Below are positions 1 through 64,000 of a DNA stretch of 64,000 nt, piece after piece. This DNA comes from Oxalobacter sp. GTDB lineage: Bacteria > Bacillota > Clostridia > Oscillospirales > Ruminococcaceae. The notes below the pieces were generated by a model. It was given only the letters and a program-made list of their open reading frames with translations. It was not told the origin of the DNA and made no database searches. The position numbers and the translations under genes are program-made. The stretch is taken from contig CAVEID010000009.1 of the NCBI GenBank assembly GCA_963615785.1, positions 11,733 through 75,732 on the forward strand, in the 5' to 3' direction. Each line of letters opens with the position of its first letter. Position 1 is the first letter of the stretch.

Positions 1-1316
1 AGCAGAGTGACCCGTTCATACTTGAAGTTTTCCAGAATGGGCGGCACATCAGAACCGATGCCATCATCGTTGTAGCTCACCGAGTGTACCATCACATGAG
101 AGAGTATGCAGTCCCGCACTTCCACATCCCGGACATAACCGCCGCGCTTTTTGGTCGCTTTGATCTCCAGCCCGGAAGTGGACACGGCCATGTTACAATC
201 CCAAATCTTCACGTCCTCCACGCCGCCGCTCATTTCGCTGCCGATGCAGATGCCGTGGCCAAAACCGCTATGGCAGTCGAACACCCGAATGTGTTTGGTC
301 GGGCGGTTGATGACATTGCCCTCCGGGTTCTTGCCGGACTTGATGGCCACCGCATCGTCACCGGTGCAGAACTCACAGGCGAAGATCGTGCAGTTGGTGG
401 AGGAATCCGGGTCCCAGCCATCGCCATTCCACACGCCGTCCGATTTGATAACACAGTGGTCGGTCACGATCTGGTCGGAATAGATCATGTGCAGGTTCCA
501 GCTGGCTCCGTTGGCAAAGGTCAGTCCCTGCATCCATACATTCCGGCAGTTGCTCATGTTGACAAGGCGGGGCCGGACGCGGCCCGGAATGGTGTCGGCG
601 TTCTCGCAGGTGGACACCAGTTCGGCGTTCTGGGCGAGATACTCTTTCAACCGCTCCCGCTCGCTTTCGATGATGCGGCTGGCCAGCAACTTACCGCCGG
701 AGGCAATGGTGCCTTTGCCGTGCAGGATGACGTTTTCGCAGTTCGGCCCGGCGGTGTGGTCGAGGACACCGAGGTTTAGCAGACTGCTGTAACACTCCAT
801 TTCCGTACCTTCAAAGCGGCTGTGAATGCGAGGAAGATAGTCCTCCGGGTTGGCAGTACCCTGCAATACTGCCCCTTCGTCCAGATACAGTTCCATATTG
901 CTGTGGAGCCGCAAGGCACCTGTCATGTATACGCCAGCAGGGAGGTAGACACACTCGTTTTCCTTGCAGTCGTCAATGGCCTTTTGCAGAGTAGCGGTGT
1001 TCATAGTCTTGCCATCGCCCACAGCAAAATAGGGCGCGGCGGTCACATCCAGTTTCTGCTTGGTGGGGGTGGTGCGGACGGTCAGCTCCCCGATGCCACC
1101 GCCCCGCCACTGGACAAACAGCGTGTACTCGGTTTCCGGGTGCAGGTGTTCCAGCGTAAAATAGGTCTTGGTGGTCGTGCCGACCGCAGTATCATCCAGC
1201 AGGATAGTATAAGGTTCTACCGTTTTCGCTGCAGCGGGTTTGTCCCAGAACAGGGTGATGGTGGTATCGGTACAGCAGGCGGTCAGACCGTTCTGTGAGA
1301 AATAGTGTTTCAACAT
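1..1316 (-). CDS. Glycoside hydrolase family 28, exo-poly-alpha-D-galacturonosidase-like; N-terminus present, C-terminus runs off the window
   Basis: The minus-strand frame is open from ATG (cat at 1314-1316, RBS GAAGGAG just upstream) to the window edge. My translation starts MLKHYFSQNGLTACCTDTTITLFWDKP (FN3-like) and continues into a parallel beta-helix with GH28-type motifs (WNGDGWDPDSS, GDDAVAIKSGK, GHGICIGSEMSGG, LEIKATKKRGG). The listed + ORF 84..779 is its antisense shadow. Confidence 0.8.
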   Translation of the reverse strand, partial: MLKHYFSQNGLTACCTDTTITLFWDKPAAAKTVEPYTILLDDTAVGTTTKTYFTLEHLHPETEYTLFVQWRGGGIGELTVRTTPTKQKLDVTAAPYFAVGDGKTMNTATLQKAIDDCKENECVYLPAGVYMTGALRLHSNMELYLDEGAVLQGTANPEDYLPRIHSRFEGTEMECYSSLLNLGVLDHTAGPNCENVILHGKGTIASGGKLLASRIIESERERLKEYLAQNAELVSTCENADTIPGRVRPRLVNMSNCRNVWMQGLTFANGASWNLHMIYSDQIVTDHCVIKSDGVWNGDGWDPDSSTNCTIFACEFCTGDDAVAIKSGKNPEGNVINRPTKHIRVFDCHSGFGHGICIGSEMSGGVEDVKIWDCNMAVSTSGLEIKATKKRGGYVRDVEVRDCILSHVMVHSVSYNDDGIGSDVPPILENFKYERVTL

Positions 1317-1496
1317 AAAAACTCCTTCAATTCCAGTACTTCTAAATGTATTCTATCTTTGATTCGGCAGAAAGTACATATAAATTATTTCAGAAGATGT
1401 TAAGAACTGTAGAATACAACGGGGCAAACCCTTGACGAAATCCGTTTCATTTTGGTATTCTCAAAACAGGTAAATGGAAAATGGGAGGATATTGTC

Positions 1497-3011
1497 GTGT
1501 ACACCGTATTACTTGTAGATGACGAGGAGAAAATTCTGGAAGTGATGAAAGTCCGTATCGGTTGGCAGGAACTTGGTGTGGACAAGCTCCTGACGGCATC
1601 GGATGGGCAGGCGGCATTGGAATATTTTGAGCAGCAGCGCATCGACCTGCTGGTGACGGATATTCGGATGCCCCGCATGGATGGCTTGGAACTGATCGAG
1701 AAAGTTCGCAGCCTGTACCCGGATACGCACTGTATCCTGCTGACTGCTTACGGCGAGTTCGAGTATGCCCGCCGTGCCATCCAGCTTGGCGTTGAGAACT
1801 ATCTGCTCAAGCCGGTCGCCGATGTGGAAATGGAGCAGACCATCCAGAAAGCGTTGGATAATATCTACAACCGCCGCAAGAACAGCCGGGATCTTCTGCG
1901 GGAAAACACGCTGAACCGCTGGGCATCTGGTTCTATCGGCAGCGAGGAATTGAGCGAACGCGCCGCCGTGCTGGGCATCAATCTGTATCAGCCGGAGTAT
2001 TGTGTGGTCTGTGCCGTGCGGCGCGGAAAGTCCTCACTTGCCGCATTCCGGGCTTCCTGTCTGGAACTGTTGGCACAGAAATATGAAGTGAATGGCTTCT
2101 GGGATGAAAAAGGCCGCTGGGTCATGATCCTCGGTGGGCGTGACCTTTCCAGAGAGAATGTTTCGGCAGAGATTTCCCACGCAGCGCAGGAGAGTAATGC
2201 GGTGGATGCTGTCCGCGTTGCCATTGGCACCTCGGTCAAAGAGACCGATCTGCTCCACATGAGCTACTTAAACGCCTGCGATACCATCGACATGAACGAC
2301 CTCACGGACAGTCCGGTTCTGCTGAAAGAAGAAACCGATACCCTTGGCATTGATGCCGATCTGCTGGCAGAGGAAGTGCGAATCCTGTATTATCTGCCTG
2401 ACCAGAGCATCCGAGACACCGGTTATCGCCATCTTGCCACGAAGCTGTACCAGCAGGATGGGAAAGACGCCCCACTGAAATCGCTTTCACGACTGCACAA
2501 GGGCTGTCTGCGTGTTCTGATGAGCGAATTTCCGGCACAGGAAAATCTACGGGAAGTGCTGCGTGTTCCCTCATGGACACCAGAAAAACAGCACTCTGAG
2601 AGCGACTTTGCCCGTGCTGCGGAAGAAATGCTCGTGACCGGGCGGCAGGCGTTCATGAAGTGCCTTGCCGAACTCAGCCCCATCGTTCAGGTCGCCCTGC
2701 GCTATGTACATGACAGCGTGATGGAGGGCGCAGGCATTTCCATCAAGGATTTCTGCGCCAAAAATGGTATGAACCCTGCTTATCTCGGACATTTATTCAA
2801 AAAGGAAACCGGAACATTCTTCAATGATTACCTGATGCAGTGCCGCATCAACCAGTCCATCATCCTGCTGCGCAACCCCAATCGGAAGATCAAGGACATC
2901 GCAGAAGAAGTCGGCTTTGCTTCAGCAAGCTACTATGTGAAGTGTTTCCGCGAGAACAAGGGCATTTCGCCCTCCCGGTATCGGATGGGGCTGCACATGA
3001 ACGAGGGGTAA
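1497..3011 (+). CDS. Two-component response regulator, receiver + AraC-type HTH (YesN-like)
   Basis: Receiver motifs are LLVDDEEKILE, DLLVTDIRMPRMDG and LLTAYGEF..LLKP. The C-terminal AraC HTH reads GHLFKKETGTFFNDYLMQCRINQSI..IAEEVGFASASYYVKCFRENKGISPSRYR. I prefer the GTG at 1497 (RBS GGGAGGA 7 nt upstream) to the TTG at 1452. Confidence 0.85.
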   Translation: MYTVLLVDDEEKILEVMKVRIGWQELGVDKLLTASDGQAALEYFEQQRIDLLVTDIRMPRMDGLELIEKVRSLYPDTHCILLTAYGEFEYARRAIQLGVENYLLKPVADVEMEQTIQKALDNIYNRRKNSRDLLRENTLNRWASGSIGSEELSERAAVLGINLYQPEYCVVCAVRRGKSSLAAFRASCLELLAQKYEVNGFWDEKGRWVMILGGRDLSRENVSAEISHAAQESNAVDAVRVAIGTSVKETDLLHMSYLNACDTIDMNDLTDSPVLLKEETDTLGIDADLLAEEVRILYYLPDQSIRDTGYRHLATKLYQQDGKDAPLKSLSRLHKGCLRVLMSEFPAQENLREVLRVPSWTPEKQHSESDFARAAEEMLVTGRQAFMKCLAELSPIVQVALRYVHDSVMEGAGISIKDFCAKNGMNPAYLGHLFKKETGTFFNDYLMQCRINQSIILLRNPNRKIKDIAEEVGFASASYYVKCFRENKGISPSRYRMGLHMNEG

Positions 3012-3017
3012 GGCTGG

Positions 3018-4793
3018 ATGGATAAGACAACGAAGCCGATCCGTCGGCGTTGGAATATCTTTTTACTGATCGGAGCATTCTACTGGGTCATTCTGCTCCT
3101 GACCAGCATTTTCGTCTGCTCCCTTTCTTATGAGCAAAAAAAGTCCGAGATCCTAGCCGATGTCAACATCCGGCTCACGCAGGTCGGCAATGCGTACCAG
3201 AACCTGACAGACCAGTTCTGGGTGTCGTATCTTCCGATTTTTGAGAACCGGACAACTTCCTATCTCTTACTGCGCGATTATTTCGTTGTTCCGGATGAAG
3301 ATGGCTTGACCCCGGTGGAACGGCACGACATTTCCAATGTACTGGCGCAGATCGCCGTGCGCGATGACCGCATCCAATGGATCGCAGCCTATTCACCAGT
3401 GCGCAAGGTCAATTACATCTATTATGCTACATCCCAAACCGGAACTGGGGTAGGCACCATGGAAGTTCTGCCCGATGATTTCCCTTACATGGAGCAGATG
3501 CTGCAGAAAAGCAACCTGATGGAGATTTATGGGGAAATCGAGAGCGACAAGTCGCAGCTCCGGAATACGATTGCCGTGGCAGGCGGCACCCCGGCCCTCA
3601 CAAAAGGCGTTCTCCTGTTTGGCTATGAAATCAGCCAGATCCAGCAGTTTGCAGAAGAAAATCTGCCGCTGGACAGCCTGCAATTTGAGATCATAAGCAA
3701 CGAGGGGTGGCTTTTGTACAATTCCGGTGAGGAGCACATCGAACCTTCCGAGGAAATATTTCAAACGGGCAGCGGCGTGTTCCAGACGGACAGCGGAAAA
3801 TGGTATGCCATGGTCGATCCGTATACCACGCGCAGCGGCACGGTTTACTACACGATCGACTGGAAAGAACTGTTCCTGAAGTCCAATGCCAATACACCGC
3901 AGCTGCTGATCGTGATCCTGCTGCTCTCTGCGCTGAGTATCCTTGTGCTTTGGCTGGTCATGCGAACCATTCACCGTGAAGTGCGCCGCATTCAGGACGG
4001 ACTGGATGCGCTGGGCCAGAACCAGTTGGACTACCGCATTGGAGGAAACTTCTATCAGGCTGCATTTGCCGATATTGCCCATTCCATCAACCGAATGGCA
4101 GAGAGCCTGAAAGAGAACATCGACAAAGCATATTACTATCAGCTCAAGCACAAAGAAGCGGAAATGCAGGAACTTCAGGCAAAGTTTAACCCGCACTTTC
4201 TGTACAATTCGCTGGACGTGTTCCGTGCCCGCTGCTACGAAAACGGCGATGATGAAACAGCAGAACTGATCGCACAGACGGCTTCCGTTTTCCGGGGCTT
4301 CATCGGCGCACAGACCTTTATCCCGTTGCAGCAGGAGTTGGCGTTCAGCCAGCGGTATCTTGCAGTCTACCGTGCGCGGCACAATGATGCCATGCAGATC
4401 TTGTACGACATTGACAAGGAAGTTCTGCAATACGGTATCATCCGCAATGTGCTGCAGCCGCTGATCGAGAACTACTTTGCCCACGGATTTGACCCCTCCC
4501 GGCAGGACAATATCCTGCAATTCCGCGGCTATATCCGGGACGAGGATACTTATGTCCTGACCGTGGAGGACAACGGCTTCGGCATGGAAGAAGATGCCTT
4601 GCAGGCATTGAACGCTCATTTGCAGGAACCGATCGCCACCGAGCAGGAAAGCTACGGTTTGAAGAATCTGCATCAGCGTATCCAGTTGTACTACGGTCCG
4701 AAGTGTGGTCTGGTGATACGGAAGAATCCGACCGGCGGCTTGATCGCTGAACTATGTGTCCTGCGGAAGAAACCGGAAGAAGATACCGAATAA
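3018..4793 (+). CDS. Sensor histidine kinase (YesM-like; 2 TM, HAMP, His_kinase, HATPase_c)
   Basis: There is an N-terminal TM, a second TM around LLIVILLLSALSILVLWLV followed by a HAMP-like segment, an H-box FNPHFLYNSLD and an ATPase G-box VEDNGFGM. It lies immediately downstream of the response regulator. Confidence 0.85.
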   Translation: MDKTTKPIRRRWNIFLLIGAFYWVILLLTSIFVCSLSYEQKKSEILADVNIRLTQVGNAYQNLTDQFWVSYLPIFENRTTSYLLLRDYFVVPDEDGLTPVERHDISNVLAQIAVRDDRIQWIAAYSPVRKVNYIYYATSQTGTGVGTMEVLPDDFPYMEQMLQKSNLMEIYGEIESDKSQLRNTIAVAGGTPALTKGVLLFGYEISQIQQFAEENLPLDSLQFEIISNEGWLLYNSGEEHIEPSEEIFQTGSGVFQTDSGKWYAMVDPYTTRSGTVYYTIDWKELFLKSNANTPQLLIVILLLSALSILVLWLVMRTIHREVRRIQDGLDALGQNQLDYRIGGNFYQAAFADIAHSINRMAESLKENIDKAYYYQLKHKEAEMQELQAKFNPHFLYNSLDVFRARCYENGDDETAELIAQTASVFRGFIGAQTFIPLQQELAFSQRYLAVYRARHNDAMQILYDIDKEVLQYGIIRNVLQPLIENYFAHGFDPSRQDNILQFRGYIRDEDTYVLTVEDNGFGMEEDALQALNAHLQEPIATEQESYGLKNLHQRIQLYYGPKCGLVIRKNPTGGLIAELCVLRKKPEEDTE

Positions 4794-4796
4794 ACC

Positions 4797-4841
4797 AAAA
4801 TGGAGCTGTACGGATGAGCAAAAACCGTACAGCTCCATTTT
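4797..4841. terminator. Bidirectional rho-independent terminator between convergent kinase and GH105 genes
   Basis: Perfect 17-bp stem AAAATGGAGCTGTACGG / CCGTACAGCTCCATTTT with an 11-nt loop, an A-run on one side and a T-run on the other. Confidence 0.8.
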
Positions 4842-4892
4842 GTTCGTTAGGAGAAGAAGGAGAAAAATGAAATAAGCAGGTCAGTGGTGCTT

Positions 4893-5996
4893 TTAAGATG
4901 CAAGTACCGATTGCAGTTCGGTACACATCAGCAGGAACGCTCCAACACCGTGCAGATCGTTGGTGGAGCAGGGGCGGCCGCAGTAGAAGTCATAACTGCC
5001 AACGCCCGTTCCAACACAGACATTGCCTATCAGCAAATCGTTGCCTTCCCAGTTCAGCGAACGGATCACGCCTTCGTAACCTTTTTTGGCCGCATCCAGC
5101 GCGCTTTCGGGAAGGATCTTTTTCCGCACTGCCTTGCTGAGTGCGGCGACAAACAGACAGGTGCAGGAATTTTCTGGCCAGTTGTCCGGGCGGTCAGCCT
5201 TGTCCACCACCTGATACCACCGTCCATCTTCGGACTGGTATTTCAGCAGGGCGGTCAGCAAGTCTTTGACCAGCGCACGAAGTTCTTCATAGTGCGCATC
5301 TTCCGGCTTCATCTGATCCAGAACATCCATCACAGCCACCGGCACCCAGCCAAGGCTGCGGCCCCAGTATTCCGGTGCAAGACCCGTTTCGGGGTCACAC
5401 CAGTCTGCTGTTTTGGTTTCATCCCATGCGTGACGCCACAACCCGGTTTCCGGGATGCGGGTATGGTCGCACATCAGGAAGATCTCTTTTATCATAAAGT
5501 CCAGCCACTCCGGGTGGTTGAACTTTTGAGCATACTCTGCGGCAAACGGTCCGGCCATGTACAGTCCATCCAGCCACATCTGCCCGGTCAGGCTGACCTT
5601 GTGGTACAGTCCGCCGCACTTGCACAGCGGAACATCCGGCAGCTGCGCGGCCACGAACTCAATACACTTGCGGTATTTTTCATCGCCGGTTTTCTCAAGC
5701 AGCGGAAACAGCAGGATGCCGGGCTGGATGTCATCCAGATCGCCGTGCTTGTAATCATTTTTGATACGGCCATCTTCAGTGAACACCGAATCGACCCAAT
5801 CCTTCATATAAGAAAAATAGGCTTCGTTGCCGCAAAGCTGGTAAGTTTTGTAGACACCGGAGAGGAACACGCCCTGATGATAGTGGAAGTGTCCTTTCGG
5901 CGGAAGGTCGGCGGCGGCGTAGCGGCGCATCATGGTATCGCACGCGCTTTGTGCATAGCCCAGCGGTGTGTCCGGGCGAACGGTCGCGTCACTCAT
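4893..5996 (-). CDS. Unsaturated rhamnogalacturonyl hydrolase, GH105 (YteR/YesR family)
   Basis: 367-aa ORF containing HFHYHQGVFLSGV, QMWLDGLYMAGPF, GRSLGWV and an (alpha/alpha)6-type repeat pattern typical of the YteR family. No signal peptide. Confidence 0.8.
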   Translation of the reverse strand: MSDATVRPDTPLGYAQSACDTMMRRYAAADLPPKGHFHYHQGVFLSGVYKTYQLCGNEAYFSYMKDWVDSVFTEDGRIKNDYKHGDLDDIQPGILLFPLLEKTGDEKYRKCIEFVAAQLPDVPLCKCGGLYHKVSLTGQMWLDGLYMAGPFAAEYAQKFNHPEWLDFMIKEIFLMCDHTRIPETGLWRHAWDETKTADWCDPETGLAPEYWGRSLGWVPVAVMDVLDQMKPEDAHYEELRALVKDLLTALLKYQSEDGRWYQVVDKADRPDNWPENSCTCLFVAALSKAVRKKILPESALDAAKKGYEGVIRSLNWEGNDLLIGNVCVGTGVGSYDFYCGRPCSTNDLHGVGAFLLMCTELQSVLAS

Positions 5997-6337
5997 AATG
6001 GGGTTTCCTCCTCCTGTACATTATAAGGAATAAGGTGCTGATCCTGCATAGGAGCCTCCTGCGTTTTTTGTTGAAAAGCGTGGGGGAATTGTGGAAGAAT
6101 CAGTGCTTTCTTTTTCATTGTAACGAGCCGGAGCGGAAATGTAAATTGAAAAAATTATAGCTTGTATCACAATTTTCAGTTGCAAAAAATGCACTATCAT
6201 CGCCAATTTACACAACAAATTTTATTTACAGAATCAAAAATTTTTGTTATATACAGCGGCGGCGGAAACCGGTATACTCAGGTCAAAGAGAGCTGTTCAT
6301 ACACGGTTCACAAACCAGAAAAGGAGTTGACGTATTT

Positions 6338-7288
6338 ATGCCCAGCAAAGCCGTCGCTGGAAAACTGCTGGAAACGCCCGGTTCGCGTCAGAAGCGAATT
6401 GAGAGTATCAAGCTGTTCCTGTTCATCGTCCCTTGCCTCGCACTCGTGTTCGTATTCCATTATATGCCCCTGTGGGGCTGGGTCTACGCGTTCTTCCAGT
6501 ATAAGCCGGGCATGGCCCTGGCAAACTGCAAGTTCGTGGGCTTCCAGAACTTCACCAACCTGTTCGGCAACCCGGTCATGCGCCAGAATCTGTTCCGCGT
6601 TCTGCGCAACACCCTCGGCATTCAGTTCATCAATTATCTGCTGATGCCGGTTCCTATGCTGTTCGCCATCTTCCTCAGCGAGATCAAGAGCACCCGCTTC
6701 CAGAAATGTGTGCAGACCCTCACCACGCTGCCGCACTTCATCAGCTGGGTCATCATGTTCTCCCTGATGTCCAGCCTGTTTGGTTCCTCCGGTCTGGTCA
6801 ATGCGCTGATGCAGAAGTTCGGTGCAGAAATGACCGTGAACATCCTCACCACCGACAAGCACGTCTGGCTGATCCAAGCACTGCTTTACACATGGAAAAA
6901 CCTCGGTTGGAACGCCATCATCTACTTCGCCGCCATCACCGGTCTGGATCAGGAAGTGAACGAAGCGGCCATGATCGACGGTGCAAACCGCTGGCAGCGC
7001 ATCCGCTACATCACCATTCCGCTGCTGATGCCCACCTTCTTCGTTCTGCTCATTATGAGCATCGGCAACTTCCTGAACTCCGGCATCGACCAGTTCCTCG
7101 CTTTCAGCAACGCTCTGAATAAGGAATACATCGAAGTGCTTGACCTTTACGTCTACAACCTCGGTATCGGCAGTGGTCAGATCTCGTTCTCGGTCGCCGT
7201 TGGTGTCATGAAATCCATCATTGCACTGATCCTGTTCGGTCTGGCCAATACCGCATCCAAGAAGATCCGCGGCACCAGCGTATTCTAA
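6338..7288 (+). CDS. Carbohydrate ABC transporter permease (LplB/YtcP type)
   Basis: RBS AAAGGAG. Six hydrophobic segments and the EAA loop EAAMIDGANRWQRIRYITIPLL. Confidence 0.85.
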   Translation: MPSKAVAGKLLETPGSRQKRIESIKLFLFIVPCLALVFVFHYMPLWGWVYAFFQYKPGMALANCKFVGFQNFTNLFGNPVMRQNLFRVLRNTLGIQFINYLLMPVPMLFAIFLSEIKSTRFQKCVQTLTTLPHFISWVIMFSLMSSLFGSSGLVNALMQKFGAEMTVNILTTDKHVWLIQALLYTWKNLGWNAIIYFAAITGLDQEVNEAAMIDGANRWQRIRYITIPLLMPTFFVLLIMSIGNFLNSGIDQFLAFSNALNKEYIEVLDLYVYNLGIGSGQISFSVAVGVMKSIIALILFGLANTASKKIRGTSVF

Positions 7289-7307
7289 AGAGAGGAGGAA
7301 GCATCCT

Positions 7308-8222
7308 GTGACTGCAACAAAAATCGCACCCCGGCAGAAAAGCCACCACATCAAGATGAGCCGGGAAGATAAAATTTACAACATCGTCGGCATCATCCTG
7401 TTCACCATCATCACGCTGCTGTGCGTGTATCCGTTCTACTACCTTATGATCTGCACCATCAGCGACCAGAAGCTGGTTGACCTGAACCAGATCATCCTGC
7501 TGCCCAAGGGCATCAACTTTGAAAACTACGTTGAAATTTTCAAGGTGCAGAATCTGGGCAATGCGGCCTTTATCTCGGTAGCGCGTACCGTGATCACCAC
7601 GGCACTCAGCCTTGTGCTGACCAGCTATATGGCCTACTTCTTCACCAAGCAGAATATGTGGAAGCGCAAGTTCTGGTATCGCTTCACCGTCATTACCATG
7701 TACTTCTCCGCAGGTATGATTCCCATCTACCTGAACAACCGGATGCTGGGCCTTGTCAATAGCTTCTGGGTCTACGTCATTCCGTCCTGCCTGTCCGTGT
7801 ACAACATGGTTCTGGTCAAGACAAACATCGAAGCCATGAGTCCGGAACTGGAAGAATCCGCTTATCTGGATGGTGCCGGTTATCTGACCCGCTTCTTCAA
7901 AATCGTGATGCCGCTGCAGACCCCCATCCTTGCCACCATTTCGCTGTTCACCGCCGTGAACCAGTGGAACGACTTCTTCACCACCAAGCTGTACATCACC
8001 AACACGAAACTCTACACCCTGCAGTATCTGCTGTACGAACTGCTCCAGCAGGTCACCGCAGCCGCCGAGCAGATCGCCGGTGAGAACCCCTATGCGACCA
8101 TCACCCCCACCGGTATCCGCCTGACCTTGACCGCTGTGGTCGTCATCCCCATCATCTGCGTCTACCCCTTCGTCCAGAAGTTCTACGTCAAGGGCCTGAT
8201 GGTCGGTGCCGTCAAGGGCTGA
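7308..8222 (+). CDS. Carbohydrate ABC transporter permease (LplC/YteP type)
   Basis: GTG start with RBS GAGGAGGA. The EAA loop is EESAYLDGAGYLTRFFKIVMPL. Adjacent to the first permease. Confidence 0.85.
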   Translation: MTATKIAPRQKSHHIKMSREDKIYNIVGIILFTIITLLCVYPFYYLMICTISDQKLVDLNQIILLPKGINFENYVEIFKVQNLGNAAFISVARTVITTALSLVLTSYMAYFFTKQNMWKRKFWYRFTVITMYFSAGMIPIYLNNRMLGLVNSFWVYVIPSCLSVYNMVLVKTNIEAMSPELEESAYLDGAGYLTRFFKIVMPLQTPILATISLFTAVNQWNDFFTTKLYITNTKLYTLQYLLYELLQQVTAAAEQIAGENPYATITPTGIRLTLTAVVVIPIICVYPFVQKFYVKGLMVGAVKG

Positions 8223-8278
8223 GAGCCTTTCTTTTGAACCAAAAATTGTGTATTATATTATAAAAGGAGAACAAGACC

Positions 8279-10012
8279 ATGAAAAAGATGATTTCCCGTC
8301 GTAATTTCCTCAAGGCTTGTGCAATCGCTGGTTCCGCAGCTGCCCTGACCGCCTGTGGCGGCGGCTCCTCCAGCAGCACTGCCGCTGGCAGCACCGCTGG
8401 TTCTGCTGCTGCATCTTCCACCAGTGGTCCGCAGACCATCACCTTCTATCCCCGCGATGCAAACGTGTCCAGCGGCCTGATCAGCGGCTTCAAGGGCGAT
8501 TACTTCGCAGAGCATGGCTTCAATCTGGAGGTCTGGGCTTACTCGGATGAAAAGACCAACGCCATCCTCGCCAGCGGCGACCTGCCGGATGTGATGTTCA
8601 TCCCGGAAAAGAGCCTGGATATCATGATTCAGGGCGGTATGCTGCTGAATCTGGACGACTATCTGGACAAGATGCCGCACCTGAAGGCTTTCACCGAAGT
8701 TGAGCCTGCTCTGAACTACGTCCGTGAGTTCAAGAGCGCAGGTACCGGCAGCGTCTACGGCATCCCCACCAGCATCGGCGACAGCTACGTCAAGTATAAG
8801 TGGCTGGACTCCACCGAGCGCAACGCAGTCCGTGTGCATTGGGATACCTATGAGAAGATTGGCGCACCGGCAATCAACAGCTTTGAAGACCTGATTGATG
8901 TCATGGAGCAGATGCAGAAAGCCCGCCCCACGGCTGACGATGGCACCGCCTGCTATGGCACTGTGCTGAACAACGGTTCTGACTCCAACTTCTGGGCCTG
9001 CATGACAATGTGGTACCGCTGGCAGGGCTATCTGGAAAACCAGCTCGCCTACCTGCTGGAAACTGATATGGTCAACGGCGAATATCACTCCATTCTGGAC
9101 AAGGACAGCCTGTACTACAAGGGTCTGAAGTGGTACCATGAGGTCTACAAGCGCGGCCTGATGGACCCCGACAGCATCAACAATGACCGCCCCACCCAGA
9201 AAGTCAAGATCGACGGTGGCTACGGACAGGTTCCTTCCGGTTACCTGCCGGGCTGGGCACCCACCTATCTGGAATACCACATCCCCGGTGTCAAGAGCTA
9301 CTACAGCGCAAACTCCACCTACGGCGATTCCCGCTACATGATCGGCATCAGCGCAAAGACCAAGAATCTGGATGCCTGCCTTGCTTACCTTGATGTTCTG
9401 TCTGACCCCGAAGCATTCCTGATCCTGACGCAGGGTCCCGATGGCGAGTACTGGGAGAGCGATGACAAGGGCAATGCTTTCCTGACCGACCGTGCAAAGG
9501 AGTGGCTGAACGCCGGTCACAACGACTTTACCGGCTTTGAGATGTCCACCGGCGAAACGCTGGAACTGTGGAACACCCCCTTCATCGTGATGAACGGTGT
9601 CCTGACCCAGTACGGTGATGGTGAGGGCGGCTACCGCTGTGGTTCTACGCTGGGCTGGAGCGATGTCAATGAGATCAGTGCTCAGAGCGAGAACTTCCAG
9701 AAGTGGCAGAAGACCACTGGCCACGAGAACTGGAAGGAGTGGCTGGGCAGCGATTACTGCGAGGAAAGCCCCCTGAAGAATGTTTCCAGCTTTACCAGCC
9801 TGCCGGATGACAATATGCAGCTGATGATCGACGCCATCAAGGATAAGGTCACCACCGCAAGCTGGAAGATGGTCTACGCTTCTTCTGACAGCGAGTTCGA
9901 TTCCCTGTGGGATCAGATGGTTGCCGACTGCAACGGTCTGGATGCCAACAGCATCATCGAGTGGCGTCTGGCTGACCTCGAAAACGCAAAGACAATCCGC
10001 GACTCTCTGTAA
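8279..10012 (+). CDS. Extracellular solute-binding lipoprotein of the ABC importer (LplA-like, large SBP)
   Basis: Signal peptide with lipobox AALTAC followed by a Gly/Ser-rich linker. 577 aa, typical of the large family-1 SBPs paired with LplBC permeases. Confidence 0.85.
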   Translation: MKKMISRRNFLKACAIAGSAAALTACGGGSSSSTAAGSTAGSAAASSTSGPQTITFYPRDANVSSGLISGFKGDYFAEHGFNLEVWAYSDEKTNAILASGDLPDVMFIPEKSLDIMIQGGMLLNLDDYLDKMPHLKAFTEVEPALNYVREFKSAGTGSVYGIPTSIGDSYVKYKWLDSTERNAVRVHWDTYEKIGAPAINSFEDLIDVMEQMQKARPTADDGTACYGTVLNNGSDSNFWACMTMWYRWQGYLENQLAYLLETDMVNGEYHSILDKDSLYYKGLKWYHEVYKRGLMDPDSINNDRPTQKVKIDGGYGQVPSGYLPGWAPTYLEYHIPGVKSYYSANSTYGDSRYMIGISAKTKNLDACLAYLDVLSDPEAFLILTQGPDGEYWESDDKGNAFLTDRAKEWLNAGHNDFTGFEMSTGETLELWNTPFIVMNGVLTQYGDGEGGYRCGSTLGWSDVNEISAQSENFQKWQKTTGHENWKEWLGSDYCEESPLKNVSSFTSLPDDNMQLMIDAIKDKVTTASWKMVYASSDSEFDSLWDQMVADCNGLDANSIIEWRLADLENAKTIRDSL

Positions 10013-10081
10013 AAATCATAGCGGACGCAAGCTCCGGTCTGCATGATACCCTGCTGACGGAGTTGAGATCTGGATAACACA

Positions 10082-10126
10082 GAAGCCGTGTTCCGCAACC
10101 TTTTGCGGGACACGGCTTCTTCTTTT
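10082..10126 (+). terminator. Rho-independent terminator after the SBP gene
   Basis: Stem GAAGCCGTGTTCCGCAA / TTGCGGGACACGGCTTC (one G-U), loop CCTT, then TTCTTTT. Confidence 0.8.
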
Positions 10127-10140
10127 ATGAAGCAAATGAT

Positions 10141-11511
10141 ATGACACCGAATAAAACACCTGCGCATCCGACCGATATGACCCATGGCTCTATCCTCAGC
10201 TGCACTCTGCGCTTCGCCCTGCCGATTTGCGCTGGCAGTGTTCTCCAGCAGATGTACAGCACCGTGGATACGCTGGTCATCGGCAATTATTGCGATTCCT
10301 CTGCACTGGCGGCTGTTTCCACCAGTTCGCAGCCGCTGGAAATTCTTTTGTGTGTCTTTCTCGGCATTGGTTCCGGTATTTCGATCCTTGTTTCGCAGGC
10401 TTGTGGTGCGTCCGATCAGGATGTGCTGAAAAAGCTGCTCAAAGCATCTGTGTTCTTCCTCTACGCTGCAGCCATTCCGCTTACGGTGCTGGGGCTTGTA
10501 TTGGGGCCGACGCTCTTGAATCTGATGCAGGTTCCGCCGGATGCCATGCCTTATGCAGTGCAGTATCTGCGCATTGTTGCCATCGGTATTCTTGGCAACA
10601 TGGGCTACAACTTCAATGCAGGCATCCTGCGGGGGCTTGGCAACAGCAATTCTTCTCTGGTGCTTCTGCTGGTATCCTGCGTGGTCAACATTGCGCTGGA
10701 TCTGCTCTTTGTAGCGAAGTTTGGCATGGGTGTCTACGGTGCGGCATGGGCGACTGTGATCGCACTGGCACTCTCATGGCTGTGCAGCATCTGGTATCTC
10801 CGCTGCTATGCTCCAGAACTGGAATTTCCACTTCTGCCCCATCAGTTCGATGGGAAAACGCTGCGGAAGATGATACAGATCGGCCTCCCACTTGGAATGA
10901 ACACGGCACTCTATTCCACCGGACACCTGATTTTGCAGATTCTGTTCAATCTTCAGGGTTCGACCTTTGTCGCGGGCTGTTCGGTGGCCGGAAAAGTCAC
11001 CAGCCTTGCAAACCTTGCCATCGCTTCGCTCTCCTCAACGATGACGGTATTTTCCGGCCAGAACCTTGGAGCAGGAAATTATCGCCGTCTGTGCCGTGGC
11101 GCATGGCTGATTCCGTTGAGCGCGGGAGCCATCACATTATCTGCTGGAATCCTCGTTACAATTTTCTGCAACCCGCTGCTTTCGCTTTTTACACAAGATG
11201 TCACCGTTCTTGCCGTTGCAGTACGCTACATCCATATCGTGCTTCCGTTCACATGGATGTATGCGATTATGAACGTCATCATGTGCTTTGCCAATGGCAT
11301 TGGAGAGATTAAGTATCCGACCATCGTGAATCTGTTCATCCTGTGGGGTGTACGGATACCGGTCGCGTATCTGCTTTCACGGCTCGGCTATGGCGGCTAT
11401 GCAATGGCCAGTGTACCGCTGAGTTTTCTGGCTGGTATGATCCTGATGCTGTTTTATTTTCGTACAAAGCATTGGGCCAAACTTTGTGCCCTTGCAAAAA
11501 ATGAACCATAG
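10141..11511 (+). CDS. MATE family efflux transporter
   Basis: 456 aa, about 12 TM. The N-terminus LRFALPICAGSVLQQMYSTVDTLVIGNY is typical of the MATE/NorM family. The start is uncertain (10141 or a downstream ATG). Confidence 0.8.
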   Translation: MTPNKTPAHPTDMTHGSILSCTLRFALPICAGSVLQQMYSTVDTLVIGNYCDSSALAAVSTSSQPLEILLCVFLGIGSGISILVSQACGASDQDVLKKLLKASVFFLYAAAIPLTVLGLVLGPTLLNLMQVPPDAMPYAVQYLRIVAIGILGNMGYNFNAGILRGLGNSNSSLVLLLVSCVVNIALDLLFVAKFGMGVYGAAWATVIALALSWLCSIWYLRCYAPELEFPLLPHQFDGKTLRKMIQIGLPLGMNTALYSTGHLILQILFNLQGSTFVAGCSVAGKVTSLANLAIASLSSTMTVFSGQNLGAGNYRRLCRGAWLIPLSAGAITLSAGILVTIFCNPLLSLFTQDVTVLAVAVRYIHIVLPFTWMYAIMNVIMCFANGIGEIKYPTIVNLFILWGVRIPVAYLLSRLGYGGYAMASVPLSFLAGMILMLFYFRTKHWAKLCALAKNEP

Positions 11512-11520
11512 GAGGTTCGT

Positions 11521-13602
11521 ATGGAGTTACTCACACTGCTTTCCAAACCCTCGCGCGAATTTACCCCGATCCCGTTCTGGTTCCTGAACGGCAACCTGAC
11601 CCATGACGAGATTCGCCGCCAGCTGAATGATTTCAACGCACACGGCGTATCCGGCGTGGTGCTGCATCCCCGCATCGGCCTTGCCAAACGCATCCAATAC
11701 CTCTCCAAAGAATACTTTTCCTACATCCGCACAGCGGTCAAGGAAGCTGCTGCGCTGAACATGACGGTCGTTCTGTACGATGAGGGAATGTACCCGTCCG
11801 GCTCTGCAAACGGTATGGTCACTGCTGGCCGCCCCGATCTAGTCAGTCAGGGCATCACGCTGGTGAATGAGACCCAGCCGGGGGATGAAGTCCTTGTACA
11901 GACACCGCAGGGTGTTCTGGTGGTGCGCAAGAGCGGCGGCACCATCCGCGGCATCCACTGGGGTGAAGACGATGGCGAGCCGAATGCCCCGGAAAGTGCC
12001 GACATCCTGAACCCGGAGGTCGTGCAGCGGTTCATCGGCCTGACCCACGATGCCTACTACCGTGAACTGAAAGAATACTTCGGGAATACCATCATCGGTT
12101 TCTTCACCGATGAACCCAGTATTCTGGGCCGGAACGTGGGGAATATGTTCCCGTGGACAAAGGGTTTTGCCCAGCTTTTCACCGAAGCAGGCGGCAAGCT
12201 GGAAAATCTGACCGCACTGTTTGAGAAAACCGAAAATGCCGACACCCGGCTCTATCATCAGATGATCCTTGACCGGGAGGGCGGCGTTTACTATGCGGCT
12301 CTTTCCGGCTGGTGCGAGCAGCACGGCATCTGCCTGATGGGACATCCCCATCAGAGCGATGATATTGAGGTAGAAAAATACTTCGGCATCCCCGGTCAGG
12401 ACTTGTGCCTGCGCTGGATCGCACCGGAAAAGGACTGCCTTGTGGGGCTGGATTCCACGCTGGGTAAGTGCAGCGCGGATGCGGCCCGCCTGATGAACCG
12501 CCGCCGCAATTCCAATGAGTGCTTTGGAGCCTGCAACAAGGATAACAACCCGTGGCAGCTCTCCGGCGGGGACATCAAGTGGTACACGGATTGGCTGGCC
12601 GTGCGCGGCGTCAACCTGTTCATCCCTCATGCGTTCTATTACAGCATCACCGGCAAGCGGAAGGATGAGCGTCCGCCCGATGTCGGCCCCAACAGCAACT
12701 GGTGGAAACACTATAAGCTGTGGTCTACCTATATGCGGCGGCTGTCCTGCTTGATGACTGACACGACCGCACTTCTGCCGGTGGCGGTACTGTGCCGCAA
12801 CCGCGCGCTGGAACCGGATGCTGTCCGTCCGCTCTATGAGCAGCAGGTCGGCTTCCAGTATCTGCCGGAAAGCGTCTGGAAAGATTGCCGGGTGCAGGAT
12901 GGAAAACTGTATTGCCGCGGCATGGAGTTCTCGGCGGTGATCGACCCGGAACAGCGGTTCCCGGATGCACCTGCTCTCCCCAAAGACCTCTCGACCCTTG
13001 CAGACCTTCAGTGCAGCCCGGCTGCTCCGCAGCTGCGCAGTGCGCATTTCCTGCGCGCAGGCAGTGAGTGCTGGTTCCTTGTGAACGAGGGCAACACCGA
13101 CCTCCACACCACCATCACGCTGCCCACCACCCAAAAGGTCGGACAGTATGACCTCTGGGCAGGGAAAGCGGCCCGTGCGCAGGCAAAGGATTTTGCATTG
13201 AACCTGCCCAGCCGCAGCAGCCTGCTGCTGTTCACCTGCGAGGATGCAGATTTTGCCGCTCTGCCGGAGCAGCCAAAGCCGCTACTGCTCCCGATGCCGG
13301 AGTTTACCCTGAAAAAAGCCGATGGCATTCAGGTCAAAAAGACCTATGTTGCCGAGGCGGAATACAGTGCAGAACAGGCAAACGCCGACTATCCGCTGCT
13401 GGAACTGGATGCTGAGGAAATGGCGGAACTCTGGGTCAATGGAAAATTTGCCGGAGTTTCGTTCTGGAACAAGCACCGGTTTGATTTGAAGGGCCTGCTC
13501 CATCCGGGCAGCAATGCGTTCAAGCTGGTCGTGACCGGCAGTTTGGCAAACCGTTATGGCAAACACGCCGTTCCGTATGGTTTGCAGGAGGCTTCTGTAT
13601 GA
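11521..13602 (+). CDS. Putative glycoside hydrolase of uncharacterised family (TIM-barrel-like N-terminus + beta-sandwich C-terminus; GH106-like alpha-L-rhamnosidase is a guess)
   Basis: RBS TAGGAGG. The N-terminus PIPFWFLNGNLTHDEIRRQLNDFNAHGVSGVVLHPRIGL resembles the FWFW..G....I..ql..m...G.gG opening that I associate with GH106-type enzymes. The context is pectin-degrading genes. The family assignment is not verified. Confidence 0.45.
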   Translation: MELLTLLSKPSREFTPIPFWFLNGNLTHDEIRRQLNDFNAHGVSGVVLHPRIGLAKRIQYLSKEYFSYIRTAVKEAAALNMTVVLYDEGMYPSGSANGMVTAGRPDLVSQGITLVNETQPGDEVLVQTPQGVLVVRKSGGTIRGIHWGEDDGEPNAPESADILNPEVVQRFIGLTHDAYYRELKEYFGNTIIGFFTDEPSILGRNVGNMFPWTKGFAQLFTEAGGKLENLTALFEKTENADTRLYHQMILDREGGVYYAALSGWCEQHGICLMGHPHQSDDIEVEKYFGIPGQDLCLRWIAPEKDCLVGLDSTLGKCSADAARLMNRRRNSNECFGACNKDNNPWQLSGGDIKWYTDWLAVRGVNLFIPHAFYYSITGKRKDERPPDVGPNSNWWKHYKLWSTYMRRLSCLMTDTTALLPVAVLCRNRALEPDAVRPLYEQQVGFQYLPESVWKDCRVQDGKLYCRGMEFSAVIDPEQRFPDAPALPKDLSTLADLQCSPAAPQLRSAHFLRAGSECWFLVNEGNTDLHTTITLPTTQKVGQYDLWAGKAARAQAKDFALNLPSRSSLLLFTCEDADFAALPEQPKPLLLPMPEFTLKKADGIQVKKTYVAEAEYSAEQANADYPLLELDAEEMAELWVNGKFAGVSFWNKHRFDLKGLLHPGSNAFKLVVTGSLANRYGKHAVPYGLQEASV

Positions 13603-14402
13603 GTTTGAAAAATATCTATACCTGTTTTCCCGGCGGCAAGCACAAGGCTCTGACGTTCAGCTTTGACGATGGCCGCGTGGAAGACCGCCGCCTTGTGGAA
13701 CTGTTCAACCAGTACGGCATGAAGGGAACCTTTAATCTGAACTCCGGCCTGCACAATGCAGAGCGCATCCCGGTCAGCGAATATAAGGAACTGTATCGTG
13801 GGCATGAGGTGGCCTGCCACACCGTGCTGCATCCCACCATTGCACGCTCTCCGCTGGATCAAGTGGCCCAGCAGATTCTGGAAGACCGCCGTGCATTGGA
13901 AGAACTGGTCGAGACCCCGGTACGCGGTCTTGCTTACCCCAACGGCAGCTACACCCATAAAATCATGGAACTTCTGCCGGCACTGGGTATCCGCTATGCG
14001 CGTACTGTGCGCAGCACACAGGGTTTTGCTATCCCGGAAAATTTTACCGAGTGGGACCCGACCTGTCATTTCCGGCGCGGGATGCTGGAACTGGGGCAGC
14101 AGTTCCTCACCATGCACAAGACCCAGTATCTGTACCTGATGTACGTCTGGGGCCACAGCTATGAACTGCCCGAACAGGATGGCTGGGCACAGATGGAGCA
14201 GTTCTGCCAGATGATGAGCCATCAGGACGACATCTGGTACGCTACCAACATTGAGATCGTAGACGCGCTGGAAGATGCCGCCCGGCTCCAGTTTACCGTG
14301 GACGGGAATCTGTGCTATAATCCGAACGCTGCATCCTGCTGGGTCAGTGTAGGCGGAAAAATCTACGAGCTTCCCGGTGGAACGACAACACGATTCGAGT
14401 GA
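13599..14402 (+). CDS. Polysaccharide deacetylase family protein (carbohydrate esterase 4, NodB-like)
   Basis: NodB motif 1 is LTFSFDDG, followed by histidines in HEVACHTVLHP. ATGA overlap with the upstream gene. Confidence 0.75.
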   Translation: MSLKNIYTCFPGGKHKALTFSFDDGRVEDRRLVELFNQYGMKGTFNLNSGLHNAERIPVSEYKELYRGHEVACHTVLHPTIARSPLDQVAQQILEDRRALEELVETPVRGLAYPNGSYTHKIMELLPALGIRYARTVRSTQGFAIPENFTEWDPTCHFRRGMLELGQQFLTMHKTQYLYLMYVWGHSYELPEQDGWAQMEQFCQMMSHQDDIWYATNIEIVDALEDAARLQFTVDGNLCYNPNAASCWVSVGGKIYELPGGTTTRFE

Positions 14403-14413
14403 GGAACACACCC

Positions 14414-15733
14414 ATGAAACATGAACTTGAATTTTTCCCAGACGGAACTCCAATCGACGATTGGTTCTACGATACTGCTGCTCCGGAACTTTCTGCGTTG
14501 GGCAAACCGTATCGGCTGACGGACTACGGCATCCTGCCGGATGGCCAGTTGCACACAAAGGAGATTCAGTCTGTCATTGATCTTGCGGCCAAAGAGGGCG
14601 GCGGCGTTCTGGTCGTTCCGGCTGGCGTCTACCACACGGGTGCGCTGTATTTCAAGCAGGGCGTGAATCTGTATGTGGCACAGGGCGGCACCCTGATGGG
14701 CAGTGATGACATTGCCGATTATGACCTCTGCGAAACGCGGATGGAAGGACAGAACTGTATCTACTTCTCCGCCCTCATCAACGCCGATGGCGTGGATGGG
14801 TTCACCATCAGCGGCCCCGGTACGATTGATGGCAATGGCCTGCGCTCTTGGCGAGCGTTCTGGCTGCGCCGCAAGTGGAACCCAAAATGCACGAACAAGG
14901 ACGAACAGCGTCCGCGGCTGGTGTTCATTTCCAACAGCAAAAACGTGACCTTTGTCAATATCACCCTGCAAAATTCGCACTTCTGGACGAGCCACCTCTA
15001 CCGCTGTGACCATGTGAAGTACCTGAACTGCCGCATTCTCTCTCCGGCTCATCCGGTTCCGGCTCCCAGCACCGATGCCATTGACATTGATGTCTGCACC
15101 GATGTTCTGGTCAAGAACTGCTATCTGGAAGTGAATGACGATTCGGTCGTGCTGAAGGGCGGCAGAGGCCCGTGGGCCGATACTGCGCCCGAAAACGGTA
15201 TCAATGAGCGGATTCTGGTGGAGGACTGCCACTATGGTTTCTGCCATGGTTGTCTGACCTGCGGTTCGGAGTCCATGCACGACCGCAACGTCCTGATTCG
15301 CCGGTTGAAAGTGGACCACGCCTGCAACCTGCTCTGGCTGAAAATGCGCCCGGATACCCCGCAGCATTACGAATATATCACGATGCAGCAGGTAGATGCC
15401 GTGGTAGACAGCTTTGTCAACATCAACCCGTGGACGCAGTTCTATGATCTGGAAGACCGCAAGGACATTCCGCTTTCCTATGCAGACCACATTACCGTGG
15501 AGGACTGCCGCTGCGAGTGCCGCGAATACTTCAACGTAAAGCCGGAACCGACACAGTATCAGCTTTCAGACTTCACGTTCCGGAATCTGGATATTTGCGC
15601 AAAAGAAAATTCCTTTGACCCGACCGCAGTGAACGGTATGGTCTGCGAAAACTGCAATATTTCTGCTCTGGATACCGCACCGGACATCAATTACATTCCA
15701 CCCGTACCGCATACGATCGAGGAAGCACAATGA
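14414..15733 (+). CDS. Glycoside hydrolase family 28 (rhamnogalacturonase / exo-polygalacturonase-like)
   Basis: Pectate-lyase-fold repeats with GH28 motifs APSTDAIDID, VNDDSVVLKGG, CHGCLTCGSE and LWLKMR. I prefer the ATG at 14414 (MKHELEFF, RBS GAGGAA) to the GTG at 14399. Confidence 0.8.
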   Translation: MKHELEFFPDGTPIDDWFYDTAAPELSALGKPYRLTDYGILPDGQLHTKEIQSVIDLAAKEGGGVLVVPAGVYHTGALYFKQGVNLYVAQGGTLMGSDDIADYDLCETRMEGQNCIYFSALINADGVDGFTISGPGTIDGNGLRSWRAFWLRRKWNPKCTNKDEQRPRLVFISNSKNVTFVNITLQNSHFWTSHLYRCDHVKYLNCRILSPAHPVPAPSTDAIDIDVCTDVLVKNCYLEVNDDSVVLKGGRGPWADTAPENGINERILVEDCHYGFCHGCLTCGSESMHDRNVLIRRLKVDHACNLLWLKMRPDTPQHYEYITMQQVDAVVDSFVNINPWTQFYDLEDRKDIPLSYADHITVEDCRCECREYFNVKPEPTQYQLSDFTFRNLDICAKENSFDPTAVNGMVCENCNISALDTAPDINYIPPVPHTIEEAQ

Positions 15734-17157
15734 AATCAGATACGATGACCATTTCCTTGGAAAAGGGCGCACAGGATTCCATCCCGTTTTATGGCTCCAA
15801 CCAGCCCTTTGGATTTGTGGACGAAGCTGCCCATAACGCACAGCCAGAACTCAATATCTTTGAGTTGAACAGCGGATTCAATGTGCCGTATTGGTACACA
15901 GCGGAAACACTCACAAAAATCCAGCAGGACGAAAACGGCTGTTTTCTGGATTCGGATGCACTGGTTCAGTCTTTGTGGGAAAAGGATGGTGCAGTCCAGC
16001 CGCCGCAGCGATTTATTCCGCTCTGCTTCAAGGCGGCGGTTCCTCACGCCGGGAATTACCGCGTGAAACTCACTCTGACCGCCCGTGCGGAGGAAGAACA
16101 GCTTCTGATTTTCCACGGATGCCGCCACCTTGCGTGGAAAGGCTCCTTGCGGCAGGGCACGGTGCTGTCCATCTGTTTCACGGTCAATATTTCGCCCATC
16201 ATCCCCAATGGAAAAGACCGGCTCTTTGAGAAAATGGCTCTGGACATTGCAGTGGTTGGCCACTACCCGGCACTGGATTTTCTGTCTGTTGCGCCCATCG
16301 AAGTCCCCACAGTCTACCTTGCCGGAGATTCCACGATGGCGGACTACGGTGCAGAATATCCCTACCACCCGGCGGCGTGTTACGGCGGCTGGGGACAGGC
16401 TCTGGACTTGTATCTTGACGGCAGCATTGCCGTGTGCAACCACGCACACAACGGGCGTTCCACCGAAATATTCCGCAATGAGGGCCATTTTGACCTTATC
16501 CAGAATCAGCTTCGCCCCGGCGATTTTGTGGTGATCCAGTTTGGCCACAACGACCAGAAGCATCCGCATTTGCAGGCATACAACGGCTACCCGGAAAATC
16601 TGCGCCGGTTCATTGCAGAAATTCGTGCAAAAAAAGCCCTGCCCATTCTTGCAACGCCGATCGCGCGCAATACATGGACAGAGCAAAACGGAAAACTTGC
16701 CTATAACGATCTCCTGCACGATCACGCACAGGCGTGTATCGCACTGGGCAAAGAGTTGAAAGTCCCTGTACTGGATCTGCATCAAGCGGCCATGGAGGAC
16801 ATCATCCGGCTGGGCCGGGATGCTTCCAAAATCTATTACCATCAGGGTGATTGGACGCACACAAACGATTACGGTGCAGTCCGTGCCGCTGGATATACAG
16901 CCAATGCTCTGCGTTCGCTGGGTGGTACATTCCCGGATTATCTGCCTTTGGTGCAGGCAGTGTCGGCATCCATCAAGCCTTGGAAACCGGAAGCCGCGCT
17001 GCTTCTGGAAAAGCCTGTGCGTCTGGCTGGAGTAAAAGACCCCAACGGCACGGAAGAAGGAACTGCCGCACAAGACCATCAGGCCGAAAAGGATGGCGGC
17101 GATGCACTGGCGCGGCTGCTGGCGGCGGTGCAGAGTGCCCGTGGACAGGGCGTTTAA
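15730..17157 (+). CDS. Rhamnogalacturonan acetylesterase (CE12, SGNH hydrolase) with N-terminal extra domain
   Basis: SGNH blocks are YLAGDSTMADYG (I), GWGQAL (II), HAHNGRST (III) and DWTHTNDYGA (V), plus FGHNDQ. The roughly 190-aa N-terminal domain is unassigned. Confidence 0.8.
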   Translation: MKSDTMTISLEKGAQDSIPFYGSNQPFGFVDEAAHNAQPELNIFELNSGFNVPYWYTAETLTKIQQDENGCFLDSDALVQSLWEKDGAVQPPQRFIPLCFKAAVPHAGNYRVKLTLTARAEEEQLLIFHGCRHLAWKGSLRQGTVLSICFTVNISPIIPNGKDRLFEKMALDIAVVGHYPALDFLSVAPIEVPTVYLAGDSTMADYGAEYPYHPAACYGGWGQALDLYLDGSIAVCNHAHNGRSTEIFRNEGHFDLIQNQLRPGDFVVIQFGHNDQKHPHLQAYNGYPENLRRFIAEIRAKKALPILATPIARNTWTEQNGKLAYNDLLHDHAQACIALGKELKVPVLDLHQAAMEDIIRLGRDASKIYYHQGDWTHTNDYGAVRAAGYTANALRSLGGTFPDYLPLVQAVSASIKPWKPEAALLLEKPVRLAGVKDPNGTEEGTAAQDHQAEKDGGDALARLLAAVQSARGQGV

Positions 17158-18035
17158 TCCTGCTCCGGATTCCCGGCACTTTTCAGAGCACTTTTGCGAT
17201 ACTGTAAAGGGCTTTGTCCGGTCGCCTTGGCAAACCGGGTGGAAAAGTTGCTGGCATCTCCAAAGCCGACCTGCTGCGCGATCTCAGTAACGCTGTGGTC
17301 GGTGAGCACCAACAGTTCCTTTGCCTGCGTGATGCGGAAGTTGACGAGGTAGTTGTAGGGCGTTGTGCCCATATACCGCCGGAACAGCCGCAGAAAATAA
17401 CTTTTGCTCATGTGGGCATCGGCCAGCAGGTCGGCAAGGGAAAGCTCTTTCTGGTAATTCTTGCGCAGGGTTTCCGCCGCCTGCAAAATGACCTGCCGTG
17501 CGCTGGTGGTTTCGGCTTCTGCAAGAATGGTCTGCGCACACAGGGCAAGCATCCCATGCAGAGCCAGACCGGTCTGCACCATGCTGTCCACGTTGCCGCG
17601 CTCCATCTGGCCCAGCACTGTTTCAAACAATTCCTGCATCTTGACCCCGGTGATCTGCACCGGGGTCAATTTTTTGCCCGGAAACAGCAGCGGTTCCATA
17701 GCCGCAACGCCCATACCGTCCAGATGCACCCAATAATGGTGCCAGCAGCTTTGCCCCGGCGCAGTGCAGTAACTTTGCGGAGTACGGCAGTTGAGCAGCA
17801 ATGCCTGTCCGGTGCTGAGTACGACATGGTTCCCATCCTGCTCGATCAGTCCGGCTCCGCGCAGGGTATAGAACAAAATGTAGCTTTCTTTGTCGGTGCG
17901 CGCGGTCGAAAAATGCTGCTGAGCATAGAACACCCCCGCTTCGGTACAATAGTAGGGCTGCGCTAGCTCTGCTTCGCTGGGCGTTGTGCGTTTCCAGATG
18001 CTTTCTGGGGTCACATCCATGTTATAAGTCAGCAT
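17154..18035 (-). CDS. AraC family transcriptional regulator, likely L-rhamnose regulon activator (RhaR/RhaS-like)
   Basis: Cupin-like N-terminus and a C-terminal double HTH (SKSYFLRLFRRYMGTTPYNYLVNFRITQAKELL..IAQQVGFGDASNFSTRFAKATGQSPLQYRK). Divergent from fucO-rhaB. Confidence 0.8.
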   Translation of the reverse strand: MLTYNMDVTPESIWKRTTPSEAELAQPYYCTEAGVFYAQQHFSTARTDKESYILFYTLRGAGLIEQDGNHVVLSTGQALLLNCRTPQSYCTAPGQSCWHHYWVHLDGMGVAAMEPLLFPGKKLTPVQITGVKMQELFETVLGQMERGNVDSMVQTGLALHGMLALCAQTILAEAETTSARQVILQAAETLRKNYQKELSLADLLADAHMSKSYFLRLFRRYMGTTPYNYLVNFRITQAKELLVLTDHSVTEIAQQVGFGDASNFSTRFAKATGQSPLQYRKSALKSAGNPEQD

Positions 18036-18090
18036 TTTCCGATTCCTCTCTTTCTGTTTTTAGTATAGCGCACACGCCTTTTGGGGGCAA

Positions 18091-18157
18091 GAGTAGACTT
18101 TTCACAAAAAAGAGGGTACTTTTTCGGATGGAATTTTCCGAACGCGGCCAGTATACT
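18091..18157 (+). promoter_or_regulatory. Activator-type promoter module upstream of fucO (shared with the rhaB promoter)
   Basis: GAGTAGACTTTTCACAAA-N11-TTTTTCGGATGGAAT-N17-TATACT. It has the same architecture and spacing as 19524-19590. Confidence 0.65.
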
Positions 18158-18239
18158 AATGAACAGAAAGTTTGTTATCTTTCTGCCAATCCAAGCGATT
18201 GCAGCAAAAAGAGAAGTGTCAATTTGGAGGTTTTGTATT

Positions 18240-19388
18240 ATGGCTGATCGTATTGTTCTGAACAGCATTTCTTACCATGGCCACGGTGCCATCGAGAACA
18301 TTGTTCCCGAACTGACCGCCCGCGGCTACAAGAAGGCTTTCGTCTGCTCTGACCCCGACCTGATCAAGTTCGGTGTCACTAAGAAAGTCACCGACCTGCT
18401 GGACGCTGCCGGTTTCGCTTACAGCGTGTACAGCGAGATCAAGCCCAACCCCACCATCGCCAACGTGCAGGACGGCGTGGCTGCGTTCAAGGCCGCAGAA
18501 GCTGACTGCATCGTGACCATCGGCGGCGGCTCCTCCATGGACACCGCAAAGGCTATCGGCATCATCATCAACAACCCGGAGTTTGCCGATGTGCGCTCTC
18601 TGGAGGGTGTTGCTCCCACCAAGAAGCACGCTGTGTTCACCATCGCCGTGCCCACTACCGCCGGTACTGCTGCTGAAGTCACCATCAACTACGTCATCAC
18701 CGACGTGGAGAAGAAGCGCAAGTTCGTCTGCGTGGATACCAACGACATCCCTGAGATCGCCGTTGTTGACCCCGATATGATGTCCTCCATGCCCAAGGGC
18801 CTGACCGCCGCTACCGGTATGGATGCTCTGACCCATGCCATTGAGGGTTACATCACCAAGGGCCACTGCACCATTTCCGATATGTTCCATCTGGAGGCCA
18901 TCAAACTGATCAGCGAGAACCTGCGCGGTGCTGTCCAGAACACTCCGGAAGGCCGCGAGGGTATGGCTCTGGGCGAGTACATTGCCGGTATGGGCTTCTC
19001 CAATGTCGGTCTGGGCATTGTCCACTCCATGGCACACGGCCTGTCCGCTCTGTATGACACCCCGCACGGTGTGGCTTGCGCCATCCTGCTGCCGGTGGGT
19101 CTGGAGTACAACAAGACCGTCGCCGGTGAGCGTTACCGTGCAGTCGGCAAGGCTATGGGCGTGAAGGGCATCGACGAGATGAACGACGCACAGGCCGCTG
19201 ATGCAACCATCGCTGCTGTTAAGAAGCTGTCTGCTGACGTGGGTATCCCCACCAACCTGAATGGCATCCTGAAAGAAGAGGACATCCAGTTCCTCGCAGA
19301 GTCTGCTTATGCAGATGCCTGCCGCCCCGGTAACCCCCGCGACACCAGCGTGGAGGAGATCGTGGAGCTGTACAAGAGCCAGCTGTAA
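18240..19388 (+). CDS. fucO: Lactaldehyde reductase (1,2-propanediol oxidoreductase), iron-containing alcohol dehydrogenase
   Basis: ATG at 18240 with RBS GGAGG. Starts MADRIVLNSISYHGHGAIE. Fe-ADH motifs are GGGSSMDTAKA and HSMAHGLSALYDTPHG. About 383 aa. The listed ORF start at 18081 is an upstream extension. Confidence 0.85.
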   Translation: MADRIVLNSISYHGHGAIENIVPELTARGYKKAFVCSDPDLIKFGVTKKVTDLLDAAGFAYSVYSEIKPNPTIANVQDGVAAFKAAEADCIVTIGGGSSMDTAKAIGIIINNPEFADVRSLEGVAPTKKHAVFTIAVPTTAGTAAEVTINYVITDVEKKRKFVCVDTNDIPEIAVVDPDMMSSMPKGLTAATGMDALTHAIEGYITKGHCTISDMFHLEAIKLISENLRGAVQNTPEGREGMALGEYIAGMGFSNVGLGIVHSMAHGLSALYDTPHGVACAILLPVGLEYNKTVAGERYRAVGKAMGVKGIDEMNDAQAADATIAAVKKLSADVGIPTNLNGILKEEDIQFLAESAYADACRPGNPRDTSVEEIVELYKSQL

Positions 19389-19447
19389 GATTCCGCATAA
19401 CTGCTTTGCTTAAATTCCCCATTTCTTCTTCATTACCCCCATAACGC

Positions 19448-19494
19448 AAAAAAGCTGGAGCGTTCCTTCCATACGGAGCGTTCCGGCTTTTTTG
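19448..19494 (+). terminator. Rho-independent terminator after fucO
   Basis: Stem GCTGGAGCG / CGTTCCGGC (two G-U pairs) followed by TTTTTTGTTTG, with an A-run upstream. Confidence 0.6.
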
Positions 19495-19523
19495 TTTGCA
19501 GCAGATGCTTTTTCAAAATCATA

Positions 19524-19590
19524 GAGTAGACTTTTCACAAAGAATGTGTCACCTTTGCCGATGGAATCACGATGCCCGAACCCGTATACT
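19524..19590 (+). promoter_or_regulatory. Activator-type promoter module upstream of rhaB (shared with the fucO promoter)
   Basis: GAGTAGACTTTTCACAAA-N11-CTTTGCCGATGGAAT-N17-TATACT. The 18-nt box is identical to that at 18091. Confidence 0.65.
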
Positions 19591-19621
19591 TAGGTCAAAG
19601 AATCCACACAGGAGGCGCATT

Positions 19622-20929
19622 ATGCAAAAGAAATATCTTGCCATCGACATTGGTGCATCCAGCGGACGGCACATTGTCGGATGGATGGAGAACGGCGTTC
19701 TCCGCACCGAGGAAGTGTACCGGTTCCCGAACAGTGTTCAGCGGGTGGACGGACATCTGGAATGGGACATCGACAGCCTGTTTGCCAATGTGAAGAACGG
19801 CATCCGGGAAGCCTTTGCAAAGTATCCGACCATCGAGAGCCTTTCCATTGATACATGGGCCGTTGATTATGTGCTGCTGAAAAACGATCAGCCGATTTAT
19901 CCGGTCTACGCCTACCGCGACAGCCGGACGCAGGCAGTCATTCCCGAAGTCCACAGCATCCTGCCGTTTGAAACGCTCTATGCGCGCACCGGCATCCAGT
20001 TCCAGCCTTTCAACAGCATCTACCAACTGTACGCCGACAAAAAGGCCGGACGGCTGGCACAGGCCGAGGATTTTCGGATGATCCCGGAATACCTGCTCTG
20101 GAAACTCTGCGGCGTAAAGGCTCGTGAGTACACCAACGCCACCTCCACCGGCCTTGTCAATGCGCAGACCAAGGAGTACGACCCGGAGATTTTGAAGGCT
20201 CTGGGTCTGCCGGAAGCCATGTTCCCTAAGCTGACCGTTCCCGGCACCGTGCTGGGGCCGCTGAAAGCGGACATTGCCGCCGAGGTGGGTGGGCAGACCA
20301 ACGTAGTTCTGTGTGCCACCCATGACACGGCCAGTGCTGTGGAGGGCATCCCGATGGAGCAGGGCGATGCACCGTTCCTCTCCTCCGGCACATGGAGCCT
20401 GCTGGGTGTCAAGCTGGCAAACCCTGTCACCACCCCGGAAAGCTGCAAGGCCAACTTTACCAATGAGGGTGGAGTAGGGTATATCCGCTACCTAAAAAAC
20501 ATCATGGGCCTGTGGATCATCCAGTGTGTGCAGAAGCAGCTGGGCATCTCCTTTGCAGAGATGGTGGAACTGGCCAAGACCAGCACCTACACCCGCATTT
20601 TTGATGTGAACGAAGCCCGTTTCTCCGCGCCGCAGGACATGAGCGCAGAGATTCGCGCCGCTCTTGCTGAAACGGGTGACGCTCCTGCTACGGATGCCGA
20701 CCTCATCAACAGCATCTATCATTCGCTGGCCTATTGCTATGGCGAAGCCTATCGTGAGATGGAAGCCGTGACCGGCCAGCATTGGGATAAGCTGTACATC
20801 GCGGGCGGCGGCGCAAAGAACGCCACCCTGAACGAACTAACCGCCCACTACACCGGAAAGCAGGTCGTGGCTCTGCCCATCGAGGCAACGGCCATCGGCA
20901 ATTTGAAGATCCAGATGAACATTCACTGA
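19622..20929 (+). CDS. rhaB: Rhamnulokinase (FGGY family)
   Basis: ATG at 19622 with RBS AGGAGG. Starts MQKKYLAIDIGASSGRHIVG. FGGY N- and C-domains are present (GGGAKNATLNELTA). Sits within the rhamnose cluster. Confidence 0.85.
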   Translation: MQKKYLAIDIGASSGRHIVGWMENGVLRTEEVYRFPNSVQRVDGHLEWDIDSLFANVKNGIREAFAKYPTIESLSIDTWAVDYVLLKNDQPIYPVYAYRDSRTQAVIPEVHSILPFETLYARTGIQFQPFNSIYQLYADKKAGRLAQAEDFRMIPEYLLWKLCGVKAREYTNATSTGLVNAQTKEYDPEILKALGLPEAMFPKLTVPGTVLGPLKADIAAEVGGQTNVVLCATHDTASAVEGIPMEQGDAPFLSSGTWSLLGVKLANPVTTPESCKANFTNEGGVGYIRYLKNIMGLWIIQCVQKQLGISFAEMVELAKTSTYTRIFDVNEARFSAPQDMSAEIRAALAETGDAPATDADLINSIYHSLAYCYGEAYREMEAVTGQHWDKLYIAGGGAKNATLNELTAHYTGKQVVALPIEATAIGNLKIQMNIH

Positions 20930-20951
20930 TTTTATAAAGGAGGATTTTCCC

Positions 20952-22370
20952 ATGCTCGTTGAAACCAAAGCCCGCGTTGGCGTGTTTGCCATTGCTCTGG
21001 GTGCTTATCTGCCCCAGTTCCCGACCCTCGTGCCCGAATTTGAGCAGCAGTACGCCGACTTCAAAAAGACAATTCCCGACACCGTGGAAGTCATTGACGG
21101 CGGCATCGTCACCACCAAGGAACTGTCCGTGGCCGCAGGCGATAAGTTCCGCGCCGCAGACGTTGATCTGGTCATTTTGCAGCTGCTGACCTACGCCACT
21201 TCTTACAATATGCTGCCCGCCGTGCGCGACCTGAACGTGCCGGTGGTTCTGGTGAACGTTCAGAAGAAGAAAGCCCCGGACTACGCCAATACGGACACCC
21301 CCACTTGGCTGGGCGAACTGTACGCCTGCGGTGCAGTTGGCGAGATGGTGGCTGACTTGGAACGCGCTGGCAAACGTCATGCGGTCATCACTGGCGTTGT
21401 CGAGGGCGGCGACCCGCAGGTGCAGGCCGAAATCGAGGACTGGTGCCGTGCCGCACAGGTGCGCCGCCGCTTCCGTGACACCAATCTGGCACAGATCGGT
21501 CGTCCGTACCCCGGCATGATGGACTTGTACATCGATGAAACCAACCTGTACAACCGGATGTTCCTCTACACCAAGCAGTTCGACTGGGAGAAGATGTGGG
21601 CCATCGCCGACAACATCACCGACGAAAACGCCATTCGTGCCAAGGCACAGGATATTCTGGACACCTTCGACATTGAGGGCGGCGGCACCATCGAAAAGGT
21701 CTGGGATATGGCAAAGTATGTCGTGGCCTTTGAGCAGTGGGTCAAGGACGAGAAGATCGCGTTCATCGCTTCCCACTATGACGGCTTTGCACAGGGCAAG
21801 GCCGGTGTGCTGGACAGTATGCTGATCCCGGCCTTCTCCATGCTCATCAAGCAGGGCGTGGCCTGTGCGGTCGAGGGCGACATCAAAGTTTCCATGGCTA
21901 TGAGCATCCTCAAGACCATTGCAGGCTGCGGCCAGCTGAGCGAGATGTACTCCATTGACTTCGATGAGGACATCTGCATCATCGGCCACTCCGGTTCCGG
22001 TGACGCCGATATTTCCGAGAAGAAGCCTACCATGAAGATCGTGCCCGTGTTCCACGGAAAGACCGGCGGCGGCTACCTGACCCAGTTCTACCCCCACCTT
22101 GGCCCCGTGACCTATCTGGGCATCACGCAGGACAAGGACGGTCACTTCAAGTTCGTGGTGGCCGAGGGCGTGAACGAACCCGGCCCCATCTTCACCTTTG
22201 GCGACACCAATATGCGCACTCGCTTCACCTGCGGCGCACGGGAGTTCTGCAACCGCTGGAGCGAGGCTGGCCCCACCCACCACATGGCTGCGGCTTCTGG
22301 CCGTCACATTGACACCATTCTGAAAGTGGCAAAAATCTTCAATGTTCCTGTGGACATCATCACCCGATAA
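20952..22370 (+). CDS. Sugar isomerase of the L-arabinose/L-fucose isomerase superfamily; by context a candidate L-rhamnose isomerase
   Basis: 472 aa, RBS AAAGGAGG. Segments VEGDIKVSMAMSIL, IIGHSGSGD and GPTHHMAAASG parallel E. coli AraA GEGDWKTAALLRIM, LGSHMLEV and GGAHHTVFS (from memory). Located between rhaB and rhaD. Shows no resemblance to E. coli-type RhaA. Confidence 0.6.
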   Translation: MLVETKARVGVFAIALGAYLPQFPTLVPEFEQQYADFKKTIPDTVEVIDGGIVTTKELSVAAGDKFRAADVDLVILQLLTYATSYNMLPAVRDLNVPVVLVNVQKKKAPDYANTDTPTWLGELYACGAVGEMVADLERAGKRHAVITGVVEGGDPQVQAEIEDWCRAAQVRRRFRDTNLAQIGRPYPGMMDLYIDETNLYNRMFLYTKQFDWEKMWAIADNITDENAIRAKAQDILDTFDIEGGGTIEKVWDMAKYVVAFEQWVKDEKIAFIASHYDGFAQGKAGVLDSMLIPAFSMLIKQGVACAVEGDIKVSMAMSILKTIAGCGQLSEMYSIDFDEDICIIGHSGSGDADISEKKPTMKIVPVFHGKTGGGYLTQFYPHLGPVTYLGITQDKDGHFKFVVAEGVNEPGPIFTFGDTNMRTRFTCGAREFCNRWSEAGPTHHMAAASGRHIDTILKVAKIFNVPVDIITR

Positions 22371-22403
22371 TTAAGTTTGAAGAAGAAAAGAGAGGTATTT
22401 ATC

Positions 22404-23231
22404 ATGGGAATTCTGGATGTTGAGATCGTAAAAGGCTTTATGCGGATGTGCAACGACGGCTGGCTTCAGGGCTGGCACGAGCGCAACGGCGGCAACCTGA
22501 CCTACCGCATGAAGGAAGAAGAAGTGGCCGAGTGCCGCCCCTTCTTCAACGCACAGCCCCGCGAATGGGTGAACATGGGTGTGCAGGCCGACAATCTGGC
22601 CGGTGAATACTTCATCACCACCGGTTCCGGCAAGTTCTTCCGCAACGTGGAACTGGACCCCGTCCACAGCATCGGCATTGTGGAGATCAACGACAAGGGC
22701 GACAGCTGGCGCATCGTCTGGGGTCTGGAAGACGGCGCAAAGCCCACCAGTGAGTTCCCCAGCCACTTCATGAACCACAGTGTCCGCAAGGCTGCGACCA
22801 ACGGCGCAAACCGCGTCATCTACCATTGCCACGCCACCAACGTGATTGCGCTGACTTACATTCTGCCCCTGACCGACCGCGACTTCACCCGTGCCCTGTG
22901 GCAGAGTGCCACCGAGTGTCCGGTGGTGTTCCCGGAAGGTGTGGGTGTCTGCCCGTGGATGGTGCCCGGTGGCGCAGACATCGCCATGGCAACCAGCGAG
23001 CTGATGAAGACCTATCAGGCAGCAATCTGGGCACAGCACGGCCTGTTCGCTTCCGGCCCGGACTTCGACATTACCTTCGGTCTGGCTCACACCATTGAAA
23101 AAAGTGCCGAAATTTACGTCAAGGTGCTGAGCATGGGCGGCGGTCTGATTCGCCAGACCATCACCGATGACGCACTGCGTGCCATTGCTCGTGACTTCGG
23201 CGTGACCCTGAACGAGAACTTCCTCGACTAA
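22404..23231 (+). CDS. rhaD: Rhamnulose-1-phosphate aldolase (class II aldolase)
   Basis: [36 protein letters not shown] parallels E. coli RhaD ..[22 protein letters not shown]. About 275 aa. I prefer the ATG at 22404. Confidence 0.85.
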   Translation: [275 protein letters not shown]

Positions 23232-23241
23232 GGAGCAGAAC

Positions 23242-23559
23242 ATGGAACACATGGCATGGAAGGGCCGCATCAAGCCCGGCTGCAAGGCCGAATACCAGAA
23301 GCGTCACAATGAGATCTGGCCGGAAATGGTCAAGGTGCTGAAAGACGCCGGTATCTGCAATTACAGCATCTTCTACTGCAACGATGAACTGTTCGGTTAC
23401 TATGAGTGCGAAAAGGGCGTGGCCTACGCCGAAAAGGTGCAGGCTGAAAGCCCGGTGGTTGACCGCTGGAACGAGTATATGAAAGACATCCTCGAACTGG
23501 AAATGGACCCCGTGACCGGCGCACAGCCCAAGCTGGAGCAGGTGTTCCGGCTGGATTAA
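23242..23559 (+). CDS. rhaM: L-rhamnose mutarotase
   Basis: 105 aa with the pattern KPGCKAEYQKRHNEIWPEMVKVLKDAG..NYSIF typical of the RhaM/YiiL family. Last gene of the rha operon. Confidence 0.85.
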   Translation: MEHMAWKGRIKPGCKAEYQKRHNEIWPEMVKVLKDAGICNYSIFYCNDELFGYYECEKGVAYAEKVQAESPVVDRWNEYMKDILELEMDPVTGAQPKLEQVFRLD

Positions 23560-23587
23560 GCGACACTGTTCGATAAAAAGATTGACA

Positions 23588-23625
23588 AGAGCCATCCGTA
23601 ATAAGAACACGGGTGGCTCTTTTTG
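23588..23625 (+). terminator. Rho-independent terminator after rhaM
   Basis: Stem AGAGCCATCCG / CGGGTGGCTCT (one G-U) followed by TTTTTG. Confidence 0.75.
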
Positions 23626-23884
23626 CTTGCGTTCAAACAATGTTGCACGTTTCAAAAGCACCAACGAATATAAAAAATTATTTATATGTAGAAAAATAGC
23701 CAAAAACATTGTATGATTTAACAAAACAATGTTAAAAAGAACAAAATTGTATACAACACAAGCGCAAGATTGTTTGAATTTTTGACTTCATTCGCAATTC
23801 TTTGCGAGAAAGTCCGCCCAAGAGCCGCTATACTTATAACCAGAAAGTTGCACCGGAAAAGCGAAAACTTTAGGAGGAATGACA

Positions 23885-24919
23885 ATGAAAAAGACATCAA
23901 AAATCTTGTTGACCGTCATTGTCGTCGTGCTGCTGGGAATTGGAATTTCCACCTTTTTCAAGGTAAACGGCAGTATTGGCAGTGACAAGATCCAGCTCCG
24001 GCTGGCACACGGTCAGGCGGGCGATTCCGAGATCGGCGGCACGATCGCGTATCTGTCCGATCTGGTGGCCGAAGATGAGAGCATGAACATGGAAGTTTCC
24101 ATCTACCCCAGCGGTGTTCTGGGTTCCGAAACTGCCATGGTCGAACTGGTACAGGCCGGCGTTCTGGACATGGCAAAAATCAGTGCCGGTACGCTGGGGC
24201 AGTTTGATGACCGCTACACCATCTTCTCGCTCCCGTATCTGTTCAAAGGGCAGGAGCATTACTACAATGCAATGGCAAACAGTGAAGCCATCCGCGAACT
24301 GTTCAACGCCACGGAAGATGCCGGCTATATCGCGATCGGATATTATTGCAACGGTGCGCGCAACTTCTATCTGAAAGACGATGTGGCAGTTACTTCTCCC
24401 GCCGTGCTGAAAGGCAAAAAGATTCGTTCCATGGTCAGCTCCACTTCCATGGATATGATCGAAGCTATGGGCGGTTCTCCCGTTCCCATGTCCGCAAGCG
24501 AGACCTACACCTCTCTGCAGCAGGGCATCGTGGACGGTGCCGAGAACACCGAACTGGCTCTGACCGTTGATAAGCACGAGGAGATCGTCAAGTCCTACAC
24601 CTACACCGAGCATCAGTACACCCCCGACATCTACATCATCAGCACCAAGGTCTGGAACAAACTCTCCAAGGAGCAGCAGGATTATCTGCTGGAGTGCTTC
24701 AGCAAGCTGAATGACAACTTTGTGCAGAAGTACAATCAGATGATGGACGATGCCATGGTTGAGGCAGAAAGCTACGGTGTCCATGTTTACCGTGACATCG
24801 ACAAGACTCCGTTTATCGAAGCTGTGCAGCCCATTCACCAGAACTTCCTTGCAAAAGGCGAGTCCTACCAGAAGCTGTACGATGATATCCAGAGCTATGC
24901 GGAGGATACAGACAAATGA
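23885..24919 (+). CDS. dctP: TRAP transporter substrate-binding protein (DctP family)
   Basis: Signal/anchor KILLTVIVVVLLGIGIS and DctP-type fold. RBS AGGAGG fits the ATG at 23885. Followed by the Q and M subunits. Confidence 0.8.
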   Translation: MKKTSKILLTVIVVVLLGIGISTFFKVNGSIGSDKIQLRLAHGQAGDSEIGGTIAYLSDLVAEDESMNMEVSIYPSGVLGSETAMVELVQAGVLDMAKISAGTLGQFDDRYTIFSLPYLFKGQEHYYNAMANSEAIRELFNATEDAGYIAIGYYCNGARNFYLKDDVAVTSPAVLKGKKIRSMVSSTSMDMIEAMGGSPVPMSASETYTSLQQGIVDGAENTELALTVDKHEEIVKSYTYTEHQYTPDIYIISTKVWNKLSKEQQDYLLECFSKLNDNFVQKYNQMMDDAMVEAESYGVHVYRDIDKTPFIEAVQPIHQNFLAKGESYQKLYDDIQSYAEDTDK

Positions 24920-25386
24920 AAGTTTTGAATAAGATTTTGAGTTCCGTTCTTGCCTTTATGGTGGCGGCGATGGTCGTTGTCTGCTGCTGGCAGGTCATTA
25001 CCCGCTTCGTACTGGACAATCCCAGCAAATACACCGAAGAGATCCTGCGTTTCGCACTGATTTGGCTGACCATGCTGGGGGCACCGTATGCCTACGGTGC
25101 CAAGCAGCATCTGGCCATCGACCTGCTGGTCAAGGGTTTTGAACCCGCTGGTCAGCACCGCACCCAGATCTTTGTAGAGTTCGTTGTTCTGGCACTGAGT
25201 GCTGCGGTCTTTGTGGCAGGCGGCATCGCCGTCACGATGAACGCCCACGGTCAGATTTCGGCAGCAATGAAGCTGCCCATGGAGTGTTACTACGCCTGCA
25301 TCCCCATCGGCGGTGCGCTGATGATCCTTTACAGCCTGAACAATCTGTATCATCTCTTCCGGGATAAAAACAAGGAGGTCGCTTAA
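24916..25386 (+). CDS. dctQ: TRAP transporter small permease (DctQ family)
   Basis: 156 aa, 4 TM, overlaps the dctP stop (ATGA). Confidence 0.8.
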   Translation: MKVLNKILSSVLAFMVAAMVVVCCWQVITRFVLDNPSKYTEEILRFALIWLTMLGAPYAYGAKQHLAIDLLVKGFEPAGQHRTQIFVEFVVLALSAAVFVAGGIAVTMNAHGQISAAMKLPMECYYACIPIGGALMILYSLNNLYHLFRDKNKEVA

Positions 25387-26700
25387 ATGGAACTGCAAGC
25401 CGCTATCCTTCTGGTGGTCAGCTTCGCGCTGCTGCTGATGTTCAGCGTCCCTGTTTCGTACAGCATCGTTGCATCTGCATTCATCACCATCACCGCTTTC
25501 CTGACCCCGCAATTCGGTATGTTCGTTTCCGCCCAGAAAGTCATCGCGGGCATTGACAGTCTGTCCTTGATTGCCGTTCCGTTCTTTATCTTAGCCGGTC
25601 TGCTGATGAGCAACGGCGGCATCGCACACCGATTGGTTGACTTAGCCATGCTGGTTCTGCGCCGGGTGCCCGGTGCGCTGGCTCTGACCAACGCCGCTGG
25701 CAACGCAATGTTCGGTTCCATTTCTGGTTCTGGTATCGCAGCTGCTACCGCAATCGGCGGCGTTATGCTCCCCATGGAAAAAGAGGAAGGCTATGACGAA
25801 GGCTTCTCCGCTGCCATGAACGTGGCCACCGCTCCGGTCGGCCAGCTGATTCCTCCTACGACTGCATTTATCGTCTACTCCACCGCAAGCGGCGGCACTT
25901 CCGTTGCCACCCTGTTCATGGCCGGCTGGATTCCCGGTCTGCTCTGGACTGCTGCCTGCATGGTCGTTGGTTATTTCATCGCAAAGAAGTACGGCTACAT
26001 CCGCAAGGGTGAGAAAGCCCAAAAGTTGAGTGCCAGTGAAACCTTACAGACCATCTGGCGCGCCATCCCCAGCCTGCTGCTCATCGTTATCATCATCGGC
26101 GGCATCCTGTCCGGTGTGTTCAGCCCCACGGAGGCCTCTGCCGTGGCCGTTGCTTATGCCTTTATCCTGTCAGTTTTCATCTACAAATCCATCAACCTGA
26201 AGGATATTCCCCGTATTCTGGTGCAGACCGCAAACATGACCACCGTTGTTATGCTCATCATCGGTGCATCTTCTGTCCTGAGCTTTGTTCTGAGCTTCAC
26301 CGGCCTGCCCGCTGCTATCAGCAAGATGGTTCTGGGCATCTCCGACAACAAGTACGTCCTGCTGCTCATCCTGAACATCTTCCTGCTGATCGTCGGCACC
26401 TTTATGGATATGGCACCGGCTCTGCTGATCTTCACCCCGATCTTCCTGCCCATTGTCCGCACCTTTGGCATGAGTGATGTGCAGTTCGGTGTTATGATGG
26501 TCATGAATCTGGCCGTTGGCACCATCACTCCTCCCGTTGGCAACGTCCTGTTCGTGGGCTGCTCGCTGGCAAAGCAGCGTCTGGAGAACGTGATGAAGAG
26601 TCTGGTTCCGTTCTTCGTGGCAATTTTCATCTCCCTGATGCTGGTTACTTACGTTCCCGCTCTGAGCGAGTGGCTGCCTACCACGCTGGGCCTGATGTAA
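25387..26700 (+). CDS. dctM: TRAP transporter large permease (DctM family)
   Basis: 437 aa, about 12 TM, starts 1 nt after the dctQ stop. Confidence 0.85.
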   Translation: MELQAAILLVVSFALLLMFSVPVSYSIVASAFITITAFLTPQFGMFVSAQKVIAGIDSLSLIAVPFFILAGLLMSNGGIAHRLVDLAMLVLRRVPGALALTNAAGNAMFGSISGSGIAAATAIGGVMLPMEKEEGYDEGFSAAMNVATAPVGQLIPPTTAFIVYSTASGGTSVATLFMAGWIPGLLWTAACMVVGYFIAKKYGYIRKGEKAQKLSASETLQTIWRAIPSLLLIVIIIGGILSGVFSPTEASAVAVAYAFILSVFIYKSINLKDIPRILVQTANMTTVVMLIIGASSVLSFVLSFTGLPAAISKMVLGISDNKYVLLLILNIFLLIVGTFMDMAPALLIFTPIFLPIVRTFGMSDVQFGVMMVMNLAVGTITPPVGNVLFVGCSLAKQRLENVMKSLVPFFVAIFISLMLVTYVPALSEWLPTTLGLM

Positions 26701-26725
26701 ACCGTCTGCTCCACTGCGCAAATGC

Positions 26726-26754
26726 TTGTCAAACCTGAACAGATATGACATAAT
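26726..26754 (+). promoter_or_regulatory. Sigma-A type promoter upstream of the AraC regulator
   Basis: TTGTCA - 17 nt - CATAAT. Confidence 0.5.
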
Positions 26755-26820
26755 CAAGGCGAAGGTTCCTGCGGCAATTGCCGCAGGGATGCCGCCTGTT
26801 CAGGAGAAAAGGAGCATTTC

Positions 26821-27747
26821 ATGGAAACAACATGGCTGCACAGCATGGTTCAGGGCGATGCGACCCAATATTACCGCAAACGAAACGGCATTATGGTGGA
26901 ACACATGGTTCGTCCGGCAAACTTTGATATGCGGTACAACCACTTCCATCAGGAGTACGAAATTTATCTCCTGCTCCGTGGGCGACGGCAGATGTTCTTT
27001 GAGAACCGCGCCTATGAAGCACAGGCCGGAAACATGATCCTCGTGGACAGCGGCCAGATCCATATGTCCCATTCTATTGTGGGTGACCCGGAGTCCGAGT
27101 ATGAGCGTGTGATCCTCTATGTAGACCGGGATATTGTGGAAAAGGTCGATAAGATGTTCCCGGAACTGAAGATCGGTGCGTTCTTCCACAAGCACTACGG
27201 CATTTACGAACTGACCCCGAAGCAGACAGCGAATACCAGTCGGTTGTTTCTGCAAATCATGGAGGAACTGGACAAGGCAGAGCCTATGAGCCAGACCGCT
27301 ATCCTTTCGGAGTTGATTCTGGGCTTCATCCACTTCCGGCGCAGCAATCAGCAGGTCGCCTGTCTGAATGATGTGCAGGAGGGCAAGGCAAGCGGCGGAA
27401 AGTTCGATGCCGTTTATCAGGTCGCCGATTATATTTCCGACCACTTTCAGGAATCGCTCTCGCTGGACAGCCTTGCCGAGCAGTTTTACATCAGCAAGTA
27501 TTATCTGAGCCGTTCCTTTCATGAAGTGACTGGCTTCGGCATCAACGAATACGTCAACATCCTGCGGGTAAAAAAGGCGCAGAGCCTGTTGGAAACAACA
27601 ACGCTTTCTGTTTCCGAGATTGCAAGCCGTACCGGGTTTGAGAGCATCACCTATCTGGGACGTGTGTTCAAAAAATATCAGCACGTCACACCTGCGCAAT
27701 ATCGCAAATCGCTTACTTCAACTAATCAAAACAGCACAGATAAATGA
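26821..27747 (+). CDS. AraC family transcriptional regulator (cupin + HTH)
   Basis: Cupin-like N-terminus (HFHQEYEIYLLLRG..). The C-terminal AraC HTH pair reads SKYYLSRSFHEVTGFGINEYVNILRVKKAQSLL..IASRTGFESITYLGRVFKKYQHVTPAQYRK. Confidence 0.85.
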   Translation: METTWLHSMVQGDATQYYRKRNGIMVEHMVRPANFDMRYNHFHQEYEIYLLLRGRRQMFFENRAYEAQAGNMILVDSGQIHMSHSIVGDPESEYERVILYVDRDIVEKVDKMFPELKIGAFFHKHYGIYELTPKQTANTSRLFLQIMEELDKAEPMSQTAILSELILGFIHFRRSNQQVACLNDVQEGKASGGKFDAVYQVADYISDHFQESLSLDSLAEQFYISKYYLSRSFHEVTGFGINEYVNILRVKKAQSLLETTTLSVSEIASRTGFESITYLGRVFKKYQHVTPAQYRKSLTSTNQNSTDK

Positions 27748-27757
27748 GGTGTTTTTT

Positions 27758-28885
27758 GTGGCAAACGAAATCAAAAAAGAACTGATCCAGAAGAAGCTGG
27801 ATCTCGTCATTCAGAAGCTGATGCACCTTGGTGCCCCCGAAAACGAGGACACTTTGAAAGAAGGCGGCGAGGCCATCGGATTTTTCAGCCGTGACTTCGG
27901 CATCAAGGAGTGGGACTGGCCGCAGGGCATCGGACTGTACGGACTGCTCAAAATCGCCAAGATGCAGGATTCGGAGGAATACCGCACCTTCCTGCACGAC
28001 TGGTTTAAGGAGAACATTGCGCAGGGTCTGCCTTCCCGCAATATCAACACGACTACTCCGCTGCTGACTCTGTGTGAACTGAACGAGATCTACCACGACC
28101 CTGAGTTTGAAGCCCTTTGTCTGGATTGGGCAAAGTGGCTGATGGAGTGCATCCCGCGTACCCGTGAGGGTGGTTTCCAGCACGTCACCAGTGCCAACGG
28201 CGACCGTCAGGGCGTTCGCCTGAACGAGAGTGAGATGTGGATCGACACTCTGTTCATGACGGTGCTGTTCCTCAATCGGATGGGCCAGAAGTACGACAAG
28301 CAGGAGTGGATCGATGAATCCATCAAGCAGGTGCTGATGCACATCAAGTATCTGTACGATACCCACACCGGCCTGTTCTTCCACGGCTGGTCGTTCAACC
28401 GGATGGACAACTTCGGCGGCGTGTTCTGGTGCCGCGGCAACAGCTGGTTCACGCTGGGCATTCTGGACTATCTGGATATGTTCAAGGGTACTCTGAATCA
28501 GGGCGTCAAGGCGTTCATTCTGGACACCTACAAAGCACAGGTGCGCGCGCTGCGTGACCTGCAGGGCGAGGATGGTCTGTGGCACACAGTTCTGGATGAC
28601 CCCACCAGCTACGAGGAAACTTCCGGTTCCGCTGCCATCACCGCAGGCATCCTGAAGGGCATCCGCATGGGGATTCTGGATGATTCCTACCTGCCTTGCG
28701 CCCAGAAAGCCATCCGCGCCATCCTCAAGAACATCGACACCGATGGCACAGTGCTGAAAGTGTCCGGCGGCACCGGCATGGGCTATGACCGCGACCACTA
28801 CAAGAACATTCTGATTGCTCCCATGGCATACGGCCAGTCGCTGACCATTCTTGCACTGGTGGAAGCACTGGAAACCTTTGAATAA
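27758..28885 (+). CDS. GH105/GH88-family unsaturated uronyl hydrolase (YteR-like), second copy
   Basis: GTG at 27758 is in frame. Contains DWPQGIGLYGLLK, MWIDTLFMTVLFL, WCRGNSWF and GLWHTVLDD, characteristic of the (alpha/alpha)6 family. No signal peptide. Confidence 0.75.
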   Translation: MANEIKKELIQKKLDLVIQKLMHLGAPENEDTLKEGGEAIGFFSRDFGIKEWDWPQGIGLYGLLKIAKMQDSEEYRTFLHDWFKENIAQGLPSRNINTTTPLLTLCELNEIYHDPEFEALCLDWAKWLMECIPRTREGGFQHVTSANGDRQGVRLNESEMWIDTLFMTVLFLNRMGQKYDKQEWIDESIKQVLMHIKYLYDTHTGLFFHGWSFNRMDNFGGVFWCRGNSWFTLGILDYLDMFKGTLNQGVKAFILDTYKAQVRALRDLQGEDGLWHTVLDDPTSYEETSGSAAITAGILKGIRMGILDDSYLPCAQKAIRAILKNIDTDGTVLKVSGGTGMGYDRDHYKNILIAPMAYGQSLTILALVEALETFE

Positions 28886-28917
28886 TATTTCACTGACCTT
28901 TATGGAGGACTACTATT

Positions 28918-29727
28918 ATGGCTATCTGCACTCCCAAATCCTTTGACCTGACCGGCAAGGTCGCACTCATTACCGGCGCATCCTACGGCATCGGCATGGC
29001 CATTGCAAAGGCACTGGCCGCAAACGGCGCAACCATCGTGTTCAACGACATCAAGCAGGAACTGGTCGATAAGGGCATCGCTGCCTACGAGGAAGCCGGC
29101 ATCAAGGCTTACGGCTACGTCTGCGATGTGACCGATGAGGACGCTGTCAACGCTATGGTTGCGAAAATCACCGAGGAAGTCGGCCACATCAACATTCTGG
29201 TCAACAATGCGGGCATCATCAAGCGCATCCCCATGACTGAGATGAGCGCAGCACAGTTCCGTCAGGTCATTGATGTGGACCTGAACGCGCCCTTCATTGT
29301 GGCAAAGGCCATCATCCCCGATATGATTGCACAGGGCGGCGGCAAGATCATCAACATCTGCTCCATGATGAGCGAGCTGGGCCGTGAGACCGTCTCCGCT
29401 TACGCTGCTGCAAAGGGCGGCCTGAAGATGCTGACCAAGAACATCGCTTCCGAGTACGGCGCATACAACATCCAGTGCAACGGCATCGGCCCCGGCTACA
29501 TTGCTACCCCGCAGACCGCGCCTCTGCGCGAAGTTCAGCCCGATGGAAGCCGTCATCCCTTCGACCAGTTCATCGTTGCCAAGACCCCCGCAGGCCGTTG
29601 GGGTGAAGCCGAAGATCTGGGTGGCCCTGCCGTGTTCCTTGCATCGGAAGCATCCGATTTCGTCAACGGTCTGATCCTGTACGTTGATGGCGGCATCCTT
29701 GCTTACATCGGCAAGCAGCCCCAGTAA
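28918..29727 (+). CDS. SDR oxidoreductase, gluconate 5-dehydrogenase / 2-keto-3-deoxygluconate oxidoreductase (KduD)-like
   Basis: TGASYGIGMAIA (TGxxxGxG), NNAG, catalytic YAAAKGG (YxxxK), PGYIATP. Confidence 0.75.
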   Translation: MAICTPKSFDLTGKVALITGASYGIGMAIAKALAANGATIVFNDIKQELVDKGIAAYEEAGIKAYGYVCDVTDEDAVNAMVAKITEEVGHINILVNNAGIIKRIPMTEMSAAQFRQVIDVDLNAPFIVAKAIIPDMIAQGGGKIINICSMMSELGRETVSAYAAAKGGLKMLTKNIASEYGAYNIQCNGIGPGYIATPQTAPLREVQPDGSRHPFDQFIVAKTPAGRWGEAEDLGGPAVFLASEASDFVNGLILYVDGGILAYIGKQPQ

Positions 29728-29742
29728 GGAAAGGCATCTGCT

Positions 29743-30564
29743 ATGAAGATTGGCTGCCGTGCCCACGATTATGGCAAACACCCGGCGCAGGAACTGGCAT
29801 TGATTCTGCACAACGCTGGTTATCAGGCTGCACAGGTCGCCGTACCAAAGGCCATTGAAGGCATCAATGATTATCAACATATCTCGCCGGAACAGTTGGA
29901 AACCCTTCGGAGTGGGTTTGCCGCGCACGATGTAGAAATTTCTGTGCTGGGCTGCTATCAGGACTTGAGCGACCCGGACGCAGAAAAACGTGCCGCTGCT
30001 GTGCAGAATGTCTGCCGCGTTCTGGGCTGGCAGCATCTTGCAGGCGGTCGCTGCGTCGGCAGTGAAACTTCCTATCTGCATCTGGATGCAGAGGAACGCG
30101 CTGCACGGCGCGAATGGATGTTCGACAGTGTTCTCCGCATCGTGGAAGCTGCTGCAAAAGCAGACGCCATCTTTGCGGTGGAGCCGGTCTATTGGCACCC
30201 ACTGGACAGCATAGAAGTGGTTCAGCAGCTCATCGACCGCGTAGCCGACCCGGAGCATCTGCACTTCATCTTCGACCCGGCCAATGTGCTGGAAAACCAC
30301 AACATCCCCCATCAGACAAAGCTGTGGAATGACTGGCTTTCTCTGATTGGTTCTCGCATTGATGCGATTCATGTCAAAGATTTCACTTATGGTTCTACGG
30401 GAACTTACGATACTTATGGGCCTTGCCCGCTGGGAAAAGGCTGCATCCAGTATGATGCCATCTCCAAATGGCTGCATCAGCAGAACCGGGACATTCCGCT
30501 CCTTCGGGAAGAAGTGATCCTGAACTGCACCGCAGAGGACATTGCCTTTATGTCAGCCCTCTGA
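29743..30564 (+). CDS. Sugar phosphate isomerase/epimerase (xylose isomerase-like TIM barrel)
   Basis: 273 aa with an alternating beta/alpha pattern. The conserved-looking His/Asp/Glu positions (HD.., FAVEPVY, IHVKD) are typical of the AP_endonuc_2 family. Substrate unknown. Confidence 0.6.
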   Translation: MKIGCRAHDYGKHPAQELALILHNAGYQAAQVAVPKAIEGINDYQHISPEQLETLRSGFAAHDVEISVLGCYQDLSDPDAEKRAAAVQNVCRVLGWQHLAGGRCVGSETSYLHLDAEERAARREWMFDSVLRIVEAAAKADAIFAVEPVYWHPLDSIEVVQQLIDRVADPEHLHFIFDPANVLENHNIPHQTKLWNDWLSLIGSRIDAIHVKDFTYGSTGTYDTYGPCPLGKGCIQYDAISKWLHQQNRDIPLLREEVILNCTAEDIAFMSAL

Positions 30565-30618
30565 ACCCTCATTTCAAACCCATCCGCAATTTGCTTTCTT
30601 CATTTTCTCCTTCATCAT

Positions 30619-30655
30619 GCGCCCTCCCATTTGTGGGAGGGCGTCTTTGTTTTTA
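30619..30655 (+). terminator. Rho-independent terminator
   Basis: Stem CGCCCTCCCA / TGGGAGGGCG, loop TTTG, then TCTTTGTTTTT. Confidence 0.8.
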
Positions 30656-30758
30656 TCCACCTGTGATTCTTGATAGAATGAAAAATTATTGATATAGACG
30701 CTGGGAAAAGCGGCTTCTATAATGGAGCCAGAAAGAACTTCGGAAGGGAGAAACCAGC

Positions 30759-33356
30759 ATGAAAGTACATTGCTTACAAGGACGGACGGCAAGCGGCTTT
30801 GTGACCTTCGGTGGTGTCTGGGAAAGGGGCGAGGTTCCGGCTGCATCGTTCCAGCTGACAGCACCAGACGGCAAACCATTACCGCTGCAGAGCAAGCCCA
30901 TGGCGTTCTGGCCGGATGGCAGCATCAAATGGAGTGCGCATACCACCGATGCCGCACTGATGAAAGAGGGTGCGGAACTTTTGCCCACCCCCAAAGAACA
31001 GCCTGACAGCGGCATCCAGATCATAAAAGGCTCGGATGCCTATACACTGGATACCGGCGTACTCCGGCTGACCGTTCCTCTGGGAGAAAACCTGCGCTGT
31101 GATTTTCTGGCGCAGGATATTTCGGTTTCCGGACGAAAGGCCGCACGCAAGGTCTATCCGGTTTTTCTGCTGGAACGCCGGAACGAAACGGAAGATGTGC
31201 TGGAAACACGGGTGCAGAAGTTCCACGGCGTGGTTCAAAAGGCTGTTCTGGAAGAAGCAGGCCCTTTGCAGGCGACCGTTGCATTTTACGGTGAGAACAC
31301 ACCCGGCGAACGATGCTCCATGCCTTTTGTGATACGGCTCTCGGTCTGGAAGGACAGCGCAGAAATGCGCTTTGTTCACACCTTCCTGTTTGACGGTGTA
31401 GAACAGCGGGATTTCCTCAAAGGAATAGGCATCCGGTTTGAAACAGTGCTTTCCGGCACGGCGTACACCCGCCATGTGCAATATCTGCAAGAGGACAAAG
31501 TGTTCCATGAATGTCCGCAGAATCTGGATTCCCGGTTTCCACATCTTGGGCCGGAAGTCCGTCAGGCACAGCTGAACGACGAGATTTCTGCTGCAAATGC
31601 GTCAGAGGATATGAAACAGGCTGCGCAGGATATTCCCATCTGGCGGCAGTATCATTTGGTGCAGGATAGCGACCGGCATTATGCTATCTTCAAAGCGACC
31701 CATACTGCGTGCTGCCGCATCCGCGCACAGGAGGGTGCAAGGGCACCGGGCGTTATGGCACTGACCGGAGAAAATGGCGGCGTGATGGCAGGCATCCGGG
31801 ATTTCTGGCAGAAATATCCCGGTGGTCTTGCTGCGGATGCGCTGGATCAAGAGAATACGCAGCTGACCTTGTGGTTCTATTCGCCCTTGCAGGAGGCCTA
31901 CGATTTCCGGCACTATGACACCAAAAGCCATCCTATGACCTGCTACGAGGGCTTTGAAGATTTACGCCCCAGTGCCTACGGCATCGGCGTGACCAGTGAA
32001 TGCCGGGTGCAGTTCACGGACAGCCTGCCCTCCGAACAGCAGCTCCGGCAGTTTGCCAATCGATTGCAAAAGCCCCCTGTCGTTGTAGCAGACCCGGCGT
32101 ATTACCACGAAAAACGCGCATTTGGCTATTGGGGGCTTCCGCATCCCGAAACAAAGGCCGGGGAGCAGTTGGAAGCTGCCCTTGACCGGGCGTTCTCGTT
32201 CTATCAGCGCGAGGTGGAAGCACGGCATTGGTACGGCCTGTTCGACTACGGCGATGTAATGCACACCTATGACCCGGTGCGCCATTGCTGGAAGTATGAT
32301 GTTGGCGGCTATGCGTGGCAGAACACCGAACTGGTGCCGACCTACTGGCTGTGGCTCTACTTCCTGCACACCGGGCGTGAGGATGTTTTCAGCCTTGCCG
32401 AAGCCTTGAGCCGGCACGCATCCGAAGTAGACACCTACCATTTCGGCCCGCTCAAGGGGCTTGGTTCCCGCCATAATGTGCGGCACTGGGGCTGCTCCTG
32501 CAAAGAACCGCGTATCGGCATGGCGGGACACCACCGTTTTCTGTTTTATCTGACCGGGGACGCACGACTTGGCGAGGTCATGGAAGACGTGAAAGATGCC
32601 GACGTTTCTATGAGCCAGAACCCGCACAGCATGGAAAAGAGGCCGGACGGCGTTGTTGTTCCCTCTGCCCGCAGCGGGCCGGACTGGTCGAGTTATGTGT
32701 CGAACTGGATGACCCACTATGAGCGGACACTGGATGAAACCTACCGGCGCAAAATTGAGACCGGCATCCGTGACATTGCCGCCACGCCATACGGCTTTGC
32801 ATCCGGGCCGGATTATTACTATGATCCGGAAACCGGGCATCTGATCTACCACGGCGAGATTGAAAACACCCCAAACCAGCATTTGCAGATCTGCATGGGC
32901 GGGCCGCAGATCTGGCTGGAAACTGCCGATTTGCTGGAGGACGATACCTTGAAAACGCTGCTGACCCGGCTGGGAAAGTTCTATTATCTTCCGCCAGAGG
33001 AAAAGACCAGACTGACCCACGGGCAAATTGTGAATCGTCCTTTCAGCTGGCCGATGTTTGCCACGGCAGTTTCGGCATTCAGTGCGGCAAACACCCATGA
33101 TGCGGAACTTGCAAAGAAAACATGGGCTGTTCTGATGGAGAGTGTTCCGCAGAACGCTGGAACAGATGCCTTTACACCCCATTCCTATGTGAACGGTTTT
33201 GCCGCAGATGGCCCGTATCAGGAGATTCCCGGCATCTCGACCAACTGGGTATCGCAATGGTGCCTGAATGCGCTGATGTGTCTGGAATTTATCCCGGATG
33301 CAATGCCGCAGGACGGTTTTATAGAACTGAAGCCACCCGTTTCCTCCAACCAATAA
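30759..33356 (+). CDS. Large (865 aa) uncharacterised cytoplasmic protein; possibly YetA-like / exo-rhamnogalacturonan lyase (PL26)-related
   Basis: RBS GGAAGGGAG. No signal peptide and no recognisable catalytic motif by eye. It is the last gene of the pectin module. The YetA/PL26 link is recollection only. Confidence 0.4.
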   Translation: MKVHCLQGRTASGFVTFGGVWERGEVPAASFQLTAPDGKPLPLQSKPMAFWPDGSIKWSAHTTDAALMKEGAELLPTPKEQPDSGIQIIKGSDAYTLDTGVLRLTVPLGENLRCDFLAQDISVSGRKAARKVYPVFLLERRNETEDVLETRVQKFHGVVQKAVLEEAGPLQATVAFYGENTPGERCSMPFVIRLSVWKDSAEMRFVHTFLFDGVEQRDFLKGIGIRFETVLSGTAYTRHVQYLQEDKVFHECPQNLDSRFPHLGPEVRQAQLNDEISAANASEDMKQAAQDIPIWRQYHLVQDSDRHYAIFKATHTACCRIRAQEGARAPGVMALTGENGGVMAGIRDFWQKYPGGLAADALDQENTQLTLWFYSPLQEAYDFRHYDTKSHPMTCYEGFEDLRPSAYGIGVTSECRVQFTDSLPSEQQLRQFANRLQKPPVVVADPAYYHEKRAFGYWGLPHPETKAGEQLEAALDRAFSFYQREVEARHWYGLFDYGDVMHTYDPVRHCWKYDVGGYAWQNTELVPTYWLWLYFLHTGREDVFSLAEALSRHASEVDTYHFGPLKGLGSRHNVRHWGCSCKEPRIGMAGHHRFLFYLTGDARLGEVMEDVKDADVSMSQNPHSMEKRPDGVVVPSARSGPDWSSYVSNWMTHYERTLDETYRRKIETGIRDIAATPYGFASGPDYYYDPETGHLIYHGEIENTPNQHLQICMGGPQIWLETADLLEDDTLKTLLTRLGKFYYLPPEEKTRLTHGQIVNRPFSWPMFATAVSAFSAANTHDAELAKKTWAVLMESVPQNAGTDAFTPHSYVNGFAADGPYQEIPGISTNWVSQWCLNALMCLEFIPDAMPQDGFIELKPPVSSNQ

Positions 33357-33360
33357 GATG

Positions 33361-33410
33361 AAAAGATCCCATGTCCAGACCAAAATATGGTGTAGGACAT
33401 GGGATTTTTC
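33361..33410. terminator. Bidirectional terminator between convergent genes
   Basis: Stem ATCCCATGTCC / GGACATGGGAT flanked by AAAAG and TTTT. Confidence 0.7.
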
Positions 33411-33435
33411 GTAGATGCACTCGGATAGAAACAGC

Positions 33436-34761
33436 TTATATCAACTGAAACTTTGTCCATTTCTGAGATTTATAACGCCAAATGAAAATTGCACCGCGGA
33501 ATACAAGATCCATACTCATACCGATGGCAACACCGATGACACCCCAGCCGAAATACAGACCAAACAGGGCCGAGAAAAGCAGCCGTGCGCCAATGGTCAA
33601 CGAAATGGAAACTACCATCGTAAAGGTGACATCACCTGCTGCGCGCAGGCCATTGCCTAAGCTCCCGGCAAAAGGATAGGCAAGACCGTTAAAGATATTG
33701 TTGATAAGTACCAGCCAGATGACCAGCGACTTTGCCTCCGGCGAAATGGCCGAATACCGCACGATGAGCGGTGTCAGGGTGAATACAAAGGCGTTCCACA
33801 AAACCGATAGTACCAGCGTGATACGATTCAGCTTTTTGAAATAAAAATTGGCGGCATCAATATCCCGTGCGCCCATACACTGCCCAATGACCGTAGTATA
33901 CACGGGAGCCATTGCCAGCCCCATAATAGACGCTAGCGACCAGATGCTTTGCGCCACACCATTTGCTGCAATTTGGTAGGTGCCGAACAATGCGACCATG
34001 CTGGAAAGGGCTACCTTGACCAATTGATGTACCCCGTTTTCCAGACCGTTTGGCAGCGCAATCCCCATGATTTTCTTCTGTGTACCACCATCCCATGCCA
34101 GAATATCCGGGCCGTGATACTGCACGGCGTTTGTATTCTGAAAGCAGAAAGCGGTAACGGCTACCGCTGAAAGGGTGCGAGAAATGAGCGACGGCCAAGC
34201 CACACCAGCCGCTCCCAGATGCAGTCCGAACACACCCATACAGTTGCCCACCACATTGATGATATTGGTCACAAGGGAGATGTACATGGTTACATTGGTC
34301 TTTCCAATGCTGCGGCAGAGGGCAGCACCGGCATCATAAACCGCCAAGGCTGGAAGCGACAGTGTGGTGATAAACAGATAGGATTCGCAAGCCGCCATGA
34401 CATCCGGCTCGATCTGCCCGAACAGAAGCCGCAGGAGCGGCTTGCGGAAACACAGGATGAGTATGGTCAAGGCCGCTGAAATCAGGCAGGAAATCGTCAG
34501 CAGCTGACCGGCAGCTCTGGACGCCATCTTTTTATCGTCACAGCCGATATACTGGCTGATAATGACAGCACCGCCCGCCGAAAGAGCCGTAAACAGGAAA
34601 ATCATCACCGTGTTAAAGGACGTTACCAGCGATACGCCCGAAACATCCGCTTCGCTGGAAAAGCTGACCACAAAAGTGTCCGCGATTCCCACGAACATCA
34701 GAAGAAACTGTTCAATGAACAGTGGAAAGATCAGATTTCTTAAATCCTTGTTGGAAAACAT
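33436..34761 (-). CDS. MATE family efflux transporter
   Basis: Starts at MFSNKDLRNLIFPLFIEQFLLMFVGIADTFVVS (ATG at 34761, 2 nt after the TetR stop). About 12 TM. The longer listed ORF (to 34887) overlaps the TetR gene. Confidence 0.8.
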   Translation of the reverse strand: MFSNKDLRNLIFPLFIEQFLLMFVGIADTFVVSFSSEADVSGVSLVTSFNTVMIFLFTALSAGGAVIISQYIGCDDKKMASRAAGQLLTISCLISAALTILILCFRKPLLRLLFGQIEPDVMAACESYLFITTLSLPALAVYDAGAALCRSIGKTNVTMYISLVTNIINVVGNCMGVFGLHLGAAGVAWPSLISRTLSAVAVTAFCFQNTNAVQYHGPDILAWDGGTQKKIMGIALPNGLENGVHQLVKVALSSMVALFGTYQIAANGVAQSIWSLASIMGLAMAPVYTTVIGQCMGARDIDAANFYFKKLNRITLVLSVLWNAFVFTLTPLIVRYSAISPEAKSLVIWLVLINNIFNGLAYPFAGSLGNGLRAAGDVTFTMVVSISLTIGARLLFSALFGLYFGWGVIGVAIGMSMDLVFRGAIFIWRYKSQKWTKFQLI

Positions 34762-34763
34762 TT

Positions 34764-35315
34764 TTACGCCTCGTATTCCCTCACAAGAGCTTTCTGGCAG
34801 CGGTTCAGCATCCGCTGAGCCTTGCTCATATCCCAATCGCAGTAGTCTGTCGCAATCATGGAGGCAATGCCGTGCGCCTGCATCCAAAGCTGGTCGTGCA
34901 GTTCATCGGCGGCGGCTCGATCAAGATGGTACTGCTCCATCAGTTCGTCTATGGTACGGTCAATTATGGGCAAAAGCACCTGTTTCATTTCGGCAAATGC
35001 CTGTGACCTCATGAATAAGAACCGGAACAGTTCCGGCTGCTGCCTGGCAAGACAAATATACTCGATGCCGTACAGATGCACCCGTGTTGAACCGCACTCT
35101 TTCTGCATCAGCTCGACAAACTTGTTCACTGCTGTTGGAATCAGTTCTTTGCGCAGTGCATCCATATTGTCAAACGACAGATAAATCGGCTGGGTAGAGC
35201 ATCCCAGTTCTGCGGCAAGGCTTTTTACATTGACAGCTTCCGTTCCGCCTTCCATCAGCACCCGGAGGGCTGCACCAAGGATCATTTCTTTTGTTACCTG
35301 TTTCTTTGCAGGCAT
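34764..35315 (-). CDS. TetR/AcrR family transcriptional regulator
   Basis: N-terminal HTH ILGAALRVLMEGGTEAVNVKSLAAELGCSTQPIYLSFDNMDAL. 183 aa. Operonic with the MATE gene. Confidence 0.85.
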   Translation of the reverse strand: MPAKKQVTKEMILGAALRVLMEGGTEAVNVKSLAAELGCSTQPIYLSFDNMDALRKELIPTAVNKFVELMQKECGSTRVHLYGIEYICLARQQPELFRFLFMRSQAFAEMKQVLLPIIDRTIDELMEQYHLDRAAADELHDQLWMQAHGIASMIATDYCDWDMSKAQRMLNRCQKALVREYEA

Positions 35316-35514
35316 TGTTCTGTCACTTCTTTCAATAAATCAATTTATCAATAACCGCATTTATTTTATTCTTCTGCTGGATTTTGTCAAGAGGTTTGTA
35401 CAGCGTTTACGGTTCCGTACACCAACCTCGCAATCATAGATTCAATAATGTGAATATTAAGTTTGCGCCATATAACCTTTCTGCAATATTTGATAAAATG
35501 CAAACTTATTGAAA

Positions 35515-35543
35515 TTGACGGCGACTGTGGCAGAGTTTATACT
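35515..35543 (+). promoter_or_regulatory. Sigma-A type promoter upstream of the OmpR-like gene
   Basis: TTGACG - 17 nt - TATACT. Confidence 0.5.
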
Positions 35544-35638
35544 TATAAAAGATTATTTATCTAAAAATATTTAGTTTGAAAGGCAGCGAATCTTCTAAAA
35601 CGGCAACATTATCAAAAGAACCCGGAGGTTAAAACTAA

Positions 35639-36262
35639 ATGGCATCTCATGTATTGGGAATTGGCTATACACAAAGTCCGGCCAGCATCGCAAAAATCAG
35701 CATTTGGAAACAGCTTGGACTGGAACTGGACTGTACAGATGATTTTGACCATGCAGCTTGTATGCTCAGCAACAGGAATTATACCTGTGTTGCGGTTTGT
35801 ACAAGGGCTGTTTCAGAGGAACAGATTGAAACGTTGCAGAAAATCCAGATGATTCCAATCATCGTTACTTCTCCTGATATGATTTGTAGCTATGCACAGC
35901 CTACGGAGAGCGAAGTGCGCATTCCTGAAGAATGTCCGTTGCAATGCGAGCACAAATCTACTGTGATCAAGGTCAAAAATCTGCAAATCTGCCTTGAACA
36001 GCGTTCGGTGAGCATTGATGGCGTGGCTATTGATTTGACAGAAAAGGAATTTGATATTCTGGCATTACTTCTGCTGAACCAGAAGCAGGTATTCACGCAT
36101 GAAATGATGATGGATGCCATCTGGCATAACGATTTTGCTTTTTACTCTCGTAATGCACTGTCCAGCCATATCAGCAACCTTAAAAAGAAACTGAAACATT
36201 TCTCGGATGTTGCAGACCAGATCAAGAGCATCCGTGGCATCGGCTATAAGTTTGAACCGTAA
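35639..36262 (+). CDS. Atypical orphan OmpR/PhoB-type winged-helix regulator with degenerate (pseudo-)receiver
   Basis: The C-terminus LTEKEFDILALLLLNQKQVFTHEMMMDAIW....SHISNLKKKL......IKSIRGIGYKF is Trans_reg_C-like. The N-terminal roughly 100 aa lacks the DD..D..K phospho-acceptor pattern. No kinase is adjacent. Confidence 0.65.
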   Translation: MASHVLGIGYTQSPASIAKISIWKQLGLELDCTDDFDHAACMLSNRNYTCVAVCTRAVSEEQIETLQKIQMIPIIVTSPDMICSYAQPTESEVRIPEECPLQCEHKSTVIKVKNLQICLEQRSVSIDGVAIDLTEKEFDILALLLLNQKQVFTHEMMMDAIWHNDFAFYSRNALSSHISNLKKKLKHFSDVADQIKSIRGIGYKFEP

Positions 36263-36373
36263 GGATTTTCTTGAGCAAACCTTATGCAAGACTAAACCGT
36301 ATCGAAAAAGTCATTTGGTATCATCTACCTGAAAATGGGGAGAACTTTTCCCGATTCACATGATGATACGCCA

Positions 36374-36410
36374 AGAGCAGCGAAACGTCATGTTCCGCTG
36401 CTCTTTTTCT
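36374..36410 (+). terminator. Rho-independent terminator after the OmpR-like gene
   Basis: Stem AGAGCAGCG / CGCTGCTCT followed by TTTTCTTTG. Confidence 0.7.
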
Positions 36411-36452
36411 TTGCAAAAAGAAAGACACCCGATGCTCATGGCATCCGATGTC

Positions 36453-36788
36453 TTACTTTGCATGGTTCAGTTCGTCGATTCGCTGACAGATGTCGATCAG
36501 TTTTTCTGATTCGCTCTCTGTCTTTCCGCGAAAGAAGTCATAAACACACTTTGGCACTGCATTCGGCGTTGCCGTTTCCGGGAACACGAGTGCATCCAGA
36601 CTGATGTTCAGTTCCTTTGCCAGAAGAATGACCGTTTCCATTTTTGGATTGCTGCGGCAGATCTCCGCCTGCATGACAGTGCGGTGGCTCATGCCCAGCT
36701 TTTCGGCAAGCTGCTTCTGGGTCAGACCTCTGGCTTCTCGCTCTGCACGAACTTTTGCACCAAACTCATCCAGTGGATTGTTCATCAA
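36453..36788 (-). CDS. XRE family helix-turn-helix transcriptional regulator
   Basis: The HTH_3 pattern is REARGLTQKQLAEKLGMSHRTVMQAE..NPKMETVILLAKELNISLDAL. 111 aa. Confidence 0.8.
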   Translation of the reverse strand: MMNNPLDEFGAKVRAEREARGLTQKQLAEKLGMSHRTVMQAEICRSNPKMETVILLAKELNISLDALVFPETATPNAVPKCVYDFFRGKTESESEKLIDICQRIDELNHAK

Positions 36789-37342
36789 AGCTCACCTCGT
36801 ATTCATTGTAATTCGTCCCGGCAGTTCAATAAATCACCACAAGAGTGACTTGAAGTGATCTCAAGATTACTTGCCGAACACGGGCAACCCGAAAAGAGGT
36901 GATAAAGGTGAAAATCTATATAAATCTGCTATTTAGGTTCTACAAAGAACCGAACAATATTCAAATTAAAAATATCTTATGACGGTAAGCTGCAACTCTT
37001 GAAGTGAGTTGCAGCTTATTTGTTTGTTATCAAAACTCACACAAAAAATATCGAATGCCTGAGATGCATTAAGGGCTGAGGATACTTATACCGCTTTCCA
37101 TTTTCGGATGGAAAACAGTGTCGGTACCCTTTTCTTTGGTGCATCTCTTTTTTTGTTGCCAAGAAAAGCCCGCAGGCTGTCCCGCAGTGAAGTGTCCTCA
37201 ACCTCCGCATCTGGCGGAAAGGACACTTCATGTTTCTTTTTTTATCAGGAGCGGCCGGATGCCGTTTTCGGTCTCCGGTCACTCCTGTTCTTTTACATAT
37301 TTATCCGCCATTCACTTTTTACCGATACGGAGGACTGCTCAA

Positions 37343-37570
37343 ATGGATGAGTTGAATCCTACGGTGCGCGAACAGGAGATCTACGAGGAGATGGAACTGA
37401 CCCCGGAAATGATCAAGTCCATCCGAACCCTCTGTGCGACCTGTCTGCGGCATTTCGTAGAAGCAAAGGCTTTCAAAATCGCTCTCGTGCCGAGCGCAGA
37501 CAAGAGCATGGATGTATGCACCGTCTGCCAGACCCGGCGCGGTCACGATTACGTTGTCATGCACCGCTGA
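37343..37570 (+). CDS. Small (75 aa) cysteine-rich zinc-ribbon-like hypothetical protein
   Basis: ATG at 37343 with RBS ACGGAGGA. Two CxxC pairs are present (CATC ... CTVC). The upstream part of the listed ORF 37118..37570 crosses a terminator hairpin and is unlikely to be coding. Confidence 0.5.
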   Translation: MDELNPTVREQEIYEEMELTPEMIKSIRTLCATCLRHFVEAKAFKIALVPSADKSMDVCTVCQTRRGHDYVVMHR

Positions 37571-37688
37571 TGCCGGTGCTTTATTCCAATCGCCGGGGAG
37601 GTGATGCGTACTATATAAATAAAATCGCTTTCATACTTTAACAGAAGCCCGCTGCCTAGGAGGTACAGCGGGCTTCTTACATATCCAG

Positions 37689-38375
37689 ATGGAGGTTTCG
37701 CAATTGGAATCTACTTTGAAATTCCAACGCGGAGACATCTACTTCATTCGACTGGACAGCAGCACAGGTTCCGAACAAAGCGGAACCCGCCCTGCGGTCA
37801 TCCTGCAAAATGATGTGGGAAACACCTATTCACCGACTTTGATCATTGCGACTTTGACAAGTAAGACAGAAAAGAAAGCTACGCAGCCGACCCATTGTCT
37901 GGTGGAACTGGAAAAACTGGAGCCTTCCATCGTTCAGGCCGAACAGATCTTCACCATCGACAAGAGCCGTGTCCAAAATTTTGTCGGACACCTCACCCCG
38001 GAAGAAATGAACCGGGTCGATGATGCTGTGAAGATCAGCCTTGCCCTGAACCCGATGGGGAGCATCCAGAAGCTGAAACCAATCATCCGCTCCACGGCGG
38101 CTTACGCACCGCCTGAAACGGTTGATGGAAAGCCGCCTGTCTATCCCTACACACCCATCAAATCCGATTTTGAGGACGCAGGGACGGTCGAAGAAATGAT
38201 GTTATACACCGAACTGCAATCCGCTGTTCATGCCATGATCCAGCGGCTCGAATACAGCTTCACCTTTAATCCCAGCCTGCTCACCAGCCCGAAGCGTAAG
38301 AAGCAGGTGGCTGAGATTTTGACCGAAGCTGAAAAATACATTTGGCGAATCAAGGAGGAAATGCGATGCGCCTGA
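37689..38375 (+). CDS. MazF/PemK (EndoA-like) endoribonuclease domain fused to an unassigned ~105-aa C-terminal domain
   Basis: Residues about 10-120 (RGDIYFIRLDSSTGSEQSGTRPAVILQNDVGNTYSPTLIIATLTSK..PTHCLVE..QIFTIDKSRV..LTPEEMNRVDDAVKISLAL) align along the full length of B. subtilis EndoA as I recall it. The rest (NPMGSIQKLKP...IWRIKEEMRCA) has no recognisable motif. An alternative TTG start lies at 37704 behind GGAGG. Confidence 0.75.
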   Translation: MEVSQLESTLKFQRGDIYFIRLDSSTGSEQSGTRPAVILQNDVGNTYSPTLIIATLTSKTEKKATQPTHCLVELEKLEPSIVQAEQIFTIDKSRVQNFVGHLTPEEMNRVDDAVKISLALNPMGSIQKLKPIIRSTAAYAPPETVDGKPPVYPYTPIKSDFEDAGTVEEMMLYTELQSAVHAMIQRLEYSFTFNPSLLTSPKRKKQVAEILTEAEKYIWRIKEEMRCA

Positions 38376-39187
38376 AAAACGACACGAACAATTTTGCCGC
38401 TTCTTTCAATATTACCCCGCCTTACCAGATGATGGTGATTCACAGTAGTAAGCTGATCTATCCTCGTGAGGTCTATCAGCGGCGAGTACGTCGCAGTCAG
38501 GTGGAACTGATTGCTGCCGACTTCAACGAGTATATCGCCAACGAGCCGAAAGTCAGTTTCCGCAACGGCAGATATTATGTGGTGGACGGTCAGCACACCA
38601 TCGAGGGGCGCATCCTCCGCAATGGCGGCAAGGATTTGCCGATTCTCTGCAAGGTCTATACCGGCTTGACGATGGAGCAGGAAGCCCTGTTCTTTGCTGA
38701 ACAGAACGGCCACTCCGCACCTCTGACGGCGGGCATCAAGCTGCGCGCCAAGGTCGTGGGCGGCGATGCTCCTTCCAAAGCGTTTCTCGCAGCCACCAAC
38801 CGGGTTGGTCTGGCTTTCAACTATGACAGCCTGCAGCTGAGCGACTACCGCATCAGCTGCGTGGGTACCGCTCTCAAGCTGTATAACCAGATGGGCGAGA
38901 AAATCTACTGTGAGGCCCTGCGGCTCATCGTTGCCGCATGGGAGGGCAAGCCCGATTCGTTCCGGGCATCTGTCCTGCGGGGCGTGATGCACTTCGTGGA
39001 ACTGTATCACGGAGAGTTCAGCGAGGAACGGCTCATCCGTGCGCTGGGCAGTGTCCATCCTATGGAGATCTACCGTGTCGGCAGGGATAACCCCGCCAAG
39101 CTGCCCGGATGGAAGAAATATGTTTTCCCCATCTACATGGCCTACAACGGAAAAGGGCGCAAGGACGCTCTGCCGATGAAGTTCTAA
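38366..39187 (+). CDS. ParB/Srx-fold N-terminal domain protein with DGQH(T/R) motif (DndB/DGQHR-like or phage ParB-like nuclease family)
   Basis: ATG at 38366 behind AAGGAGGA overlaps the upstream stop by 10 nt. It contains YQRRVRRSQVELIAADF......YYVVDGQHTIEG, the ParB-N/DGQHR signature. The C-terminal half is helical and unassigned. Confidence 0.6.
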   Translation: MRLKNDTNNFAASFNITPPYQMMVIHSSKLIYPREVYQRRVRRSQVELIAADFNEYIANEPKVSFRNGRYYVVDGQHTIEGRILRNGGKDLPILCKVYTGLTMEQEALFFAEQNGHSAPLTAGIKLRAKVVGGDAPSKAFLAATNRVGLAFNYDSLQLSDYRISCVGTALKLYNQMGEKIYCEALRLIVAAWEGKPDSFRASVLRGVMHFVELYHGEFSEERLIRALGSVHPMEIYRVGRDNPAKLPGWKKYVFPIYMAYNGKGRKDALPMKF

Positions 39188-39207
39188 AACATATTCTCTC
39201 TGCCAAG

Positions 39208-39238
39208 GGGCATCTGCAAGCTGCGGATGCCCTTTATT
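39208..39238 (+). terminator. Rho-independent terminator after the ParB-like gene
   Basis: 11-bp stem GGGCATCTGCA / TGCGGATGCCC (one G-U), loop AGC, then TTTATT. Confidence 0.65.
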
Positions 39239-39552
39239 ACATATTGACCAGCTGCAAAGTTCTGAATTTCGGCAGCTGGAAATAGACTGAAGTGACGCAC
39301 ATAACAACTATGTGAACCGAAAAGGGGGATTCGATGGAAAAAACTCCTTTTATTCTGTGCGAAAAATTTCGTTCTGACAACAACGAACAGCGCAAAGAAC
39401 ATTTTCAAAAGGAATTTGAACGATATATCGTCGATGGTCTGTCCAACACCGTGCCTTCTAAATCATGTGCCTGATTTGGCATCCTTGAATTTGAAAGAGA
39501 AACGCGGTATGTTGCGCATGGACGATTGTGCACAAAAAGAAAGGTGCAAATC

Positions 39553-41118
39553 ATGAAAGCAGCAATCTATTGCCGCCTGAGCAAAGAAGATGAATATAAA
39601 ATTGGCGAATCGGAGAGTATTCAGAACCAGAAGTCAATGCTGATCCAGTACGCCATTGAGAAAGGATTTGATATTTACCAGATTTATTCGGATGAGGACT
39701 ACTCCGGCATTGACCGGAACCGTCCGGCGTTCAATGCGATGATACAAGCTGCAAGCGAACATAAGTTTGACGTGGTGCTGGCAAAGACTCAATCCCGTTT
39801 CACCCGTGACATGGAACTCGTGGAAAAATATCTGCACGGAAAGTTCATTGAGTGGGGCATTCGGTTCATTGCTGTCGTTGACCATGTGGATACCAATGAT
39901 ACTGCGAACAAAAAATCCCGCCAGATCAATGGTCTGATCAACGAGTGGTATCTGGAAGATCTGTCCACCAATGTCCGTTCCGTGCTTGACCATAAGCGGA
40001 AAGAAGGCTTGTTTATCGGCTCTTTTGCACGGTATGGATACTGTAAAGATCCAAATGCAAAGGGAAAACTTATCATCGACCCAGAAGCGGCCGAAGTGGT
40101 AAGACGGATTTTCTCCATGGCTCTTAGTGGAATCGGTGCGCACAAAATTGCACGGATTCTGAATGATGAAAAAATTCCAAGCCCAACAGCCTATAAGCAG
40201 TCGCACGGCATCCATTACCACATTGCAGCGAAAAATCCAAATGCAGACCTTTGGAGCAGCCCCACTGTATATCAGATGCTGCACAATCAGCTTTATGTCG
40301 GAGATATGGTGCAGGGGCGGCATAAGAAGGTGAGTTATAAGTCTGAAAAGACAATTTGGCTTCCGCAATCGCAGTGGATCGTTGTTGAGAACACCCACGA
40401 AGCCATCATTGACCGGGATACGTTTGAAACGGTTCAGATGATGATGGCAGGACGTGCCCGGAGCAATGGAAATGGAACTATTCATCCACTGGCTGGCAAA
40501 ATGATTTGCGGATGCTGTGGTAATAAGTTGGAGCAGGCTGGCAGGAGAAGCAATGTAAATGGAAGCCGAGTTCGGTATGTGCGATGCCGGATGCATCAAC
40601 GCGCACCGGAACAGTGCAGCAATAAGACTTGCACAAATCTGGACGATTTGCAGGTGCTTGTGTTGGAGCGCATCCGGGCGTATGTGGCAGATTATTTTGA
40701 CCCTGAAAAAGTGACCATTCCAGAGCAGGATGACCCGATCCAGCAGCGAGAGCAAGCCAAGCGTGACGAGCTGAAACGGTTGAAAAGCGAAGTAGAACGG
40801 CGGCGCAAGGCCATGCAGGAACTGTATCTGGATAAGGTGTCTGGCCTGATTGATACTGTCCAGTTCTCTGAAATGAACCAGACCTTTCTGGAAGAAGTGA
40901 AAAAGGCAGAAACGCGAATCAATACATTGGAAGCGGAACTGGAACAACAGCAGGAAGAAACCAGTGTGGTGCAGACGCAGATGCAGCGTGTCCGTGAACT
41001 GGCGCAGGTTTCGCATCTGACCCGCGAACTTGTTGTACTGCTGGTTCATCGTGTCGTTGTTGGCACAAAAGATTCGCTTACCGGAGAGCAAAAAATCACG
41101 ATTGAATGGAATTTCTAA
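39553..41118 (+). CDS. Large serine recombinase (resolvase catalytic domain + recombinase domain + zinc ribbon + coiled coil)
   Basis: MKAAIYCRLSKEDE (catalytic Ser), SRFTRD, recombinase-domain motifs (YGY.KD, LHNQLYVGD), a Cys cluster (CGCCGNKL...C..C) and a C-terminal coiled coil (ELKRLKSEVERRRKAMQELY..). Confidence 0.9.
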   Translation: MKAAIYCRLSKEDEYKIGESESIQNQKSMLIQYAIEKGFDIYQIYSDEDYSGIDRNRPAFNAMIQAASEHKFDVVLAKTQSRFTRDMELVEKYLHGKFIEWGIRFIAVVDHVDTNDTANKKSRQINGLINEWYLEDLSTNVRSVLDHKRKEGLFIGSFARYGYCKDPNAKGKLIIDPEAAEVVRRIFSMALSGIGAHKIARILNDEKIPSPTAYKQSHGIHYHIAAKNPNADLWSSPTVYQMLHNQLYVGDMVQGRHKKVSYKSEKTIWLPQSQWIVVENTHEAIIDRDTFETVQMMMAGRARSNGNGTIHPLAGKMICGCCGNKLEQAGRRSNVNGSRVRYVRCRMHQRAPEQCSNKTCTNLDDLQVLVLERIRAYVADYFDPEKVTIPEQDDPIQQREQAKRDELKRLKSEVERRRKAMQELYLDKVSGLIDTVQFSEMNQTFLEEVKKAETRINTLEAELEQQQEETSVVQTQMQRVRELAQVSHLTRELVVLLVHRVVVGTKDSLTGEQKITIEWNF

Positions 41119-41720
41119 GTCGGCAAGCAGTTTAACTGCTCCGTTGAGTTATTTTCGTCAGCCCAAGTCGGATAGACTTCGCTGGACGCGACATTGGCGA
41201 TATAATCCCGGAAGGAGACGGTCACATTGCGGGCGGATGCCGCAGGCTTGCCCAGATGAACTGTGATGTTTTTGGGGATGATGACCTTGCTCAGCACCCG
41301 GGGCACGCAATTCTCCACGGGCTCCGGGCCGCTGCCGCCGTCCCCGGTGAACAGGGAGTGCTCGGGGATGACCACGGGCGGGTTGGCCACGTCGCGGCCC
41401 TCCTCGGTGTCAGGGATCATCTCCGGCTGGGCCAGCGTGACCTGCCCGGCGAAGATCTGCACGCCCTCAATGCGCACGGTGCGGTAGCCCTCCTTTGCGG
41501 CGGTGAGGTTCACCACGGCATAGGGACGGGTGGTGTTGTCTTCCTGCAGAGAAAGGGCGCAGGCCGGTGCGTCGATGGTGACATCGGCGGCGCTGCCTTC
41601 GCTGTCAGTGGTGCGCTGAACGGTGAAGCCATCGCCGCTGACCGTGACCACTACCCCTGCAATGGGCGAGGACTGGCGGGCACCGAAGGCCTGAATGCGT
41701 AAAATGCCGGTAGTTTTCAT
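41115..41720 (-). pseudogene. 5' fragment of a SleC-like peptidoglycan hydrolase / cortex-lytic-enzyme-family gene, truncated at the recombinase element junction
   Basis: ATG at 41720 behind AAGGAG. A carboxypeptidase-regulatory-like domain is followed by ITVHLGKPAASARNVTVSFRDYIANVASSEVYPTW. Homologues that I recall continue PEEALRANI..., but here the ORF reads ADENNSTEQLNCLPT-stop and overlaps the recombinase stop codon. Confidence 0.6.
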
Positions 41721-41852
41721 AGGCAGATGCTCCTTTGCTGTGAAAGTGAAATGCTTCTCCCACAGCGTATTCCGCAGAGGCACCGGGCGTGAATAGGGGC
41801 TTTCTTTTTCCGGCGGGGGAGTGTATACTGGAGACAGATAATAGCGCAGGGC

Positions 41853-41999
41853 AGGCGCGCCCACTCCGTCCTGCTGACGCTCGCCAGACGTCCAGCGTGG
41901 GTTAGCCCTCGCACTCCCCGGGAGAAAGTGTTGTCGATTATAATACTAGCCCGACCTTCAGACATGGCATCGCGTCATCCTGCCGGAGTGGGCGCGCCT
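41853..41999. repeat. 147-nt element closed by a perfect 16-bp inverted repeat (candidate structured RNA or miniature palindromic element)
   Basis: AGGCGCGCCCACTCCG at 41853-41868 pairs with CGGAGTGGGCGCGCCT at 41984-41999. Further interior pairings are GACGC/GCGTC and GCCA/TGGC. The centre is AT-rich with a palindromic TATAAT. Confidence 0.5.
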
Positions 42000-42054
42000 A
42001 CCGTTCAAATGTTTGCTTTCTTTTAAGATAAGAAGTGTAAAGGAGAATACAGCA

Positions 42055-42936
42055 ATGCAGGCAACCATTCACAACGAATACCTCACCCTCACTGTGGACA
42101 CCCACGGTGCGGAAGCTGTCAGCTTGAAGAATGCAGCGGGCGAAGAGCTGCTGTGGCAGGCAGACCCGGCCATCTGGAAACGCCACGCGCCCATTCTGTT
42201 CCCGTGGACGGGCAAGCTGCCCGGCGGCATCTTTGAGGCAAAAGGAAAGACCTGGAAGGGCGGCCAGCACGGCTTTGCCCGCGACCTGGAGCACACGCTG
42301 CTCAGGGCGGAAGGGGACACCATTCAGCTGGAACTGCGCTCGGACGATGACATCAAGACGGAGCGCTTTCCCTTCGATTTCGTGCTCACCAGCACTTTCA
42401 AGCTGGACGGTAAAACCGTGCACCACACCCTGACTGTATCGAACCCCGGCAGTGAGGAACTGCGCTTCGGTATCGGCTATCATCCGGCGTTCAACATCCC
42501 CTTCGACGATAAGCACACCACCAAAGACTATGAGTTCCGCTTTGATCAGCCGGAAAGCCCGGTCATTCTGGATGCCCGTCCCAACGGTCTGCTGAGCGGC
42601 AAGTGCTACTACCAGTGGAAGAACCAGCAGGCTATCCAGCTGACCGACGACCTGTTCGACAACGACAGCTTCTGCATGGCGGGCCTGCGCACCAAGACTA
42701 TTGGCATCTACGAGAAGGACACCGGGCGCAATATCACCTGCAATGTGGAAAACTATCCTTACTCGCTGATCTGGTCCACTCCGGTGAAACCGCTGCACTT
42801 TGTGTGCATTGAGCCGTGGCACAGCCTGCCTGCAGCAGAGAGCGATCCGCAGGCGTGGGCTGAGCGCGCCGCTGCTGCCTGCCTTGCCCCGGGTGAAGAA
42901 TGGGCAACGACCCTGAGCACCACCTTCAACCGATAA
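42055..42936 (+). CDS. Aldose 1-epimerase family protein (galactose mutarotase-like)
   Basis: ATG at 42055 behind AAAGGAG. Contains PILFPWTGKL, GQHGFAR, GYHPAFN and CIEPW, typical of the aldose-epimerase fold. Confidence 0.75.
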   Translation: MQATIHNEYLTLTVDTHGAEAVSLKNAAGEELLWQADPAIWKRHAPILFPWTGKLPGGIFEAKGKTWKGGQHGFARDLEHTLLRAEGDTIQLELRSDDDIKTERFPFDFVLTSTFKLDGKTVHHTLTVSNPGSEELRFGIGYHPAFNIPFDDKHTTKDYEFRFDQPESPVILDARPNGLLSGKCYYQWKNQQAIQLTDDLFDNDSFCMAGLRTKTIGIYEKDTGRNITCNVENYPYSLIWSTPVKPLHFVCIEPWHSLPAAESDPQAWAERAAAACLAPGEEWATTLSTTFNR

Positions 42937-42950
42937 TTCTCGATAAACAG

Positions 42951-42984
42951 AAAACCCGGAACACAGCTGTGTTCCGGGTTTTTT
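42951..42984. terminator. Bidirectional terminator between the epimerase and proS
   Basis: Perfect palindrome AAAACCCGGAACACAG|CTGTGTTCCGGGTTTT followed by TT. Confidence 0.85.
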
Positions 42985-43007
42985 ATGCAGTTAAGAACAA
43001 ATGAAGC

Positions 43008-44447
43008 TTAGTATGCCACGCCCCAGTAGACCATGGTCTTGGCGGGCTTGCCGCAGCAGGGGCACACATCGCTCAGATGCTCCTGCTCGAAGGGCATGCA
43101 GCGGCTGGATAGGCCAGCTTCTTCCTTCATCTTCATCTCGCAGGCCAGATCGCCGCACCACATTGTCTTGATGTAGCCGGTGTTGGCCTTGGCCAGCTCC
43201 TTGACCTCGTCCATGGTGGTGGCAGACCAAGTGCGCTTCTCGCGGTTGGCGAGAGCACGCTCGTACAGATCCTTGCGCAGGGCTTCCAGCTGGGCCGGGA
43301 TCGCGGTCTCCAGCTCGTCCAGAGAGACGAAGGTCTTCTCGCGGGTGTCGCGGCGCACCAGCACGCACTGGTTCTTTTCCAGATCCTTGGGGCCGATCTC
43401 TAGGCGCAGGGGCACACCCTTCATCTCCCACTGAGAGAACTTCCAGCCGGGAGCGTTGTCGCTGTCGTCCAGCTTCACGCGGGCATACTTCGAGATCTTC
43501 TCGGCCAGCTCGGCAGCCTTCTCGGAGACACCGGGCTTGTGGGCTGCGATGGGCACGACCACGACCTGGATGGGGGCCACTGCCGGGGGCAGGATCAGGC
43601 CGTCATCGTCGCCGTGGGTCATGATGATGGCACCCACCAGACGGGTGGAAGCGCCCCAGCTGGTCTGGAACGGATGGTGCAGCTGGTTGTCGCGGCCAGT
43701 AAAGGTGACGTCGTAAGCTTTGCTGAACTTGTCGCCGAAGTAGTGGCTGGTGCCGCTCTGAAGGGCCTTGCCGTCCTTCATCATTGCTTCAATGGTGTAG
43801 GTGGCCTCGGCGCCGGCAAACTTTTCCTTGTCGGTCTTGCGGCCCTTCACCACGGGGATGGCCAGATCCTGCTCGCAGACATCTGCGTAGCAGTTCAGCT
43901 GCTGCTGGGTCTCAGCCTCGGCCTCAGCGGCGGTCTCGTGGATGGTGTGGCCTTCCTGCCACCAGAACTCACGGCTGCGCAGGAAGGGGCGGGTGGTCTT
44001 CTCCCAGCGCACCACGCTGCACCACTGGTTGTACTTCATGGGAAGCTCACGGTAGCTGTGCAGCACACGGGACCAGTGATCGCAGAACATGGTCTCACTG
44101 GTGGGACGCACGGCCAGACGCTCTTCCAGCTTGTCAGAACCGCCCATCGTGACCCACGCCACCTCCGGCGCGAAGCCATTGACCAGTTCGCCCTCCTTCT
44201 GCAGCAGGCTTTCCGGGATCAGCACGGGCATTGCCACGTTCTCATGGCCGGTGGCCTTGAAACGGGCATCCATGTCCTTCTGGATCAGCTCCCAGATGGC
44301 CTGACCATAGGGGCGCAGGATGATGAAACCCTTCACGCTGGAATACTCCACCAGCTCTGCCTTGACGCAGATGTCGGTGTACCACTGTGCGAAGTTTTCC
44401 TCCTGGCTGGTGATCGCCTGTACGAGCTTCTTTGAATCTTTTGCCAT
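43008..44447 (-). CDS. proS: Proline--tRNA ligase (archaeal/eukaryote-like short form)
   Basis: [23 protein letters not shown].., class II motifs and the C-terminal ..[15 protein letters not shown] typical of type-3 ProRS. RBS GGGAGGA upstream of the ATG at 44447. Confidence 0.9.
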
Positions 44448-44502
44448 TTTGTTTTTTCCTCCCAAGGCCATGCGCCAAACGCCTTGCGTTCCGCACGAAC
44501 CA

Positions 44503-44561
44503 TATTAAAAGCCCCACCCACGAGCACAGCCGGGTGCCGTGCAGAAAAGGCGGGGCTTTTT
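44503..44561 (-). terminator. Terminator after acpP
   Basis: Long hairpin AAAAAGCCCCGCC ... GGTGGGGCTTTT followed by TTTTAAT on the minus strand. Confidence 0.6.
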
Positions 44562-44571
44562 ACCGAAATTC

Positions 44572-44808
44572 TCAGTCCTGCGTGTGGCTGTCCACAAAGT
44601 TTACCACATCGCCCACGGTGCGCAGAGACTCGATGGCGTCGTCCGGCACCTCAATGCCGAACTCATCCTCCAGCGTCATCACCATGTCCACGATGTCCAG
44701 GCTGTCTGCCTCAAAATCGCTCATGATGTCGCTCTCCATCGTGATCTTTGCCGGGTCAACATCCAGCTGCTCCGCCAGCAATGCACGGATTTTTTCAAAA
44801 GTATCCAT
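44572..44808 (-). CDS. acpP: Acyl carrier protein
   Basis: 78 aa, MDTFEKIRALLAEQLDVDPAKIT..DFEADSLDIVDMVMTLEDEFG, with the DSLD phosphopantetheine site. The longer listed ORF (to 45144) is an upstream extension. Confidence 0.85.
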   Translation of the reverse strand: MDTFEKIRALLAEQLDVDPAKITMESDIMSDFEADSLDIVDMVMTLEDEFGIEVPDDAIESLRTVGDVVNFVDSHTQD

Positions 44809-45021
44809 TCCTGTGGTCTCCTTTTTGCAGTTGTTTTGCCTGCTTTGTACCCCTGTGCCGCGGGCCGCTGCCATGGCAGCAGACCTGCGGACGCTGCGCG
44901 GCCGGAACAGGCGATACAAAACGCTCTCTTTTTTTATATCCCATGCCATGCATCTTGTCAAGCCCTGTTTTCGCTTTCCCGCTCCGGATTGAGAAAAAAC
45001 TTCCAAAACGCAGTTTTCTGC

Positions 45022-45050
45022 TTGACAGATGGCCCCGGGTTTCTTATCAT
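45022..45050 (+). promoter_or_regulatory. Sigma-A type promoter of dapF
   Basis: TTGACA - 17 nt - TATCAT, 57 nt upstream of the dapF ATG. Confidence 0.55.
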
Positions 45051-45106
45051 TATATAGTAGCGAGTTTATGGGGACTGACTGGAAGTCCCATGAAGGAGTT
45101 TTGAAC

Positions 45107-45946
45107 ATGAAACTTTCATTTACCAAAATGCAGGGCTGCGCCAACGACTATATCTATCTGGACTGCCGCGAAAGCGGCGTGCCGGAAAATATCGCTGCGC
45201 TTTCGGAAAAGCTGTCCCGGCGGCATTTTTCTATTGGTGCCGACGGCATCATCTGCATCTGTGCACCGCAGACAGCGGGCGCTGACGGCATGATGCGCAT
45301 TTTCAACGCTGACGGCAGCGAGGGCAGGATGTGCGGCAACGGCATCCGCTGTGTGGCCGAATGGCTGTACACCCACGGCACCGCGAAGGAAAAACTTGCC
45401 ATTGACACCCTCAGCGGCCTGAAGACCGTCACCCACAAGGGCGAGGGCCTCTGGCAGGTGGAGATGGGCGCTTACAGCACCATGCCTGCCGATCTGCCCG
45501 CTGTGAACATGGGCGAGGGTCCGCTGGTGGATAAAACCCTGACCGTGGACGGCAAAGACTGGCAGGTGACCTGCATCAGTGTGGGCAACCCCCACTGCGT
45601 GACCGTGGTGGAGGATGTGGACAGCCTGAAGCTGGAAGAGATCGGCCCGGCGTTTGAGCACCACGCAAACTTCCCGGAACGCATCAACACCGAGTTCGTG
45701 CAGGTGGTGGACGCCACCCACCTGAAAATGCGGGTGTGGGAGCGCGGCAGCGGCGAGACCTGGGCCTGCGGCACCGGCACCTGCGCTACCGTGGCGGCCC
45801 TGACCGAACTGGGCATCTGCCCGGCAGGCGAGGACGTTCATGTTCAGCTGCGCGGCGGCGTGCTGACCATCCGGGTGCTGCCCGGAAAACAGCTGCTCAT
45901 GACCGGCGCAGCTGAGACGGTGTGTGAAGGTTTTACTGAAGTTTAA
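45107..45946 (+). CDS. dapF: Diaminopimelate epimerase
   Basis: MKLSFTKMQGCANDYIYLD. Both catalytic Cys motifs are present: NADGSEGRMCGNGIRC and GETWACGTG. Confidence 0.9.
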   Translation: MKLSFTKMQGCANDYIYLDCRESGVPENIAALSEKLSRRHFSIGADGIICICAPQTAGADGMMRIFNADGSEGRMCGNGIRCVAEWLYTHGTAKEKLAIDTLSGLKTVTHKGEGLWQVEMGAYSTMPADLPAVNMGEGPLVDKTLTVDGKDWQVTCISVGNPHCVTVVEDVDSLKLEEIGPAFEHHANFPERINTEFVQVVDATHLKMRVWERGSGETWACGTGTCATVAALTELGICPAGEDVHVQLRGGVLTIRVLPGKQLLMTGAAETVCEGFTEV

Positions 45947-45950
45947 GCAG

Positions 45951-46107
45951 CCTTCCCCCTCGGGGGAAGGTGGCAGTGCCGCCAGGCAATGACGGATGAG
46001 GGGAAGCTTCCGCTAGATTCCGCTTTCCAAGAGCGAAATCAAAAGATGACTGCCCCTCATCAGTCCTGTCGCTTACGCGCCAGTCCAGCTTCCCCCAAGG
46101 GGGAAGC
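45951..46107. repeat. Composite GC-rich palindromic intergenic repeat, copy A
   Basis: Hairpins CCTTCCCCCTCGGGGGAAGG (45951-45970) and GCTTCCCCCAAGGGGGAAGC (46088-46107) flank GATGAGGGG...CCCCTCATC pairing. Related to copies at 50924-51076 and 59910-60041. Confidence 0.7.
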
Positions 46108-46135
46108 CTAATAAAAGAATCGAGGGAAAGTAACT

Positions 46136-47323
46136 ATGAAGATGAACAAACATTACAACGAGCTGAAAGCCAGCTACCTGTTCGTGGACATTGCCCACAA
46201 GGTGGCTGCTTACCAGGAAGCACACCCCGAAAAGGAGATCATTCGTCTGGGCATCGGCGATGTGACTCAGCCTCTGGCAAAGTGCGTGGTCAAGGCCATG
46301 CATGACGCCGCCGACGAAATGGGCACCAAAGAGGGCTTCCACGGCTACGGCCCCGAGCAGGGTTACCCCTTCCTGAAGCAGGCAATTCAGGGCTACTATG
46401 CAGGCCGCGGCACCAAGCTGGCAGAGGATGAAATCTTCATTTCGGATGGTGCCAAGAGCGATCTGGCCAACGTGCTGGGCCTGTTCGATGTGGACAACAC
46501 CGTGCTGGTCCCGGACCCTGTTTACCCCACCTATGTGGACGACAATGTGACCGATGGCCGCAAGATCATCTACAGCCGCACCAGCCAGGAGAACGGCTTC
46601 CTGGGTATGCCCGACGAGAATGTGAAGGCAGACATCATCTATATCTGCAGCCCCAACAACCCCACCGGTGCTGCCTACACCCGCGACCAGCTGAAAGCTT
46701 GGGTGGACTATGCCAAGAAGAACGACGCCGTCATCCTGTACGACGCCGCTTACGAGTGCTTCATCTCCGACGAGAACCTCGCCCGCAGCATCTTCGAGAT
46801 CGAGGGTGCCCGCGAGTGTGCTATTGAAATTTGCTCTTTCTCCAAGATCGCAGGCTTCACCGGCACCCGTTGCGGCTATACCGTGGTGCCCAAGGAGCTG
46901 GAACGCGAGGGTATGAACATCAACAAGCTGTGGCTGCGCCGCCAGACCACCAAGTTCAACGGCGTGCCTTACGTTGTGCAGCGCGCCGCTGCCGCCGTGT
47001 TCACCGAGAGCGGCATGGCTGAGATCCAGCAGAATCTGGACTATTACCGCAAGAACGCCAAGGTCATTGCCGACGCTCTGGATGAGTGCGGCGTGTGGTA
47101 TTGCGGCGGCAAGAACAGCCCTTACATCTGGCTGCGCTGCCCCGGCAACATGAAGAGCTGGGAATTCTTTGACTGGCTGCTGGAGAACTGCGGCGTGGTC
47201 GGCACCCCGGGCGTGGGCTTTGGTGAGTGCGGCGAGGGCTACTTCCGCCTGACTGCTTTCGGCGACGCCGAGAAGACCAAGGTTGCCGCAGAGCGCATTA
47301 AGGCGGCAATCAAGGCACTGTAA
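46136..47323 (+). CDS. dapL: LL-diaminopimelate aminotransferase
   Basis: N-terminus NKHYNELKASYLF..IRLGIGDVTQPL and PLP-lysine region CSFSKIAGFTGTRCGY. About 395 aa. Adjacent to dapF. Confidence 0.85.
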   Translation: MKMNKHYNELKASYLFVDIAHKVAAYQEAHPEKEIIRLGIGDVTQPLAKCVVKAMHDAADEMGTKEGFHGYGPEQGYPFLKQAIQGYYAGRGTKLAEDEIFISDGAKSDLANVLGLFDVDNTVLVPDPVYPTYVDDNVTDGRKIIYSRTSQENGFLGMPDENVKADIIYICSPNNPTGAAYTRDQLKAWVDYAKKNDAVILYDAAYECFISDENLARSIFEIEGARECAIEICSFSKIAGFTGTRCGYTVVPKELEREGMNINKLWLRRQTTKFNGVPYVVQRAAAAVFTESGMAEIQQNLDYYRKNAKVIADALDECGVWYCGGKNSPYIWLRCPGNMKSWEFFDWLLENCGVVGTPGVGFGECGEGYFRLTAFGDAEKTKVAAERIKAAIKAL

Positions 47324-47407
47324 GAGGAATGTGTAAGCGTTGAAATACTCTGTTCCTGTCCGCCCGTCAGGGCGGCAAGAGCTTTAAGTTGAGCGATTTA
47401 TAACGTA

Positions 47408-47442
47408 AGCTCCTGTTATCTTCGGATAGCAGGAGCTTTTTT
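47408..47442 (+). terminator. Rho-independent terminator after dapL
   Basis: Stem AGCTCCTGTTATC / GATAGCAGGAGCT, loop TTCG, then TTTTTT. Confidence 0.85.
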
Positions 47443-47453
47443 GCGCCATATGC

Positions 47454-47494
47454 TTGACAAAATTGTATCTTCTGTATATACTGTACATATACAG
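47454..47494 (+). promoter_or_regulatory. Promoter with overlapping palindromic operator for the GntR-ABC operon
   Basis: TTGACA (47454) - 17 nt - TATACT (47477). The inverted repeat CTGTATAT-N7-ATATACAG (47472-47494) overlaps the -10. Confidence 0.6.
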
Positions 47495-47509
47495 ATAAAC
47501 GAAAGGAAA

Positions 47510-47887
47510 ATGCGGATGAACCTGTTTATTGATAATAAGAGCGGCACGCCTATCTATGACCAGATCTATACCCAGATCAAGGATCAGATCATACAGGGCG
47601 CACTGCAGCCGGACGAGGCGATGCCGTCGATCCGTGGTTTGGCGCGGGACCTGCGCATCAGTGTCATTACAACAAAGCGCGCTTACGACGAGCTGGAAAA
47701 GGAAGGTTTTCTATATGCCGTGCCGGCCAAAGGCTTTTTTGTGGCCCCTAAAAATACCGAGCTGCTGCGGGAAGAAAATCTGAAAAAAATCGAATCGCAC
47801 CTTACCGAGGCCGTGCGCCTGTCTGCGTCCTGCGGGCTGAGCAAAAACGACCTGCAAGAGATGCTGGAACTGTTGTGGGAGGGCTGA
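47510..47887 (+). CDS. GntR family transcriptional regulator (YtrA subfamily)
   Basis: PIYDQIYTQIKDQIIQGALQPDEAMPSIRGLARDLRISVITTKRAYDELEKEGFLY, with a short C-terminus typical of YtrA-type regulators. Confidence 0.85.
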   Translation: MRMNLFIDNKSGTPIYDQIYTQIKDQIIQGALQPDEAMPSIRGLARDLRISVITTKRAYDELEKEGFLYAVPAKGFFVAPKNTELLREENLKKIESHLTEAVRLSASCGLSKNDLQEMLELLWEG

Positions 47888-47890
47888 GCG

Positions 47891-48739
47891 ATGAACGCAT
47901 TGGAACTCAGGAAGCTGGAAAAACATTATAAGGACTTCACTTTGGGCCCATTGGATCTGACCTTGCCCGGCGGCACCATCTGCGGCCTGATCGGTGAGAA
48001 CGGCGCGGGCAAAAGCACCACCATCAAGCTGATTCTGGACATGGTGCAGCGGGACGGCGGCACAGTGACCATTCTGGGCAAAGATAACCGCACCGACTTT
48101 GTGCGCACCAAAGAGGATATTGGTGTGGTGCTGGGCAGTGACGGCATCCCGCAGTGTCTAAGCGCCGTGCAGGTGGGCCGCATGATGGCAGGCATCTACG
48201 CAAACTGGGATGCGCCCGCTTACGCCGAACTCTGCCGAAAGTTTGATCTGCCGGAAAAGAAAAAATATAAGGATTATTCCACCGGTATGAAGATGAAACT
48301 GTGCATTGCTGCGGCGCTGTCCCACCATCCGAAACTGCTGCTGCTTGACGAAGCCACCAACGGTCTTGACCCGGTGGTGCGGGATGAAGTGGTGGATATC
48401 CTGCTGGATTTTGCCCGGGACGAGGAACATTCTATCCTTATTTCTTCCCACATCGTCAGCGATTTGGAAAAGCTGTGCGACACCATTGCGTTCCTGCACA
48501 AGGGCAGGCTGCTGCTGTGTGAAGAAAAGGACACCCTGCGGGAGAAATATGTGCTCTGGCATGGCAGCGCTGCCCAGCTGGAAGAGTTGGATGCCGGGGC
48601 GGTGTACAGCAGACGGGTCACACCTTACGGAGCCGAAGCACTGGTGCGCCGGGATGCTGTGCCAGCCGGGAGCAATCTTTCCCCGGTGAGCATTGAAGAA
48701 CTGTTTGTGCTGATGGTGAAAGGGGAGTGCGCGGAATGA
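47891..48739 (+). CDS. ABC transporter ATP-binding protein
   Basis: Walker A GENGAGKST, signature YSTGMKMKL, Walker B LLLLDEATNGLD. Confidence 0.9.
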   Translation: MNALELRKLEKHYKDFTLGPLDLTLPGGTICGLIGENGAGKSTTIKLILDMVQRDGGTVTILGKDNRTDFVRTKEDIGVVLGSDGIPQCLSAVQVGRMMAGIYANWDAPAYAELCRKFDLPEKKKYKDYSTGMKMKLCIAAALSHHPKLLLLDEATNGLDPVVRDEVVDILLDFARDEEHSILISSHIVSDLEKLCDTIAFLHKGRLLLCEEKDTLREKYVLWHGSAAQLEELDAGAVYSRRVTPYGAEALVRRDAVPAGSNLSPVSIEELFVLMVKGECAE

Positions 48740-49380
48740 AGGGCTTGCTGTTAAAGGATGCATATCAGGCGTGGTACTACGCAAAAGGTGTTTTCGCGGC
48801 AGCTGTGGTCATGATGGGCGCGGGCGTGGCCACGATGATGAACGGAGCCAATTTCTTCATCGTGTATGCGGGCTTTTTGATGGGGATGCTGCCTATGACC
48901 CTGCTGGCCTATGACCAGACCAGCAAATTCGACAAATACAGCGCGGCACTTCCGGTCACGAAGGAACAGCTGGTGGGCTGCAAGTATATCGTTGGTCTTT
49001 GCGGGCTGGCGCTGGCAGAACTTTTTACTGCTGCGGCCCTTGGTGTGGGATATCTGCACTGGGCGGCTGTGGACGGCGCACTGGTGGCTTCCACGTTGGT
49101 GCAGGTGGCCATGACGACCCTGCTGAACAGCGCCATCCTGCTGCCGCTGACCTATCGCTTTGGCTACGAAAAAGCTAAATATGTTTTCTATCTTATGGTT
49201 GGCGTGATGGCAGCCGTGATGGGCTTTGGGGTGGCTTCCAACGAAGATGGACTGGTGAAAAGTCTCCTGCCGCGGGGCATTTCCTCGGTGGGGCTGCTGG
49301 GTATTGCGGCAATGGCCCTGGTGCTGTACGCCCTTTCGTGGCGGCTGTCGGTGGCATGGTACGGAAAGGCAGAACAGTAA
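48736..49380 (+). CDS. ABC-2 type transporter permease
   Basis: ATG at 48736 overlaps the ATPase stop (ATGA). About 6 TM. MKGLLLKDAY is a typical N-terminus of this ABC-2 family. Confidence 0.7.
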   Translation: MKGLLLKDAYQAWYYAKGVFAAAVVMMGAGVATMMNGANFFIVYAGFLMGMLPMTLLAYDQTSKFDKYSAALPVTKEQLVGCKYIVGLCGLALAELFTAAALGVGYLHWAAVDGALVASTLVQVAMTTLLNSAILLPLTYRFGYEKAKYVFYLMVGVMAAVMGFGVASNEDGLVKSLLPRGISSVGLLGIAAMALVLYALSWRLSVAWYGKAEQ

Positions 49381-49440
49381 AGCATAACATAGCCCCGCTC
49401 CTGTGCCGGAAAGCTTCGGCAGCAGGGACGGAGCCGTGTT

Positions 49441-50052
49441 TTATTGGAAACTGACAGAGGAAAATGTCTGCTTCATCAGGCCGTGACGGTTGCAGTAAAG
49501 GTACAATATGCCTGCACCCCGCAGGGGAAAGCGGCATTCGGAACTTCCCTCAGGATAGAGCTTGACTAGCTGCAAATGGTCGGCAGTCAGGCAGGCCAGA
49601 AACGAAAGATAATGCTCCTTTGTCATAGGGTGCTGGGCGGACACGAACAGCTCATCTTCTATCTTTTCAAGGGTCAGCCGATGGGCATTGTCGGGTTCTT
49701 CGGCGGTGCGAAGATCGAGCTCCGGCAGGGCGATACCGCAGCAGCTGACCACCGCAGAACCGGCGGCAAACAGCATGTTGCCGCACACCGGGCAGACGTA
49801 AAGCTTTGAGCGCAGCAGATTGGCCGAGCGGTTGGCGTTGACCACCGGCGCACCGTGCATCAGCTCCAGCACGGACACGCCCAGCGCAGCGGCCAGCGGT
49901 TCCAGCAGAGAGATGTCCGGCAGACCCTTGGCAGTCTCCCATTTGGAGACGGTCTTGTCGCTGACGGCCAGTGCCTGTGCCAGCTGGGCCTGTGTGAGAT
50001 GTTTTTGTTCCCGCAGCTGCCGAATGGCGCTGCCGGTAACGTAAGGTTCCAT
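49441..50052 (-). CDS. XRE-type HTH fused to a desulfoferrodoxin (desulforedoxin + superoxide reductase-like) domain
   Basis: N-terminus LREQKHLTQAQLAQALAVSDKTVSKWE. The C-terminus YVCPVCGN..VVSCCG, NAHRL, QHPMTKEH and YCNRHG parallels Dfx YKCxxCGN..VCCG, KHVP, HPMxxxH and CNLHG. Confidence 0.75.
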   Translation of the reverse strand: MEPYVTGSAIRQLREQKHLTQAQLAQALAVSDKTVSKWETAKGLPDISLLEPLAAALGVSVLELMHGAPVVNANRSANLLRSKLYVCPVCGNMLFAAGSAVVSCCGIALPELDLRTAEEPDNAHRLTLEKIEDELFVSAQHPMTKEHYLSFLACLTADHLQLVKLYPEGSSECRFPLRGAGILYLYCNRHGLMKQTFSSVSFQ

Positions 50053-50101
50053 AAAAATTCTCCTTTATTTGCAGGTGTTTCGTTCTGCTCAAAGGATACC
50101 A

Positions 50102-50145
50102 TATGCAAAAAGTCCACGCAACCTACGCTGCGTGGACTTTGTTTT
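50102..50145 (-). terminator. Rho-independent terminator after the small membrane protein gene
   Basis: Stem AAAGTCCACGCA / TGCGTGGACTTT. On the minus strand it is followed by TTTTTGC. Confidence 0.7.
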
Positions 50146-50403
50146 TTACATAGATTCGTCTGAATTATCTGCTTTTTGAGTTGCAGCCTTCTGGGCGGCC
50201 TCCAGTTCCTCCACCCGATTTTGCAGGGCAGTGATCTTATCATCCATTTTGATGAAAGTCCAGATCAGAACTGCAAGCACCAGTGCGGGCGGAACGACCA
50301 TCAGCAGGGACTGCTGGCACCAGAGCAGCAGCGAGTAGCCGCCGAATACGGTGAAGATGAACACTGCAAAAAGACAGGCGGCAAATACAGCAAAGAATCC
50401 CAT
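50146..50403 (-). CDS. Small membrane protein (2 TM) with C-terminal coiled-coil tail, hypothetical
   Basis: ATG at 50403 behind GGGAGG. Starts MGFFAVFAACLFAVFIFTVFGG.., has a second TM, then DDKITALQNRVEELEAAQKAA. Confidence 0.5.
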   Translation of the reverse strand: MGFFAVFAACLFAVFIFTVFGGYSLLLWCQQSLLMVVPPALVLAVLIWTFIKMDDKITALQNRVEELEAAQKAATQKADNSDESM

Positions 50404-50422
50404 ACAGATGTCCTCCCTGCGG

Positions 50423-50899
50423 TTATTCTTCGGTTTCTTCTTCATCCGGGTCAAGCTCGATGCTGAACACGGCCTTTTTCAGTTTGCCGCAGCCCTGCGC
50501 TTTCAGGCCGGACTTGTAAGGCTCACCGGCCAGATACAGCGCAAAACGCCCCTCACAGAGCATACCGGCGATGCTGGTGCCCGCAGTGCCTACAGTGGTG
50601 TCGGCAGCTTCGTCAGTGGGCTTGGTGGGGGTCAGCTCGGCAAGGCTCACTTCAAACAGCTCGCTGCCGTCGAGGTCGGTCTCCAGAGTGATATGGTTGT
50701 CGTGGCGCTGGAACAGGGCCTTATCTGAGGTCAGAGGCGTTACGGTGCTCACCGTGACCACGGCCTTTTCGCCGTCGATGCGGGTGCGCCCGGCGGGCAG
50801 GGTGGTGATATCCCGGGCCATGATATATTCAATAACGGTGTCAAGATTGTCGCTGACGCCCAGATAGTTGGGCAGGTTGTTCAGGGTATCGTAGATCAT
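50423..50899 (-). CDS. YhcH/YjgK/YiaL family protein (DUF386)
   Basis: 158 aa, MIYDTLNNLPNYLG...LPAGRTRIDGEKAVVTVS..T......FQRHDNHITL, typical of this cupin-like family. Confidence 0.7.
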   Translation of the reverse strand: MIYDTLNNLPNYLGVSDNLDTVIEYIMARDITTLPAGRTRIDGEKAVVTVSTVTPLTSDKALFQRHDNHITLETDLDGSELFEVSLAELTPTKPTDEAADTTVGTAGTSIAGMLCEGRFALYLAGEPYKSGLKAQGCGKLKKAVFSIELDPDEEETEE

Positions 50900-50923
50900 A
50901 ATAGCGCTCCTTTTTGTGAAAAA

Positions 50924-51076
50924 GGGCAGCGGGCCCGCCCTCTCAGCCTCACTTTGTTCGGCAGCTCCCCCAAAGTGGGAGCCTTTGGCAGTATGGCAAA
51001 GTTTGTGATTTTGCCAAGGCCTCTCCCTTTGGGAGAGGCGTCACTGCAAGTGACGGAGAGGGCGAAGATGCTGCCC
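50924..51076. repeat. Composite GC-rich palindromic intergenic repeat, copy B
   Basis: Outer pairings are GGGCAGC/GCTGCCC and GCCCTCTC/GAGAGGGC. Inner hairpins are GCTCCCCCAAAGTGGGAGC, CCTCTCCCTTTGGGAGAGG and GTCACTGCAAGTGAC. It shares CTTTGGCAG...TTTGCC with copy C. Confidence 0.7.
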
Positions 51077-51085
51077 TAAAATTTT

Positions 51086-51991
51086 TTACTCTGCGTCCTT
51101 CGGGTCGGTGGCCAGTTCCTTGATGCTGGGAATCACGCCGCCCAGGTTCTGCAGCTCCGAAGGAATGATGATCTTGGTGGCCTTGCCGTTGGCCACCTTG
51201 GCCAGAGCTTCCAGGCTGCGGATGGCAAGCACTTTGTCGCTGGGCATGGCCTCGTTCAGCAGACGGATGGCATCGGCGTTGGCTTTCTGCACGGCCAGAA
51301 TGGCCTGTGCTTCGCCTTCCGCTTCGAGGATGCGCTGCTGTTTCACGGCATCAGCACGCAGGATGGCAGCTTCCTTTTCGCCCTCGGCAGCAGTGATGGC
51401 AGCCTGCTTCTCACCGTCGGCTTTCAGGATGACGGCGCGCTTTTCGCGCTCGGCCTTCATCTGCTTCTCCATGGCTTCCTGAATCTCCCGGGGCGGGATG
51501 ATGTTCTTGACCTCCACGCGGTTGACCTTGATGCCCCACTTATCGGTGGCTTCGTCAAGGATGGCAGTGATCTTGCCATTGATGACGTCGCGGCTGGTCA
51601 GGGTGTGGTCCAGCTCCATCTCACCAATGATGTTGCGCAGGGTGGTGGCAGACAGGCTTTCAATGGCTGCAATGGGCTGGTTGACGCCGTAGGTGTAGAG
51701 CTTGGCGTCCATCACCTGGAAGAACACCACGGTGTCGATCTGCATGGTGACGTTATCGCGGGTGATGACCGGCTGAGGGGGAAAGTCTGCGACCTGCTCT
51801 TTCAGGCTGACCTTTTTGGCGATGCGCTCAATGAACGGAATTTTGATGTGCAGGCCCGCTGACCAGGTGTCGGAGTAGCTGCCCAGCCGTTCAATGACGT
51901 ACACCTTGGACTGGGGCACAATGACGATGTTGGTGACGATCACCAGCAGGACAATGAAGACCAGCGCGAGAATCAGAAAAAACATGACCAT
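51086..51991 (-). CDS. SPFH/Band 7 (stomatin/prohibitin-like) membrane protein
   Basis: N-terminal TM FFLILALVFIVLLVIV, an SPFH core (IVPQSKVYVIERLGSY...) and an Ala/Glu-rich coiled coil (KQMKAEREKRAVILKADGEKQAA..). Confidence 0.85.
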   Translation of the reverse strand: MVMFFLILALVFIVLLVIVTNIVIVPQSKVYVIERLGSYSDTWSAGLHIKIPFIERIAKKVSLKEQVADFPPQPVITRDNVTMQIDTVVFFQVMDAKLYTYGVNQPIAAIESLSATTLRNIIGEMELDHTLTSRDVINGKITAILDEATDKWGIKVNRVEVKNIIPPREIQEAMEKQMKAEREKRAVILKADGEKQAAITAAEGEKEAAILRADAVKQQRILEAEGEAQAILAVQKANADAIRLLNEAMPSDKVLAIRSLEALAKVANGKATKIIIPSELQNLGGVIPSIKELATDPKDAE

Positions 51992-52026
51992 AGTGGGTTC
52001 TCCTTTCGTTGCGGCGTGAACAGGGT

Positions 52027-52476
52027 TCACGCGCTGCGGCTTTCGGTCAGAACGGGCTCCACGATGAGCAGAGTGCTGTGGATCTCGGTCACACGGCAGC
52101 GCTCACCGGGACGGAGGACGTCGCCGGGGGTGATGCACCGGGCATTCCAGTCTACGCCGTCCAACCGGACACGGCCCGGCACATTGGCGGTGACGGTGGT
52201 GAGCACAGTGGCTTCACGGCCCAGATTGCGGTCGCCATTGGTGGGGGTGTTCTTCTGGCGCAGCTTTGCGGCCAGCGGACGGAACGCCAGCAGGCACAGG
52301 ATGCTCACCACGATGAACACCAGCGCCTGCACCCGGAACGAATCCGTGAACAGGCAGGTGAGCAGGGCGGCGGCAGCACCGGCAGCGAACCAGATGCTGG
52401 TCATGGCGAAGGTGGAAGCCTCCACCACCAGAAAAACCACGACAGCGGCCAGCCAGAAAAATGGAACAGGATTCAT
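52027..52476 (-). CDS. NfeD family membrane protein
   Basis: 149 aa with N-terminal TMs and a C-terminal OB-fold-like GRVRLDGVDWNARC. Upstream partner of the SPFH gene. Confidence 0.8.
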   Translation of the reverse strand: MNPVPFFWLAAVVVFLVVEASTFAMTSIWFAAGAAAALLTCLFTDSFRVQALVFIVVSILCLLAFRPLAAKLRQKNTPTNGDRNLGREATVLTTVTANVPGRVRLDGVDWNARCITPGDVLRPGERCRVTEIHSTLLIVEPVLTESRSA

Positions 52477-52571
52477 GGGTCTCCCTCCTTATGCCCTTAT
52501 TATAGGGTATCCCCTTGGGGGAAGGTCAAGCATTTTTTACTGGAACGTTGCGCAGAAAACGAAATGCGGAA

Positions 52572-52614
52572 TAAAAAGAAACAGAAAGGCTTTCCATTCA
52601 GGGAAAGCCTTTCT
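52572..52614 (-). terminator. Rho-independent terminator after the GH13 gene
   Basis: Stem AGAAAGGCTTTCC / GGAAAGCCTTTCT. On the minus strand it is followed by GTTTCTTTTT. Confidence 0.75.
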
Positions 52615-52618
52615 CAAA

Positions 52619-54475
52619 TCAGGTGATGTCGTAGTAGCTGTGGTTCGGGTTGTGGCCGTTTTCTTCCACCACGATGGTGAAGCCCATGGGGTTCACCTCG
52701 GTGTGCTTGCCGGAAGCCAGCGGCTCCACGATGATGTGCTCCGAGCGGTTCACGATGATCTCCGCTGTTTCAAAATCACCTACACGCTGATAGTGCAGAA
52801 TGCCGTCCTGTGCCCGCAGCACCCGCAGCTCACCGGTGCGGAAGGCTTCACAGGTGTGGCGCAGCTGTGCCAGCTGGGCAAGCACCGGGCGCAGACGCTC
52901 TTCGTGGCTGTCCCAGCAGTAGAACCCACGGTTGAAGGGGTCGCGGTAACCCTGCATCCCGATCTCGTCGCCGTAGTAAAGGCAGGGCACGCCGGGCAGA
53001 GTGTAGATGATGGCATAAGCCATGCGCAGGCGCAGCATTCCTTCTTCATAGGCGTCGCCGGTGACGCAGCGGCCGCTCTGCCACTCACGCCCGCGGCCAT
53101 TGGCGGGCTCGTCTGCGATGACGGTCAGGGCACGTTCCGTGTCATGGGTGGACAGGAAGTTCAGGGCAGTGTCCATGGCAGGGGCAGGGTAGTGCTCGCA
53201 GATGGACAGGATCTCGCCCATAGCCTGCTCGGCGGGCTTGCCCTTCACAAAATCCAGCACGGCGTTCTTGAACGGGTAGTTCATCACGCTGTCCAGCCCC
53301 CTGCCCAGCAGGTAAGTGCGGCGCTGACCGAAGCCATACTTGGTGGTGGCGTCTTCCCACACTTCGCCCAGCAGGAATTTTTCCGGGCCGACCCGTTTGA
53401 CGGCAGTGCGGATCTTTTCAATGAAATCGTCCGGCAGTTCGTCGGCCACATCCAGACGGAAACCGGCTGCACCGCGGCGCAGCCAGGTGTCGATAACACC
53501 GCCCTTGCCGGTGATAAATTCCACATAGGAAGGGTTCTCTTCGTTGACCTCGGGAAGGGTCTCAAAGCCCCACCAGCTGCGGTAGCCGCCCTTGTACTTG
53601 GAGTCAAAGTCGTACCAGCTGCGGTAGGGAGAGTTGAAATCGCGGTAAGCGCCGCCGTCGCCGTAACGGCCTTCGCGGTTGAAGTAGCGGCTGTCAGAGC
53701 CGGTGTGGCTGAACACACCATCCAGCACGATGCCGATGCCGTATTTCTGCGCTTCTTTGCACAGCTCCTCAAAGTCCTCGTTCGTGCCCAGCAGCGGATC
53801 CACGTTGAGATAGTCGGCGGTGTTGTAGCGGTGGTTGGAGTGGGCCTCGAAGATGGGGTTCAGATAGATGAAGTCCACGCCCATCTCATGCAGGTAGGGC
53901 AGCTTTAACTGGATGCCCTTCAAATCGCCGCCGAAGTAGTCTTCGTTCAGGTGGCCGCCGATCTCATTGGGCTGCCAGAAAGGTTCGGCGTGCTTGTCGG
54001 CCTGATACAAACGGTCGTGGAAGGGCATGGGCTTGTTCTCCACACCCTCGCAGAAGCGGTCGGGGAAGATCTGATAAAACACCTTGCCCTTGATGCACTC
54101 CGGGGTCTGGAAGTCGGCGTCATAAACGGTGATCTGCCACTTTTCGCCGTCCTGCCAGCTGACGAGGCCGCAGTTGTCCGGCCCGCGCACGATGCGGCGG
54201 AAGTCGGTGTAAAGGTCGAAATAATAGAAGTACAGGCCCGGATCGTTCAGCGGGATCTCCACAGAAAAGTGATTCTGCTTGGGAGTCTGGCCGTCGAACT
54301 TCATGCGGTAGTGCACGGGCACGTCGTATTTGCCCTCTTTCTGGAGCACCAGATGGGGGTCCACATAGCCCAGCTCTTCCGGGATGCACAGAGTCAGGCG
54401 AACGGTCTGACCGGCACGCAGGGCGCCGAAGGGCTGTTTGAAGTAAGGATCATAACTATTGAACAGACAAGACAA
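52619..54475 (-). CDS. GH13 alpha-amylase family enzyme (neopullulanase / cyclomaltodextrinase / maltogenic amylase-like), cytoplasmic
   Basis: GH13 regions are GVDFIYLNPIF..HRYNT, GFRLDVADE, GEVWED and FLSTHDTER. TTG start with RBS AAAGGA. No signal peptide. Confidence 0.8.
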   Translation of the reverse strand: MSCLFNSYDPYFKQPFGALRAGQTVRLTLCIPEELGYVDPHLVLQKEGKYDVPVHYRMKFDGQTPKQNHFSVEIPLNDPGLYFYYFDLYTDFRRIVRGPDNCGLVSWQDGEKWQITVYDADFQTPECIKGKVFYQIFPDRFCEGVENKPMPFHDRLYQADKHAEPFWQPNEIGGHLNEDYFGGDLKGIQLKLPYLHEMGVDFIYLNPIFEAHSNHRYNTADYLNVDPLLGTNEDFEELCKEAQKYGIGIVLDGVFSHTGSDSRYFNREGRYGDGGAYRDFNSPYRSWYDFDSKYKGGYRSWWGFETLPEVNEENPSYVEFITGKGGVIDTWLRRGAAGFRLDVADELPDDFIEKIRTAVKRVGPEKFLLGEVWEDATTKYGFGQRRTYLLGRGLDSVMNYPFKNAVLDFVKGKPAEQAMGEILSICEHYPAPAMDTALNFLSTHDTERALTVIADEPANGRGREWQSGRCVTGDAYEEGMLRLRMAYAIIYTLPGVPCLYYGDEIGMQGYRDPFNRGFYCWDSHEERLRPVLAQLAQLRHTCEAFRTGELRVLRAQDGILHYQRVGDFETAEIIVNRSEHIIVEPLASGKHTEVNPMGFTIVVEENGHNPNHSYYDIT

Positions 54476-54491
54476 AGCGGTCGTCCTTTCT

Positions 54492-54527
54492 CAAAAAAGC
54501 CCCGGCGGGCCAAACGCCGCCGGGGCT
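54492..54527 (-). terminator. Rho-independent terminator after glgP
   Basis: Stem AGCCCCGGCGG / CCGCCGGGGCT. On the minus strand it is followed by TTTTTTG. Confidence 0.75.
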
Positions 54528-54545
54528 GATGGATTTAAGGGAAAA

Positions 54546-56951
54546 TTACTTGCCCATGGGGACAGGAGAAGCGTACCAGATGTCGCGTGCGTAGTCCAGC
54601 ACGGAGCGGTCTGCGCTGAAGATGCCGCTGTTGGCGATGTTCTTCAGGCTCATGTGTGCCCACTTCTCACGGTCAGCATACAGCTTCTGCAGGTCGGCCT
54701 GTGCACGGCGGTAATCCTTGAAATCGGCCATGACCATATACGGGTCGCTGCTGCGCAGGTTCTCGGTGACCTCGTGGAAGTTCTCGCCGTTCCAGCCGTG
54801 CTCCAGGAAGTTCAGAGCGGCGTTTGCAACGTCGTCGCCCATGATGAAGGCATTGGGATGATAACCGACCTGCTTCAGGTTGTTGACCTCGGGAGTCAGC
54901 ATACCGAAGATCAGCTCGTTCTCCTTGCCGGCAGCGTCTGCGATCTCAACGTTAGCGCCGTCCAGAGTGCCCAGAGTGATCGCGCCGTTCAGCATGAACT
55001 TCATGTTGCCGGTGCCGGAAGCTTCGGTGCCGGCCAGAGAAATCTGCTCGGAGACCTCAGCTGCGGGCATCAGGTGCTCGCTCAGGGACACGCAGTACTC
55101 TTCCAGATAGACCACGCGCAGCTTCTCGCGCACAGCAGGATCGTTGTTGATCAGGTCGCCCAGCTTGCAGATCATGCGGATCATCTGCTTGGCCATATAG
55201 TAGCCGGGAGCAGCCTTTGCGCCGAAGATATAGGTCTTGGGGATGAAGTCGGCGTTGGGATTCTCTTTCAGATACAGATACTGAGCAGCGATATTCAGAG
55301 CGTTCAGGTGCTGACGCTTGTACTCGTGCATACGCTTGACCTGGCAGTCGAAGATGGAGTTGGGATCAATGACCTGACCGGTGCTCTTGGACAGATAGTT
55401 GGCGAAGTCTTTCTTGTTGTTCAGCTTGATCTCGTTCAGCTTCTTCAGGACGGTCTTGTCGTTCTCGAACTTGTTCAGCTTGGTCAGGTTGGAAGCATCA
55501 TGCTTGTAACCGTCGCCGATGGTCTCATCCAGCAGCTTGCACAGGCCGGGGTTGGAAGCCAGCAGCCAGCGGCGGTAAGCGATGCCGTTGGTCACGTTCT
55601 TGAAGGCCTGAGGCTTGAACAGATAGTAGTCGTGGAAGACACTGTCCTTTATGATCTCGCTATGCAGCTTGGAAACACCGTTGATGCTGTTGGAGGTGTA
55701 GGCGCAGATGTTGGCCATGCGCACCTGGTTGTCACCGATCAGTGCCATATAGTCGATCTTGCCCTGATCGCCGGGGAATGCCTTCTCCAGCTCAGCGCGG
55801 GCACGGCGGTCCATCTCGACCACGATCTGATAGATGCGGGGCAGGGTCATCTTGAAGATGTCCACATTCCACTTCTCCAGAGCCTCGGCCATGACGGTGT
55901 GGTTGGTGTAAGAGAAGACCTTCTGGCAGATGCCGAATGCCTTATCCCAGTCGAAGCCGCACTCATCCAGCAGGATGCGCATCATCTCGGGGATGGCCAG
56001 TGTCGGGTGGGTATCGTTCAGCTGGATCGCCACCTTATCGGGCAGGTTCTCCAGAGTTGCGTAGCTGGACAGGTGGTTCTGCACGATGTCGCCGATGGAA
56101 GCAGCAGACAGGAAGTACTGCTGACGCAGGCGCAGGATCTTGCCCTCAACATGGTTGTCGTTGGGGTACAGGACCTTGGAGATCAGCTCTGCATTGGCGT
56201 TCTTGCTCATTGCAGTGTTGTAGTTGCCCAGAGAGAAGCTGGACATATCGAAGTCGGGAGCCTTTGCCTGCCACAGACGCAGCTTGGCGACGCCCTTTCC
56301 GTCGTAGCCCTGCACATACATGTCGGAGGGAACAGCCATGACGCTGTTGTAGTTGGTGTGCTGGATATAATGGAAGCCATTGTCCCAGTTCTCACGGATC
56401 TCGCCGTCGAAACGGACTTCCACAGCCTGATCGGGGTGGCTCTTCAGCCAGACCTGACCGCCGGGCAGCCAGTTGTCAGCACGCTCCTGCTGCCAGCCGT
56501 CCACGATCTTCTGCTTGAAGATGCCGTACTCATACAGGATGGAGTAGCCGGTGCCGCACACGCCAGTGGTGGCCATGCCGTCCAGATAGCAGGCAGCCAG
56601 ACGGCCCAGGCCGCCGTTGCCAAGGCCTGCATCGGGCTCTTCCTCGAAGATGCTGTCAATGCTGATGTCAGCGTCGGACAGGGCCTTCTTTGCCACATCG
56701 TCCAGGCCCAGATTCATCAGGCTGGTCTTCAGGCTGCGGCCCATCAGGAACTCCATGCAGAGGTAATAGACCTGCTTGGTGCCGGTGCCGATGGCCTTGG
56801 ACTGGAACTTCTTGTGGTTCTCGCTCATCATCTGGCGGCAGATCAGTGCCAGAGAGCGGTAGATCTGCTGGTTGGAGGCAACGCTCAGCTCAACGCCGTA
56901 CTCGCTGGTGAGCTTGTCCTGAAGAATTTTTCCAAATTCCTTCGATGTCAT
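54546..56951 (-). CDS. glgP: Glycogen/maltodextrin phosphorylase (GT35)
   Basis: 801 aa. PLP-lysine motif EASGTGNMKFMLNGA, LGNGGLGRLAAC and typical GT35 length. Confidence 0.9.
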   Translation of the reverse strand: MTSKEFGKILQDKLTSEYGVELSVASNQQIYRSLALICRQMMSENHKKFQSKAIGTGTKQVYYLCMEFLMGRSLKTSLMNLGLDDVAKKALSDADISIDSIFEEEPDAGLGNGGLGRLAACYLDGMATTGVCGTGYSILYEYGIFKQKIVDGWQQERADNWLPGGQVWLKSHPDQAVEVRFDGEIRENWDNGFHYIQHTNYNSVMAVPSDMYVQGYDGKGVAKLRLWQAKAPDFDMSSFSLGNYNTAMSKNANAELISKVLYPNDNHVEGKILRLRQQYFLSAASIGDIVQNHLSSYATLENLPDKVAIQLNDTHPTLAIPEMMRILLDECGFDWDKAFGICQKVFSYTNHTVMAEALEKWNVDIFKMTLPRIYQIVVEMDRRARAELEKAFPGDQGKIDYMALIGDNQVRMANICAYTSNSINGVSKLHSEIIKDSVFHDYYLFKPQAFKNVTNGIAYRRWLLASNPGLCKLLDETIGDGYKHDASNLTKLNKFENDKTVLKKLNEIKLNNKKDFANYLSKSTGQVIDPNSIFDCQVKRMHEYKRQHLNALNIAAQYLYLKENPNADFIPKTYIFGAKAAPGYYMAKQMIRMICKLGDLINNDPAVREKLRVVYLEEYCVSLSEHLMPAAEVSEQISLAGTEASGTGNMKFMLNGAITLGTLDGANVEIADAAGKENELIFGMLTPEVNNLKQVGYHPNAFIMGDDVANAALNFLEHGWNGENFHEVTENLRSSDPYMVMADFKDYRRAQADLQKLYADREKWAHMSLKNIANSGIFSADRSVLDYARDIWYASPVPMGK

Positions 56952-57378
56952 AAAGGTACTCCTATCCGCATAAGTGCTTGTTTTTGTTAAAATAATGGAA
57001 CCAATTGCAGGCTGCAGGCACTTTCCCTCACTTACACTGCGGCCAACATAACAAAACCATTATAATATGCTGAAGCGCTAAATGCAAGGAATCAGGGGAT
57101 TTTTTCCGTAACTGACATTTTTTTATTGAAGTTTCTGACAAATCTGCCGAAAATTCAAAAAATACACTTTTTCTTGCGGCTTATTTATATTATAATAGAA
57201 AAAGGAAACTGCCGCTTTGCGCCTGTTTGGGTGGGAAACTCCGGGAGAAATGTGCCGGGAAACTCGCCCGGAGGGTGTCAAGACAGCAAAACGATACCGG
57301 GAACGGTGCCGTGCTCCCGGAAAAGGTCGGAATTTCACCGCTCTGCACAGGGCGGAAAAAGATAAAAGGGGAATATAC

Positions 57379-57801
57379 ATGGTCAACAAGGTACGGGTGA
57401 ACATCGCGGGGACGCCGTATGCCATCGCAACGACGGACTCGGAAAAATACATTCTGTCTCTGGCAAAGAAGCTGGACGAGGACATCACGAAGCTGCTGGA
57501 TGATAACGAAAATCTTTCGGTGACCAAGGCGGCGGTGTTCTGCGCCATGGATTATCTGGACGAATACCGCAAGAGCACCGGCAGCGCGGAGAACATGCGC
57601 GGCCAGATCCAGGACTACATTGCGGATGCGGCCCGGGCAAAGCTGGCGGAGGACAAGGCAAAAGCAGAGAATGAGGTGCTGCGCCGGGAAGCTGCTGCCC
57701 TGCGGGAGCAGCTGGAAAAAATGCGCAATAAGGAAGCCCGGCGGGAAGAACGGGCTGCCCAGCAGGCTGCGGCAAAAAGCGAAGCGGACGAGGCTGAGTG
57801 A
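57379..57801 (+). CDS. zapA: Cell division protein ZapA
   Basis: MVNKVRVNIAGTPYAIATTDSEKYILSLAKKLDEDI..AVFCAMDYLDE, followed by a charged coiled-coil tail. The listed ORF start at 57217 is an in-frame upstream extension. Confidence 0.75.
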   Translation: MVNKVRVNIAGTPYAIATTDSEKYILSLAKKLDEDITKLLDDNENLSVTKAAVFCAMDYLDEYRKSTGSAENMRGQIQDYIADAARAKLAEDKAKAENEVLRREAAALREQLEKMRNKEARREERAAQQAAAKSEADEAE

Positions 57802-57832
57802 GCCGCCTGACGCGGCAGGATAAAGGAGAAAT

Positions 57833-59908
57833 ATGTCAAAAATTGAGATCCTTGCCCCGGTGGGCAACGAAGAGATGCTCCGTGCTGCTGTGTTCAGCGG
57901 CGCGGATGCTGTTTATCTGGGCTTTTCGGGCTTCAATGCCCGCACCAGCGCCAACAATTTTGACGCAGAAACGCTGAAAGATGCCGTCCGCTTCTGCCAT
58001 GCCCGGGGCGTGGCCGTTCATGTGGCATTGAACACCACTGTCTATGGCGGTGAGCTGCCTGCGCTGGAACAGGCTATCCGTGCTGTTGCTGCCAGCGGCG
58101 CGGATGCTGTCATCTGTCAGGATCTGGCAGTGGCAACGCTGATCGGCAGAATTGCGCCTCAGCTGCCCCGCCACGGTTCCACGCAGATGAGCGTGCACAG
58201 CCTGCAGGGCGCACTGGAACTGAAAGAACTGGGCTTCACCCGCGTGGTGCTGGCCCGTGAACTGAGCCTGCCTGAGGTAGAGCACATCACAAAGCACTGC
58301 GGCATCGAGACCGAGTGCTTCGTCCATGGTGCACTGTGCATGTGCGTCAGTGGTCAGTGCTATATGTCGGCTTTTCTGGGCGGACGCAGCGGAAACCGCG
58401 GTTCCTGCGCGGGCCCCTGCCGCCTGCCGTTTGAAGCAAACGCCCTGCCGGAGGGCAAGCCGGGCCGCCTGCACCACCTGTCCTTGAAGGACAACTCGGT
58501 CATCGACAAGCTGGACAAACTGCAGGCGCTGGGCGTAGCATCGGCCAAAATCGAGGGCCGTCTGCGCACGCCGGAGTATGTGGCGGCGGCGGTCAGCGCA
58601 TGTCTCGCAGGCCGCGAGGGCCGTGCCTATGACCGCGACCTGCTGAAAAATGCGTTCAGCCGCTCGGGGTTCACGTCGGGTTATCTGGATGGAAAGATCG
58701 ATGGCACGATGTTCGGCGTGCGCAGCGAGGCGGACGCCGAACAGACAAAAAAGACCCTGCCTATGCTGCGGGAACTTTATCGCCGCGAACGCAGCCGCGT
58801 GCCGGTGAAGATGAAGCTGGAGATCGAAGAGGGCGGTGAGAAGCTCACCGTAACCGATGCTGACGGCAGCAAGGCCTTCGCCTATGGCGACGCAGAGCCC
58901 CAGCCCGCCCGCACTGACCCCACCGACAGCCTGCACCGCAGTCTTGCCAAGACCGGCGGCACGCCCTTTGCGGTGGAAGATAAAGATATCACTGTGGAAA
59001 TGGACGGCGGGCCGTGGTTCATCCCGGGCAGTGCGGTCAACGAACTGCGTCGCGAAGCGCTGGATGCTCTGCTGAAAAAGCGGGAAGTCCTGCGCCCGTG
59101 GCCCACCACCGAGGAGCATGTGCCTGCCCTGCCGCTGCGCACACTGCCGCCCCACCGCACCCTGCGTGCCCGGTTCGAGAGCTGGGATCAGGTACCGGAG
59201 CGGGCTCTCGGCGGCGTGGAATATCTCATTCTGCCCATTGCGCAGGCCGACCGTGTGCCCCGTGAGTGGCGCGGAAAAACCATTCTGGAACTGCCCCGTG
59301 TGATGTTTGGTCGTTTGGAAGAGGACACCGCCCGCCGCATTGCCGCCACACAGGATGCAGGCTTTGCGGGCTATGAGGTGAGCAACATTGCCCACCTGCG
59401 GATGTGCTGCGGCCTGCCCATGTCCGGCAGCTTTGGCCTGAACATCACCAATCAGCTGGCCGCACAGTTCTATGCAGACAATGGTCTTGGTTCCATGCTC
59501 ATCCTGCCCGAAGTGAAGGACAGCGACATCAGCACTATTGAGCCCACTCACAACGGCAAGCCTGTGCCCACCGGCGTGCTGGTCTACGGCCACATGCCGC
59601 TGATGGTCACCCGTGCCTGCCCGCTGCAGAACATCCATGACTGTGCCCACTGCGACAAGACCGGTGTGCTGACCGACCGCAAGGCAAAGAAATTCCCGGT
59701 GCGGTGCGGCCTTGGCGTGCGTACGATCTACAATCCCGTACCTATTTATATGGGAGACAAGCCGGGGGCTCTGACGGTGGATTACGGCGTGGCCTATTTC
59801 ACGCTGGAAAGCCGGGACGAAGCTGCCAAAATTCTGGACATGATCCGCGTTCATGCACCGTTTGAAGAGGATTTCACCAGAGGATTGTATTTCAAGGGGA
59901 CGAACTGA
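57833..59908 (+). CDS. Peptidase U32 family protein (long form with C-terminal DUF3656-like region)
   Basis: EILAPVGNEEMLRAAVFSGADAVYLG and the conserved Cys-rich segment ECFVHGALCMCVSGQCYMS..GGRSGNRGSCAGPCR are typical of U32 proteins. Confidence 0.85.
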   Translation: MSKIEILAPVGNEEMLRAAVFSGADAVYLGFSGFNARTSANNFDAETLKDAVRFCHARGVAVHVALNTTVYGGELPALEQAIRAVAASGADAVICQDLAVATLIGRIAPQLPRHGSTQMSVHSLQGALELKELGFTRVVLARELSLPEVEHITKHCGIETECFVHGALCMCVSGQCYMSAFLGGRSGNRGSCAGPCRLPFEANALPEGKPGRLHHLSLKDNSVIDKLDKLQALGVASAKIEGRLRTPEYVAAAVSACLAGREGRAYDRDLLKNAFSRSGFTSGYLDGKIDGTMFGVRSEADAEQTKKTLPMLRELYRRERSRVPVKMKLEIEEGGEKLTVTDADGSKAFAYGDAEPQPARTDPTDSLHRSLAKTGGTPFAVEDKDITVEMDGGPWFIPGSAVNELRREALDALLKKREVLRPWPTTEEHVPALPLRTLPPHRTLRARFESWDQVPERALGGVEYLILPIAQADRVPREWRGKTILELPRVMFGRLEEDTARRIAATQDAGFAGYEVSNIAHLRMCCGLPMSGSFGLNITNQLAAQFYADNGLGSMLILPEVKDSDISTIEPTHNGKPVPTGVLVYGHMPLMVTRACPLQNIHDCAHCDKTGVLTDRKAKKFPVRCGLGVRTIYNPVPIYMGDKPGALTVDYGVAYFTLESRDEAAKILDMIRVHAPFEEDFTRGLYFKGTN

Positions 59909-59909
59909 A

Positions 59910-60041
59910 ACTCCTTCCGTCATCGCTGCGCAATGCCACCTCCCTCCCGGAGGGAGGCTTTGGCAGGACGGAGAACTTTGCCGCACTGTCAAGAGCTCCC
60001 TCCCCGAGGGAGCTGTCGAGCGAACGCGAGACTGAAGGAGT
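59910..60041. repeat. Composite GC-rich palindromic intergenic repeat, copy C
   Basis: Outer pairing is ACTCCTTC/GAAGGAGT. Inner hairpins are CCTCCCTCCCGGAGGGAGG and GCTCCCTCCCCGAGGGAGC. The tail GCTGTCGAGCGAACGCGAGACTGAAGGAG resembles the reverse complement of the copy A segment at 46045-46100. Confidence 0.7.
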
Positions 60042-60068
60042 TATCATAAAATCAAAACGAGGTATACT

Positions 60069-60515
60069 ATGGAACCCATCACTGTAAAATATAAGGTACT
60101 GGATGCCCGGGCAAAGGTGCCCGCTTATGCTACCCCCGGTTCTGCCGCCGCAGACCTGTGCGCTGTGCTGGACGAGCCGCTTACCCTTGCGCCTATGGAG
60201 CGGGCGCTGGTGCCCACCGGCCTTGCCATTGAACTGCCCGGCCCCCAGAGCGTGGCACTGGTCTACGCCCGCAGCGGCCTTTCGATCAAGCACGGCCTGT
60301 GCATGGCCAATGGTGTGGGCGTTGTGGACAGCGATTACCGCGGCGAACTGAAAGTGCCCATGGTCAATCTGGGCAAAGATGCCTACACTATCCAGCCCGG
60401 TGAGCGTGTGGCACAGCTGTGCATCGCACCGGTGTACACAGCTGCATTCATGCCCGCCGAAGAGCTGGGCGATACCACCCGCGGCGAGGGCGGCTTTGGC
60501 TCCACCGGAAAGTGA
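60069..60515 (+). CDS. dut: dUTP diphosphatase
   Basis: 148 aa. Contains YATPGSAAADL, GVVDSDYRGE and the C-terminal RGEGGFGSTG. Confidence 0.9.
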   Translation: MEPITVKYKVLDARAKVPAYATPGSAAADLCAVLDEPLTLAPMERALVPTGLAIELPGPQSVALVYARSGLSIKHGLCMANGVGVVDSDYRGELKVPMVNLGKDAYTIQPGERVAQLCIAPVYTAAFMPAEELGDTTRGEGGFGSTGK

Positions 60516-60518
60516 GAA

Positions 60519-61079
60519 GTGAAAATGAGTCTGATCTTAGCTTCCGGCAGCCCTCGCAGGCGGGAACTGCTTTCCTTATATACCACAGACTTCACAGTCT
60601 GTGCCAGTGATTTTGACGAGAATGCGGTGACTGCCGACACTCCCGCCCATCTGGTAGAACAGCTGGCCCGGGGCAAATGCCTGGCTGTGTCGGCGCAGCA
60701 CCCCGGGGATGTGGTCATCGGCTGCGACACTGTGGTGGATGTGAACGGTGAAGTGTTCGGCAAGCCCCACAGCGTGGAGGATGCAAAGCGGATGCTGCGT
60801 GCCCTTTCCGGTGCCACCCATGAGGTGCACACCGGCGTGTGCATTTCAAACGGCAGCCACACCGAGAGCTTTGTGGACAGCTGCAGGGTGAGCTTTTTCC
60901 CGCTGAGCGAAGAGGAAATCGATTTTTATGCATCCACGAAGGAACCTTATGACAAGGCTGGTGCTTACGCTGTTCAGGGCCGTGCTGCACTCTGGCTGGA
61001 CCGCATAGAGGGTGATTATTACACCATCATGGGCCTGCCGCTCAGCCGCACCGTACAGCTGTTGAAGCGTTTTCTGTGA
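60519..61079 (+). CDS. maf: Maf-like nucleoside triphosphate pyrophosphatase (septum formation protein)
   Basis: LILASGSPRRRELL, DTVV..G...GKP, KAGAYAVQG. The start is the GTG at 60519 or the ATG at 60525. Confidence 0.85.
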   Translation: MKMSLILASGSPRRRELLSLYTTDFTVCASDFDENAVTADTPAHLVEQLARGKCLAVSAQHPGDVVIGCDTVVDVNGEVFGKPHSVEDAKRMLRALSGATHEVHTGVCISNGSHTESFVDSCRVSFFPLSEEEIDFYASTKEPYDKAGAYAVQGRAALWLDRIEGDYYTIMGLPLSRTVQLLKRFL

Positions 61080-61241
61080 GAAAAATGGGAAAAACGAAGA
61101 AAACTTGCGCAAACGCTTGAGAAATCGGCGGCTTGCGGCTATAATAGAACCGTGTTATTCTGCGCAGGGCGGCAGTGATTGGCCGTCAGACGTTGTGGTG
61201 ATATATCATAAAATAGGGAAGCATGAAGGAGATACTTTACA

Positions 61242-62264
61242 ATGGGCTTGTTTTCAAAAGATGTGGGCATTGATCTGGGCACTGCCAATACTCTGGTGTA
61301 TATGAAGGGCAAGGGCATCATCATGCGTGAGCCTTCTGTGGTGGCTGTGGACACAAAAACCGACGAAGTGCGCTGCGTGGGCGGCGAGGCAAAGGCTGTC
61401 ATCGGCCGCACCCCTGGCAGCATTGTGGCCGTCCGTCCCCTGAAAGACGGCGTCATTGCCGACTTTGACATCACCGCCAATATGCTGGAGAACTTCCTGA
61501 AAAAGGCATGCGGCAACAGCATGTTCTCCCGCCCCCGTGTGGTCATCTGCATCCCGTCGGGTGTCACGGAGGTGGAGCGCCGTGCTGTGCGTGAGGCTAC
61601 CCTGAAGGCCGGTGCCCGTCAGGTGTCCGTCATTGAGGAGCCCATGGCTGCTGCCATCGGCGCGGGCCTGCCCATCAGCGAGCCCACCGGCAGCATGATC
61701 GTGGATATCGGCGGCGGCACGGCGGAGATCGCTGTGATCTCTCTGGGCGGCATTGTGGCTTCCCGCAGCGTGCGCATGGCCGGTGATATGTTCGATCAGG
61801 CCATCATCGCCTTCATCAAGCGCAAGTATAACCTGCTCATCGGTGAACGCACCGCTGAGCAGATCAAGATCGAGATCGGCTCTGCCTATGCTCTCGACCC
61901 TGAGCTGACCATGGAGATCAAGGGCCGCAACCTGGTGGACGGCCTGCCGAAGAACATTGTGGTCCACTCCGAGGATGTGCGCGGCGCTCTGCTGGAGTGC
62001 CTGGTGAAGATCACCAGTGCCATCAAGGAGACGCTGGAGCGCACCCCGCCGGAACTGAGCGCTGACATCATCGACCGCGGCATTACTCTGACCGGCGGCG
62101 GCGCTCTGCTGCGCGGCCTGGATCAGCTGATCCAGAGCGAGACCGGCATTGATGTCCATATTGCGGAAGATCCTCTGGACTGTGTGGCCAAGGGTGCCGG
62201 CGCGGTGCTGGATCATGTGGACGTTCTGCACGACGTGCTGGACACCGACGGCGGCCATATGTAA
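61242..62264 (+). CDS. mreB: Rod shape-determining protein MreB
   Basis: [12 protein letters not shown], the actin-fold phosphate motifs [11 protein letters not shown] and [12 protein letters not shown]. Confidence 0.95.
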
Positions 62265-62332
62265 AACAAACCTTGCGGAAAAGTGTTCTGCACTGCAGCT
62301 GTGCGTTTTTTCCGCCGCAAACAAAGCTTCTT

Positions 62333-62364
62333 GCGCGGATGGCAGCGGCTGTCCGCGCTTTTTT
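62333..62364 (+). terminator. Intrinsic terminator/attenuator between mreB and mreC
   Basis: Stem GCGCGGA / TCCGCGC with a 12-nt loop, followed by TTTTTT. A weaker hairpin plus T-run lies at about 62291-62310. Confidence 0.5.
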
Positions 62365-62403
62365 CATGGAACCGGCCTGTGCGCCGGACAGGAGGGAAAC
62401 CCC

Positions 62404-63234
62404 TTGAAGGACTTTTTTGACACATGGAAATTTAAAATACTGGTGGCGATCGCAGTGTTTCTGGTGGGCATCATGGCCTATGCCGGTGCCAACGGCCGCC
62501 TGACCGCTGCCCCGCAGGAACTGCTCAGTGTGGTGCTGACCCCATTCCAGAAGGTGAGTGCCGCGCTCAGCGGCGGTGTGGGTTCGGTGTGGGAAAAGTA
62601 TGCCCGCATCGATGAGATCATGGATAAAAACCAGCAGCTGGAAGCAGAAAATGCCGAGCTGCGCCAGCAGATGGTGGATTATGACCGCATCAAGGCTGAA
62701 AATGAAGCCTATAAGGCGCTGGCCAACATTCAGGATTCCAACAGCGAGGCAAGCTATGTTTCAGGCTTTGTCATCGGCCGTGATCCGCTGGATGAATTCG
62801 GCGGCTTCACGCTGGACAAAGGCACCACAGACGGCGTGGAAGTGAACGACACCATCATCAGCGACAAGGGCTATCTGGTGGGCACTGTGGTGGAAGTAGA
62901 TGCCACCAGCTGCAAGGTGATGACCATCCTGCACCCCAGTTTCAACGCGGCAGGCGTGGTGTCCCGCACCCGGGAAAACGGCATCATTAACGGCAGCTCT
63001 GATTATGCCGGAGACGGCCTGTGCACCCTGACCGATCTGGAACGCACCTGTGAGACACGGGCGGGCGATCAGGTCATCACCACCGGCCTGGGCGGCGTGT
63101 TCCCGCCGGATCTGCTGGTGGGCAGGGTGCAGGAAGTTCTGCCGGAAGCCAGCGGCAAATCGTCCATCGCGGTCATCCGTCCGGGCGTGGATCCGCGCAC
63201 GGTCAAGCATGTGTTCATCATCACCGATTATTAA
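62404..63234 (+). CDS. mreC: Rod shape-determining protein MreC
   Basis: TTG at 62404 behind GGAGGG. TM KILVAIAVFLVGIMAY, coiled coil NQQLEAENAELRQQM, and C-terminal beta domains (VITTGLGGVFPPDLLVG). Confidence 0.8.
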   Translation: MKDFFDTWKFKILVAIAVFLVGIMAYAGANGRLTAAPQELLSVVLTPFQKVSAALSGGVGSVWEKYARIDEIMDKNQQLEAENAELRQQMVDYDRIKAENEAYKALANIQDSNSEASYVSGFVIGRDPLDEFGGFTLDKGTTDGVEVNDTIISDKGYLVGTVVEVDATSCKVMTILHPSFNAAGVVSRTRENGIINGSSDYAGDGLCTLTDLERTCETRAGDQVITTGLGGVFPPDLLVGRVQEVLPEASGKSSIAVIRPGVDPRTVKHVFIITDY

Positions 63235-63246
63235 GGGGGCTCTTAT

Positions 63247-63780
63247 ATGGAATCACGCCGCATGCGCAGCCGCAGCCAGATCCTGAAATGGATCTGCTAT
63301 GTGCTGGCATTGTTTGTGTGCACTGCGCTGCAGACGGCACCGGGCCTGTTCCAGCTGGGGCAGGCGAAGCCTCTGTTCATTCTGCCGCTGTGTCTGGCCG
63401 TGGCGGTTTATGAAGGGGAGTTCTCCGGCGCGGTCTTCGGCACGGTGTGCGGCCTGCTGTGGGACTATACGGCGGGGCGCACCGTGGGCATGCTGGGTTT
63501 GGAGCTGCTTCTGCTCAGCTTTGGGCTCTCGGTGCTGGTGCAGCTCTATCTGCAGGGCAGCACCTGGAACTTTGCCCTCATCAGCATGGCCACGGCTGCA
63601 CTGGTGCTCTCGCTGGACTGGCTGTTTTTCTACTATATGCCGGGCTACAGCTGGGCGGGGAGCCGCTATCTGACCTTCGTGCTGCCCTCTGCAGGGCTGA
63701 CGCTGGTGCCGTCGCTGCTGATCTTTCACTTCGTGCGGCGGGTGCACGAAACATTCAAAATCGACAACGGCGTAGTCTGA
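63247..63780 (+). CDS. mreD: Rod shape-determining protein MreD
   Basis: 177 aa polytopic membrane protein immediately after mreC. Confidence 0.75.
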   Translation: MESRRMRSRSQILKWICYVLALFVCTALQTAPGLFQLGQAKPLFILPLCLAVAVYEGEFSGAVFGTVCGLLWDYTAGRTVGMLGLELLLLSFGLSVLVQLYLQGSTWNFALISMATAALVLSLDWLFFYYMPGYSWAGSRYLTFVLPSAGLTLVPSLLIFHFVRRVHETFKIDNGVV

Positions 63781-63799
63781 GCCGCCGGAGGAAATACGA

Positions 63800-64000
63800 A
63801 TGAATCAAAATGAACGAAAAACGGTGGTGCGCCGGATGATCCTGCTGATTGCTGTGGCGTGCACCGTCATGGGGCTTTACGTCATGCGGCTGATCTTCCT
63901 GCAGCTGGTCAATGGCGACGAGTTCAGTTCCAAGGCTACAAACACCACCGATTATAATTTCACGGTGACGGCGGCCCGCGGCGACATCGTGGACAGCAAC
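63800..64000 (+). CDS. mrdA: Penicillin-binding protein 2 (elongation transpeptidase), N-terminal part; continues past the window
   Basis: ATG at 63800 behind GGAGGAAA. My translation MNQNERKTVVRRMILLIAVACTVMGLYVMRLIFLQLVNGDEF..ARGDIVDSN is a typical PBP2 N-terminus. Positioned after mreBCD. Confidence 0.75.
   Translation, partial: MNQNERKTVVRRMILLIAVACTVMGLYVMRLIFLQLVNGDEFSSKATNTTDYNFTVTAARGDIVDSN

Follow-up and report, generated by a model that had tools for sequence, protein, structure and literature searches.

To our knowledge, MazF, the textbook type II toxin, is always discussed together with MazE, and the canonical pair with which the locus described here is compared is EndoA/EndoAI (ndoA-ndoAI, MazEF) of Firmicutes. 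Other toxin systems are related to it in concept. CapRelSJ46 is a fused toxin-antitoxin in which the toxin domain is covalently linked to a regulatory C-terminal domain, and mosAT of SXT and sgiAT of SGI1 are element-stabilizing toxin-antitoxin systems with ordinary protein antitoxins. At the RNA level, the pemK motif (RF02913) is reportedly a candidate cis-regulatory RNA from the 2017 comparative screen of Weinberg et al. On the integrative element ICEclc, a HicA-like protein, Shi, is encoded within a parA-parB operon and stops donor cells from growing (PMC6812849). Nucleotide binding in vitro by a phage DUF6551 protein was shown with DRaCALA, in a paper on DUF6551 fusions in which neither MazF nor a toxin is mentioned (bioRxiv 10.1101/2025.10.10.680097). 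As far as we could find, the Rfam entry RF02913 describes the RNA only, and in the literature on DUF6551, on MazF/PemK with ParB-like proteins, on orphan MazF and on Faecalibacterium MazF we found no description of a protein module made of MazF, a ParB-N-like protein (ParBp) and DUF6551. The initial annotation had taken the system for a candidate undescribed one; as far as we could find, this holds for the protein module but not for its leader RNA, which is already in Rfam.

The locus lies in a window of 64,000 nucleotides, the whole stretch of DNA that was analyzed, and its features are collected in Table 1. The island that hosts it is small and mobile and belongs to a Faecalibacterium genome. 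As in EndoA/EndoAI, gene 1 of the locus carries an EndoA-type MazF domain in which the equivalents of the catalytic Arg and Thr are kept. Unlike that system, it has no RHH/AbrB antitoxin upstream, its toxin is a 223-aa protein with a linker and a ParBp tail, and it is coupled to DUF6551 and found, several copies to a genome, on integrative elements. The noncanonical layout proposed initially, in which an extended toxin comes first with a coupled ParB-fold protein behind it, all on an island that carries a recombinase, was borne out.

Table 1. Features of the module and its surroundings, in window coordinates
Feature	Position	Strand	Basis or details
XRE-family HTH regulator of the island, divergent	36453..36788	-	Pfam HTH_3, E 7.6e-14
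Junction of a deletion of about 840 bp relative to sister loci	37240..37243	.	blastn against L002, junction alignment
Very stable leader hairpin, then U-run and UACAU	37246..37287	+	dG -30.8 kcal/mol, z -7.2
Small Zn-ribbon-like Cys ORF, 72 aa, CxxC...CxxC...GxDY	37352..37570	+	tblastn conservation
Conserved hairpin in the gap between Cys ORF and gene 1	37643..37677	+	dG -24.3 kcal/mol, z -5.2
Gene 1, MazF::ParBp-tail fusion	37704..38375	+	223 aa from TTG 37704; 228 aa from ATG 37689
EndoA-type MazF/PemK RNase domain, aa 13-120	37725..38048	+	PF02452, PDB 1ne8/4mdx, R34 and T57
Pro-rich conserved linker, aa 121-167	38049..38189	+	dN/dS 0.095; many invariant columns
Gene 1 C-terminal domain, aa 168-228	38190..38372	+	homologous to C terminus of the ParB-N-like partner
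Gene 2 Shine-Dalgarno AAGGAGGA, within gene 1	38352..38359	+	sequence reading
Gene 2, DUF6551, 273 aa	38366..39187	+	PF20188; predicted ParB/sulfiredoxin-fold N-domain, then helical domain
3' terminator hairpin, then UUUAUUACAUAU	39205..39235	+	dG -22.6 kcal/mol, z -3.4
Large serine recombinase of the island	39526..41118	+	Pfam Resolvase, Recombinase, Zn ribbon and DUF4368

The open reading frame of gene 1 spans positions 37689 to 38375. Of its two possible starts, TTG 37704 is more likely than ATG 37689, because a GGAGG ribosome-binding site (37691-37695) and the TTG are kept in all clades and the ATG is not; relatives in the databases are 223 aa long. Pfam PemK_toxin (PF02452) matched residues 13 to 118 (E 1.7e-29, 102.6 bits versus a cutoff of 23.1). 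The domain is colinear with Bacillus subtilis YdcE/EndoA (PDB 1ne8 and 4mdx, E about 2e-25) at about 45% identity, in an alignment that includes the segments GSEQ.G.RP, QND.GN..SPT and ISLAL. Residues R34 and T57 align to R25 and T48 of EndoA, which we take to be the catalytic Arg and Thr, as in the B. subtilis MazF-RNA structure, and both are invariant in 43 fusion genes. The complete EndoA/MazF-like domain claimed at the outset is therefore present with its catalytic residues kept. Decay of the domain was considered and rejected, since its dN/dS among the fusion genes is 0.106 and the catalytic residues do not vary.

The roughly 105 residues that follow the domain had been described as motif-less. 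This is correct insofar as the extension (aa 121-228) matched no Pfam family, but its last 57 residues proved to share homology with the ParBp C-terminal tail (hhalign 97.7%, E 1.7e-12, 57 columns; phmmer E about 1e-7 in both directions), and gene 1 is therefore a MazF fused to a ParBp tail. No family match was obtained for the linker (aa 121-167). Purifying selection acts on all module segments (dN/dS 0.06 to 0.13), and the tail domain is the most constrained segment (0.061). AlphaFold2 (AF2) drew the tail as two long helices at pLDDT below 50, so that a helical hairpin is suggested by a low-confidence model; for P0128, a natural frameshift fusion, pLDDT was below 50 across the whole gene 1 part and the model gave no interface between gene 1 and DUF6551. 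A single-sequence search of the extension against 1.84 billion representatives returned only fragments and chimeras of the same clade and no new architectures. One 26%-identity match to the extension, P0370, looks like an off-frame artefact. Searching PDB sequences with the tail profile yielded nothing meaningful, and exact-sequence look-ups of the window proteins yielded no match.

Gene 2 begins at ATG 38366, inside the last 10 nt of gene 1 and behind the Shine-Dalgarno sequence, just as the initial annotation had it. The protein matched Pfam DUF6551 (PF20188) over profile positions 1 to 242 of 242 (E 5.7e-139, 461.9 bits versus 26.8), and its PHROG match was 1033, "ParB-like partition protein." When the AF2 model (pLDDT 77) was searched with Foldseek, ParB-CDP (6sdk), Noc (7ol9), PadC (6ryk) and sulfiredoxin were matched, as were 7bnr and 6ky4; these PDB matches have probabilities of 0.9 to 1.0, with E values of only about 3e-3 and low global TM. 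Also among the matches were GmrSD N-terminal domains and DndB-like "sulfur modification" proteins, and phage DUF6551-type models (BFVD) aligned at TM 0.70 to 0.72. A PDB sequence search with gene 2 returned nothing meaningful. The structural model thus assigns the N-domain to the ParB/Srx fold. Together with the length of 273 aa, this agrees with the protein type proposed initially, whereas the DndB/DGQHR label attached to it failed: family TIGR04172 scored 15.2 bits against a cutoff of 450, the motif at 38585-38599 reads DGQHT and not DGQHR, and no dnd genes lie near the module in the window. As the gene 2 clade has DGQHT instead of DGQHR, NTP binding by gene 2 is not assured. Gene 2 resembles the ParB-CTPase-fold proteins (DUF6551 fusions, ParB, Noc and KorB) in being a full-length DUF6551 protein with a ParB/Srx-like N-domain by prediction; it differs from them in its DGQHT motif, in the lack of parA and of a recognizable parS, and in having an RNase fusion rather than a second ParB-like protein as its partner.

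The two genes had been taken for a self-contained module. Comparison with related loci instead identified the window pair as the derived, Faecalibacterium-lineage version of an operon that is widespread on integrative elements of gut Firmicutes. The parts of this operon are a pemK-RNA leader, an optional Zn-ribbon ORF, MazF, ParBp and a coupled DUF6551 gene, with recombinase genes directly downstream. In 115 of 120 loci, DUF6551 and the gene before it are translationally coupled, the start of one overlapping the stop of the other by 4 to 14 nt. Outside Faecalibacterium, the upstream partner is ParBp, a ParB-N-like protein of 300 to 420 aa; loci whose DUF6551 shares at most 53% identity with the window protein have ParBp, and those with at least 72% identity have the MazF fusion. 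ParBp-type loci carry a separate, plain MazF within the same operon in 58 cases out of 59, upstream of ParBp in 21 and downstream of DUF6551 in 37, and this constant presence at a varying position argues for a functional linkage. In the Faecalibacterium lineage, the ParB-N and middle parts of ParBp have disappeared, and MazF continues in frame into the ParBp tail. All of the more than 40 Faecalibacterium-type loci with enough sequence have the small Cys ORF, gene 1 and gene 2 together, with an identical overlap, so the arrangement is not due to chance, and the co-occurrence of both genes outside the window, on which the initial proposal depended, is strict in all fusion loci. Strong purifying selection maintains the fusion and the overlap in clades that share no more than 70 to 80% identity. 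A pairwise-distance correlation in the style of mirror-tree gave a Spearman coefficient of 0.62 for tail and DUF6551 versus 0.46 for tail and MazF, weakly favoring a tail-DUF6551 unit.

We defined a MazF-ParBp-DUF6551 module by three features: a DUF6551 gene in translational coupling with an upstream gene whose product has the tail at its end, a MazF domain encoded within that operon, and a downstream recombinase; the window has the coupling (10-nt overlap), the tail, the MazF domain and the serine recombinase. In most related loci a recombinase lies 3' of the module. The module islands measure about 6 to 10 kb, lack conjugation genes and have a recombinase alongside, and each Faecalibacterium genome holds the module as several diverged copies. 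We rejected the idea that the left part of the window is a large conjugative element, as its genes are chromosomal carbohydrate-utilization genes and the island covers only about 6 kb. ParBp-DUF6551 pairs without MazF exist in phages, either in an early lytic operon or next to an integrase, and antitoxin duty therefore cannot be the ancestral role of DUF6551. In human gut metagenomes, single 90%-identity clusters of the MazF family hold thousands of members. The multidomain "fusions" of DUF6551 or MazF seen in metagenomes (with RepA_N, ParA, TraG, TopB and others) are singletons with differing junctions and were discarded as assembly or frameshift chimeras.

RF02913 was detected upstream in 65 of 78 related loci, including the sister locus L002. 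It forms the 5' leader of the operon in intact relatives (60 to 74 bits versus a gathering score of 34.8), and it was never found in the MazF-less phage loci or in ordinary MazF loci. The window copy differs from its intact relatives in this respect, with RF02913 absent from 34000-42000 at E <= 0.1 and from the whole window by nhmmer. By blastn, window positions 30530-37241 correspond to L002 positions 1-6709, and 37240-39189 to 7550-9498; the segment missing from the window encodes, in L002, a Sigma70_r4 protein and RF02913 (7411-7475). The XRE-family HTH regulator gene is also present in L002. A deletion of about 840 bp has thus removed a sigma-70-region-4-like gene and the pemK RNA leader from the window copy. 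No recognizable sigma-70 promoter was found on the + strand of the window copy, and since the leader and the sigma-like gene are deleted, this copy may be weakly expressed or silent.

Three hairpins remain in the module, each followed by UACAU. The leader hairpin is a probable intrinsic terminator or attenuator; the same hairpin lies 3' of RF02913 in L002 and downstream of the pemK RNA in intact loci. The hairpin between the Cys ORF and gene 1 leads into UACAU (37678-37682), the ribosome-binding site and the TTG, and its stem is kept with differing sequences in other clades, i.e., by compensatory changes. The terminator that had been placed at 39208-39238 was recovered as a hairpin at 39205-39235, directly followed by UUUAUUA. 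TACAT occurs five times in the module versus 1.05 expected, and it follows the 3' terminator hairpin in 36 of 41 distinct fusion-clade tails (background, 7%).

As stated at the outset, a canonical MazE is lacking. The ORFs that flank the pair gave no match to an antitoxin family, and tblastn detected an EndoAI-like RHH antitoxin only in the ordinary MazF loci L047-L051, with none in the window or in any module locus. By tblastn, nearly all fusion loci have the small Cys ORF ahead of gene 1, and in some other clades (L089, L125 and L070 types) it precedes ParBp; it has no Pfam, PADLOC, NCBIfam, PHROG or PDB match. As a universal antitoxin it was rejected, being missing from many MazF-containing operon types. 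In PADLOC-DB v2, neither gene 1, gene 2 nor the Cys ORF had a match at E <= 0.1; the pair thus keeps its place outside this defense catalogue.

We reasoned that the tail could be the piece of ParBp that binds DUF6551: nothing else of ParBp was kept, no other segment is as constrained, and the tail invariably stops where the coupled DUF6551 gene starts. As the extension of gene 1 ends in this tail, a DUF6551-docking adaptor is more likely than a new antitoxin domain. If the tail does bind DUF6551, gene 1 and gene 2 products would assemble cotranslationally, yielding a complex that tethers a MazF dimer to DUF6551. The latter would then act as a ParB-type nucleotide-binding, and probably DNA-binding, switch that holds or gates the RNase. 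A change in the state of the element, such as excision, loss or a drop in expression, would release the RNase and arrest growth, and the arrest would favor retention of a small, nonreplicating island, an addiction-like role. A point against this role is that PSK-type addiction requires a labile neutralizer. The adaptor would be portable, residing on a ParB-like partner or, as in the window, fused straight to the toxin. A second layer could operate on RNA through the pemK leader with its terminator, and at the UACAU sites after each hairpin MazF may be able to cleave its own mRNA. Our leading explanation, held tentatively and at slightly under an even chance, is that MazF is docked onto DUF6551 through the tail and that DUF6551 regulates the RNase in the service of island retention or growth control. 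A broader claim goes further, namely a novel class of toxin control in which a DUF6551 switch takes the place of the protein antitoxin, a tail adaptor recruits MazF, pemK RNA and self-cleavage supply feedback, and the nucleotide or DNA state of the element is passed on to host arrest, in what would be among the most abundant such modules in Faecalibacterium; this we regard as possible but doubtful. ParA-Shi-ParB of ICEclc offers a parallel, in that the par-like operon of an integrative element includes an RNase-toxin-like protein that lacks a cognate antitoxin, and growth is arrested in cells whose element is active (PMC6812849), but Shi is HicA-like, its host is proteobacterial, ParA is present, and there is neither a fusion nor sequence homology. 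With mosAT and sgiAT the module shares its location on integrative elements and a proposed role against loss after excision; those systems use other protein families and ordinary antitoxins.

Two hypothetical readings had been offered initially, a reversed toxin-antitoxin system and a sensor-effector system for abortive infection or element maintenance. The same physical arrangement would serve in defense, where only the trigger and the biological role differ: DUF6551 would sense DNA that is foreign or modified, or else a shift in the nucleotide pool, and unleash the tethered MazF so that the infected cell stops growing. DGQH-type ParB/Srx domains resemble the N-domains of GmrSD, SspE and DndB, and the Foldseek matches of gene 2 to GmrSD N-domains and DndB-like proteins point the same way, as do the multiple diverged copies per genome and the location of the module, at that end of mobile elements where the recombinase lies and where defense cargo is typically found. 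The domain in front of the conserved adaptor also varies by lineage, ParB-N in some and MazF in others, which resembles effector swapping; yet MazF was already a separate gene in the ancestral operon, and the fusion therefore looks like a deletion and not like a swap. Given further that neither protein has a PADLOC model, that gene 2 falls short of the DGQHR/DndB family threshold and that the phage pair, in an early lytic operon or beside an integrase, fits element DNA metabolism or regulation better, we consider a role in abortive infection unlikely.

Alternatively, the locus could be a fused toxin-antitoxin of the CapRel type, the linker, the tail or both folding onto the MazF dimer to neutralize it, with ancestral ParBp as the antitoxin and DUF6551 as a trigger or accessory. 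Ancestral ParBp would on this account have bound DNA with its N-terminal part and the toxin with its C-terminal part, which is how type II antitoxins are typically built (an N-terminal DNA-binding domain and a C-terminal neutralizing tail). The 21 loci with MazF directly upstream of ParBp, coupled or nearly so, have a toxin-first toxin-antitoxin layout, and the linker is highly conserved (dN/dS 0.095). The resemblance to CapRelSJ46 is one of concept, a toxin with a covalent regulatory C-terminal domain; the toxin families are unrelated, and here the C-terminal domain originates in a ParB-like partner, with a second gene coupled to it. Whether in phage or in element loci, however, the tail is coupled to DUF6551 whatever the position of MazF, and in the 37 loci with MazF downstream of DUF6551 the toxin is not adjacent to ParBp. 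A permanently self-neutralized toxin should not keep invariant catalytic residues unless there is a release step, and the confidence of the gene 1 model is too low to reveal any docking; self-neutralization thus seems quite improbable to us. Nor do we give much credence to control solely by RNA or a small protein (the pemK leader with terminator, UACAU self-cleavage or a Zn-ribbon antitoxin), under which the fusion would be a tolerated deletion product and DUF6551 and the tail would have some unrelated task in the DNA biology of the element, such as regulation of excision or handling of the excised circle. In its favor, the pemK RNA tracks the presence of MazF and is absent from the MazF-less phage pairs, the UACAU sites after three hairpins are accompanied by the TACAT enrichment in the module and in the fusion-clade tails, and the Cys ORF takes the classical antitoxin-first position in the Faecalibacterium clade. 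But that ORF is absent from many MazF-containing operon types, and strong selection on fusion and overlap across clades of 70 to 80% identity is hard to square with an accidental product. Gene 1 of the window is moreover intact without the pemK RNA, although this copy may simply be silent.

Taken together, the comparisons indicated that the window pair is one lineage's own form of a common yet unstudied module that mobile elements of gut bacteria carry. They bring to light a large MazF family without any MazE, very abundant in human gut metagenomes, whose genes are linked instead with two ParB-like proteins and a leader RNA of their own. For experiments, the natural MazF::tail fusion is a tool at hand, since it narrows the part of ParBp that matters to 57 residues. 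Should DUF6551 gate the RNase, this would be a first function for DUF6551 and for the pemK RNA motif, would extend ParB-type nucleotide switches to toxin control and would provide a handle on the persistence of small integrative islands in a key gut commensal.

The two overlapping plus-strand genes proposed in the initial annotation were borne out both by the ORF listing and by direct reading, and the ATG of the DUF6551 gene (gene 2) was confirmed to lie inside the end of the MazF-domain fusion gene (gene 1). Gene 1 carries a complete PemK/MazF domain (aa 13-118; Pfam E 1.7e-29); among solved structures, B. subtilis YdcE/EndoA and S. aureus MazF come closest to it (E about 2e-25). As had been claimed of this RNase domain, it is colinear with EndoA through GSEQ.G.RP, QND.GN..SPT and ISLAL. 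TTG is preferred as the start because GGAGG with TTG 7-8 nt on is kept in all clades, which the ATG is not, and because the hundreds of database relatives of gene 1 are 223 aa long. One 223-aa relative carries the NCBI name "mRNA interferase EndoA". Alignment of 43 fusion genes revealed that R34 and T57, the counterparts of EndoA R25 and T48, are invariant, so that the catalytic residues whose loss had been considered are in place. Since the dN/dS of the MazF domain is also low (0.106), the RNase domain is not decaying. In the same 43 genes, dN/dS was 0.095 for the linker between the MazF domain and the last 57 residues, 0.061 for these residues (the tail), the lowest of the four segments, and 0.127 for DUF6551.

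Features of the module and its surroundings in the window
Feature	Position (nt)	Strand	Remarks
Leader hairpin with U-run	37246-37287		-30.8 kcal/mol, z -7.2
Cys ORF	37352-37570		Zn-ribbon-like, 72 aa
Hairpin between Cys ORF and gene 1	37643-37677		stem kept by compensatory changes across clades
Gene 1	37704 (TTG, more likely) or 37689 (ATG) to 38375	+	ORF listing and direct reading
Gene 2	38366 (ATG) to 39187	+	start within last 10 nt of gene 1, 6 nt after AAGGAGGA
3' terminator hairpin	39205-39235		-22.6 kcal/mol, then UUUAUUA; ends gene 1-gene 2 unit
Large serine recombinase	39526-41118
249-aa ORF	41115-41864	-	overlaps 3' end of serine recombinase gene by 4 nt

The product of gene 2 matches DUF6551 over its full length (PF20188, E 5.7e-139, Pfam). 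Its AF2 model, built from 61 sequences (pLDDT 77, pTM 0.71), has as best PDB matches ParB-CDP (6sdk), Noc, M. xanthus ParB-CTPgammaS, PadC and sulfiredoxin, with probabilities of 0.9-1.0, modest E values and low global TM; the model thus agrees with the ParB-N/Srx fold assigned earlier. Among viral models, phage DUF6551-type proteins match best (TM 0.70-0.72), and GmrSD N-domains and DndB-like proteins appear among more distant matches. The assignment to a DndB/DGQHR-like type did not hold, the only DndB-type match scoring 15 bits against a cutoff of 450. The motif reads DGQHT in the Faecalibacterium-type clade and DGQHR in phage DUF6551 members. These data indicated that gene 2 encodes a genuine DUF6551 and ParB/Srx-fold member, not a DndB/DGQHR member. 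A 2025 preprint (bioRxiv 10.1101/2025.10.10.680097) describes a phage ParB-CTPase-fold/DUF6551 protein that binds nucleotide, with no toxin mentioned.

In annotated phages, every DUF6551 gene follows a gene of about 300 aa to which it is coupled, for example "ParB" of Staphylococcus phage IMEP5, gp58 of mycobacteriophage Girafales and a hypothetical protein of Faecalimonas phages. We compared 120 loci, comprising 80 further DUF6551 loci from IMG/VR, two fecal contigs and genome loci, and found that in 115 of them the start of DUF6551 and the end of the preceding gene share 4-14 nt. The MazF fusion occupies the upstream position where DUF6551 has at least 72% identity to the window protein; where identity is at most 53%, the upstream gene encodes a protein of 300-420 aa with a ParB-N-like N-terminus, here called ParBp. 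ParBp is labelled a ParB-like partition protein in PHROG, and its Staphylococcus homologue matches Pfam ParB_N and TIGR00180. Of the 59 ParBp-type loci with adequate flanks, 58 (all but L132) have a plain MazF, about 125 aa long, within the operon, either upstream of ParBp and often coupled to it (21 loci) or about 80 nt downstream of DUF6551 (37 loci). By this comparison, we reasoned that MazF is a component of the ancestral operon. No MazE-like ORF was found beside the plain MazF genes of ParBp-type loci. As a control, ordinary EndoA-type loci from the same scan carry an overlapping RHH antitoxin, and tblastn with the latter matched in ordinary EndoA-type loci only. The Cys ORF, a small ORF upstream of gene 1, cannot be a general antitoxin, since it occurs in only some operon types. 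In L111 (5223-5519) and similar ParBp-DUF6551-MazF loci, a 98-aa ORF with no PHROG or NCBIfam match overlaps the plain MazF stop by 4 nt, before tandem serine recombinases; possible roles for it are those of a toxin-last partner and of a recombination directionality factor. A recombinase follows the ParBp-type module in 61 of 65 loci. In the IMG/VR contigs L089-L154, large serine recombinase genes, two or three in tandem, lie downstream of most ParBp-type modules, and many of these "viral" contigs look more like small integrative elements than phages.

The residues of gene 1 after the MazF domain (about 108) matched no Pfam family and had been regarded as lacking any recognisable motif. This is not the case for the last 57 (aa about 168-224), which can be aligned colinearly with the 57 residues at the ParBp C-terminus and form two long helices in a low-confidence AF2 model. 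Within the local set, reciprocal phmmer searches give E about 1e-7, and a profile-profile comparison by hhalign gives probability 97.7% and E 1.7e-12. From this homology, gene 1 is a MazF domain fused to the C-terminal ParBp tail, the ParB-N and middle portions having been lost. A single-sequence search of 1.84 billion representative proteins yielded no relatives of the extension outside the Faecalibacterium-type clade; the fusion is thus lineage-restricted, although gut metagenomes contain it in great abundance. Six metagenome proteins (P0128, P0132, P0152, P0157, P0200 and P0203; 473-493 aa) join MazF-extension and DUF6551 in a single polypeptide. All six are singletons, and the frameshift or deletion that forms the junction near the gene 1 stop differs from one to the next; they therefore probably reflect sequencing or assembly variation rather than a conserved fusion.

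When one genome per species was scanned, 45 loci proved to encode the full-length fusion, almost all in Faecalibacterium. Diverged copies, often at contig ends, number 2-4 or more per genome (three in F. prausnitzii UT1, four in ATCC 27768). Every fusion locus with enough sequence shows the order Cys ORF, gene 1, gene 2 with the same junction, so that the two genes co-occur well beyond this strain. L010 and L080 are identical in linker, tail and DUF6551 and differ by about 35% in the MazF domain, a comparison pointing to recombination at the MazF/linker boundary. The recombinase after the module varies: some loci have Xis plus a tyrosine integrase beside a tRNA, others a large serine recombinase, of which there are several unrelated ones. 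tRNA genes lie just past the recombinase end in L002 (11695-11778), L070 (8840-8927), L003 (11626-11698), L015 (11122-11196) and L025 (11300-11387), consistent with tRNA attachment sites; the enzyme is a tyrosine integrase in L002, L025 and L070 and a serine recombinase in L003. The commonest variant, P0032, was seen in 374 blocks of the assembly collection. Its island, about 10 kb long and inserted beside plsY, encodes a histidine kinase, LytTR regulator, HTH protein, BTAD regulator, sigma-like gene, Cys ORF, fusion, DUF6551 and serine recombinase. One metagenome contig (L159) carries two related islands, each running from sigma-like gene to serine recombinase, in tandem (112-3153 and 8740-13450). 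Chimeric metagenome gene calls (P0029, P0101, P0242, P0271, P0122, P0127 and P0201) combine module proteins with ICE-type proteins (ParB-like nuclease, DUF4315, topoisomerase III, ArdC-like, RepA_N, ParA and TraG); misassembly across repeated elements is their likely origin, but they do hint that certain module copies reside in conjugative elements.

In the window, G+C falls from about 0.56 to 0.42-0.49 at about 35-41 kb. Chromosomal carbohydrate-utilisation genes lie to the left and prolyl-tRNA synthetase to the right, so that the element amounts to a small island of about 6 kb and is not itself conjugative. The island also encodes a Trans_reg_C regulator and a divergent XRE regulator. The 249-aa ORF at the recombinase end has no Pfam match and may be a host gene cut by island insertion, whose other half was not found.

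The operon has a 5' leader belonging to an already known RNA family, Rfam RF02913 "pemK RNA", a candidate cis-regulatory motif. It precedes MazF/ParBp/DUF6551 operons irrespective of gene order, scoring 60-74 bits against a gathering score of 34.8 (L002 7411-7475, L144 2412-2475, L111 2890-2953 and L015 7466-7530, among others). With an nhmmer profile made from the hits, it was detected upstream in 65 of 78 loci and was absent from MazF-less phage loci, from ordinary MazF or mazEF-type loci and from the entire 64-kb window. Its regulon therefore appears, from this distribution, to be the MazF/ParBp/DUF6551 module. The sister locus L002 shares its chromosomal left flank with the window (95-96% identity) and has an 840-bp segment (6709-7550) carrying the motif and a sigma-70-region-4-like gene, reminiscent of Tn916 orf7; both are kept in sister loci. 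In the window a deletion at 37241 has taken out exactly that segment (about 840 bp), and the junction (37240-37243) shows TTTT microhomology. No sigma-70-like promoter was seen on the plus strand at 36700-39600; given this and the leader deletion, the window copy may be poorly expressed.

The leader hairpin left in the window has a counterpart after the pemK RNA motif in L002 and looks like the terminator of that leader. The hairpin before gene 1 was compared in L015, L017, L021, L037 and L009, where its loop is often AGGAGG, and a stable hairpin does follow gene 2, where a terminator had been proposed. All three strong hairpins are followed by UUACAUAU, with TACAT at 37294, 37678 and 39238. 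The 2-kb module contains five TACAT sites (about one expected), and among 41 distinct tails of related loci, 36 have TACAT after the 3' hairpin, against a background of 7%. EndoA-type MazF cleaves at the motif UACAU. This pattern suggests that the toxin may process its own mRNA at UACAU sites.

The tail is the sole part of ParBp kept, is the most constrained segment and always abuts the coupled DUF6551 start; for these reasons we infer that it is a DUF6551-docking element. The fusion would then tether the MazF dimer to a ParB-type switch, DUF6551, and the switch would gate the RNase. Distance correlations favour a tail-DUF6551 unit only weakly. Among the rival explanations are a CapRel-like self-neutralising fusion and control exerted purely at the RNA level or by a small protein, in which case DUF6551 would have an unrelated DNA role. 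The main rival leaves the physical arrangement unchanged and assigns the module to defence; PADLOC, consulted for a match to a catalogued defence family, has no model for the gene 1 protein, the gene 2 protein or the Cys ORF.

The module's recombinase-side place in small non-conjugative islands and its multiple diverged copies fit a role in addiction or growth control tied to excision. A precedent for such a role is the HicA-like Shi protein within the parA-parB operon of ICEclc (PMC6812849). Among the papers searched, none linked MazF/PemK with ParB-like or DUF6551 proteins, in line with the earlier statement that no described system with this architecture was known. The gene 1 protein is a true MazF-family member, but the defining feature of the mazEF operon is missing. 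The finding is rated as a MazF module whose partner system is non-canonical and of the ParB type.
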